From assembly GCA_964016885.1 (NCBI GenBank), contig OZ024742.1, positions 5,766,001-5,830,000 on the forward strand: a stretch of 64,000 nucleotides of DNA, given 5' to 3'. Below the pieces are notes generated by a model, which saw only the letters and a list, made by a program, of their open reading frames with translations, had not been told where the DNA came from and did not search any database. The translations under genes were made by a program, and so were the position numbers. Source of the stretch: Eledone cirrhosa. Its lineage: Eukaryota. Positions 1 to 64,000 of this stretch are shown piece after piece (within the stretch, counting starts at the first letter, position 1; each line of letters begins with the position of its first letter).

Positions 1-2
1 AT

Positions 3-44
<42 letters not shown>

Positions 45-201
45 TTATATAAATATATATATGTATAAGTATATATATATATATGTATATATATATTATA
101 TGTATATATATATATATATAAACATATATATATACATATATAATATAGAGATTTACATATACATAAAGTATATACTTTCAGACGTTAAACAATCTGGTAG
201 G

Positions 202-256
202 AAGGTATACGTTGCTGACGATAGCTAATAAGCTTGAAACTAGTACAGCGTTCCTT
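202..256 (+). ncRNA. Minimal type I hammerhead ribozyme (Penelope pLTR-type)
   Basis: Core CTGACGA 215-221; stem II AGCT-aata-AGCT; GAAA 236-239; palindromic stem III ACTAGT; cleavage triplet GTA ending at 245; stem I ACGTTG (209-214) pairs with CAGCGT (246-251), extended by AAGG/CCTT. Confidence 0.85.
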
Positions 257-667
257 TGTCAGGGTTGAACAAATGAGCAACGATGGTTGCTAGACACTAC
301 GGCTTAATTCGGGATGTTTGTTTACAAACACACCGAGCATTATAATAAATATTCGGTGAATCCATACGTACATATATATATGTGTGCATGTATGTATATA
401 TATATATACATACTACTGTACGTCTGTATACATATATGTATGTACGTATACATACTTATATTTAAGTAACAGCCGTACTAAGAGTGAGAAATGAAATTTC
501 GTTTCATTTTTTCCGTTTATACTATAAATAATAGATCAAAAACTCGTTAAAAACTTGGAGTTATAGATAAGTTTCATAAAAATTTATGGATTGGGTATTA
601 AACTAAGATTTAAAAGAGATCACAAATGTATTACAAATTCACAGTTAAATAAATTCCATAAATATGA

Positions 668-965
668 TCAACCTCGTTCACATTCAAGCTTCGTTTCGCG
701 AACCATAAATGTTCATTCTCGAACTCTAAGAAGAAATCATTCACGTCTTTATCACAGCTCATATGGTCTTTAAAAGAGAAGAATTTAGAATATTCAATTC
801 TTTGGACAAAACTTCGGAACTGTGGAATTTACCGCAACTCTAGTATATCAAATAACTGACCGCTCTGTACAATGGAGACCCTGTTGATTATTAATAATAA
901 TAAGACCCTAATTAACAAAAGAAGTGAATTATTCTCAGTTGCCTCCATAAAGCTACGTCCACTTT
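668..965 (+). pseudogene. Decayed C-terminal GIY-YIG endonuclease of a Penelope-like element
   Basis: Manual translation from 668: STSFTFKLRFANHKCSF...SLSQLIWSLKEKNLEYSILW...*PLCTMETLLII...LINKRSELFS, matching the PLE endonuclease pattern FK.R..NH..SF / LS..IW.LK / C.LC..E / LNKRSE; one stop codon. Confidence 0.75.
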
Positions 966-1139
966 TTTAGCCTCGCATAAACGAGAAAGAAAGAACCAAT
1001 AACAACTCGGTTACCATGAATATATAATCAACAGTAAAAAACATCAATGGCCGTTAATATTGCTTTATTTTATAACTATCTATAGAAAAAACAACGTTAG
1101 AATGAATGACAATATTTCAATTAACATGCCTAAACATTG

Positions 1140-1512
1140 ATACACACAACATTATTTGTTAACTTTGATCAACACCATCATTTCTTTATCTCATTATTTC
1201 TATCTATAATCCCGCCGAGGTTGACTTTGCCTTTCATCCTTACAGGGTCGATAAAATAAAGTACCAGTAATGCACTGGGTAATTGCTGGCCTTGTGCCTA
1301 AAGTAGAAACAATTATTTCTATCTATACACACAACATTATTTGTTAACTTTGATCAACACCATCATTTCTTTATCTCATTATTTCTATCTATAATCCCGC
1401 CGAGGTTGACTTTGCCTTTCATCCTTACAGGGTCGATAAAATAAAGTACCAGTAATGCACTGGGTAATTGCTGGCCTTGTGCCTAAAGTAGAAACAATTA
1501 TTTCTATCTATA
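1140..1512 (+). repeat. 185-bp tandem duplication, each copy carrying a 3' SINE fragment
   Basis: atacacacaacattatttg... starts at 1140 and again at 1325; each copy contains cccgccgaggttgactttgcctttcatcc...gggtcgataaaataaagtaccagt, which also occurs in the SINE at 34658. Confidence 0.9.
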
Positions 1513-2879
1513 ATTTCGTACAATACTTAATCCTTACATATTTATGGAATTTATTTAACTGTGAATTTTTAATACATTTATGATCTCTTTTAAATCTTAG
1601 TTTAATACCCAATCCATAATTTCTTATGAAACTTATCTATAACTCTAAATTTTTAATGAGTTTTTGATCTATTATTTATAGTATAATATAGCATATATTT
1701 CTTTTAAATATACTTACTGCAATATAAAATCTAAATTTTGAGATGGATTCAAACTTATATATAAATGTGAATTTTTCGCTGTACTTTCGATCTCTTATTT
1801 ATTGATAATATAATGTATTATAATGTATTATAATATATATGTAGTTATATATTATATTTTATATATTTTTAAATATTTTTAAATATACCTACGATATTTC
1901 TATATATATGATTCAAATATAGAGAAAATATCCAAACTAAAAATTATTATAGACATTATTTTGAACTCTGTATTATCCATGTACTCATTGTTTGTTTTTC
2001 TTATATGTATATATATATATATATTTAAATGTAACACGTTGATAAGAGTATAACTGTTATCATATACCTAAAGTATACTACACTAATACTACCTAATATA
2101 TATCTATATATATATACATCCCTATATCTAATAATATGTTGATATCTTGGTTGAAGAATAATTAGTACATTTACACCCAGTTATACATATGTATATATTT
2201 ATCCTTAACATATTATTTTATTTTTATCTTCGTCGTTATTATTTACCTTAAACATACTGGCTCATTAATATATACCTATACACATAATAGTTATTTAAAT
2301 ATTTATAACAATAAGTACTTCAAAAGCTTTACATACCTAATATGTTGGTATATTTGTTAAAGTTTAAATTTAGGTAAATAATCAACAGTATAATATTTCA
2401 TTCTTTATGTGCCAGCTAAATCCTATAAATGTTAATCTCACAATTCAGAAGTTTAGAAATTATAACACACTTATCGAATTTATATCAATAATATATAAAT
2501 AACTAGCAAATAATCCTGAAATCTGGAGTCTTCACCCTAATATTATAAATTAAATATTTTCAAATCTAACCGTTTAACTTTCGAACCCCCGCCCCCCCAC
2601 GCACTTTATTTTTCCCTCTTTATAAATCTTTTTCCAGTGGCTATCACTGGCTGTTATGATTCATGAGATGTTTTCCTAGATATATCGTAGTATCATACAC
2701 TTTAAAATTTTAGAACAGTTACAGTATGCAACGTTTTTTATTACTCACACATTCTCTAATGAATTTATTACGTTTTCGCATTTTCTCATAGATAGGATAT
2801 AAGTAAAATTTTCTATCGGGTTAATCACTACCTTGATTAAATCTTAACCATTTAACATCTCAGGGTATGTCATGTATCA

Positions 2880-2940
2880 TTATATTTTGTCTGATGAGGA
2901 CGTACTGTTGTGCATCCGAAATATCTATAATAAAATGTAA
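2880..2940 (+). ncRNA. Minimal type I hammerhead ribozyme
   Basis: CTGATGA 2891-2897; stem II GGACGTAC-tgtt-GTGCATCC; GAAA 2918-2921; short stem III; cleavage triplet ATA ending at 2929; 11-bp stem I TTATATTTTGT / ATAAAATGTAA. Confidence 0.85.
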
Positions 2941-3077
2941 TTGATCAAAAGAACATCTATTTTATTAATACTTATATTTTAATATTAATAACTCCAGAAA
3001 ATTATTTTTACCGTTGAGTGCTTCCAATCTACTGTAAAACTCATTCTTTGACATAATCATTGAATATTGTTTAACAA

Positions 3078-3081
<4 letters not shown>

Positions 3082-3155
<74 letters not shown>

Positions 3156-3164
3156 TATATATAT
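3082..3164. repeat. (TA)n microsatellite
   Basis: Direct reading. Confidence 0.95.
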
Positions 3165-3318
3165 ATATTGTTATACTTTGGGAGGGTCATGTTGCCAATA
3201 AGAAACACACGCACCAGTTGCTTTCACTTCAATTTATTATAATAAATTTATAAATTTAGGAATTTATAAATTTCCGGTTGGTTGGTTGGTTCCACAACCA
3301 GATGGTTGTTTATATATT

Positions 3319-3361
3319 GTCAAAGTTCTTTCGTCACACATTCTGTGACCTCTTCAGTGAC
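3319..3361 (-). ncRNA. Minimal hammerhead ribozyme in the 3' pLTR of the Penelope-like element
   Basis: Minus strand reads GTCA-CTGAAGA-G-GTCAC-agaatgt-GTGAC-GAAA-GAAC-TT-TGAC: stem I GTCA/TGAC, stem II GTCAC/GTGAC, weak stem III. Confidence 0.75.
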
Positions 3362-3639
3362 TGGGGATTCTTTTCTTTGTTTTTGTGCCTCTCCTTTGTT
3401 CTGTCCTACGCCATCTTGTTTCTGTGTGTGTGTTGTGTGCTCAGTCTGCGCATGCGCCACATCCGGGTATCTGTGTGTGTTTATATTCGTTTATTTATTT
3501 GTTTATTTACATGTTACTGGTTGGTTGTTTGTTCTATGTGCGTGTATGTTTTCATTTTGTCCTTAATTGTAAGTTGTGATGTTGCTGTTCCACTCATGTT
3601 TTCTATTTAATTTTGGTTGTAATTCTTTTATGTTTATTG

Positions 3640-3935
3640 CCTCTGTGATTTGTCTAAACATTGCGTCTTTTCTGTGTGTAGATTCTATTTTTATTTCTGT
3701 TCTCTAATTTACCCTTATGTTCTATTTTAGCATGTTGGTAGAGTACAGATGATTCTTTACTATCTTGAAGGTCTCGCCAGTGTTCATTTATCCGTTCCCC
3801 TACACTACGAGCTGTCTCACCTATGTACACTATATTTTTGTCTCTACATTGTCCTTCAGTACATCTTATGATATATACTACATTTCTAGTTTTACAGTTA
3901 ATATGGGGGCTTAATTTAGGTTATACATTTCTTAT
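3640..3935 (-). pseudogene. GIY-YIG endonuclease domain (frameshifted from the RT ORF)
   Basis: Minus-strand translation gives a Cys-rich linker CIDKKCIT, then NCKTRNVVYIIRCTEGQCRDKNIVYIGETARSVGERINEHW. Confidence 0.85.
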
Positions 3936-5501
3936 CTATACAGGGGGTCTTTGAAAAGGGTATGTCTTGCTAATAAGTGTTTTTATGGAGGTACCTGGTC
4001 TTTCTACTATCTTAATATTGAGTTTATGTTTATCTAGGGCTCTTCTAAATTTGTAAGCTAATTCACCTCTAGGGCTTGTATCGATGAACATTACACTCTG
4101 GTATTTATTGCTATCATACCATGAGTTTATTCTATTAGCCTTATTCCTAGTTCTTTCTATTCTATTCCAAAATTTGCTCCTATACAAGGAGCAGGTCCCA
4201 TTTGTGTCATTATTTACCATTTTTTCCCATTTGGTTCTGGCTTCTCTATACACTCTGATTTTATCTCTCTGATTGTAACCAGAGAACTGCATACGGTGGA
4301 TGAAGTGTTGTATGTGTCTCTCTAGTTCTTCGGGGTTGCACATGCGGGACACGTTTCTCATCACCCGTACCAAATCCACAATCAGTATGTTGATTTTGGT
4401 ATGGTCCGAAACAGCTGAGTTTCGGTGGATCAGATGTTTGGAAGTCATGGGTTTGGCATAATGGGAATGGAGGATTTGTTTTTTGTTATTAATGGTATCT
4501 AACCAGAGCTCTGTGTCTAGTACAGGTAATCGATGGTTGGGGTGTTTACTTGGGTAGTCTATAGTAACTCTAATACTCTGGTGGATGGAGTTAGCTATTT
4601 GCTGGATGCTTTCCATTGTGTTTTTCTCTAATTCCTGACTGTTCTCTAGTGGGGGTGTTTTAACTACGATGTTTATATCATCAACGTAGCGGGAGTACAT
4701 TATCAGGGTTAAGGGGTCTTCTAATTGTTCTTTAAGTTTAAGTTTAAGTCTACTGTCCCACCATACCATGAATAAGTTAGCTATGTCGCCTGCAATGCTA
4801 ACACCAATGGCTTCTCCTTCCTCTTGGGCATATGTTTTTCCATTAAATTTGAACATATGTTCCTTAAGGGTTAATTTTATGCTGGCCCCCACCGCATGTG
4901 CAATCATTTTCTTTAGTTCATCGTGGTTTTCGGGGGTCCGTATGGCTCTGGTCCACCCGTTCCATCTATCTGTGTGGGTTTTCTTGGCCATTGAGGTAAT
5001 GGTAGGTGGTCTGCCTCTTGCTGGTCTTGTAGGGCACAGGTCATATGTGTCTAGATAATTATTACTATAGGTAAGTTTAAGTAAGTGTCCCAGCTCACTG
5101 GTATCAATCCCACGGAACTCAACATTGCCCTCACTGATCATTTCTACGCATTTCTCCACAGCAAAATCCACGTCAATAGATGGATACAGGGACACAACAT
5201 CCATACTATCTATTATGCAGTTTGTTAGATCCCTAGATCGGTTACTCTCGCCGATTCTGCTGAGGAGGTCCTCCGTGCTGTCATATACATCTGGGGACAT
5301 TTCAATGATGGGGCGTATGATCAGCAAGAGGAAGTAGGACAGTCTGTAGTTACTAGCAATGTTAGCTCCACAGACTGGCCGTGTTGGTGGTCCCGTGACA
5401 GGGTCACTGCCCGTTTTATGGTATTTTCGAAGCCCATACAACGCTGGCACGACATTGTTCCAGGCCTGGAAGTTGTTGGCAGTCCTTTTGTTGGGCTGCA
5501 T
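3936..5501 (-). CDS. Penelope-like reverse transcriptase (partial ORF of a disrupted element)
   Basis: Motifs SMDVVSLYPSI, GEAIGVSIAGDIANLFM, YSRYVDDI, LPVLDTELW, HYAKPM, RMQFSGY. Confidence 0.88.
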   Translation of the reverse strand: MQPNKRTANNFQAWNNVVPALYGLRKYHKTGSDPVTGPPTRPVCGANIASNYRLSYFLLLIIRPIIEMSPDVYDSTEDLLSRIGESNRSRDLTNCIIDSMDVVSLYPSIDVDFAVEKCVEMISEGNVEFRGIDTSELGHLLKLTYSNNYLDTYDLCPTRPARGRPPTITSMAKKTHTDRWNGWTRAIRTPENHDELKKMIAHAVGASIKLTLKEHMFKFNGKTYAQEEGEAIGVSIAGDIANLFMVWWDSRLKLKLKEQLEDPLTLIMYSRYVDDINIVVKTPPLENSQELEKNTMESIQQIANSIHQSIRVTIDYPSKHPNHRLPVLDTELWLDTINNKKQILHSHYAKPMTSKHLIHRNSAVSDHTKINILIVDLVRVMRNVSRMCNPEELERHIQHFIHRMQFSGYNQRDKIRVYREARTKWEKMVNNDTNGTCSLYRSKFWNRIERTRNKANRINSWYDSNKYQSVMFIDTSPRGELAYKFRRALDKHKLNIKIVERPGTSIKTLISKTYPFQRPPV

Positions 5502-6316
5502 TATATTTGTCTACATCACCATATGGGCATTGAGGGCTTTTTCTCTATCCTCATGCTCTTGTGGTGTTACTTCTCTTGTGTTAGTGGTGTGGGGTTGCAC
5601 TGCCTGGATGTAGTTTGGCAGACTGTCAACCGACATTCTGCCAGACATGTCTGTTGGAAAGCATGCTATCTCTCCATTACGCGAGCGCTGCATGAGCTTA
5701 CGCAAGCCATTTGCAGATTTTTCTCCCAGTTGCTGGCCCTCCATTCTATTATGCTTCTTGCTATACTGTTCTATAATATTTCTAAGTTTAGATCTAGCTA
5801 TACTAAATTGTGCTTCTGTTTGTTTATCGACCTGCGACGGCAATTGCGAGCGTTTGTTAAAAGCTAAAGTCGTGGCGTGGACTCGTCGCAGGTCGAACGA
5901 CTTATCGGAGGGATTATAAAAAGTAGAGTTCCAGGCTGCTGCAAAGCAACTGGTGCGTGTGTTTCTTATTGGCAACATGACCCTCCCAAAGTATAACAAT
6001 ATCGGTTTCAACACACGTTTTCAGATAAAGTATCTTGCTAAACAAATTCAGAAAGGATATATATCTATATATACATATATATATAGAATTCATTGATGTC
6101 TTGGAATAAGTTTATAGTTTCGCAATGGAGTCCATAAATAAATATATTGGCGTTTGTAAGGAAGGTAGAAGAAGGTTTGGTTTAGTTCCAGAGAAGGAGA
6201 ATATCAGAGTTGCTGCCAGGACTTTTACTGTTACTCCACAGCTCATTCCCACTCATCAGTTTTCCATGTTACTGGGAACGACCATTACTGGGAATTGTTG
6301 GACAACGTCCAGCTTG

Positions 6317-8340
6317 ATGGTGGTGGTGGTGATGGTGGTGATGGTGGTGGTGGTGATGGTGATGATGGTGTTGATGGTGGTGATGGTGGTGGTGGTGATG
6401 GTGATGATGGTGGTGGTGGTGATGGTGGTGGTGGTGATGGTCGTGATGGTGGTGGTGGTGATGGTGATGGTGATGATGGTGTTGATGGTGGTGGTGGTGT
6501 TGGTGATGATGGTGGTGGTGGTGATGGTGGTGGTGGTGATGGTCGTGATGGTGGCGGTGGTGGTGGTGATGGTGGTGATGGTGATGATGGTGTTGATGGT
6601 GGTGATGGTGGTGGTGGTGATGGTGATGGTGGTGATGGTGGTGATGGTGGTGGTGGTGATGGTGATGGTGTTGATGGTGGTGATGGTGGTGGTGGTGATG
6701 GTGATGATGGTGGTGGTGGTGATGGTGATGGTGATGATGGTGTTGATGGTGGTGGTGGTGTTGGTGATGATGGTGGTGGTGGTGATGGTGGTGGTGGTGA
6801 TGGTCGTGATGGTGGCGGTGGTGGTGGTGATGGTGGTGATGGTGATGATGGTGTTGATGGTGGTGGTGGTGATGGTGGTGATGGTGGTGGTGGTGGTGGT
6901 GGTGATGGTGATGGTGATGATGGTGGTGGTGGTGGTGGTGGTGGTGATGGTGGTGGTGGTGGAGGTGGTGGTGGTGGTGGTGGTGGTGGTTCTGGTGGTG
7001 GTGGTGGTGGTGGTTCTGGTGGTGGTGGTGGTGATGGTGGTGGTGGTGATGGTGGTGATGGTGGTGGTGGTGATGGTGATGGTGGTGATGGTGGTGGTGG
7101 TGCTGCTGCTGGTGGTAGTGGTGGTGGTGATAGTGGTGGTGGTGATGTGGTGGTGGTGGTGATGGTGGTGGTGGTGGTGGTGGCGGTGGTGATAGTGGTG
7201 GTGATGGTGGTGGTGATGGTGGTGGTGGTGGTGGTGGTGGTGGTGGTTGTGGTGGTGGCGGTGGTGATAGTGGTGGTGGTGATGTGGTGGTGGTGGTGAT
7301 GGTGGTGGTGGTGGTGATGGTGGTGATGGTGGTGGTGGTGCTGGTGGTGGTGGTGATAGTGGTGGTGGTGATATGGTGGTGGTGGTGATGGTGGTGGTAG
7401 TGATGGTGGTGGTGGTGGTGGTGGTGGCGGTGGTGATAGTGGTGGTGATGGTGGTGATGGTGGTGGTGATAGTGGTTGTGGTGATGGTGGTGGTGGTGAT
7501 GGTGGTGGTGGTGGTGATGGTGGTGGTGGTGGTGGTGGTTGTGGTGGTGGGGTCTTGGTGATGTGGTGGTGGTGGTGATGGCGGTGGTGGTGGTGATGTG
7601 GTGGTGGTGGTGCTGGTGGTGGTGATGTGGTGATGGTGGTAGTGGTGGTGATGGTAATGGTGGTAGTTGTGGTGGTGGTGATGGTGGTGGTGGTGATGGT
7701 GGTGGTTGTGATGTTGGTGGTGGTGTTGGTGATGGTGGTGGTTGTGTTGGTGGTGATGGTGGTGGTGGTGATGGTGGTGGTGGTGATAGTGGTTATGGTG
7801 ATGTGGTGGCGGTGGTAGTGATGGTGGTGATGGTGGTGGTAGTGGTGGTTGTGGTGGTGGTGGTTGTGGTGGTGGTGGTGGTGGTGGTGATGGTGGTGGT
7901 GGTGGTGGTAATAGTGGTGGTGGTGATGGTGCTGATGGTGGTGGTGGTAGTGGTGGTTGTGGTGGTGGTGGTTGTGGTGGTGGTGATGTGGTGGTGATGT
8001 GGTGGTGGTGGTGGTGATGGTGGTGGTGGTGCTGGTGGTGGTGATGTGCTGGTGGTGGTGGTGGTGGTAGTGGTGGTGATGATGATGGTAGTGGTGGTAG
8101 TGGTGGTAGTGGTGGTGATGGTGATGGTAGTGGTGGTAGCTGTGGTGGTGGTGATGGTGGTCGTGGTGATGGTGGTGGTGGTGATGGTGTGGTGGTGGTG
8201 GTGATGGTGGTGGTGGTGGTGGTGATGGTGGTGATGATGGTGGTGGTGGTAGTGGTGTTGGTGGTGTTGGTGGTGTTGGTGGTGGTGGTAGTGGTGGCGG
8301 TGGTCGTAGTGGAAGAGGTGGTGGTGATGGTGGTGATGAA
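6317..8340. repeat. Compound (GGT/GAT)n trinucleotide microsatellite, ~2 kb, followed by (GTT)n-rich tract to ~8490
   Basis: Direct reading; explains the long poly-V/G/T ORFs. Confidence 0.95.
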
Positions 8341-8557
8341 GATGACTTTCTGAATAAGAAGTGAACCTGTCGTTATCCTTGTCATTGTTGTCATTGTTTT
8401 TATTGTTGTTGTTGTTGTCATTGTTGTTATTGTTGTTATTGTTATTGTTGTTGTCAGTGTTATTTTCGTTGTTGCCATTGTTGTTGTTGTTAACCTTATA
8501 CTGTTACTTACTTTAATGTATTATTCATTTACACTACTGCACTGCATTTTATTGTAC

Positions 8558-9663
8558 CGAAAACAGATGGAATAGATGGACCAAAGCCATTCGGACAGCC
8601 AAAACAAGGATCAGGCGAGAAAAATGGTTGCGCATGCAATAAGGGCTGGTATTTAAACTACCCTAAAGGGCTATATGTTTAAATTCAATGAAAATATCTA
8701 CACCCATAATGAGGGAGCATTCATTGGCGTCAGAATAGCTTTGTGATGTTGCCAATCTATTTATGGTATGTTGGGAAAAGAGACTAAAAGATCCGTTGAA
8801 GAGAGCTCCATAGAGCTCATCATGTACTCTCGTTACGTAGACGATATTAATATAGTAATAAGGACACCCCCACAAGAGAGTACTAACAAATATGATTTAG
8901 AATGTAGCACAATTGAAAGCATCCAGCAGATAGCTAACTCCAAACAGCTGTAACTGTTGACTACCCTTCCACACACCCTAACAATAGACTAGCTGTATTA
9001 GACACGGAACTCTGGATTAACACTATAGACGAGAGGGCCCAAATTCTCCACTCATACTATGCTAAATCCATGACCTCCACATACCTGATACTCAAAAATT
9101 CAGCAATGTCAAGTAGTGCTAAGTTTAATATTCTGATCGCAGACTTGGTACGAGTGATGAAGAACGTGTCCCGCATGTGTGACCCAACATAAATGGAAAG
9201 ACACATCCAACACTTCATCAACCGCATGCAGTTCTCTGGCTATAACCAAAGAGACAGAATCAGAGTATACAAAGGAGCCACGGAGAAGTATAAGACCCTC
9301 ATAGAAATGGACATGAAAGGAATTTGCCCATTATACAGGAGCAAATCATGGAATAGCTTAGATAGGACTAAACCAGAGGTAACAGAGTCTCATGTTTGTG
9401 GATGCCACCCTGGGAAATTAGCTAACCAATCTAGAAAGGCCCTAAGAAAGACCCACTTAAAGATTAAAGTGGTAGAAAAGCCAGGAACTACCATAAAATC
9501 TCTGATCAGCAAAACATACCCCTTTAAGAAAACCCACTGTACTAATAAGTAATGTGTTATATGTAAAGTGAACCCTCAGATAACTGTAACACTAAAAATG
9601 TAGTCTATAGCATAAGATGTACAGAGGGTACTTGCTGAAACATGACAACGACATACATAGGTG
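8558..9663 (+). mobile_element. Second decayed Penelope-like fragment of a related family (RT to YIG)
   Basis: Collinear with the minus-strand element: IMYSRYVDDINIV, HFINRMQFSGYNQRD, CPLYRSK, IKVVEKPGTTIKSLISKTYPF, HCTNK*CVIC; ends at tac ata ggt ga (YIG) next to (TA)n; many stops and frameshifts. Confidence 0.88.
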
Positions 9664-9846
9664 ATATATATATATAGAGAGAGATATATTCGATATGTCT
9701 CATGAAATAATACAGCCAATTTTCCACACAATACAATTAGTTAGCACCCCGAACGTTTAATTAGGAATATACTCACTTATGTCCTAATGTTTGTTGAGTG
9801 AGTTGGGATTTGGCCGGAGTATCGCTAAAAGCTTTCTCCGATAATG

Positions 9847-9897
<51 letters not shown>

Positions 9898-9954
9898 GAA
9901 GTAATTCTGTCGGAAAGGTCCAGGAAGAAAGAGTGCTCTATGTAGGTTACAGAG

Positions 9955-9991
<37 letters not shown>

Positions 9992-10041
9992 TTAATCAAA
10001 TATCCGAATGAGGTTATTACAAAAAAACCCTTCGAGAACGC

Positions 10042-11913
10042 TAATAGAATATTGGTTAATAGAATATTGGTTAGTAGAATATTGGTTAGTAGAATGTTTG
10101 TTAATAGAATATTGGTTAGTAGAATATTGGTTAGTAGAATGTTTGTTAATAGAATATTGGTTAGTAGAATATTGGTTAGTAGAATATTGGTTAGTAGAAT
10201 ATTGGTTAGTAGAATATTGGTTAGTAGAATATTGGTTAGTAGAATATTGGTTAGTAGAATGTTTGTTAATAGAATATTGGTTAGTAGAATATTGGTTAGT
10301 AGAATATTGGTTAGTAGAATATTGGTTAGTAGAATATTGGTTAGTAGAATATTGGTTAGTAGAATATTGGTTAGTAGAATGTTAGTTAGAATATTAGTTA
10401 GTAGAATGTTTGTTAATAGAATATTGGTTAGTAGAATGTTTGTTAATAGAATATTGGTTAGTAGAATATTGGTTAGTAGAATGTTTGTTAATAGAATATT
10501 GGTTAGTAGAATATTGGTTAGTAGAATGTTTGTTAATAGAATATTGGTTAGTAGAATATTGGTTAGTAGAATGTTTGTTAATAGAATATTGGTTAGTAGA
10601 ATATTGGTTAGTAGAATGTTTGTTAATAGAATATTGGTTAGTAGAATATTGGTTAGTAGAATATTGGTTAGTAGAATATTGGTTAGTAGAATATTGGTTA
10701 GTAGAATATTGGTTAGTAGAATATTGGTTAGTAGAATGTTTGTTAATAGAATATTGGTTAGTAGAATATTGGTTAGTAGAATATTGGTTAGTAGAATATT
10801 GGTTAGTAGAATATTGGTTAGTAGAATATTGGTTAGTAGAATATTGGTTAGTAGAATGTTAGTTAGAATATTAGTTAGTAGAATGTTAGTTAGCAGAATG
10901 TTAGTTAGTAGAATATTGGTTAGTAGAATATTGGTTAGTAGAATATTGGTTAGTAGAATAATGGTTAGTAGAAAGTTAGTTAGAATATTAGTTAGTATAA
11001 TGTTATTTAGCAGAATGTTAGTTAGTAGAATATTGGTTAGTAGAATATTGGTTAGTAGAATATTGGTTAGTAAAATATTGGTTAGTAGAATATTGGTTAG
11101 TAGAATATTGGTTACTAGAATGTTAGTTAGAATATTAGTTAGTAGAATGTTAGTTAGCAGAATGTTAGTTAGTAGAATATTGGTTAGTAGAATATTGGTT
11201 AGTAGAATATTGGTTAGTAGAACGTTTGTTAATAGAATATTGGTTAGTAGAATATTGATTAGTAGAATATTGGTTAGTAGAATATTGGTTAGTAGAATAT
11301 TAGTTAGTAGAATATTGGTTAGTAGAATATTGGTTAGTAGAATATTAGTTAGTAGAATATTGGTTAGTAGAATATTGGTTAGTAGAATGTTAGTTAGAAT
11401 ATTAGTTAGTAGAATGTTAGTTAGCAGAATGTTTGTTAGTAGAATATTCGTTAGTAGAATATTGGTTAGTAGAACGTTTGTTAATAGAATATTGGTTAGT
11501 AGAATATTGGTTAGTAGAACGTTTGTTAATAGAATATTGGTTAGTAGAATATTGGTTAGTAGAATGTTTGTTAATAGAATATTGGTCAGTAGAATATTAG
11601 TTAGTAGAATATTAGTTAGTAGAATATTCGTTAGTAGAATATTGTTTAGTAGAATATTGGTTAGTAGAATGTTAGTTAGAATATTAGTTAGTAGAATGTT
11701 AGTTAGCAGAATGTTAGTTAGTAGAATATTGGTTAGTAGAATATTGGTGAATAGAATATTGGTTAGTAGAATGTTAGTTAGAATATTAGTTAGTAGAATG
11801 TTAGTTAGTAGAATGTTAGTTAATAGTATATTGGTTAGTAGAATATTGGTTAGTAGAATGTTAGTTAGAATATTAGTTAGTAGAATGTTATTTAGCAGAA
11901 TGTTAGTTAGTAG
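10042..11913. repeat. 15-bp minisatellite (AGAATATTGGTTAGT)n, ~125 units, with 12-bp and AGAATGTTTGTTAAT variants
   Basis: Direct reading; source of the NILLT/RILVS/EYWLV ORFs. Confidence 0.95.
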
Positions 11914-12255
11914 ATATTGGCCAGACCGAAATCTGTAAATAATATGTGAAATCATCTGGCCACATGTTACCAGACATCTGGACAATTAAATGCTGAGAAA
12001 CTCTTCTAGCAAACTGGCGACAATCTGAACTAAAGAAACTAGACTCCATTTTAGATAGTGACACCAACTTTGAACGTCTTATTAAGTCATTAAATAAGTT
12101 AATAATCAGATAAACAAATAGCAAACAAGTCAAGAAATGATATTACTTTTTCCTCTATTTTCTCTTGAAGCTGAAGAGGAGACATGTTGCCTATAATAAA
12201 GTTGTCGTCTGATGTCTAAGTCTGTATTATCCTAGAATAGCCTACAGGCTTGCTG
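11913..12255 (+). mobile_element. Heavily decayed Penelope-like GIY-YIG 3' end and pLTR remnant
   Basis: att ggc cag acc (IGQT) at 11916; HVTRHLD at 11963 in a shifted frame; SILDSDTNFERLIK at 12045; CTGAAGAGG hammerhead-like half core at 12171. Confidence 0.45.
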
Positions 12256-12276
12256 ATCTCTTTGACTTACTGCGGT

Positions 12277-12512
<236 letters not shown>

Positions 12513-12766
12513 ATACATGAATATTTCAGTATATTTATAAATGCCCGTTTGATCTTTAATCCCCCCCTCTCTCTATCTCTACATGTATATACACCATTAA
12601 CTCAAGCACGCTCCACATATATACCTCGACATTAAATTAGCTTCATAAAACAAACAACCAACCAAACAAACAAACGACAAAATAAAATGTCTATTTTTAC
12701 TCTCAGTACAAAAATACCTTATTGTTTAAAAGCTAACGTATGTGGACACAAGGATAACATAAAGGT

Positions 12767-12973
12767 TCCTAACTATAAACCTAACCCTAAAATTAACCCT
12801 AACCCCAACCCTAACTCTAACCCTAACCGTAACCCTAATCCAAAACCTAACTCTAACTCTAAATCTAACTCTACCCCTAACCCTTACCCTAAATCTAAAT
12901 ATAACCCTAACCCCAACACTAACCCTAAATTTAATCCTAACCCTAAATTTAAACCTAACCCTGACATTAACCC
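12767..12973. repeat. Degenerate telomere-like (CCCTAA)n hexamer tract
   Basis: About 34 hexamers of aaccct/aactct/aaatct type. Confidence 0.8.
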
Positions 12974-13303
12974 GAGGACAATATGTTCCATAATTAACCC
13001 AAGTCCTACATAATGATTTTTCTTCTCTTTTTGATAGAGATTTATTAGCGACTTACAAGTGTGTATTCTATATAAACACATTGTCAGTTCCATGGGAAGC
13101 AAATCAGGAAATATTCAGGTAAACAGGTATCACTGGTTACCATGGTGAAAAGACGAAATCTCACCTGGTACAGACATGTATCACACCACGACAGCTGAAA
13201 GATGGCGAAGAGGCAGACGGAGAAAACCTTGGTCTAATAATCAACATGACTGGACATATTTCAACACTGCGACCTTTCGGCGTAAGAATTTTAAGAGAGA
13301 TCA

Positions 13304-13415
13304 ATGGTGATTAGCTCGTGTTGGATTTAGGATAAAAAAGGTCATGAGTTCGATCTCCAGAGCGGGCAGTGTATTGTATTTTCTTCAACAAAATACTTTA
13401 TTTCATGTTGCTCCA
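13304..13415 (+). mobile_element. tRNA-derived SINE 5' fragment
   Basis: B-box-like gagttcgatctcc followed by ...aaaatactttatttcatgttgctcc, shared with the SINE at ~34050. Confidence 0.6.
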
Positions 13416-13466
13416 TCTGCCGCCTTGTGTTGCGACAGACAGATCAGTATCAGTAATGGAAAGACC

Positions 13467-13625
13467 GATGGAAACATTGTCTCCACGGTGCGATCAGACA
13501 CTCAGCTCCACTCTTTTCCTTACAACAGATCTTAGGAGAGAGAGAGAGATGGAAACATTGTCTCCCTGGTCCGACCAGACGATCAGCTCCCTCCACCATC
13601 CTTTCCTAACAACACATCTTAGAAG
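13467..13625 (+). repeat. Diverged ~80-bp tandem duplication
   Basis: gatggaaacattgtctcc...cagac...cagctcc...aacaNatcttag occurs at 13467 and 13548. Confidence 0.75.
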
Positions 13626-13882
13626 ATATTACAGTAACAAAGAGAGAAAGAGATAAGTCACATTGTCTAAAATAGTTTACAACTTAATGGTTGACATTTG
13701 GCAATCTAAAACTTCAATTTTAACTTCAGCAGTCACTTCCGATTGCGTGTCGTCTGGCCGGAAACGAATTGGAGATTTTATTGCTTTCTAATCTATTTAT
13801 TTATTTGTTTGTTTATTAACATTTGTTAATGTTAATAAATATTTCTCACCTATATCAACGTCAGAGTTAGGTATATATTTAT

Positions 13883-14215
13883 ATCATCGTCATCATCATC
13901 ATCGTCGTCATCATCATCGTCATCATCATCACCACGACCATCATCATCATCATCGACATCGTCATAAGACTCATCGTCATTGTCGTCATTGTTTTTGTTG
14001 TTATTGTAGGTGTTGTTGCTATTGTTGTTACTGTTATTATTATAGTTGTTGTTATTGTTAGTGTTGTTGTTGTTGTTGTAGTTATTATTGTTGTTACTGT
14101 TATTATTGTAGTTGTTGTTATTGTTGTTATTGTTGTTGTAGTTATTATTATTGTTGTTATTATTATTATTGTTGTTGTTATTGTTGTTATTCGTATTGTG
14201 TAGCGTTGTTATTGT
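13883..14215. repeat. (CAT/CGT)n then (GTT/ATT)n microsatellites
   Basis: Direct reading. Confidence 0.9.
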
Positions 14216-14325
14216 TAGTTAGCAGCCATTCAACTCAACCACGATTTATGTATATGCAAAAGTTAAGTGGAAAAAACAAAGCAAACAACACAGTACAATG
14301 AAGAAATATATTAATTTAACGCCTC

Positions 14326-14407
<82 letters not shown>

Positions 14408-14578
14408 CACCATACAGACACGCGTGTCTAGTATGTTTGTATATATTCTTGTATGGCATCATGTGACTATGTACCTAAGTTCATTTTTACCACTAGATAG
14501 ATAGTTAGAGAGAGAGAGGGAGAAACAAGATTCTTTCAATAGAATTTAGACAACAATTAGGTAAATACGCATTTACAC

Positions 14579-14641
14579 ATGTATGTGTGTGTATGTGTGT
14601 GTATGTGTGTATGTGTGTGTATGTGTGTATGTGTGTACGTA

Positions 14642-14672
<31 letters not shown>

Positions 14673-14718
14673 ACATGTGTGTGTGTGTATGTGTGTGTGT
14701 ATGTGCGTATGTGTATGT

Positions 14719-14815
<97 letters not shown>
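14579..14815. repeat. (TG)n microsatellite; (TA)n(GA)n also at 14327-14405
   Basis: Direct reading. Confidence 0.95.
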
Positions 14816-14816
<1 letters not shown>

Positions 14817-14899
14817 AGGTATGTATGTTATTGTATATGTGGATGTATGTTTCTCTATCTGTACATAGATACAGTTATTACATACTGAATTTACGAAAT

Positions 14900-15170
14900 A
14901 TTTTACATATTTTTACTGTTCCATTAATGGATGGTATTTGTAATTTCCTAACTAGTTGTGTTCTTTCTGGTTCTGTGAAGCCCAGCTTCTCAAGATTTGT
15001 ACTGAGGCAGTTACTAACATATCCCAGTATCCAATAATTACAGGTATAAATCTGAAGGTACAGCCAGGGTGGAGTGTATGTAGATTTTTCATCAGTTCTG
15101 CATAGTTATTCTCCTTTTCGCTAATTTTTAATATATTGGCATCTGCTGGGCAGGTAAATTCCACTACTGT
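14900..15170 (-). pseudogene. 3' remnant of an RLE-type (R4/Dong-like) non-LTR retrotransposon endonuclease
   Basis: Minus-strand translation TVVEFTCPADANILKISEKENNYAELMKNLHTLHPGCTFRFIPVIIG aligns with IVDVACPFDTRVQEKEREKINRYQDL...VVPIVVGALG of the element at 41391-41948. Confidence 0.8.
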
Positions 15171-18100
15171 GCTGGACAGCTAACTTCCACTACTGTGCTG
15201 GACAGCTAACTTCCACTACTGTGCTGGACAGGTAACTTCCACTACTGTGCTGGGCAGCTAACTTCCACTATTGTGCTGGACAGCTAACTTCCAGTACTGT
15301 GCTGGACAGGTAACTTCCACTACTGTGTTGGACAGCTAACTTCCACTGTTGTGCTGGACAGCTAACTTCCACTACTGTGCTGGACAGCTAACTTCCACTA
15401 CCGTGCTGGGCAGCTAACTTCCACTACTGTGCTAGGCATCTAACTTCCACTAATGTGTTGGACAGCTAACTTCCACTACTGTGTTGGACAGCTAACTTCC
15501 ACTACTGTGCTGGACAGCTAACTTCCACTACCGTACTGGGCAGCTAACTTCCACTACTGTGCTGGACAGCTAACTTCCACTACTGTGCTGGGCAGCTAAC
15601 TTCCACTACTGTGCTGGACAGGTAACTTCCACTACTGTGCTGGGCAGCTAACTTCCACTACTGTGCTGGACAGCTAACTTCCACTACTGTGTTGGACAGC
15701 TAACTTCCACTACTGTGTTGGACAGCTAACTTCCACTACTGTGCTGGACAGCTAAATTCCACTACTGTGTTGGACAGCTAACTTCCACTATTGTGCTGGA
15801 CAGCTAACTTCCACTACTGTGCTGGGCAGCTAACTTCCACTACTGTGCTGGACAGCTAACTTCCACTGCTGTGTTGGACAGCTAACTTACATTACTGTGG
15901 TGGACAGCTAACTTCCACTACTGTGCTGGACAGCTAACTTCCACTACTGTGTTGGACAGCTAACTTCCACTGTTGTGCTGGACAGCTAACTTCCACTACT
16001 GTGCTGGACAGCTAACTTCCACTGTTGTGCTGGACAGCTAACTTCCACTACTGTGTTGGACAGCTAACTTCCACTGCTGTGTTGGACAGCTAACTTCCAC
16101 TACTGTGTTAGACAGCTAGCTTCCACTGCTGTGTTGGACAGCTAACTTCCACTACTGTGTTGGACAGCTAACTTCCACTGTTGTGCTGGACAGCTAACTT
16201 CCACTACTGTGCTGGGCAGCTAACTTCCACTACTGTGTTGGACAGCTAACTTCCACTACTGTGTTGGACAGCTAACTTCCACTACTGTGTTGGACAGCTA
16301 ACTTCCACTACTGTGTTGGACAGCTAACTTACATTACTGTGGTGGACAGCTAACATCCACTACTGTGCTGGAAGCTAACTTCCACTACTGTGTTGGACAG
16401 GTAACTTCCACTACTGTGTTGGACAGCTAACTTCCACTACTGTGGTGGACAGCTAACTTCCACTACTGTGTTGGACAGCTAACTTCCACTACTGTGCTGG
16501 ACAGCTAACTTCCACTACTGTGCTGGACAGCTAACTTCCACTGTTGTGCTGGACAGCTAACTTCCACTACTGTGTTGGACAGCTAACTTCCACTACTGTG
16601 CTGGACAGCTAACTTCCACTACTGTGTTGGACAGCTAACTTCCACTGCTGTGTTGGACAGCTAACTTCCACTACTGTGTTGGACAGCTAACTTCCACTGT
16701 TGTGCTGGACAGCTAACTTCCACTACTGTGCTGGGCAGCAAACTTCCACTGTTGTGCTGGACAGCTAACTTCCACTACTGTGTTGGACAGCTAACTTCCA
16801 CTGTTGTGCTGGACAGCTAACTTCCACTACTGTATTAGACAGCTAACTTCCACTACTGTGCTGGACAGCTAACTTCCACTGTTGTGCTGGACAGCTAACT
16901 TCCACTACAGTGTTAGACAGCTAACTTCCACTACTGTGTTGGACAGCTAACTTCCACTGTTGTGCTGGACAGCTAACTTCCACTACTGTGTTGGACAGCT
17001 AACTTCCACTACTGTGTTGGAGAGCTAACTTCCACTAGTGTGTTGGACAGCTAACTTCCACTACTGTGCTGGGCAGCTAACTTCCACTGCTGTGTTGGAC
17101 AGCTAACTTCCACTACTGTGTTGGACAGCTAACTTCCACTACTGTGCTAGACAGCTAACTTCCACTACTGTGCTGGACAGCTAACTTCCACTACTGTGCT
17201 GGACAGCTAACTTCCACTGTTGTGCTGGACAGCTAACTTCCACTACTGTGTTGGACAGCTAACTTCCACTGCTGTGTTGGACAGCTAACTTCCACTACTG
17301 AGTTAGACAGCTAACTTCCACTACTGTGTTAGACAGCTAACTTCCACTACTGTGTTGGACAGCTAACTTCCACTACTGTGTTGGACAGCTAACTTCCACT
17401 ACTGTGCTGGGCAGCTAACTTCCACTACTGTGTTAGACAGCTAACTTCCACTGCTGTGTTGGACAGCTAACTTCCACTACTGTGTTGGACAGCTAACTTC
17501 CACTACTGTGTTAGACAGCTAACTTCCACTACTGTGTTGGACAGCTAACTTCCACTACTGTGTTGGACAGCTAACTCCCACTGCTGTGCTGGACAGCTAA
17601 CTTCCACTACTGTGTTAGACAGCTAACTTCCACTGCTGTGTTGGACAGCTAACTTCCACTACTGTGTTGGACAGCTAACTTCCACTACTGTGCTGGGCAG
17701 CTAACTTTCACTGCTGTGTTGGACAGCTAAGTTCCACTACTGTGTTGGACAGCTAACTTCCACTACTGTGTTGGACAGCTAACTTCCACTACTGTGCTGG
17801 ACAGCTAACTTCCACTACTGTGCTGGGCAGCTAACTTCCACTACTGTGCTGGGCAGCTAACTTCCACTGCTGTGTTGGACAGCTAAGTTCCACTACTGTG
17901 TTGGACAGCTAACTTCCACTACTGTGTTGGACAGCTAACTTCCACTACTGTGTTGGACAGCTAACTTACATTACTGTGGTGGACAGCTAACTTCCACTAC
18001 TGTGTTGGACAGCTAACTTCCACTACTGTGCTGGACAGCTAACTTCCACTACCGTGCTGGACAGCTAACTCCCACTATTGTGCTGGACAGCTAACTTCCA

Positions 18101-21100
18101 CTACTGTGTTGGACAGCTAACTTCCACTACTGTGCTGGACAGCTAACTTCTACTACTGTGTTAGACAGCTAACTTCCACTACTGTGCTGGACAGCTAACT
18201 TCCACTACTGTGTTAGACAGCTAACCTCCACTACTGTGTTGGACAGCTAACTTCCAGTACTGTGTTGGACAGCTAACTTCCACTACTGTGTTGGATAGCT
18301 AACTTCCACTACTGTGTTGGACAGCTAACTTCCACTGCTGTGTTGGACAGCTAACTTCCACTACAGTGTTGGACAGCTAACTTCCACTACTGTGTTGGAC
18401 AGCTAACTTCCACTACTGTGTTGGACAGCTAACTTCCACTATTGTGTTGGACAGCTAACTTCCACTACTGTGTTGGACAGCTAACTTCCACTACTGTGTT
18501 GGACAGCTAACTTCCACTACTGTGTTAGACAGCTAACTTCCACTACTGTGTTGGACAGCTAACTTCCACTACTGTGTTGGACAGCTAACTTCCACTGCTG
18601 TGTTGGACAGCTAACTTCCACTGTTGTGCTGGACAGCTAACTTCCACTACTGTGTTAGACAGCTAACTTCCACTACTGTGTTGGACAGCTAACTTCCACT
18701 ACTGTGTTGAACAGCTAACTTCCACTACTGTGTTGGACAGCTAACTTACATTACTGTGGTGGACAGCTAACTTCCACTACTGTGCTGGACAGCTAACTTC
18801 CACTACTGTGTTGGACAGGTAACTTCCACTACTGTGTTGGACAGCTAACTTCCACTACTGTGCTGGGCAGCTAACTTCCACTACTGTGTTGAACAGCTAA
18901 CTTCCACTACTGTGTTGGACAGCTAACTTACATTACTGTGGTGGACAGCTAACTTCCACTACTGTGCTGGACAGCTAACTTCCACTACTGTGTTGGACAG
19001 CTAACTTCCACTACTGTGCTGGACAGCTAACTTCCACTACTGTGTTAGACAGCTAACTTCCACTACTGTGTTGGACAGCTAACTTCCACTACTGTGTTGG
19101 ACAGCTAACTTCCACTGCTGTGTTGGACAGCTAACTTCCACTGTTGTGCTGGACAGCTAACTTCCACTACTGTGTTAGACAGCTAACTTCCACTACTGTG
19201 TTGGACAGCTAACTTCCACTACTGTGTTGAACAGCTAACTTCCACTACTGTGTTGGACAGCTAACTTACATTACTGTGGTGGACAGCTAACTTCCACTAC
19301 TGTGCTGGACAGCTAACTTCCACTACTGTGTTGGACAGGTAACTTCCACTACTGTGTTGGACAGCTAACTTCCACTACTGTGCTGGGCAGCTAACTTCCA
19401 CTACTGTGTTGAACAGCTAACTTCCACTACTGTGTTGGACAGCTAACTTACATTACTGTGGTGGACAGCTAACTTCCACTACTGTGCTGGACAGCTAACT
19501 TCCACTACTGTGTTGGACAGGTAACTTCCACTACAGTGTTGGACAGCTAACTTCCACTACTGTGCTGGACAGCTAACTTCCACTACTGTGCTGGACAGCT
19601 AACTTCCACTACTGTGCTGGACAGCTAACTTCCACTACTGTGCTGGGCAGCTAACTTCAACTGCTGTGTTGGACAGCTAACTTCCACTGCTGTGTTGGAC
19701 AGCTAACTTCCACTAATGTGCTGGACAGCTAACTTACATTACTGTGGTGGACAGCTAACTTCCACTACTGTGCTGGACAGCTAACTTCCACTACTGTGTT
19801 GGACAGCTAACTTCCACTACTGTGTTGGACAGCTAACTTCCACTACTGTGCTGGACAGCTAACTTCCACTACTGTGCTGGACAGCTAACTTCCACTACTG
19901 TGCTGGGCAGCTAACTTCAACTGCTGTGTTGGACAGCTAACTTCCACTACTGTGTTGGACAGCTAACTTCCACTACTGTGCTGGACAGCTAACTTCCACT
20001 ACTGTGCTGGACAGCTAACTTCCACTACTGTGCTGGACAGCTAACTTCCACTACTGTGTTGGACAGCTAACTTCCACTACTGTGCTGGACAGCTAACTTC
20101 CACTACTGTGCTGGACAGCTAACTTCCACTACTGTGTTGGACAGCTAACTTCCACTACTGTGTTGGACAGCTAATTTCCACTACTGTGCTGGGCATCTAA
20201 CTTCCACTACTGTGCTGGAGAGCTAACTTCCACTACTGTGCTGGACAGCTAACTTCCACTACTGTGCTGGACAGCTAACTTCCACTGCTGTGCTGGACAC
20301 CTAACTTCCACTACTGTGTTGGAGAGCTAACTTCCACTACTGTGCTGGACAGCTAACTTCCACTGATGTGCTGGACACCTAACTTCCACTACTGTGTTGG
20401 AGAGCTAACTTCCACTACTGTGCTGGACAGCTAACTTCCACTACTGTGCTGGGCAGCTAACCTCCACTACTGTGCTGGACAGCTAACTTCCACTGCTGTG
20501 TTGGACAGCTAACTTCCACTACTGTGCTGGACAGCTAACTTCCACTACTGTGTTGGGCAGCTAACTTCCACTACTGTGTTGGACAGCTAACTCCCACTGC
20601 TGTGCTGGACAGCTAACTTCCACTACTGTGTTGGACAGCTAACTTCCACTGCTGTGTTGGACAGCTAATTTCCACTACCGTGTTGGACAGCTAATTTCCA
20701 CTACTGTGCTGGACAGCTAAATTCCACTACTGTGCTGGGCAGCTAACTTCCACTACTGTGCTGGACAGCTAACTTCCACTACTGTGCTGGGCAGCTAACT
20801 TCCACTACTGTGTTGGACAGCTAACTCCCACTGCTGTGCTGGACAGCTAACTTCCACTACTGTGCTGGGCAGCTAACTTCCACTGCTGTGTTGGACAGCT
20901 AAGTTCCACTACCGTGTTGGACAGCTAACTTCCACTACTGTGTTGGACAGCTAACTTCCACTACTGTGCTGGACAGCTAACTTTCACTATTGTGCTGGAC
21001 AGCTAACTTCCACTACTGTGTTGGACAGCTAACTTCCACTACTGTGCTGGACAGCTAACTTCCACTGCTGTGTTGGACAGCTAACTTCCACTGCTGTGTT

Positions 21101-24100
21101 GGACAGCTAACTTCCACTACTGTGCTGGGCAGCTAACTTCCACTACTGTGTTGGACTGCTAAGTTCCACTACTGTGTTGGACAGCTAACTTCCACTATTG
21201 TGCTGGACAGCTAACTTCCACTACTGTGCTGGACAGCTAACTTTCACTGCTGTGTTGGACAGCTAACTTCCACTACTGTGTTAGACAGCTAACTTCCACT
21301 ACTGTGTTGGACAGCTAACTTCCACTACTGTGCTGGACAGCTAACCTCCACTACTGTGTTGGACAGCTAACTTCCACTACTGTGTTAGACAGCTAACTTC
21401 CACTACTGTGTTGGACAGCTAACTTCCACTATTGTGTTGGACAGCTAACTTCCACTACTGTGTTGGATAGCTAACTTCCACTACTGTGTTAGACAGCTAA
21501 CTTCCACTACTGTGCTGGACAGCTAACTTCCACTACTGTGCTGGACAGCTAACTTCCACTACTGTGCTGGACAGCTAACTTCCACTACTGTGCTGGACAG
21601 CTAACTTCCACTACTGTGTTGGACAGCTAACTTCCACTACTGTGTTAGACAGCTAACTTCCACTACTGTGCTGGACAGCTAACTTCCACTGCTGTGTTGG
21701 ACAGCTAACTTCCACTACTGTGTTAGACAGCTAACTTCCACTACTGTGCTGGACAGCTAACTTCCACTGCTGTGTTGGACAGCTAACTTCCACTACTGTG
21801 TTAGACAGCTAACTTCCACTGCTGTGTTGGACAGCTAACTTCCACTACTGTGTTAGACAGCTAACTTCCACTACTGTGTTGGACAGCTAACTTCCACTAC
21901 TGTGCTGGACAGCTAACTTCCACTACTGTGTTGGACAGCTAACTTCCACTACTGTGTTGGACAGCTAACTTACATTACTGTGGTGGACAGCTAACTTCCA
22001 CTACTGTGTTGGACAGCTAACTTCCACTACTGTGCTGGGCAGCTAACTTCAACTGCTGTGTTGGACAGCTAACTTCCACTATTGTGTTGGACAGCTAACT
22101 TCCACTACTGTGCTGGGCAGCTAACTTCCACTACTGTGCTGGACAGCTAACTTCCACTACTGTGCTGGAGAGCTAACTTCCACTACTGTGCTGGACAGCT
22201 AACTTCCACTACTGTGTTGGACAGCTAACTTCCACTACTGTGCTGGGCAGCTAACTTCAACTACTGTGCTGGAGAGCTAACTTCCACTACTGTGTTGGAC
22301 AGCTAACTTCCACTACTGTGTTGGACAGCTAACTTCCACTACTGTGCTGGGCAGCTAACTTCCACTACTGTGTTGGACAGCTAACTTCCACTACTGTGTT
22401 GGACAGCTAACTTCCACTACTGTGCTGGGCAGCTAACTTCCACTACTGTGCTGGGCAGCTAACTTCCACTACTGTGTTGGACAGCTAACTTCCACTACTG
22501 TGCTGGACAGCTAACTTCCACTACTGTGTTGGACAGCTAACTTCCACTACTGTGTTGGACAGCTAATTTCCACTACTGTGCTGGGCATCTAACTTCCACT
22601 ACTGTGCTGGAGAGCTAACTTCCACTACTGTGCTGGACAGCTAACTTCCACTACTGTGCTGGACAGCTAACTTCCACTACTGTGCTGGACAGCTAACTTC
22701 CACTAGTGTGTTGGACAGCTAAGTTCAACTACTGTGTTGGACAGCTAACTTGCACTGTTGTGCTGGACAGCTAACTTCCACTACTGTGCTGGACAGCTAA
22801 CTTCCACTGTTGTGCTGGACAGCTAACTTCCACTACTGTGTTGGACAGCTAACTTCCACTGTTGTGCTGGACAGCTAACTTCCACTACTGTGCTGGACAG
22901 CTAACTTCCACTGTTGTGCTGGACAGCTAACTTCCACTACTGTGTTGGACAGCTAACTTCCACTGCTGTGTTGGACAGCTAACTTCCACTACTGTGTTAG
23001 ACAGCTAACTTCCACTACTGTGTTAGACAGCTAACTTCCACTACTGTGTTGGACAGCTAACTTCAACTACTGTGTTGGACAGTTAACTTCCACTACTGTG
23101 CTGGGCAGCTAACTTCCACTACTGTGTTAGACAGCTAACTTCCACTGCTGTATTGGACAGCTAACTTCCACTACTGTGTTGGACAGCTAACTTCCACTAC
23201 TGTGTTAGACAGCTAACTTCCACTACTGTGTTGGACAGCTAACTTCCACTACTGTGTTGGACAGCTAACTCCCACTGCTGTGCTGGACAGCTAACTTCCA
23301 CTACTGTGTTAGACAGCTAACTTCCACTGCTGTGTTGGACAGCTAACTTCCACTACTGTGTTGGACAGCTAACTTCCACTACTGTGCTGGGCAGCTAACT
23401 TCCACTGCTGTGTTGGACAGCTAAGTTCCACTACTGTGTTGGACAGCTAACTTCCACTACTGTGTTGGACAGCTAACTTCCACTACTGTGCTGGACAGCT
23501 AACTTCCACTACTGTGCTTGGCAGCTAACTTCCACTACTGTGCTGGGCAGCTAACTTCCACTGCTGTGTTGGACAGCTAAGTTCCACTACTGTGTTGGAC
23601 AGCTAACTTCCACTACTGTGTTGGACAGCTAACTTCCACTACTGTGTTGGACAGCTAACTTACATTACTGTGGTGGACAGCTAACTTCCACTACTGTGTT
23701 GGACAGCTAACTTCCACTACTGTGCTGGACAGCTAACTTCCACTACCGTGCTGGACAGCTAACTCCCACTATTGTGCTGGACAGCTAACTTCCACTACTG
23801 TGTTGGACAGCTAACTTCCACTACTGTGCTGGACAGCTAACTTCTACTACTGTGTTAGACAGCTAACTTCCACTACTGTGCTGGACAGCTAACTTCCACT
23901 ACTGTGTTAGACAGCTAACTTCCACTACTGTGTTGGACAGCTAACTTCCAGTACTGTGTTGGACAGCTAACTTCCACTACTGTGTTGGACAGCTAACTTC
24001 CACTACTGTGTTGGACAGCTAACTTCCACTGCTGTGTTGGACAGCTAACTTCCACTATTGTGTTGGACAGCTAACTTCCACTACAGTGTTGGACAGCTAA

Positions 24101-27100
24101 CTTCCACTACTGTGTTGGACAGCTAACTTCCACTACTGTGTTGGACAGCTAACTTCCACTATTGTGTTGGACAGCTAACTTCCACTACTGTGTTGGACAG
24201 CTAACTTCCACTACTGTGTTGGACAGCTAACTTCCACTACTGTGTTAGACAGCTAACTTCCACTACTGTGTTGGACAGCTAACTTCCACTACTGTGTTGG
24301 ACAGCTAACTTCCACTGCTGTGTTGGACAGCTAACTTCCACTACTGTGTTGAACAGCTAACTTCCACTACTGTGTTGGACAGCTAACTTACATTACTGTG
24401 GTGGACAGCTAACTTCCACTACTGTGCTGGACAGCTAAGTTCCACTACTGTGTTGGACAGGTAACTTCCACTACTGTGTTGGACAGCTAACTTCCACTAC
24501 TGTGCTGGGCAGCTAACTTCAACTGCTGTGTTGGACAGCTAACTTCCACTACTGTGCTGGACAGCTAACTTCCACTACTGTGCTGGACAGCTAACTTCCA
24601 CTACTGTGCTGGACAGCTAACTTGCACTACTGTGCTGAGCAGCTAACTTCAACTGCTGTGTTGGACAGCTAACTTCCACTGCTGTGTTGGACAGCTAACT
24701 TCCACTACTGTGCTGGACAGCTAACTTACATTACTGTGGTGGACAGCTAACTTCCACTACTGTGCTGGACAGCTAACTTCCACTACTGTGTTGGACAGCT
24801 AACTTCCACTACTGTGTTGGACAGCTAACTTCCACTACTGTGCTGGACAGCTAACTTCCACTACTGTGCTGGACAGCTAACTTCCACTACTGTGCTGGGC
24901 AGCTAACTTCGACTGCTGTGTTGGACAGCTAACTTCCACTACTGTGTTGGACAGCTAACTTCCACTACTGTGCTGGACAGCTAACTTCCACTAATGTGCT
25001 GGACAGCTAACTTCCACTACTGTGCTGGACAGCTAACTTCCACTACTGTGTTGGACAGCTAACTTCCACTACTGTGCTGGACAGCTAACTTCCACTACTG
25101 TGCTGGACAGCTAACTTCCACTACTGTGTTGGACAGCTAACTTCCACTACTATGTTGGACAGCTAATTTCCACTACTGTGCTGGGCATCTAACTTCCACT
25201 ACTGTGCTGGAGAGCTAACTTCCACTATTGTGCTGGACAGCTAACTTCCACTACTGTGCTGGACAGCTAACCTCCACTACTGTGTTGGACAGCTAACTTC
25301 CACTGCTGTGTTGGACAGCTAACTTCCACTACTGTGCTGGACAGCTAACTTCCACTACTGTGCTGGGCAGCTAACTTCCACTACTGTGTTGGACAGCTAA
25401 CTCCCACTGCTGTGCTGGACAGCTAACTTCCACTACTGTGTTGGACAGCTAACTTCCACTGCTGTGTTGGACAGCTAATTTCCACTACCGTGTTGGACAG
25501 CTAATTTCCACTACTGTGCTGGACAGCTAACTTCCACTACTGTGCTGGGCAGCTAACTTCCACTACTGTGCTGGACAGCTAACTTCCACTACTGTGCTGG
25601 GCAGCTAACTTCCACTACTGTGTTGGACAGCTAACTCCCACTGCTGTGCTGGACAGCTAACTTCCACTACTGTGCTGGGCAGCTAACTTCCACTGCTGTG
25701 TTGGACAGCTAAGTTCCACTACCGTGTTGGACAGCTAACTTCCACTACTGTGTTGGACAGCTAACTTCCACTACTGTGCTGGACAGCTAACTTTCACTAT
25801 TGTGCTGGACAGCTAACTTCCACTACTGTGTTGGACAGCTAACTTCCACTACTGTGCTGGACAGCTAACTTCCACTGCTGTGTTGGACAGCTAACTTCCA
25901 CTGCTGTGTTGGACAGCTAACTTCCACTACTGTGCTGGGCAGCTAACTTCCACTACTGTGTTGGACTGCTAAGTTCCACTACTGTGTTGGACAGCTAACT
26001 TCCACTATTGTGCTGGACAGCTAACTTCCACTACTGTGCTGGACAGCTAACTTCCACTGCTGTGTTGGACAGCTAACTTCCACTACTGTGTTAGACAGCT
26101 AACTTCCACTACTGTGTTGGACAGCTAACTTCCACTACTGTGCTGGACAGCTAACTTCCACTACTGTATTGGACAGCTATCTTCCACTACTGTGTTGGAC
26201 AGCTAACTTCCACTACTGTGTTAGACAGCTAACTTCCACTACTGTGCTGGACAGCTAACTTCCACTGCTGTGTTGGACAGCTAACTTCCACTACTGTGCT
26301 GGACAGCTAACTTCTACTACTGTGTTAGACAGCTAACTTCCACTACTGTGCTGGACAGCTAACTTCCACTACTGTGTTAGACAGCTAACTTCCACTACTG
26401 TGTTGGACAGCTAACTTCCACTACTGTGTTGAACAGCTAACTTCCACTACTGTGTTGGACAGCTAACTTCCACTACTGTGTTGGACAGCTAACTTCCACT
26501 ACTGTGTTAGACAGCTAACTTCCACTACTGTGCTGGACAGCTAACTTCCACTACTGTGTTGGATAGCTAACTTCCACTACTGTGTTAGACAGCTAACTTC
26601 CACTACTGTGCTGGACAGTTAACTTCCACTGCTGTGTTGGACAGCTAACTTCCACTACTGTGTTAGACAGCTAACTTCCACTACTGTGCTGGACAGCTAA
26701 CTTCCACTGCTGTGTTGGACAGCTAACTTCCACTACTGTGTTAGACAGCTAACTTCCACTGCTGTGTTGGACAGCTAACTTCCACTACTGTGTTAGACAG
26801 CTAACTTCCACTACTGTGTTGGACAGCTAACTTCCACTACTGTGCTGGACAGCTAACTTCCACTACTGTGTTGGACAGCTAACTTCCACTACTGTGTTGG
26901 ACAGCTAACTTACATTACTGTGGTGGACAGCTAACTTCCACTACTGTGTTGGACAGCTAACTTCCACTACTGTGCTGGGCAGCTAACTTCAACTGCTGTG
27001 TTGGACAGCTAACTTCCACTATTGTGTTGGACAGCTAACTTCCACTACTGTGCTGGGCAGCTAACTTCCACTACTGTGCTGGACAGCTAACTTCCACTAC

Positions 27101-30100
27101 TGTGCTGGGCAGCTAACTTCCACTACTGTGCTGGGCAGCTAACTTCCACTACTGTGTTGGACAGCTAACTTCCACTACTGTGCTGGGCAGCTAACTTCAA
27201 CTACTGTGCTGGAGAGCTAACTTCCACTACTGTGTTGGACAGCTAACTTCCACTACTGTGTTGGACAGCTAACTTCCACTACTGTGCTGGGCAGCTAACT
27301 TCCACTACTGTGTTGGACAGCTAACTTCCACTACTGTGTTGGACAGCTAACTTCCACTACTGTGCTGGGCAGCTAACTTCCACTACTGTGCTGGGCAGAT
27401 AACTTCCACTACTGTGTTGGACAGCTAACTTCCACTACTGTGTTGGACAGCTAACTTCCACTACTGTGTTGGACAGCTAACTTCCACTACTGTGTTGGAC
27501 AGCTAACTTACATTACTGTGGTGGACAGCTAACTTCCACTACTGTGCTGGAAGCTAACTTCCACTACTGTGTTGGACAGGTAACTTCCACTACTGTGTTG
27601 GACAGCTAACTTCCACTACTGTGGTGGACAGCTAACTTCCACTACTGTGTTGGACAGCTAACTTCCACTACTGTGCTGGACAGCTAACTTCCACTACTGT
27701 GCTGGACAGCTAACTTCCACTACTGTGCTGGACAGCTAACTTCCACTACTGTGTTGGACAGCTAACTTCCACTACTGTGCTGGACAGCTAACTTCCACTA
27801 CTGTGTTGGACAGCTAACTTCCACTACTGTGTTGGACAGCTAATTTCCACTACTGTGCTGGGCATCTAACTTCCACTACTGTGCTGGAGAGCTAACTTCC
27901 ACTACTGTGCTGGACAGCTAACTTCCACTACTGTGATGGACAGCTAACTTCCACTGCTGTGCTGGACACCTAACTTCCACTACTGTGTTGGAGAGCTAAC
28001 TTCCACTACTGTGCTGGACAGCTAACTTCCACTACTGTGCTGGACAGCTAACTTCCACTACTGTGTTGGATAGCTAACTTCCACTACTGTGTTAGACAGC
28101 TAACTTCCACTACTGTGCTGGACAGCTAACTTCCACTGCTGTGTTGGACAGCTAACTTCCACTACTGTGTTAGGCAGCTAACTTCCACTACTGTGTTGGA
28201 CAGCTAACTTCCACTGCTGTGTTGGACAGCTAACTTCCACTACTGTGTTAGACAGCTAACTTCCACTGCTGTGTTGGACAGCTAACTTCCACTACTGTGT
28301 TAGACAGCTAACTTCCACTACTGTGTTGGACAGCTAACTTCCACTACTGTGCTGGACAGCTAACTTCCACTACTGTGTTGGACAGCTAACTTCCACTACT
28401 GTGTTGGACAGCTAACTTACATTACTGTGGTGGACAGCTAACTTCCACTACTGTGTTGGACAGCTAACTTCCACTACTGTGCTGGGCAGCTAACTTCAAC
28501 TGCTGTGTTGGACAGCTAACTTCCACTATTGTGTTGGACAGCTAACTTCCACTACTGTGCTGGACAGCTAACTTCCACTACTGTGCTGGACAGCTAACTT
28601 CCACTACTGTGCTGGGCAGCTAACTTCCACTACTGTGCTGGGCAGCTAACTTCCACTACTGTGTTGGACAGCTAACTTCCACTACTGTGCTGGGCAGCTA
28701 ACTTCAACTACTGTGCTGGAGAGCTAACTTCCACTACTGTGTTGGACAGCTAACTTCCACTACTGTGCTGGGCAGCTAACTTCCACTAATGTGCTGGGCA
28801 GCTAACTTCCACTACTGTGTTGGACAGCTAACTTCCACTACTGTGCTGGACAGCTAACTTCCACTACTGTGTTGGACAGCTAACTTCCACTACTGTGTTG
28901 GACAGCTAATTTCCACTACTGTGCTGGGCATCTAACTTCCACTACTGTGCTGGAGAGCTAACTTCCACTACTGTGCTGGACAGCCAACTTCCACTCCTGT
29001 GCTGGACAGCTAACTTCCACTGCTGTGCTGGACACCTAACTTCCACTACTGTGTTGGACAGCTAACTTCCACTATTGTGTTGGACAGCTAACTTCCACTA
29101 CTGTGCTGGGCAGCTAACTTCCACTACTGTGCTGGACAGCTAACTTCCACTACTGTGCTGGGCAGCTAACTTCCACTACTGTGCTGGGCAGCTAACTTCC
29201 ACTACTGTGTTGGACAGCTAACTTCCACTACTGTACTGGGCAGCTAACTTCAACTACTGTGCTGGAGAGCTAACTTCCACTACTGTGTTGGACAGCTAAC
29301 TTCCACTACTGTGTTGGACAGCTAACTTCCACTACTGTGCTGGGCAGCTAACTTCCACTACTGTGCTGGACAGCTAACTTCCACTACTGTGCTGGGCAGC
29401 TAACTTCCACTACTGTGCTGGGCAGCTAACTTCCACTACTGTGTTGGACAGCTAACTTCCACTACTGTGTTGGACAGCTAACTTCCACTACTGTGCTGGG
29501 CAGCTAACTTCCACTACTGTGTTGGACAGCTAACTTCCACTACTGCGTTGGACAGCTAACTTCCACTACTGTGCTGGGCAGCTAACTTCCACTACTGTGC
29601 TGGGCAGCTAACTTCCACTACTGTGTTGGACAGCTAACTTCCACTACTGTGTTGGACAGCTAACTTCCACTACTGTGTTGGACAGCTAACTTCCACTACT
29701 GTGTTGGACAGCTAACTTACATTACTGTGGTGGACAGCTAACTTCCACTACTGTGCTGGAAGCTAACTTCCACTACTGTGTTGGACAGGTAACTTCCACT
29801 ACTGTGTTGGACAGATAACTTCCACTACTGTGGTGGACAGCTAACTTCCACTACTGTGTTGGACAGCTAACTTCCACTACTGTGCTGGACAGCTAACTTC
29901 CACTACTGTGCTGGACAGCTAACTTCCACTACTGTGCTGGACAGCTAACTTCCACTACTGTGTTGGACAGCTAACTTCCACTACTGTGCTGGACAGCTAA
30001 CTTCCACTACTGTGTTGGACAGCTAACTTCCACTACTGTGTTGGACAGCTAATTTCCACTACTGTGCTGGGCATCTAACTTCCACTACTGTGCTGGAGAG

Positions 30101-32427
30101 CTAACTTCCACTACTGTGCTGGACAGCTAACTTCCACTACTGTGCTGGACAGCTAACTTCCACTGCTGTGCTGGACACCTAACTTCCACTACTGTGTTGG
30201 AGAGCTAACTTCCACTACTGTGCTGGACAGCTAACTTCCACTACTGTGCTGGACAGCTAACTTCCACTACTGTGCTGGACAGCTAACTTCCACTACTGTG
30301 CTGGACAGCTAACTTCCACTACTGTGTTGGAGAGCTAACTTCCACTGTTGTGCTGGACAGCTAACTTCCACTACTGTGCTGGGCAGCTAACTTCCACTGC
30401 TGTGCTGGACAGCTAACTTCCACTACTGTGCTGGACAGCTAACTTCCACTACTGTGCTGGACTCCTAACTTCCACTACTGTGTTGGAGAGCTAACTTCCA
30501 CTACTGTGTTGGAGAGCTAACTTCCACTACTGTGTTGGAGAGCTAACTTCCACTACTGTGTTGGAGAGCTAACTTCCACTACTGTGTTGGACAGCTAACT
30601 TCCACTACTGTGTTGGACAGCTAACTTCCACTACTGTGTTGGACAGCTAACTTCCACTACTGTGTTGGAGAGCTAACTTCCACTACTGTGCTGGACTCCT
30701 AACTTCCACTACTGTGTTGGAGAGCTAACTTCCACTGCTGTGTTGGACAGCTAACTTCCACTACTGTGTTGGACAGCTAACTTCCACTACTGTGTTGGAG
30801 AGCTAACTTCCACTACTGTGTTGGACAGCTAACTTCCACTACTGTGTTGGAGAGCTAACTTCCACTACTGTGCTGGACTCCTAACTTCCACTACTGTGTT
30901 GGAGAGCTAACTTCCACTGCTGTGTTGGACAGCTAACTTCCACTACTGTGTTGGACAGCTAACTTCCACTACTGTGTTGGAGAGCTAACTTCCACTACTG
31001 TGTTGGACAGCTAACTTCCACTACTGTGTTGGAGAGCTAACTTCCACTACTGTGCTGGACTCCTAACTTCCACTACTGTGTTGGAGAGCTAACTTCCACT
31101 ACTGTGCTGGACTCCTAACTTCCACTACTGTGTTGGACAGCTAACTTCCACTACTGTGCTGGACAGCTAACTTCCACTACTGTGCTGGACTCCTAACTTC
31201 CACTACTGTGTCGGAGAGCTAACTTCCACTACTGTGCTGGACAACTAACTTCCACTACTGTGCTGGACTCCTAACTTCCACTACTGTGTTGGAGAGCTAA
31301 CTTCCACTACTGTGCTGGACAGCTAACTTCCACTACTGTGCTGGACTCCTAACTTCCACTACTGTGTTGGAGAGCTAACTTCCACTACTGTGCTGGACAG
31401 CTAACTTCCACTACTGTGCTGGACTCCTAACTTCCACTACTGTGTTGGAGAGCTAACTTCCACTACTGTGCTGGACAGCTAACTTCCACTACTGTGCTGG
31501 ACTCCTAACTTCCACTACTGTGTTGGAGAACTAACTTCCACTACTGTGTTGGAGAACTAACTTCCACTACTGTGTTGGAGAACTAACTTCCACTACTGTG
31601 CTGGGCAGCTAACTTCCACTACTGTGCTGGAGAACTAACTTCCACTACTGTGCTGGACAGCTAACTTCCACTACTGTGCTGGACAGCTAACTTCCACTAC
31701 TGTGCTGGACTCCTAACTTCCACTACTGTGTTGGAGAACTAACTTCCACTACTGTGTTGGAGAACTAACTTCCACTACTGTGCTGGACAGCTAACTTCCA
31801 CTACTGTGCTGGACAGCTAACTTCCACTACTGTGCTGGACAGCTAACTTCCACTACTGTGCTGGACTCCTAACTTCCACTACTGTGTTGGAGAACTAACT
31901 TCCACTACTGTGTTGGAGAACTAACTTCCACTACTGTGCTGGACAGCTAACTTCCACTACTGTGCTGGACAGCTAACTTCCACTACTGTGCTGGACAGCT
32001 AACTTCCACTACTGTGCTGGACAGCTAACTTCCACTGCTGTGTTGGACAGCTAACTTCCACTACTGTGCTGGACAGCTAACTTCCACTACTGTGTTAGAC
32101 AGCTAACTTCCACTACTGTGCTGGACAGCTAACTTCCACTACTGTGCTGGACAGCTAACTTCCACTACTGTGCTGGACAGCTAACTTCCACTACTGTGCT
32201 GGACAGCTAACTTCCACTACTGTGCTGGACTCCTAACTTCCACTACTGTGTTGGAGAACTAACTTCCACTACTGTGCTGGACAGCTAACTTCCACTACTG
32301 TGCTGGACAGCTAACTTCCACTACTGTGCTGGACTCCTAACTTCCACTACTGTGCTGGAGAACTAACTTCCACTACTGTGCTGGACAGCTAACTTCCACT
32401 ACTGTGCTGGACAGCTAACTTCCACTA
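15144..32427. repeat. 26-bp tandem satellite (TGCTGGACAGCTAACTTCCACTACTG)n, ~660 units, 17.3 kb
   Basis: Direct reading; C/T and other single-base variants; multi-kb internal duplications. Confidence 0.98.
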
Positions 32428-32469
32428 TGAGGATCTTTGAGTGGAGCATTCTACATCTACTCTTTATAT

Positions 32470-32990
32470 TAGGGTAGAGTTGGATGGTAGGGTGGTAGGT
32501 TGTGTAGGTAGGGTGGTAGGGTAGGGTGGTAGAGTAGTATGGTAAGGTAGGGTGGGATGGTAGTGTTGGAGTTTAGAGTGGGAGAGTAGGGTGGGAGAGT
32601 ATGGTGGTAGGCTAGGGTGGTAGGGTAGGGTGGGAGGTTAACTTGGGAGGGTAGGGTGGGATGGTAGGGTGGTAGGGTGGCATGGTAGGGTGGTAGGGTG
32701 GCATGGTAGGGTAGGGTGGGAGGTTAGATTGGTAGAGTAGGGTGGTAAGTTAGGGTGGGTTGGTAGGGTAGTGTGGGAGGGTAGGGTAGGGTAGTACGGG
32801 AGGGTAGGGTGGTGGAGCAGGGTCGTATGGTAGGGTGGTAGGATGGTAGAGTAGTGTGGGAGGTTAGGGTGGTAGTGTAGGGTGGTAGGGTAGGGTGGTA
32901 GGGTGGTAGGGTAGGGTGGTAGGGTGATAAAGTAAAGTGGGAGGGTAGGATAGGAGGGTGCAAGGGGAGGTTGGAAGTGTAGGTTAAAGG
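32470..32990 (+). repeat. G-rich low-complexity tract (GGTAG/GGGT motifs)
   Basis: Dense GGG runs, e.g. ggtagggtggtagggtagggt, with occasional TTAGGG. Confidence 0.85.
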
Positions 32991-34049
32991 TTCAATTCCA
33001 AATAGTTCATTTTCTTTCCAGCCTCGCTAAATTGACGGTAGAGGCGCTGTTACTGCAGACCTTCCTCTCCCCCTCCCCTTCACTTCCTATGTAATATTGT
33101 GATCACTCGGATAGCTTAACTATTATATTCTGTGTGATTGACAGTTAATGCCAGGTAACACCACCTTACCCAACCCTCGTCCTCTCCCTCACCTCTCCCC
33201 TACCAAACAACACTAACTGCCTCACACTACTCCCAGAGGCAGCCACTTTCACATTCCGACGACACCCAATGAAAGATTTATAACCACGTTTCTCTCGTTT
33301 TCTGTTTTCATTCATTTTATCATTCCTTCATTCCTTCTCTCCTTCCTTACACCCCCACCCCCCGCATTTCCTTCATTCCTTCCTTGTTTGTTTGTTTGTT
33401 TTATTATTTGTTGTTGTTGTTGGTTCGTTTGTTATTTGGCAGATAATGGGTTTGATGAGATGACCGGGTAGAGTAGGGTGGGGATGGGGTGGGGGGTTTT
33501 GATCTTTGAAGATGTTAAATCACTCCCTTGTTGGCTTAGTCTTTCCCTTTCTTAGCCTTTCTTCTTCTTTTTATTCTTTTTATTCTTCCTCTCCTTCCTC
33601 TGCCCCTCCCACCCTCCACTATTCTTTGGTTTAATATTCTCTTAAGCAAGGTAACTTAGCAAAGCAACGAAAACCGAATTTCTCTCCTCTTCTTTTCATG
33701 CCAAAGTAGAATGGAAGACGTTCGTTGATTTGAGTCGTTCGCTCCATAATATTAGGTCTTCGTTCCTAAGAGGCCTGGCTACCATCAATCAGTTTGTCAA
33801 GACTCAATTACTCTGACACAAGCCCAGAATAAGAAATGCACGAGGAAAAAATAAAAAATATTGTCTTCTTTTTTATCTAACTTTTTCTGTTCGATTTTAG
33901 TTTCCCAATTGAGAAAAGAGGGAAACATCTCGTCATCCGCCTTTAAAGCACAAATAACAAATAGAAGCCATTATCGGGATCTCGTGCATTTTCTGTGCAT
34001 CTTCTGCACAAAAGGAGCGGTTAAAAATGTGCTTTTATAATATGTATGT

Positions 34050-34302
34050 GTGAAGATGCATAGAGGGTAGGTTGTTGGGTTCCTAATCATGAAATCGTGA
34101 GTTCAATTCCTAGTCACACGTTGTATCATTGAGCAAGAACTTTGTTTCATGTTGCTCCTATCCACGCAACTGGAAAAATTGTGTTGTACCTGTAATTCAA
34201 ATGGGTCAGCATTGTCACTCACTGTGTCACACTGAATCTCTCTGAGAACTACGTTAAGGCTACACGTGTCTGTGAAGTGCTCAGTTACTTAGCAGAGTCG
34301 TT
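34050..34302 (+). mobile_element. tRNA-derived SINE (cephalopod-type)
   Basis: B-box gagttcaattcc; ttgagcaag core; 3' part ctgagaactacgttaagg...cacgtgtctgtg..gtgctcag. Confidence 0.7.
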
Positions 34303-34494
34303 ATAACACCGGATTAAACTTGATTCCTTATTTGTTTCAGTTTACTGCATTCTCAGTTCATCATTTCATGGCAACGCCACCTTTAAAAATACCCAAGAGG
34401 CACCGTGTGACTGGACGACACCTCGTATATATACATATATGCACACAGACGCAGATAGACTCACATACACACACATATATATATATATAGTTAA

Positions 34495-34577
34495 ATAATT
34501 GTTTCTACGTTTGGCACAAGGCCAGTAATTATCCTAGTGTATTACTGGTACTTTATTTTATCGACCCCGTAAGGATA
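34495..34577 (-). mobile_element. 3' SINE fragment
   Basis: Reverse complement of the ggggtcgataaaataaagtaccagt...gctggccttgtg...tagaaacaattatt tail. Confidence 0.75.
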
Positions 34578-34657
34578 GTAAAATAATGATTAATAACATG
34601 ATCGGCTGTACGAAAAGGGTTTATTTACAGTATATTGTAAATAAACACTATATGAAT

Positions 34658-34955
34658 GGCGGTGGATTGGCAGTATCGGTAGAGGGTCTGACGCCATGCT
34701 TTGACGCAAAGAGTTACGGCCCTTTATGTTCTGAGTTCAAATCCCGCTGAGGTTTATCCTTACGGGGTCGATAAAATAAAGTACCAGTACTGCACTGGGA
34801 TAATTGCTGGCCTTGTGTTAAAAGTAGAAACAATTGTTTTACTATTTTACGGGATCGATAAAATAAAGTACCAGTCACGCACTGGGGTTGATTTAATCGA
34901 CATTCCCCTCCCCCAAAATTGCTGGCCTTGTGCTTATATAAAAAACCATTATTTT
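34658..34955 (+). mobile_element. tRNA-derived SINE with duplicated 3' part
   Basis: ggcggtggattggcag head, B-box gagttcaaatccc, two copies of gtcgataaaataaagtaccagt...ttgctggccttgtg. Confidence 0.75.
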
Positions 34956-35117
34956 ACAATTATTACTCCAAGAACCATCTGCCTGGGAACTCTCTTAAAC
35001 TGGCCACCTGACTAAGGAAACTTCTTGTTGAGTCAAACAACGTCGTACGTTAAAACTACCCTCAACACAGAGTACTCACAATCTCTAGCTGGATTACCTT
35101 AAACAATACCTTGTTAT

Positions 35118-35240
<123 letters not shown>

Positions 35241-35363
35241 TTGTGTGTTTGTAAGTGCGTGTGTGTGAGGCTCTCTGACTTGATGGTTAGGATACTCTCC
35301 CGATATACGAGAGTGCGTTTTCGACATCCCTGCTTCCTTTTCCCATCTCCAGTGTTACAGTCC

Positions 35364-35421
<58 letters not shown>

Positions 35422-35424
<3 letters not shown>

Positions 35425-36614
35425 GGAAGAGGCGGGCTCCTTTGGTGAGAAGATCCATCTGCTGCCAACACCCTTCTAACGGAGGGCTGGGGATGCCGTG
35501 GTTGACGATGCGCAAACACGCGCTCAGGCTGCGGCATCTCTACGTATTCCTCACCGGACAACCGGTGTGGGCCCCGTTCGTGAGGCGAGCCTTCCCACGA
35601 CTCGTCTCGCTGACCGAGCTGCAGTCCTGGGTCAAGCAGAGACCGAGGAAAATGGGCGACTGGCACATCGAATGTGCTCAGGCGCTCACAGCCCTCTGGC
35701 AGGCGGACCCGGCGATCAGTGGAGACTCCACTTCGTCATTCTATAGAGGGTTGGTCCGCAGCAAGTGCGACGACGCGCTCGGTGAAACTCTAGGCGTGGA
35801 GGAAGATGAACTGGCCAGTCTGTTCGGTAGGACCTTCCGCCCGGGACCGATGGACAACTTCCAAAAGTCCCTGGCCTGGCAGTGCTACCGAGGAGCTCTA
35901 CCAGTTCGAGACAAGCTCTACAGACATGGGCGCCCGGGCAGGGACCCTGCAAAAAAGATCTGTCCGAGGTGCGTGCGAGACGAAGAAACCGTCGCGCACG
36001 CATTCATACACTGCCCGGGCGTCACTGACCTGTGGGGCTATGTGGAACGACTATTGTCGCGGGTGGGACCAATCCAGTTGACCACCGAGTCCATTGTCAT
36101 GATCAAACCGCCACCCTCCTTCAAAAACGAAGGAGAGGCGGTTTTCCTTTGTGTGATAGCTATGGCGAAAGAGGTTGTATGGTGGACAAGGTTGAAAGGG
36201 CTGAGGTCAGACACCTTTCTCTCCGGCCAACAACTGATTCTTTTTTTCAAATACCACTTTGGAAGAAGAATCAGGATGGAGAGAGAGGTGCTGTACCCCA
36301 GCAAGTTTTATGAAAGGTGGGTGAAAGTGGCGAGAATGGCCCGAGTGAATGGGCCTTCTCTCTATATCAGCCTGTAGGTTGAGGAAAAGGAGGAGGAGAG
36401 GAAAGGAGTACAAGCTCTTCGTACTCCTGGAGATGAGGGTTGCACATTTTTTTCGGGGGTCTGTGTTACCCATATAAACTGTCTCCCTCTATTGGGGAAA
36501 ATCGACTAACTTTTAAATTCCATCTGTGATAACATTTTACACGTTTTTATTGTATGTAAACTTCCCCCTTTGTATTTGTCCCCTTCTTTTGTGCCCCTGT
36601 GGCTAATAAAGAAA
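35422..36614 (+). mobile_element. 5'-truncated Tx1-like LINE (ORF2 C-terminus with zf-RVT + 3' UTR), flanked by (TCTA)n
   Basis: Open frame to the stop at 36377: WKRRAPLVRRSICCQHPSNGGLGMP, CPRC...ETVAHAFIHC; 3' end aataaagaaa; (TCTA)n at 35364-35421 and 36615-36637. Confidence 0.92.
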
Positions 36615-36637
36615 TATATCTATCTATCTATCTATCT

Positions 36638-36951
36638 GTGGCGAGAATGGCCCGTGTGAATGGGCCTTCACTCTACATCAGACTATAGGTGAGGAAGATG
36701 AAAGACCAAGGGAGCACCCCTTCTCTGTGCTCCTGAGGAGAAGGGTTGCACACTTTTTTCGGGGGTGTGTGCGACCCCCCAAGGCGCCTCCTCTCTATTG
36801 AGGATTTTGTTATAAATTTTATTTTTTGTTATATCTTATTTTATTTTTATATTTTGTTATTGCCTCCTCCTTATTGAGGACGCCTTTTTGTGTAAACTCC
36901 CCCCTTTGTACTTGTCCCACTTTTGATGCCCTAGTGGCAAATAAAAGAAAC
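36638..36951 (+). mobile_element. Very short 5'-truncated Tx1-like 3' end, related subfamily
   Basis: VARMARVNGPSLYIRL* then a UTR similar to 36378-36614; followed by (TCTA)n 36952-37117. Confidence 0.88.
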
Positions 36952-36952
36952 A

Positions 36953-37003
<51 letters not shown>

Positions 37004-37010
37004 ATATCTT

Positions 37011-37079
<69 letters not shown>

Positions 37080-37117
37080 ATCTATCTATCTATATATCTA
37101 TCTATCTCTCTATCTAT

Positions 37118-40340
<3,223 letters not shown>

Positions 40341-40849
40341 ACATACATAACCATGCAATTTTTCGGTTATAAATAAAAGGTAAATGACCCTTATTTCCCT
40401 CGCTAGAAGGGCTTACAATATCACATGACGTCAGACATTCAACCAATCAGCTGTAAGCTTTACCTCAATTCCCAATTCCAGCCTGAAACTCATTTCTTTT
40501 TGTTTTATTTCATTCCAAATCAATACGTACCTGAAAATGTTCTTGTTTTATGTTTTATAATTCAAACACTAAAAACACAAACATGTGACAAGATTTTACT
40601 ATTTTTGTTTAAAACCAGAATTATTTCCTCCAACTTTTTATTTACACTTAATGAAAAGAAATGAAAAGAAATCCTGTATAGCTATCTTTAGGGGCGGCGA
40701 TTCGTTAAAATGTCGGATAGAATATATCACAGAGTTTCGTTGGGGTTTTCAGCGTCCTGCGTTCAGATCCTGTCGAGGTCAACTTTTTGTTTCGAGGTCG
40801 ACAAAAAAAATAGATACCAGTCCAGTAATTGGGTTGATTGGATTCCGTC

Positions 40850-41106
40850 TTCACGCTCAGAGTTGCTGAAGCATGGAACAAACTCCCTGCATCAGTTGTT
40901 AGCTGTCGAGACACTGCATCCTTTAAAACCTCCATGCTTCCCGAGATTCGCCAACCTAATATCCCCCTCCATACACATACACACTTGTATATCATGACTC
41001 ATACACTATTCACTTTCCTCACATTTGTATATTATTCCATGTACTATACATGCACCTTTGATGAATTGTAGTGCACCTAAGCACTGTACACAATAATTTC
41101 ATTATT
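40850..41106 (+). mobile_element. CR1/L2-group LINE 3' end
   Basis: FTLRVAEAWNKLPASVVSCRDTASFK is the typical CR1 ORF2 C-terminal motif; 3' hairpin agtgc-accta-agcact followed by an (ATT) tail. Confidence 0.8.
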
Positions 41107-41298
41107 TTTTTAATGGGCTTTCTCGACGATGGCCCTCGGAAGTCTCCTCCTATTGGGGAATTTTTCATTGTTCTTTTTTGTTACATCCTCTGTTTTTGTT
41201 TTTTTACACGCAGAAATGCCGATTTGTACCGTCCTCTATTGTCCTGTACTGTCCTTTATGTCTACTTTGTGTAAACCCTTGTGGTTAGTAAAGAAAGC
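41107..41298 (+). mobile_element. Tx1-like 3' UTR-only insertion
   Basis: Close copy of 48564-48751 (ttttaatgggctttctc...ccttgtggttaNtaaagaaagc) followed by (ATT)n. Confidence 0.88.
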
Positions 41299-41313
41299 AT
41301 TATTATTATTATT

Positions 41314-42690
41314 GTTCTTTGAGTCTCAGTCATTGATGTTAGTTAACTGGAAAGTTTGTTGAAATGAATATCAAGCCACTACCTGCAGCCTCAGATATTC
41401 AGGACGTACCGGAGGGTTCTTGCTGTTCCCAGCAAGCATGCCTTTTGAAGTGTTCTAAAAAGCGGGGCGGGGCCAATTTTCTTTAACCATCCCTGGAAAC
41501 TTTTTGAGATAGTACCTAGTGCGCCTACGACAATCGGGACCACTTTGAGTTCATGGCAGTTCCAAATCCTTTTTACCTCCCACTTTAAGTCCTGGTATCG
41601 GTTAATTTTCTCCCTCTCCTTCTCTTGCACTCTCGTGTCGAATGGGCAGGCCACATCCACAATCAGGCACAATCTTTTTTCCTTGTCCAAAACCACCAGG
41701 TCAGGTCTATTGTGTTCCAGTTTCTTGTCCGTCTGTATCCTAAAATCGCATAGCACCTTCACCTGATAGTTTTCTATCACCGACTCATACCACTTCTCAG
41801 AATGTGGTAAATTGTTTACTTTGCATAGGTGCCAGTGGATCACCCTGCCCATCACATCATGTCTCCAGCCTTTATAGTGAGTCTGGGCTAGGTGTTTACA
41901 CTCGGATACAATGTGAGCCACAGTCTCCTCTCTCCACAGATCCTTCACAGTGGGCTAGCCTCCTCCTTGTAAATATGGTGTTTCAGCCACTTCGTTTTGA
42001 GGGCCTGCTCTTACTGTTCAGATGTGACTTTAATACGCTCCTTACTCTCCGAATGTATTCAGATCTTATCAATCCCTTCATTTTTTTGTTCTTGATGTCA
42101 TCAGCCTCCAGAACACCCAAATACTTGTATCCTTCTTCAGTGTCAATTTCCTTTATCATCTCACCTGTTGGTACCTGGATTCCGTTGCTTCTGCTCAATT
42201 TACCCCTCTTTTTTTCACAAGGACTCCACACTTACTAATACCGAATTGCATACATATATCATTGCTGAAAATACGGACAGTGTCAACAAGCACATCCAAC
42301 TCCTTCTCACTCTTCCCGAAGAGTTTAAGATCGTCCATGAAGAGGAGGTGATTGATGGTAAGCTCTCCCTTTCCCAACTTGTATCCTGCTCTCACTTTTC
42401 GCAGTATAATGGTCAGGGGCATCAGGGCAAGGACAAACAACAGAAGAGACAGACTATCTCCCTGGAAGATACCTCTCTTGATCTTCACGCCTCCCAAGGA
42501 TTCTCCAGCTGATGTCAACTCTGTTTTCCAGGACTTCATACTTTTGCCCAACAACTGTCTGATGTTATCTGCCACCTTGAAGATCTCTAGGCTTTTGGTG
42601 ATCCAAGAATGAGGCACCATGTCAAATGCCTTTTTGTAGTCTATCCATCCAATGGCAAGACCAGTGTGTCTCCTCTAGCAATTCCTCATT
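41314..42690 (-). mobile_element. R4/Dong-like non-LTR retrotransposon fragment (RT + RLE), 5'-truncated and internally deleted
   Basis: RT motifs WIDYKKAFDMVPH, RGIFQGDSLS, HLLFMDDLKL, YKYLG; RLE motifs ETVAHIVSEC, RHD, NRPDLVV, IVDVACP, EKINRY; (TTA)n on both sides. Confidence 0.92.
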
Positions 42691-42707
42691 ACTATTCCTC
42701 ATTACTT

Positions 42708-42750
<43 letters not shown>

Positions 42751-43346
42751 GAATACCATGGTTGACGGAGGCTCGGCTCTGTAAGGTATAGTAAATTTTA
42801 ACCGCTATAACAATTGTAAATTGTTTAAAACTTTAACCAAACTGTAGACAAAAACACCCTCCTCCTCGTGAGAGGGGTCTTTCTGCCCGTTATCTGGCCC
42901 TTCGGGGTTAAATAACAGCTTATTGGAGTTTTGTGCGCAATATTTATTTTAAACCAAAAAAACATGGCTACAAAAAAGAATTTTCACAAGTCACTCCCAC
43001 TCATTCCATCTTCTTCTTCCTCAATCGTCACTACACCAGAGAGGAGATTGTCTCTCTCCCTCCCTTCTCTTTCGCAAGCGACGCCAGTAAAGAAAAAGAA
43101 AAATTTCGTTTCTGATAGTTTCCAAGAGCACGTGCAAAACTTGGAACATTTCTCCACGACGACGACAACGACGAAAAATGTGTGCGGTAAACACGGAAAG
43201 CCATTTCATTCGTCTGACGTCATTAATAATAGCAGTAGCAGCCGTAATAACAGCAGCAGCAGCAACAGTGACAAGGAAAACAACAGTAGCAGCCGCGACA
43301 GCATCAGCAGCAGCATATATAACAACAGCATTAGCACCAACAGCAA

Positions 43347-43385
<39 letters not shown>

Positions 43386-46300
43386 CAACAACCACAGCAA
43401 CAGCGGCAGTCGTAGTAGCAGCAGCAACAACAAAAGTAACAGCAGCTCTGACGACGACAACAACAACAACAACAAATAAAAACCAATCTCGTTTGCAGGT
43501 ATCGCAAAGAACCTGGAAACCATCCTCATAACAAATGAGGAATTAGAGGAAGCAAAGAAGATGGTAACCAAAACCAGACACCGAGCAATCTGCAAGGCAG
43601 CCGAAACATTTTTCGAAACCCTACAGCACTGTACGGTCACGTAGCGTACAGTAAGCACAAAATCCCGTAGGGTTGAAAGAGCCACAGAGGCTCAAATACA
43701 AAAAGCCTTAGGGTCTGTGTGGCAGCGGAAAACACACATCACCCGATGCAAGAAATATGCCACCGTAGACGCACTTTTTGCCACACCCCAGGAGGCAAAG
43801 GCTCAATCCTTAGTGACCCTAAGGAGCGAGGAAATGGTGTTGGTGCCCTCCTACTGCGGACAAAAAATTGTGAGGGTCAAACTGACCCCCCCCCCCCCGG
43901 ATGGCCCCTTCTTGGCTGGCCGCGTCTGTCCTCGTCGGAATCGAGGACAAAACAACTGTTCTGCAAGTACAGAAAAAAGTACGAGAAGATTGGGTCGGCA
44001 CCTCTATTGAGATGTTAATCCAAACCAACCAGGAGTGCATCGAAGTTATCCCGGATGTGATAGACTTCGATAACGGCACTCAACTGCCCATAAGTGTTGA
44101 GGGCAAACGCCTGAAATGCTATCGCTGTGGATCGAAGACTCACCTCAGGGCCTTCTGCAATGAGAACACCCTGAGAAAGGAGAAAATCCCCCTCCTTCCG
44201 AAACCGGCTCCACTGCTACGAGCAACAGGACAGGCGGCAACCAGGAAGGATAGGTCCGTGGCACCCATACCCACGCCACGGAAATTAAGAACAGCAGCAG
44301 CAGCAGTGGAAGTATTAACAACAACAACAACAGCAATACCAACTGCAGCTGCAACAGAGACTCCACTGCAAACATCACCAACAACAACAAGTGAAATAGT
44401 GGAGCTGGTACCCCTCCCCGACCTCACAAAATCGGACATGGAGTGTGAGGTGGGAGAGGGATGGCAAAAGGTCGCATCGTCGCCTTCGAAAAGGGAGGAA
44501 AGAAACGAAAAAAGGGTAAAGGCTACTGCAAAGAGACTTACAGCAGCAACACCACCAACACCATCACCACCCACACTAGCACCACCATCACCACCGGCAG
44601 CAACCCCACCGCCAACAACAACAACACCTTCAACACAACCACCAAAAGCACCAACATCGCAAACAACAAAACACACACGCCCAGCAACAACGACAAGAAA
44701 ATAGCAGAACCACACCCCACCCCCAGAAAAACAAATGCACAGCAATAAATACACAACAAGAAACTAATGACTTACATAACTGAACACAGAGACATTTCAC
44801 AGCACGACTACATAATACCAGCACCAATCAAAACACCAACGAACATAAGACTGGTAAGAATAGCACATAAACAATACACAAACATTAAACCGAAATTCCC
44901 CAACGCAGTTGGTGATTTCAGAGACCTAGGAGGGACACTGAACCGGAGGGTATATTCGGATATACTCACAGAAGAACCGACGACCAGCCGAAGGGACGAT
45001 TCAACAGTCCCTTCACCAGACGATCAAGTGAAAAGGGATGGAGAAACCATCCTTCCTCTGCGAGAAGTAAGGTAAGTGTTTTTCCCATCTTTTCCACTCC
45101 ATTTCAACATGACCTCACTCAGAATAGGCAGCATAAATGCGCGTGGCTTGGGGTCGTCATGGAAGCAGGGCCACCTGCTCAACGACCTCAGGTCACTAAA
45201 CATAGATGTAGTGATCATCAGCGAGACCAGAATCTCCGAAGCACGGGCCTTCGCACCGATCTTCGGTGGCTACGATGTGTACGCATCTCCCAGCCGTCCT
45301 GGATCGGGGGAGGAGTTGCTGTGCTTTTTCGGAGAGGTTTGGTTCTCGCCATACGGGCCATCTTCCTGGACCCAGAAGGTAAGTTGGTGGTGCTGGACGT
45401 GACCAGCGGAGAAGGGCAAGCTTTCAGGCTAGTGGCTGTCTATGCCCCGACAGGAGCAGGGCGGCCTGATTTCTTCCGGCGTCTGGAGACCTTTCTAGGA
45501 ACGTCCCACTCTTTAGTGTTAGTGGGCGACTGGAATGGGATTTTAGATGCACGCTGGGACTGTGTGGTATTAGCGGATAGGGGAGGAGGGTGCAAGAGCC
45601 TCACCAACCTGCTCAGGCGTTTTGAACTGTCTGACAGGTACCGATTGTATTTCCCGAATGTGCCAATGTGGACTTGGACAAATCGCATAGGGTCATCCAG
45701 ATCATATCTAAATAAAGTATTTTGTAGGGAAATAGATAGGTCTAGCATAAGCTGTCCACAATTCAAGATAGTCAGCTGCACGGACCACAAATTCGTGATC
45801 TGTGTGCTTGACTTAGATAGGCTTCATAGACGAGGACCCGGTTATTGCTAAACGCGTCCTTACCAGCACGCAAGGCCTACAGAGACCGGATTAGCGAAGT
45901 AGTTAAGCAAGCGTTGACGGGGACCATCGTCAACAACAAGTGGTGGTTTGCTCTGAAAAGATAGATTAGAATAGAGTCCATTAGGTTTAGTAAGGCTTTA
46001 GCTATAGAGAAAAATATAGCAGAGGGAGAATTAGTTAGAAAATTAGACGAGGCGCTTAGCAAAGGCATCGCGACCGACGTACTTGCGGCGAATTTGGCCC
46101 TTGACCAATTCTTCAATGCAAAGCACGAAGGTTGCGTTGTCAGAGCTAGGGTGCGTGCTCTCCACACGAGTGGACGAAAGCCGTTCAATGGGCTCGAGTA
46201 GCGGAGGCGCGTCGTGGCAACAAAGCCACGATCCGGTCTTTGGTGGACCACGACGGGCGCATGCTACTCGATCCCGGGAAAATGTATGAAGCTTTTCAGC

Positions 46301-48751
46301 GACACTTCGCTCAAATGTTCGGGGGCAGCGGCGGGTCAGATCGAGGGATGGACTTTAGTGTCTACCTCGACGGCCACTGAGGCGGAGTGTTGCGAAAAGC
46401 CGATAACATCCGCTGAAGTAGGGGAGGAAATGACTGGCTGCACAAGGGGTAAATCGCCTGGTTTGGATGGTCTGCCCTATGAACTTTACGTACAGATGCC
46501 AGACTTGTTCGGAGGCCTCTTGGCGGACGTCTACTGCAACTGGCAACAGAACGGGAGGATTCCCAGCTCTGTGAGCCGAGGAGCAGTGGCGTTGCTGAGA
46601 AAGGATCCGAGCAAGGGGTATAACATAGATAATTTCAGGCCCATAACTCTGCTAAACACAGAGTTCAAGATTTTGGCCAAGGTGCTAGCAAAGAGGTTGG
46701 CGCTTGTCGTTGGTGGTCTGGTGGGGGAGGCGCAGACATGCGCCATTCCCGACAGATCCATCCACGACAACCTCCACTTCATGCGATACATCGTAGAGAG
46801 GGTAGCTAGGGAATCTGGCACGGGTGGGTCCTTGATCAATTTTGATCAGTCGAAAGCTTTCGTTAGGGTCGACCATCGTTACCTAGCGGCAGTCCTGAAG
46901 GCGGCTGGCTTTGGGCCCGTCTTCAGAGGCTGGATCGCTGCCATGCACAAAGACATCTGCTCTGTGGTGTGAGTGAACGGTCACCTTTCAGAACCGTTCA
47001 ACATCATGCGCTCAGTTCGCCAAGGATGTCCCCTCTCGTCCCTTTTGTACGTATTGACTCTCGAGCCATTACTGCATAAACTGGAGACGTTGAGGGGCGT
47101 CCCGCGCAAACTAGGATGCGGAAGATCCGCGTCAGCATATGCGGACGATGTCACCGTAGTGGTGTCGAACGCCAAACAAATCGAGCCGATCGGCACTACA
47201 CTAAGAGAATACGAAGCGGTGACAGGAGCAATGATCAACCAGGAAAAGTCAGTGGGCCTGCAGCTCGGCACCTGGAGAGGAAGGTCCATTCCGTACAACA
47301 GCGTCGTCGGGCGCTGGACGGAGGGACCAGTTAAATTGCTAGGGGTCTGGTTCGGTCCGGACCTCCAGACGGACAAAACCTGGGACGAGGTGACGAGCAC
47401 GGTGGTTTCTCTCACCCAGAAATGGGCGGAGAGGAAGCTATCCCTGAAAGGTCGAGCGGAGGTGGCTAACGCGTACATCGCGTCCGTCATCTGCTACCGC
47501 CTGACCGTCGTACCTTGTCCTAAGACCCGCCTGACTGCGCTGGAGCGTTTGCTCTTTCGCTTTTTGTGGAAGGGACGCGCTCCGATGGTCAGGCGGTCCA
47601 TCTGTTGTCAACACCCGCTACGTGGAGGGCTGGGCATGCCCTGGCTGATGATGCGCTGACACGCGCTCAGGCTACGACATCTACACCTCTTCCTCGACGG
47701 TGATCAGGTGTGGTTGCCGTTTGCTAGACGCGTCTTTCCCCAGCTCGTCTCCTTGACGGAGCTGCAGTCCTGGGTCAAGCGAAGACCGAGAGTGAGCGCT
47801 TGGAGACTGGAATGTCTTCAGGCGCTCACAGACCTCGACCAATCGGGCAATGTGATCGGTGGAAACTCCACCTCGGCGTTCTATAGAGGATTAGTGGTGG
47901 GGAAGAGCGACGACGTACTTGGGGAAACTCTAGGCCTCGACGAAAATCAACTAGCCAATCTCTTCGGAAGAACTTCCGGGCCGGGGCCTATGGACAACTT
48001 CCAGAAATCCCTCGCCTGGCAGTGCTACCGAGGAGCCTTGCCAGTTCGGGATAAACTCTACAGGCATGGAGGTGCCGTCAGCCGGGCATGTCCGAGATAC
48101 GCGCAGGGCGACGAAACCGTCCTGCACGCACTCGTCCAGTGTCCGAGAATTGCTGACTTGTGGGTTTATGTCGAACACCTGCTGTCGCGTGTAGGACGCA
48201 TCCGGCTATCAGCTGAGTCCATTGTGAAGATTACCCCGCCCTCTTCCTTTAGCCGGGAAGGGCAGGCATTTTTTATCTGTCTGGTGGCCATGGCGAAAGA
48301 GATAGTATGGTGGACGCGTTTGAAAGGGCTGAAGACGAGTAGTTACCTCTTCGGTGATGCCCTGATTGACTTTTTCAAATTTCATTTGAAAAGGAAAATC
48401 AGAGTAGAGAGGGAAGTGCTCTCTTCCCAGCATTTTGTTGAAAGATGGGTGAGAGAAGCAAGTATGGCCCGAGTGAATGGGCCTACTCTGAGTATGTGTC
48501 TGTAAATTAAAGGTGGAAAACTGGGAGAGGGCACTTGCCCTGGTGGTCAGGGTCACTGTGGCCTTTTAATGGGCTTTCTCCACAAATGTCCCTCGGAAGT
48601 CTCCCCCCTATTGGGGAATTTTTCATTGTTATTTTTTTATTACATCCTCTGTTTTTTTACACGCCGAAATGCCCATTTGTACCGTACTGTATTGTCCTGC
48701 ACTGTCCTTAATGTCTACTTTATGTAAACCCTTGTGGTTAATAAAGAAAGC
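42751..48751 (+). mobile_element. Full-length Tx1-like LINE, inactivated (ORF1 ~42964-45075; ORF2 45109-48505)
   Basis: ORF1 zinc knuckle CYRCGSKTHLRAFC; APE NARGL/ISET/GDWN/TDH; RT KSPGLDGLP, FRPITLLN, QGCPLS, AYADD; zf-RVT; multiple stops and frameshifts; (TTA)n flanks. Confidence 0.95.
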
Positions 48752-48775
48752 ATTATTATTATTATTATTATTATT

Positions 48776-51700
48776 GGTCTAAGCGGACGTATTTTTCTCG
48801 CTCACAGTAAGTCGCTTTATTTGCCTGTTTAAATTATTTCTTGTTAAATATTTCTTGTTGTGTAAGGGATATAAGCCCTTAGACTTTGCCCCGTGAAGGG
48901 GAAAGTATAATATTTGGGCCTTTTGGCCCAAATATTTGAACTATTTTTTACATGTTAAAAAATTTACGAAGAAAAAAAAACATGGCTGAGCCACGCCCCC
49001 AGCGATATGTCGGCTGTCGTGCAACAACGACGTAGAAGTTGAGAGGAGCGCTACAGCGAAATGAACACAAATTGATAACACAAACACCACCACAAACAAG
49101 GTAAACAAAGACACCAATGATACCAATAAGAACTCTAATTTTGAAAAAAATGACAGTAACAGCGACAACGAAAATACAGATAACAAAAAAAAAATAACAA
49201 ATACAACAACAATATCAACACCACTAACATGAAAACACATAGCGACAAAACCAACAGCAACAATACCAACTGCACCGAGAACAACGGTGGCAACAAAGAC
49301 ATCAATGATAACAGCGACAGTGCTAACAACAACACCAACAAGAACAACGTCAACAACACCCCCAACGAAAACCAGAAGAACACTTTCGCTGCGGCAGCAG
49401 CAAAACAGAGGCCATGCTTCAATATGGACCTCTCAAACAAAGATGAAAAGTTGGCCCAGGCATGGAAGCTCATCAAGCAGAGCAAACTTGGGCCAACTTA
49501 ACTGTCCCGGTAGAAGCTATTGAGGCAGTGGAGCGCAAAACGGTGCATTATAGATGCATCTCAGCACAAACCAAAAGGGCAGCGTTAATCCCACAAGAAG
49601 ATGTCGAAGTCGCGCTGAGGTGCATCAGAGAAGACACCCAGTACATAGAGAGGGGCAGACAGTACGGCACCATTTCGGTGTTGTTCAAGTCAGAAGCCCT
49701 CGCTATGAAACACGCTATGACTCCTTGCAAAACCAGCAAGGTCATAATGTACCCCTCCCACATGAGAAAAAGAACGGCCCGTCTCCGGATTCCCAGAATC
49801 CCACCAGGACTTGACATGTGGTGGCTTCTGGGATGTGTGATTGTGGAGGGGACGGATACAGTCCCTATAGGAGTAACCAGAACGGCCAGAGAGGACTGGT
49901 CCGGGGTTGACCTGGAGATCCTTCTCCAGATCAGGCCCGAGAATGTGAAGACAATCCCAGACCACATCCGCCTTCAGAATGGGACTGTCATTTACATTAT
50001 GACCGAAGGCAAAAGGCCGCAGTGTTTTGTTTGTGAGGAAAAAACCCATTTGCGAGCCTTCTGCCCTCAACTGCTGAAAGAGGCAAGGGGTTGAAAGGCT
50101 CCACTGCTGCCGACGCCGGGGCGAGGACCACAACCAACACCTGCACCGGCAAAACCACCAACAACAACACCAATAGAAAGACCACCACCAACATTGACCA
50201 CCCAGGGGGGGAAAGGAGGAAAGCTGTCAAATTCCCCCCCCCCCAAATACACACACAAATAAAACCTTAAACATACATACAGACACACTTACAGACACAG
50301 ACCCCTCATCTACCAGTAGTGAAAATGAGGGAAATCCAAAATCCCCCAAAATACAAAAAAGGAAACACAAAAAGAAAAAAAAACTCAACAAAGCACAAAA
50401 GCACCCACAATAAAAAACGCAGACACCACCCACGCAAACATCTCTCCAATAACACCAACATCAACACCACCATCACCATCACCAGAATCCCTCAAACGCA
50501 AACAACCGAAACAGACGCAAGAACAAATATACACACAAACATCTGAAACCACAGACACCGCACTCACAACAAACACAGATACAACCGAAACAACACCACC
50601 AAAACCATCACCACCACAGCCACGCAAACAAATAAAATCACATCAACAAAACATACAAAACTTCGTTCTCGTCAGGAGGGCCAACAAGCAACTGATGGCC
50701 CTCGTAGCACGAAGTGAAAATATACAAAAAGAGGGGGAAATTTTAAAATCGAGCACATTTCGCGTGCCGGAAGATTTGGTTCTGGTGCGAATGTCGCTCG
50801 ACATATTCAAAGAAATACGAGACAGCTTTCCTCGGAACGTGGGAACCCCGAACGTAAAACCCACTTCAAGACTTTTAAAGGGGTTCCCAAAAGAAACCCA
50901 ACTAACTATGGAGGTCGAACAACCCGACCTTCACAAGAGCCCGGAAGGTAAGTAAACCTTCCTCTCTCTCTGTTTAACCTGCCAACATGGCCGTATTAAG
51001 AGTAGGATGTTTAAATGTTCGAGGCCTGGGATCGTCCTGGAAGCAGGCTCATCTGCTCAACGACCTCAGGTCTATAGAAATGGATGTAATTGCAGTCAGC
51101 GAGACCAGGATTTCCGACACGCTCGCACTAGCCCCCATTTTCGACGACTATCAGATCTTTGTATCTGTTAGCCGGCCGGGAATGGGAGGCGGGGTGGCAG
51201 TGCTGTTTAGGAAAGGCCTGGATCTCGAGGTAAGCTCGATCTACCGGGACCCGGACGGGAAGCTGGTGGTCCTGGACGTGAACAATAATGAAGGTGGTGC
51301 CTTTAGACTGGTGGCCGTCTATGCTCCTACTGGGGCAGGACGGCCGGACTTCTTTAGACGCCTGGAAGCCTTTCTGGGAACGTCTCGCCCTTTACTGTTA
51401 GCGGGGGACTGGAACGGCATCTTAGACGCACGCTGGGACTGTGTGGGAGTATCCGATAGGAGCGAGGGGTGCAAAAGCCTCAAGAACCAGATCAGCCAGT
51501 TCCAACTGTCTGACAGGTACCGACTAGATCTCCCTAATGCGCCAGTGTGGACCTGGGCTAACCGCATAGGGTCATCTAGATCGTATATAGACAGGATATT
51601 CATTAGGAAAATAGACAGAAATAGTGTAAGCTGTCCACGTTTTGAAACAGTCGCCTATTCAGATCACAAGTTTGTGATCTGTATGGTTGACCTAGATAAG

Positions 51701-54680
51701 ACGCGTAGGTTCGGACCTGGTTACTGGAAGCTAAACATGTCATTTCCGGCACATAAGGCTTACAGGGACCAGGTCAACAATTTAGTTAAGAAAAAGTTGA
51801 CAGGGGGAGTCGTCAACAATAGATGGTGGGGGGCTCTCAAAAGAGAGATTAGAGTAATATCGATAGAGTTTAGCAAAGTAGTAGCATTAGAGAAAAATAG
51901 AAAGGGGGGGGGGGGTAGATAAGTTAGACGAGGCTATTGGTAGTGGCATTGCAACTGATGTGCTAGCGGCGAGAATGGTATTAGACCATTTTTTCAATGC
52001 GAAACACGGTTGCATTGTCAGAGCTAAGGCGCGTGCTCTGAGAAACGAGGGAACCAAAACTGTTCGATGGGCCCGCGTGGCAGAGGCGCAGCGTGGTAAT
52101 AAAACCACGATTCGGTCTTTGACGGACCAAGACGGGCACAAGCTGAGCGATTCCAAGAGGATGTGTGAGGCCTTTCGCCAACATTTTGCTCGGTTGTTCG
52201 GGGAAAGTGGCGGGTCAGAGATGGTGGCGGACTTCAGTCCCTACCTCGATGGCTTGCCGCAACTCTCGACTGCTGACGCTGGGCGCTGCGAAAGGCCAAT
52301 TACTTCAGCCGAGATTCAGGATGCCCTTGTAGGCTGCATGAGGCGCAAGTCACCCGGTTTGGATGGTCTGCCCTACGAGCTTTACGTAAATATGCCAGAC
52401 TTGTTCTCCAATCTCCTCGAAGCCCTCTACTGCAACTGGCAGCAAAACGGGAGTATTCCCAGTTCTGTGAGCCGGGGCGTAGTGACGCTGATAAGGAAAG
52501 ACAAGAACAAGAGGGACACATTGGACAATTTCAGGCCCATAACTCTGCTCAACACAGAGTTTAAGATTTTGGCCAGGGTGTTAGCGAAGAGGCTGGCGCT
52601 TGTCGTCGGGGATTTGGTTGGGGAGGCGCAAACTTGCGCAATCCCAACAAGGTCCATACACGACAACCTCCACCTAATGCGATACATCATAGAAAGGGTA
52701 GGGTGTAAACCTGGCTTCGGTGGGGCTCTGATCAATTTAGATCAATCGAAAGCATTCGATAGGGTCCACCATCGGTACCTGGAGGCTGTCCTCAAGGCTG
52801 CTGGCTTCGGCCCCGTCTTCAGAAGCTGGATCGCTGCAATGCACAGCGGCACCTGCTCGATGGTCAAAATTAATGGCCACCTCTCGTAACCGTTTCAGGT
52901 CTCCCGATCGGTCCGTCAAGGGTGCCCTCTCTCCTCCCTTCTGTACGTATTGACTCTCGAGCCTTTACTGTGGAAGCTGGAGCTGTTTCAGGGCATCCCG
53001 CTCGAACCGGGACGCGGAAAGGCTGTGTCGGCTTATGCGGACGACATCACCGTGATGGTGTCGGACACTTCAGAAATCGAGGTGGTCGGCAACTTATTGG
53101 AGGAATATGAAAGGTTGACGGGAGCAAAACTTAACCCGTAAAAGTTAGTAGGCTTGCAACTCGAGACCTGGAAAGGCAAGTCCATGCCGTCCAACAGCGT
53201 CGTTAGGCGCTGGACAGGACGGACCGGTAAAGTTGCTCGGGGTTTGGTTCGGGCCAGACCTCCAGGTGGATAAGAACTGGGACGGGGTGACGGGCAGGGT
53301 AGTCAGTCTCACCCAGAAATGGGCTGGGATGAAGCTATCACTGAAAGGTCGGGCGGAGGTGGCAAACGCGTACATCGCGTCCGTCATCTACTACCGTCTG
53401 ACTGTCGTCCCTTGCCCCCGTTCGCGCCTCGCCATCTTGGAGCGGCTCCTCTTCAAATTCTTGTGGAGGGGTCAGGTTCTGCTGGTGAGGCGGTCCATCT
53501 GCTGCCAGCACCCTCTACGTGGAGGGCTGGGCATGCCGTGGCTAATGATGCGCAGGCACGCGCTGAGGCTGCGGCATCTCCAGATATTCTGCCTAAACGG
53601 TGAACAGGTGTGGTCGCCGTTTGTCAGACGGGCCTTTCCGCAGCTCGTTTCTTTGACTGAGTCTTTGACTGGGTCAAGAAGAGACCGAGACTGAGTGACT
53701 GGCATCTGGAATGTTGCTAGGCACTCACTGCCCTCTACCAGGCGGGCAATGCGGTCAGTGGAACTTCCACTCTCGAGTTCTATAGAGGATTAGTGGTGGG
53801 CAAGTGCGACGACGCACTCTGAGAGGCTCTGGGAGTCAACGAAGTCGAACTAACCAGTCTGTACCGGAACATTTTCGAGCCGGGGACGATGGATAATTTC
53901 CAAAAATCCCTCGCTTCGCAGTGCTATCGGGGGGGCACTGCCGGTTCGAGATAAATTCTACAGGCACGGAAGTGCAGTCAGACGGACCTGCCCCAGATGC
54001 GCGCAGAGCGACGAAACCGTTCTGCACGCACTCGTCCAGTGTCCGTGCATTACTGACTTGTGGAGTTATGTTGAAAAGCTGTTGTCGCGTGTAGAACGGA
54101 TCCGGCTATCGGCCGAGTCCATAGTAAATATCGACCCGCCACCTTCTTTTGGTCAGGAAGGGCAGGCAATGTTCCTCTGTCTGGTGGCAGTAGCGAAAGA
54201 GGTTGTATGGTGGACGAGGTTGGAAGGACTGAAGACAGACACTTTTCTCTTCGGCCAATCCCTCATCAACTTTTTCAAGTTTCACTTGGAAAGGAAGGTG
54301 AGGGTGGAGAGAGAAGTGCTGCCCGCCAGTACATTTGCTGAAAGGTGGGTGAATGTGGCGAGAATGGCCCGTGTGAGTGGGCCTACTCTGGTCATGCGGC
54401 TGTAGGTAGGTAAATTTGAAGAGGAGAGGGGTGCCTTTCCAGGGTGCTCTCGAAGCGTCGGGTCGTTCAGGACTGGTGGGGTACCTGAGCGAACCCTAGG
54501 TGGTCATCGCCCCTATTGGGGAATTTTTTCTTGTTGTAATTTTCTTGTTACTTTATTGTTACTTTGTTATTGTTACTTTGTTTATTCATATTGTTTACTC
54601 GATTTTTCTGTAAAACCCCACTGTCCCAGTCTTTTGTATTGTCCCCTATATGTCGGCCCTTGTGGCCAATACATGAAATC
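48776..54680 (+). mobile_element. Full-length Tx1-like LINE of a different family, inactivated (ORF1 ~48982-50955; ORF2 50987-54405)
   Basis: ORF1 CFVCEEKTHLRAFC; APE NVRGL/VSET/GDWN/IDRI/SDH/YWKLN; RT DQSKAFDRV, AYADD; (TTA)n flanks. Confidence 0.95.
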
Positions 54681-54696
54681 ATTATTATTATTATTA

Positions 54697-55099
54697 CAGT
54701 TGCATTTATCTTGCTTTATGTTCATACGAGTTATCACCAAGTCACAACCAGTGACCTCAAGAGACGACAAGGTCCGCCATGTTCAAGAAAGAACATACAT
54801 ACTCACACATGCATCATTAGTGTTTAGACTTGTGATGTACTTATATTGACAGAATCTTCCTTAGTATATAGGCAGTTCCCATTAGTACTATCTTTTGTAT
54901 TTCTCCTATACGCGGGTTTCCTGGGATTTGCGATAAGTAATCATTAGACCCCGTAGGTATCATTCCGAGAGCGCCTACAACCACTGGTATTGTTTTAGTT
55001 CTCAATTTCCACATTTTTCCAATTTCTATCTCCAGGTCCTTATACTTGCTTAATTTTTCAAATGTTTTTATAGATACATTCTTGTCTATTGGAACAGCA

Positions 55100-55100
<1 letters not shown>
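54697..55100 (-). mobile_element. R4/Dong-like 3' end (RLE C-terminus + 3' UTR)
   Basis: Minus-strand translation AVPIDKNVSIKTFEKLSKYKDLEIEIGKMWKLRTKTIPVVVGALG...IQKIVLMGTAYILRKILSI* (stop at 54841-54843); (TTA)n at 54681-54696 and 55101-55168; absent from the ORF track. Confidence 0.88.
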
Positions 55101-55170
<70 letters not shown>

Positions 55171-55579
55171 TTAAAAAGCCCAAGTTTTTCACTATGGTGG
55201 AACCTACATCTTAACGAAGAAATTAGATCCATCATATAACAGGGATCCACTTAAATAAACGCAAATCCTGGATTTCAGGTGAATACGTAGAAATTGAAAT
55301 AATAACCAATCATAAGTTCGGGTAATTCGAGTTAGAAACCTTCCTTTTTATTTTCTTTATTTTAGAAGAACAAACAATAAATAAATAGGAATCGAACGAT
55401 CGGATCCCAGATTTCATTAGCTTACCGAGTGAGGTGGAACCTGTCGGACCAAGGAAACGATGTACCCATTAGTCTTTCAAATTTCTGGTACTGTCTACCA
55501 GTCGTAACTCCTGGCAGAAAGAGAAAAACGTGAAAATAAAGTGTCTTCTTGAATGACGGACATAACGTATCACTTGGTG

Positions 55580-55650
55580 TTAGGGAATCTAACTCACAAC
55601 CTCAAGATTCTGAAACCAATGCTCTAACCACTAAACCAGGCGCCTTCAAC
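55580..55650 (-). mobile_element. tRNA-derived SINE head
   Basis: Minus strand tgaaggcgcctggtttagtggttagagc...gtgagttagattccc (A and B boxes); no acceptor stem. Confidence 0.6.
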
Positions 55651-55833
55651 AAAGAAATAAAGAAAGAAAGAAGAAAGAAAAGAAAAGTTTTGTAAAAGAA
55701 GAAAAATGGTGAGAGGAAGAACTTATTGGAAGAATGTTCAATGATACTCAACTGGTTCTAAAATATGTCAGACTTTCCAAATAACAATTGAGAAATCGGA
55801 TTTCTTTGTGGAATCATCGTAGAGAGATTTTAG

Positions 55834-58800
55834 TGGAGGGGCAGAACAGACTGGCACAACTACCATACTATATATTTAGATCTGGAGGTGGAACTACAGA
55901 TTGGCACAACTACCATACTATATATTTAGATCTGGAGGTGGAACTACAGACTGGCACAACTACCATACTATATATTTAGATCTGGAGGTGGAACTACAGA
56001 CTGGCACAACTACCATACTATATATTTAGATCTGGAGGTGGAACTACAGACTGGCACAACTACCATACTATATATTTAGATCTGGAGGTGGAACTACAGA
56101 CTGGCACAACTACCATACTATATATTTAGATCTGGAGGTGGAACTACAGACTGGCACAACTACCATACTATATATTTAGATCTGGAGGTGGAACTACAGA
56201 CTGGCACAACTACCATACTATATATTTAGATCTGGAGGTGGAACTACAGACTGGCACAACTACCATACTATATATTTAGATCTGGAGGTGGAACTACAGA
56301 CTGGCACAACTACCATACTATATATTTAGATCTGGAGGTGGAACTACAGACTGGCACAACTACCCTACTATATATTTAGATCTGGAGGTGGAACTACAGA
56401 CTGGCACAACTACCATACTATATATTTAGATCTAGAGGTGGAAGAACAGCCTGGCACAACTACCATACTATATATTTAGATCTAGAGGTGGAACTACAGC
56501 CTGGCACAAATACCATACTATATATTTAGATCTGGATGGGCAGAACATCCTGGCACAACTATCATACTATATATTTAGATCTGGAGGGGTAGAACAGCCT
56601 GGCACAACTACCATACTATATATTTAGATCTGGAGGGGCAGAACAGCCTGGCACAACTACCATACGATATATTTAGATCTGGAGGGGCAGAACAACCTGG
56701 CACAACTACAATATATATATTTAGATCTGGAGGGGCAGAACAGCCTGGCACAACTACCATACTATATATTAAGATCTAGAGGGGCAGAACAGGCTAGCAT
56801 AACTACCATACTATATATTTATATCTGGAGGGGCAGAACAACCTGGAACAACTACCATACTATATATTTAGATCTGGAGAGGCAGAACAGTCTGGCACAA
56901 CTACCATACTATATATTTAGATCTGGAGGGGCTGAACAGCCTGGCACAACTACCATACTATATATTTAGATCTGGAGGGGCTGAACAGCAAGGCACAACT
57001 ACCATAATATATATTTAGATCTGGACGGGCAGAACAACCTGGAACAACTACCATACTATATATTTAGATCTGGAGAGGCAGAACAGTCTGGCACAACTAC
57101 CATACTATATATTTAGATCTGGAGGGGCTGAACAGCAAGGCACAACTACCATAATATATATTTAGATCTGTAGGGGCAGAAGAGCCTGCCACAACTACCA
57201 TATTATATATTTAGATCTGGAGGGGTAGAACAGCTTGGCACAATTACCATACTATATATTTAGATCTGGAGGGGCAGAACAGTCTGGCACAACTACCATA
57301 CTATATATTTAGATCTGGAGGGGCAGAAGAGCCTGGCACAACTACCATACTATATATTTAAATCTGGAAGGGCAGAACAGCTTGGCACAACTACCATACT
57401 ATATATTTAGATCTGGAGGTGGGAGTACAGCCTGGCACAACTACCATACTATATATTTAGATCTGGAGGTGGGAGTACAGCCTGGCACAACTACCATACT
57501 ATATATTTAGATCTGGAGGTGGGAGTACAGCCTGGCACAACTACCATACTATATATTTAGATCTGGAGGTAGAAGAAGGTCCTGGTACAACTACCATACT
57601 ATATATTTATATCTGGCGGTGGGAGTACAGCCTGGCATAACTACCATACTATATATTTAGATCTGGAGGGGCAGAACAGCCTGGCACAACTACCAAACTA
57701 TATATTTAGATCTGGAGGTGGAAGAAGAGCCTGGCATAACTACCATACTAAATATTTAGATCCGGAGGTGGGAGTACAGCCTGGCACAACTACCATACTA
57801 TATATTTAGATCGGGAGGGGCAGAACAGCTTGGCACAACTACCATACCATATATTTAGATCTGGAGGGGCTGAACAGCATGGCACAACTACCATAATATA
57901 TATTTAGATCTGTAGGGGCAGAAGAGCCTGGCACAACTACCATACTATATATTTAGATCTGGAGGGTTAGAACAGCTTGGCACAATTACCATACTATATA
58001 TTTAGATCTGGAGGGGCAGAAGAGCCTTGCACAACTACCATACTATATATTTAAATCTGGAAGGGCAGAACAGCTTGGCACAACTACCATACTATATATT
58101 TCGATCTGGAGGTGGGAGTACAGCCTGGCACAGCTACCATACTATATATTTAGATCTGGAGGTGGGAGTACAGCCTGGCACAACTACCATACTATATATT
58201 TAGATTGGGAGGGGCAGAATTGCATAACACAACTACCATACTAAATATTTAGATCTGGAGGTGGAAGTAAAGCCTGGCACAATTACCATACTATATATTT
58301 AGATCTGGAGGTATAACTACAGACGGGCACAACTACCATACTATATATTTAGATCTGGAGGGGCTGAACAGCAAGGCACAGCTACCATAATATATATTTA
58401 GATATGTAGGGGCAGAAGAGCCTGGCACAACTACCATACTATATATTTAGATCTGGAGGGGTAGAACAGCTTGGCACAAGTACCATACTATATATTTAGA
58501 TCTGGAGGGGCAGAACAGTCTGGCACAACTACCATACTATATATTTAGATCTGGAGGGGCAGATGAGCCTGGCACAACTACCATACTATATATTTAGATC
58601 TGGAGGGGTAGAACAGCTTGGCACAATTACCATACTATATATTTAGATCTGGAGGGGCAGAACAGTCTGGCACAACTACCATACTATATATTTAGACCTG
58701 GAGGGGCAGAAGAGCTTGGCACAACTACCATACTATATATTTAAATCTGGAAGGGCAGAAGAGCTTGGCACAACTACCATACTATATATTTAGATCTGGA

Positions 58801-61800
58801 GGTGGGAGTACAGCCTGGCACAACTACCATACTATATATTTAGGTCTGGAGGTGGGAGTACAGCCTGGCACAACTACCATACTATATATTTAGATCTGGA
58901 TGTGGGAGTACAGCCTGGCACAACTACCATACTATATATTTAGATCTGGAGGTAGAAGAAGTGCCTGGCACAACTACCATACTATATATTTAGATCTAGA
59001 GGTGGGAGTACAGATTGGCACAACTACCATACTATATATTCATATCTGGCGGTGGAAGAACAACCTGGCATAACTACCATACTATATATTTAGATCCGGA
59101 GGTGGGAGTACAGCCTGGCACAACTACCATACGATATATTTAGATCTGGAGGGGCAGAACAACCTGGCACAACTACAATATATATATTTAGATCTGGAGG
59201 GGCAGAACAGCCTGGCACAACTACCATACTATCTATTAAGATCTAGAGGGGCAGAACAGACTAGCATAACTACCATACTATATATTTATATCTGGAGGGG
59301 CAGAACAGCTTGGCACAACTACCATAATATATATTTAGATCTGGACGGGCAGAACAACCTGGAACAACTACCATACTATATATTTAGATCTGGAGAGGCA
59401 GAACAGTCTGGCACAATTACCATACTATATATTTAGATCTGGAGGGGCTGAACAGCAAGGCACAACTACCATAATATATATTTAGATCTGTAGGGGCAGA
59501 AGAGCCTGCCACAACTACCATACTATATATTTAGATCTGGAGGGGTAGAACAGCTTGGCACAATTACCATACTATATATTTAGATCTGGAGGGGCAGAAC
59601 AGTCTGGCACAACTACCATACTATATATTTAGATCTGGAGGGGCAGAAGAGCCTGGCACAACTACCATACTATATATTTAAATCTGGAAGGGCAGAACAG
59701 CTTGGCACAACTACCATACTATATATTTAGATCTGGAGGTGGGAGTACAGCCTGGCACAACTACCATACTATATATTTAGATCTGGAGGTGGGAGTACAG
59801 CCTGGCACAACTACCATACTATATATTTAGATCTGGAGGTAGAAGAAGGTCCTGGCACAACTACCATACTATATATTTATATCTGGCGGTGGGAGTACAG
59901 CCTGGCATAACTACCATACTAAATATTTAGATCCGGAGGTGGGAGTACAGCCTGGCACAACTACCATACTATATATTTAGATCAGGAGGGGCAGAACAGC
60001 TTGGCACAACTACCATACTATATATTTAGATCTGGAGGGGCTGAACAGCATGGCACAACTACCATAATATATATTTAGATCTGTAGGGGCAGAAGAGCCT
60101 GGCACAACTACCATACTATATATTTAGATCTGGAGGGTTAGAACAGCTTGGCACAATTACCATACTATATATTTAGATCTGGAGGGGCAGAAGAGCCTTG
60201 CACAACTACCATACTATATATTTAAATCTAGAAGGGCAGAACATCTTGGCACAACTACCATACTATATATTTCGATCTGGAGGTGGGAGTACAGCCTGGC
60301 ACAGCTACCATACTATATATTTAGATCTGGAGGTGGGAGTACAGCCTTGCACAACTACCATACTATATATTTAGATCTGGAGGTGGGAGTACAGCCTGGC
60401 ACAACTACCATACTATATATTTAGATCTGGAGGTGAGAGTACAGCCTGGCACAACTACCATACTATATATTTAGATTGGGAGGGGCAGAACAGCATAACA
60501 CAACTACCATACTAAATATTTAGATCTGGAGGTGGAAGTAAAGCCTGGCACAACTACCATACTATATATTTAGATCTGGAGGTATAACTACAGACGGGCA
60601 CAACTACCATACTATATATTTAGATCTGGAGGGGCTGAACAGCAAGGCACAACTACCATAATATATATTTAGATATGTAGGGGCAGAAGAGCCTGGCACA
60701 ACTACCATACAATATATTTAGATCGGGAGGGGTAGAACAGCTTGGCACAAGTACCATACTATATATTTAGATCTGGAGGGGCAGAACAGTCTGGCACAAC
60801 TACCATACTATATATTTAGATCTGGAGGGGCAGATGAGCCTGGCACAACTACCATACTATATATTTAGATCTGGAGGGGTAGAACAGCTTGGCACAATTA
60901 CCATACTATATATTTAGATCTGGAGGGGCAGAACAGTCTGGCACAACTACCATACTATATATTTAGACCTGGAGGGGCAGAAGAGCTTGGCACAACTACC
61001 ATACTATATATTTAAATCTGGAAGGGCAGAACAGCTTGGCACAACTACCATACTATATATTTAGATCTGGAGGTGGGAGTACAGCCTGGCACAACTACCA
61101 TACTATATATTTAGGTCTGGAGGTGGGAGTACAGCCTGGCACAACTACCATACTATATATTTAGATCTGGATGTGGGAGTACAGCCTGGCACAACTACCA
61201 TAATATATATTTAGATCTGGAGGTAGAAGAAGTGCCTGGCACAACTACCATACTATATATTTAGATCTGGAGGTGGGAGTACAGATTGGCACAACTACCA
61301 TACTATATATTCATATCTGGCGGTGGAAGAACAACCTGGCATAACTACCATACTATATATTTAGATTCGGAGGTGGGAGTACAGCCTGGCACAACTACCA
61401 TACTATATATTTAGATCGGGAGGGGAAGAACAGCATAACACAACTACCATACTAAATATTTAGATCTGGAGGTGGGAGTAAAGCCTGGCACAACTACAAT
61501 ACTATATATTTAGATCTGGAGGTAGAAGAAGAGCCTGGAACAACTACCATACTATATATTTAGATCTGGAGGTGTAACTACAGACTGGCACAACTACCAT
61601 ACTATATATTTAGATCTGGAGAGGCAGAACAACCTGGCACAACTACCATATATATATTTAGATCTGGAGGGGCAGAACAGCCTGGCACAACTACCATACT
61701 ATATATTTAGATCTAGAGGGGCAGAACAGCCTGGCATAACTACCATACTATATATTTAGATCTGGAGGGGCAGAACAGCTTGGCACAACTACCATACTAT

Positions 61801-64000
61801 ATATTTAGATCTGGAGGGGCTGAAGAGCATGGCACAACTACCATAATATATATTTAGATCTGTAGGGGCAGAAGAGCCTGGCACAACTACCATACTATAT
61901 ATTTAGATCTGGAGGGGTAGAACAGCTTGGCACAATTACCATACTATATATTTAGATCTGGAGGGGCAGAACAGCTTGGCATAACTACCATACTATATAT
62001 TTAGATCTGGAGGGGCAGAACAGTCTGGCACAACTACCATACCATATATTTAGATTTGGAGGTGGGAGTACAGCCTGGCACAACTACCATACTATATATT
62101 TAGATCTGGAGGTGGGAGTACAGCCTGGCACAACTACCATACTATATATTTAGATCTGGAGGTGGGAGTACAGCCTGGCACAACTACCATACTATATATT
62201 TAGATTTGGAGGTGGGAGTACAGCCTTGCACAACTACCATACTATATATTTAGATCGGGAGGGGCAGAACAGCATAACACAACTACCATACTAAATATTT
62301 AGATCTGGAGGTGGCAGTACAGCCTGGCACAACTACCATCCTATATATTTAGATCTGGAGGTGGAAGAAGAGCCTGGCACAACTACCATACTAAATATTT
62401 AGATCGGGAGGGGCAGAACAGCATAACACAACTACCAAACTATATATTTAGATCCGGAGGTGGAGGTACAGCCTTGCACAACTACCATAATATATATTTA
62501 AATCTGGAAGGGCAGAATAGCTTGGCACAACTACCATACTATATATTTAGATCTGGAGTTGGGAGTACAGCCTGGCACAACTACCATACTATATATTTAG
62601 ATCTGGAGGTAGAAGAAGAGCCTGGCACAACTACCATACTATATATTTAGATCTGGAGGTGTAACTACAGACTGGCACAACTACCATACTATATATTTAG
62701 ATCTAGAGGTGGAAGAAGAGCCTGGCAGAAATACCATACTATATATTTAGATCTGGAGGGGCAGAACAGCCTGGCACAACTACCATACGATATATTTAGA
62801 TCTGGAGGGGCAGAAGAGCCTGGCACAACTACCATACTATATATTTAGATCTGGAGGGGAAGAACAGCCTGGTACAACTACCATACTATATATTTAGATC
62901 TGGAGGGGCAGAACAGCCTGGCACAACTACCATACTATATATTTAGATCTAGAGGGGCAGCACAGCCTGGCATAACTACCATACTATATATTTAAATCTG
63001 GAGGGGCATAACAGCCTGACACAACTACCATACTATATATTTAGATCTGGACGGGCAGAACAACCTGGAACAACTACCATACTATATATTTAGATCTGGA
63101 GAGGCAGAACAGTCTGGCACAACTACCATACTATATATTTAGTTCTGGAGGGGCTGAACAGCATGGCACAACTACCATAATATATATTTAGATCTGGAGG
63201 GGCAGAAGATTCTGGCACAATTACCATAATATATATTTAAATCTGGAGGGGCAGAACAGCTTGGCACAACTACCATACTATATATTTAGATCTGGAGGTA
63301 GAAGAAGAGCCTGGCACAACTACCATACTATATATTTAGATCTGGAGGTGTAACTACAGACTGGCACAACTACCATACTATATATTTAGATCTAGAGGTG
63401 GAAGAACAGCCTGGCACAAATACCATACTATATATTTAGATCTGGAGGGGCAGAACAGCCTGGCACAACTACCATACGATATATTTAGTTCTGGAGGGGC
63501 AGAAGAGCCTGGCACAACTACCATACTATATATTTAGATCTGGAGCGGCAGAACAACCTGGCACAACTAGAATATATATATTTAGATCTGGAGGGACAGA
63601 ACAGCCTGGCACAACTACCATACTATATATTTAGATCTAGAGGGGCAGAACAGGCTAGCATAACTACCATAATATATATTTATATCTGGAGGGGCAGAAC
63701 AGCTTGGCACAACTACCATAATATATATTTAGATCTGGAAGGGCAGAACAGCCTGGAACAACTACCATACTATATATTTAGATCTGGAGGGGCAGAACAG
63801 CCTGGCACAACTACCATACTATATATTTAGATCGGGAGGGGCAGAACAGCATAACACAAATACCATACTAAATATTTATATCTGGAGGTGGGAGTAAAGC
63901 CTGGCACTACTACCAAACTATATATTTAGATCGGGAGGTAGATGAAGAGCCTGGCACAACTACCATACTATATATTTAGATCTGGAGGTGTAACTAAAGA
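55834..64000. repeat. 49/50-bp tandem satellite, ~165 units, continuing past the window end
   Basis: Constant TGGCACAACTACCATACTATATATTTAGATCTGGAGG (37 bp, contains a BglII site) plus a 12-13-bp variable segment. Confidence 0.98.

Follow-up and report, generated by a model that had tools for sequence, protein, structure and literature searches.

A single-locus 26-bp minisatellite, probably grown by chance from a slice of LINE endonuclease coding sequence, in Eledone cirrhosa

A 26-bp tandem array in the genome assembly of Eledone cirrhosa is best read, with a probability of roughly 0.8, as a single-locus minisatellite that originated from a slice of LINE endonuclease coding sequence by chance duplication, lengthened by kilobase-scale growth and has no function. 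It lies on the minus strand at 15144..32427 of the window (the whole stretch of 64,000 nucleotides analysed, contig OZ024742.1, positions 5,766,001 to 5,830,000). How a minisatellite was born can seldom be traced, its source having usually disappeared; here the donor, both flanks, a terminal and likely ancestral unit, and later block duplications are all readable.

The array and the LINE copy around it

Counted in the LINE register, the array contains 665 units from 32427 down to 15144 (662 of 26 bp and three of 25 bp, the first being partial), which bears out the roughly 660-fold amplification proposed in a sequence-only reading of the window. TRF reports a period of 26, 664.8 copies and 92% matches at 15147-32427. 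With head-to-tail units in the 10-100 bp range (26 bp x 665), the array falls within the definition of a minisatellite. All units have the same orientation and comprise 81 distinct variants, with a mean divergence of 4.7% from their own consensus; 2 of the 26 positions of this consensus depart from the parent majority, and 39 of 662 units are identical to the parent majority 26-mer. The longest stop-free runs are 51 aa on the plus strand and 39 aa on the minus strand, in line with the earlier view of the array as non-coding, and an Rfam scan of 9000-36000 gave 0 matches.

Nested within the array are kilobase-scale block duplications, seen as nine pairs of blocks of 22-56 units each (0.6-1.5 kb long, spaced 0.5-11 kb apart), which are 1.5-2.4% diverged compared with 7.6% for random unit pairs. 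Block matches were seeded at ≤8 differences per 20-unit window, whereas 20 shuffles gave no window with fewer than 15. A fixed higher-order repeat was considered and rejected (unit-identity autocorrelation of 0.09-0.17 at lags 1-69, versus 0.116 expected). The length of the array rests on one assembly and could in principle be an assembly artefact, wholly or for the most part. The number of unit variants, the divergence of the duplicated blocks, a longest exact internal repeat of 522 bp, and the coverage of the tandem-only part by contigs from three public runs out of four (X1, X4 and X6) all speak against this, and make it very improbable. Summed contig depth was discarded as an unreliable measure of copy number. 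No RNA run is among the matches listed in the sequencing-run search (all shares <0.2), which has no bearing on expression.

At its left end the array passes into LINE sequence. The terminal unit (15144..15169, minus strand) is in frame with the ORF remnant and continues without a break into DANILKISEKENNYAEL...FIPVIIG, after which the frame shifts. The earlier description of an unbroken run into the C-terminus of a restriction-like endonuclease (RLE) thus stands; the terminal unit encodes TVVEFTCPA, without the VSCPA read there from the 26-bp unit. It carries the parent base at both positions where the array consensus differs, along with two private changes, and is likely original LINE sequence. 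Beyond it, all on the minus strand, are the C-terminal end of the LINE ORF, which takes in the lysine-bearing, conserved RLE helix and ends at the stop (14878..15143, dead, the translation changing frame near 15030); the proximal 3' UTR (14816..14877, from blastn to parent copies); a (CA)n microsatellite expansion within the 3' UTR (14580..14815, from TRF, with parent 3' UTR aligning on either side); and the decayed distal 3' UTR and tail (14410..14579, the left end being approximate, 14401-14438 depending on the copy compared). Blastn from 15170 leftwards matches all 29 parent copies examined, with 80-89% identity over 277-451 columns, and for 14410..14579 the local alignment to parent 3' ends outscores every one of 100 shuffles for 27 of the 29. 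At 26 of 301 columns (8.6%) the remnant departs from the base that most other copies have. A Pfam search with its 56-aa translation matched no family. The feature had been taken to begin at 14950; the array within these bounds is confirmed, while the left limit is superseded by a LINE remnant reaching ~14410. The (CA)n tract is a second repeat expansion in the array-bearing copy, and parent copy L025 is similarly expanded there.

At the other end, 32428..32471 (minus strand) belongs to the 5' part of this LINE copy, corresponding to parent offsets of about -129 to -86. The best local match falls at this place in 25 of 29 parent copies, its score being reached by 0/100 shuffles in 22 copies and by 1/100 in 3, and 30 of 37 columns are identical to parent copy L013. 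This piece is short (37-45 bp) and ~80% identical, compared with ~91% for the 3' piece, and between it and the partial first unit ~64 bp, including the PD motif, have been deleted. The parent sequence at this far flank and the extension of the 3' UTR to ~14410 are newly described here, and because of them the array can be placed inside one 5'-truncated LINE copy. An unstranded, degenerate CCTA/CCAC-rich repeat follows at the 5' junction (32470..32946, TRF) and is possibly a decayed microsatellite target; no parent-copy match to it is among the matches listed for the region.

Parent sequence thus lies on both sides of the array, in the correct order and strand, and because both flanks are parent, the proposed amplification in place from the flanking LINE is almost certain. 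An unrelated satellite that adjoins the LINE, or into which the LINE inserted, with a chance match between the two, is ruled out for practical purposes by the units identical to the parent, by the native in-frame position of the unit and by the parent flanks.

The parent family and the amplified codons

The parent family is abundant and recently expanded, with 2743 dispersed candidates (thousands of copies), and for 126 scored copies, of which many have long open frames, amino-acid identity to one copy is 89-92%. The 29 copies examined are the best 29 of the 2743 candidates for a query that included the terminal unit, and are therefore a non-random sample. In 29/29 the 26-mer is present once, in frame, at VVE(V/I)SCPA, with HNRPD before it, a K-bearing helix after it and a GATGCC-type continuation directly 3', which supports the proposed origin of the satellite from RLE coding sequence and goes against the first refuting condition named in the sequence-only reading, a parent lacking the unit at this place. 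The segment is well conserved, 25 of 29 copies being within one change.

A reverse transcriptase domain (PF00078, E 3.1e-24) is found in a 965-aa stretch of copy L084; the longest copy retrieved is 5'-truncated. Of the 23 copies whose 3' end could be recognised, 20 run into (CATA)n, which may be a retrotranscribed tail, and no such end was recognised in the other 6 of the 29. Insertion at a microsatellite or rDNA characterises the R4/Dong clade and agrees with these (CATA)n ends, and the parent shares with that clade (PMC7998251) a reverse transcriptase, a restriction-like endonuclease and a 3' microsatellite, with no APE domain seen. It differs in ending in (CATA)n, whereas most insect, mollusc and cnidarian Dong elements are in (TAA)n; a further trait of the clade is an N-terminal SANT/Myb-like domain without zinc fingers (PMC7998251). 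Homologue searches and a cluster look-up returned no element labelled R4 or Dong, and the parent is a plausible candidate member of the clade.

The C-terminal domain of the parent carries a CCHC motif and is predicted (pLDDT 81.7) to adopt a PD-(D/E)xK restriction-like endonuclease fold. Foldseek with this model gave five matches at E≤0.001, all of them R2 structures, and VIA gave Z 11.6-13.5 for seven R2 chains (rmsd 5.7-6.0, 202-210 residues aligned), the next entry having Z 9.1; sequence-only searches of the PDB, run both with a single parent protein and with a profile of 43 sequences, gave no R2 or other relevant match. The R2 RLE domain (PDB 9DOU, 9NL2, 9NL3, 8GH6) has the same C-terminal fold, with CCHC, RH, PD, second acidic residue and K in order, but identity is 12-16%, and R2 is rDNA-specific whereas the parent occurs as thousands of scattered copies. 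In the model, PD (220-221) lies just before strand E222-226 and VVE lies within strand E231-238. The second acidic residue of the RLE sits on beta-strand 3 (PMC4838377). By its beta-3 placement in this R2-like predicted fold, the E of VVE, encoded in the 26-bp unit, is the second acidic catalytic residue, as the sequence-only reading had it. The importance attached to the slice being catalytic finds no support, and that the amplified slice spans this residue is probably a coincidence.

If the array were kept as a 665-fold antisense template of this conserved endonuclease stretch, a dedicated source of piRNA or siRNA silencing its parent, it would be a silencing locus made from the parasite's own active-site codons. 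The abundance and recent expansion of the parent, the conservation of the targeted 26 bp and the recent activity of Dong-R4 families in Octopus vulgaris (described in the available part of PMC13282606) are in favour of such a role. Against it, perfect matches to any of the 29 parent copies are found for only 724 of 17232 array 26-mers (4.2%) and 2859 of 17237 array 21-mers (16.6%), the array consensus having drifted away from the parent; the units all run one way, hence there is no inverted arrangement; and thousands of dispersed copies already supply the whole element as a source. The scarcity of perfect matches argues for any small-RNA effect of the array on the parent being small, and we consider this role improbable. 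Argued from context, the array is very probably without a selected function.

Birth and growth at one locus

All 386 exact unit-unit junction matches in the 3.0-Gb assembly fall within the window, contrary to the second refuting condition of the sequence-only reading, a unit repeated genome-wide on unrelated flanks. With a looser 17-mer, 452 of 455 matches are in the window (control matches, 19). One of the three outside matches (C1:142.32 Mb) was examined as a possible independent duplication and is instead one LINE copy that has undergone point changes; neither the exact junction search nor the 17-mer matches examined revealed a further dimer junction in the genome. In an assembly that may be incomplete the array thus occupies one locus, unlike a satellite with arrays at several.

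The array probably formed in four steps. A ~0.65 kb 5'-truncated copy of the RT-CCHC-RLE LINE would first have inserted, with a (CATA)n microsatellite as its likely target; the copy itself shows that it is truncated and decayed, and the target is suggested by other copies. A 26-bp segment bounded by GCA...GCA would then have duplicated, likely through slipped-strand or microhomology-mediated repair, to which these boundaries weakly point. Repeated block duplications, likely by kilobase-scale unequal exchange or gene conversion, would have lengthened the array, leaving the blocks described above. The ~64 bp deletion observed at the 5' end, which may have come at any stage, took away the PD motif together with the beginning of the first unit.

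Because the deletion has taken the original 5' boundary, the initiating event is not directly readable. The GCA microhomology suggested earlier is indeed present, at 3 bp in 21 of 29 parent copies and 4 bp in one, but it is a weak signal, as at least 3 bases match by chance in 6.3% of cases when positions and distances are drawn at random. The 3 bp at the slice boundaries fall short of the flanking direct repeats of 5-10 bp in the Haber-Louis initiation model, as cited in the available part of PMC3389668.

Alternatively, the initial duplication and the loss of 64 bp could both date from the insertion itself, if the reverse transcriptase slipped or jumped template close to the 5' truncation point, recombination then accounting for later growth only. 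Both rearrangements lie no farther than ~130 bp from the LINE copy's 5' junction, TA is common to both sides of the deletion join (by eye), and tandem repetition of transposable elements (TEs) may be triggered during retrotransposition (available part of PMC3389668). However, the segment is duplicated in no other copy among the 29, the genome matches examined include no further dimer junction, and a later deletion explains the partial first unit equally well. We regard an insertion-time origin as unlikely, and an initial duplication after insertion of the LINE as probable.

Related repeats and regional setting

TE-derived minisatellites are a known and common class (PMC3389668, PMC9659126) and make up 23% of those in the human genome (PMC3389668). 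As far as the available text describes them, the human examples (Ahmed & Liang 2012, PMC3389668; the Alu-derived ones of Jurka & Gentles cited therein) resemble the present array in being non-LTR slices amplified head-to-tail and in place, at a single locus, with the parent flanking, a short boundary direct repeat and an incomplete terminal unit. They differ in size, most of the unexplained cases there having two units compared with 665 here, and in that the donor here is an RLE-type LINE ORF and the direct repeat only 3 bp. The LINE-ORF satellites PROsat (L1 ORF2, Phodopus), chicken HinfI/CR1 and seal Pvc20 (available part of PMC9659126) likewise have monomers from a LINE ORF, but their donors are APE-type LINEs (L1, CR1) and, in contrast to them, the present array keeps its birth site and has not spread. 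An RLE-type donor is absent from the listed entries of Table 1 of PMC9659126, and no report of a satellite with such a donor was found in the open-access literature, most matches being checked by listing. The array indicates no new mechanism or function; it is an unusually clear, likely functionless case, suited for teaching and as a model of satellite birth from a LINE ORF.

The matches listed give no support for an origin of the neighbouring 49-bp or 15-bp arrays from the parent LINE. The surroundings consist of TEs and tandem repeats only, and the 49-bp array, of ~160 kb, begins 23 kb from the 26-bp array. Public runs suggest that the 26-bp tandem occurs in data filed under some organism labels but is almost missing from those under another; with this difference, and with donor, flanks and blocks readable, the steps could be ordered by way of orthologous loci.

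The array and its parent family

The period-26 array at 15147-32427 comprises 664.8 copies at 92% matches (TRF), in line with the roughly 660-fold tandem amplification proposed from the sequence alone; in the register of the parent LINE it consists of 665 units, 662 of 26 bp and three of 25 bp, and the first unit (at 32427) is without its initial three bases. The last unit (15169-15144, minus strand) translates as TVVEFTCPA and runs on into DANILKISEKENNYAEL...FIPVIIG before a frame shift, confirming the proposed continuity with the C-terminus of the RLE. Stop-free runs within the array reach at most 51 aa, and it is non-coding, as had been argued.

The parent family was searched for in the 3.0-Gb genome assembly with window 14940-15175 as query. 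The best 40 of 2743 candidates were scored and 30 examined, one being the window locus itself; the remaining 29 copies are thus the best matches to a unit-containing query and not a random sample. In 29/29 the 26-mer occurs once, directly 5' of the same GATGCC-type continuation, as expected of the parent. The usual reading, found in most copies, is ...HNRPDIMIWDREKKACTVVE(V/I)SCPADAN..KISEKENIYAEL..., and the majority 26-mer is exact in 12 copies, one base off in 13, two in three and three in one. Parent upstream sequence also appears as loose ends at 15172 in contigs of two public sequencing runs (23 and 26 records).

A protein-level search assigned scores to 126 copies of the family: the query's own and 125 more that share 89-92% identity, with long open frames in many. 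The longest among the copies listed (L084) is 5'-truncated, with a 965-aa stretch containing RT (PF00078, E 3.1e-24), CCHC and a C-terminal domain. For the C-terminal 316 aa of the parent (AlphaFold model, pLDDT 81.7), all five structures matching at E<=0.001 are of the R2 retrotransposon, with Z of 11.6-13.5 against seven R2 chains. In the model, PD lies just before the strand at residues 222-226, and the unit's VVE is part of the strand at 231-238, which fits the rule given in PMC4838377 that the second acidic residue of the RLE sits on beta-3; the assignment of this residue to the unit's E is supported by the predicted strand placement.

The 3' end is adjoined by (CATA)n in 20 of the 23 parent copies where that end is recognisable. 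The family's motifs are ones that we take to be R4/Dong-type. Membership of the R4/Dong clade, which rests partly on these motifs, is likely and no firmer, because the homologue search results contain no named R4 or Dong reference. Homologues that do carry a species name are from Octopus bimaculoides and Argonauta, which, along with the repeat make-up, points to a host that is probably an octopod. R4/Dong elements combine RT and RLE and target rDNA or microsatellites, according to PMC7998251.

One LINE copy around the array

For the 53 bases beyond the array on its right, the 1.5 kb on the 5' side of the unit was searched by alignment in all 29 copies, with 100 shuffles as control. In 25/29 copies the best match lies upstream of the anchor by ∼130-85 bases, its score being reached by 0/100 shuffles in 22 and 1/100 in three; the other four copies are truncated or deleted in that part. 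The join of this piece to the incomplete first unit lacks ∼64 bp of the parent, PD codons included. On the left, the 3' UTR is interrupted by a (CA)n expansion (14580-14815) and reaches ∼14410, beating all shuffles in 27/29 copies. With parent sequence on both flanks, the array is, as judged from these alignments, bracketed by one 5'-truncated LINE copy of ∼0.65 kb. The sequence-only reading had seen the parent still attached at the left junction, which holds, and the right flank now proves to be parent as well. The remnant is frameshifted, disagrees with the majority base in 8.6% of the 301 columns compared, and contains two separate repeat expansions, the 26-bp array and (CA)n.

At the LINE 5' junction lies a degenerate CCTA/CCAC-rich repeat with a G-rich strand (32470-32946), which may be what is left of a (CATA)n target after decay. 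Other parent copies have 3' UTR repeats of their own, namely (CA)n in L025, (CT)n in L004, an 11-bp duplication in L012 and a (CA)n run at the break-off point of L016, and the family may act more generally as a breeding ground for micro- and minisatellites. L025 (G000:C1:441,244,968-441,248,204) has an open frame, free of stops for at least 592 aa, in which an APE-to-RT-start LINE part, presumably RTE-like, is fused in frame to a parent-family RLE tail; it seems to be a truncated parent-family copy that landed in frame inside another LINE.

Occurrence and growth of the tandem

A 24-base pattern placed over the boundary between units is found exactly 386 times in the genome assembly, always on the same strand, and all 386 occurrences are within the window, so the unit is not spread genome-wide with unrelated flanks. 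A looser 17-mer has 455 genome matches, 452 of them in the window (reversed control, 19); the one listed of the three outside is an ordinary single LINE copy with point changes. Contigs of public runs were compared with 14900-15225 (three units), in which 15175-15225 are tandem-only bins. These bins are covered by contigs of X1 (organism A; possibly the assembly's own sample), X4 (B) and X6 (D), the last with at least three pieces of 53-56 bases, one without mismatch. In X5 (C) the parent unit is deep and the tandem bins have depths of 0-3, depths not being copy numbers; no contig piece spans the array. Our reading is that the tandem is not confined to this assembly, occurs under more than one organism label and is all but absent from one relative.

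Units diverge from the array consensus by 4.7% on average. This consensus and the parent have different bases at positions 20 and 24, both of which retain the parental base in the terminal unit, and 39/662 units are identical to the parent majority 26-mer. The array has no fixed higher-order period. Within it, nine pairs of blocks, each 22-56 units long (0.6-1.5 kb) and separated by lags of 20-430 units, show divergence of just 1.5-2.4%; random unit pairs diverge by 7.6%, and the block pairs lie far beyond 20 shuffles. Duplication by the assembler could be considered, and the longest exact repeat, 522 bp, counts against it. Near-identical blocks of this kind would be expected from recurrent unequal exchange or gene conversion, and recombination-based change is cited for minisatellites in PMC3389668. 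As for initiation, the proposed GCA microhomology at the unit bounds is present (3 bp in 21/29 parent copies) but only suggestive, since in a parent copy 6.3% of randomly chosen positions and distances give three or more matching bases.

Standing, function and neighbourhood

The array is a single-locus TE-derived minisatellite, a known class; it is real and was correctly identified, on support now stronger than first stated, and its birth record is unusually complete. In the human genome, 7276/31472 minisatellites (23%) are TE-derived, 300 with flanking direct repeats (PMC3389668), and LINE-ORF satellites are tabulated for L1 and CR1 in PMC9659126. For O. vulgaris, PMC13282606 gives Dong-R4 families as recently active, and the word 'satellite' is absent from its main text. 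No report of the 26-bp array or of any RLE-derived satellite was found in the literature searched (mainly open-access).

Nothing demonstrates a function. A search of sequencing runs listed no RNA run, which speaks neither for nor against expression. The units keep a single orientation throughout, a perfect match to one or more of the 29 parent copies exists for just 4.2% of the array's 26-mers and 16.6% of its 21-mers, and the whole element is already supplied by thousands of dispersed LINE copies. The presence of a catalytic codon in the slice needs nothing beyond chance, because the array is non-coding and the LINE copy was already, or later became, dead.

The neighbourhood consists of TE remnants and tandem repeats. 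A 49-bp array extends from 55834 past the end of the window (64000) to at least C3:5.98 Mb (G000:C3:5,821,834-5,981,419), ∼160 kb, so 17 kb is not exceptional here; the 150 matches listed of 467 all lie inside its interval, and among the matches listed its flank has none elsewhere. A 15-bp array (10045-11920; 127 copies, strong G/C skew, 12-bp deletion variants) has no match to the parent LINE among the rows listed. A degenerate, telomere-like interstitial (CCTAAC)n repeat lies at 12768-12973. A 2-kb (TGG)n-type array of 677 triplets (6318-8335) lies immediately past the 524-aa ORF at 3936-5510 on the minus strand; this ORF matches RT weakly (E 0.0014) and, we assume, may be Penelope-like. Three decayed LINE copies with APE and RT (35241-36377, 44916-48505 and 50978-54405) belong to one related kind and are, we presume, L1/Tx1-like. 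A different, second RLE-type LINE remnant (41391-42674, minus strand) has RT and an intact-looking RPD...IVD...K motif.
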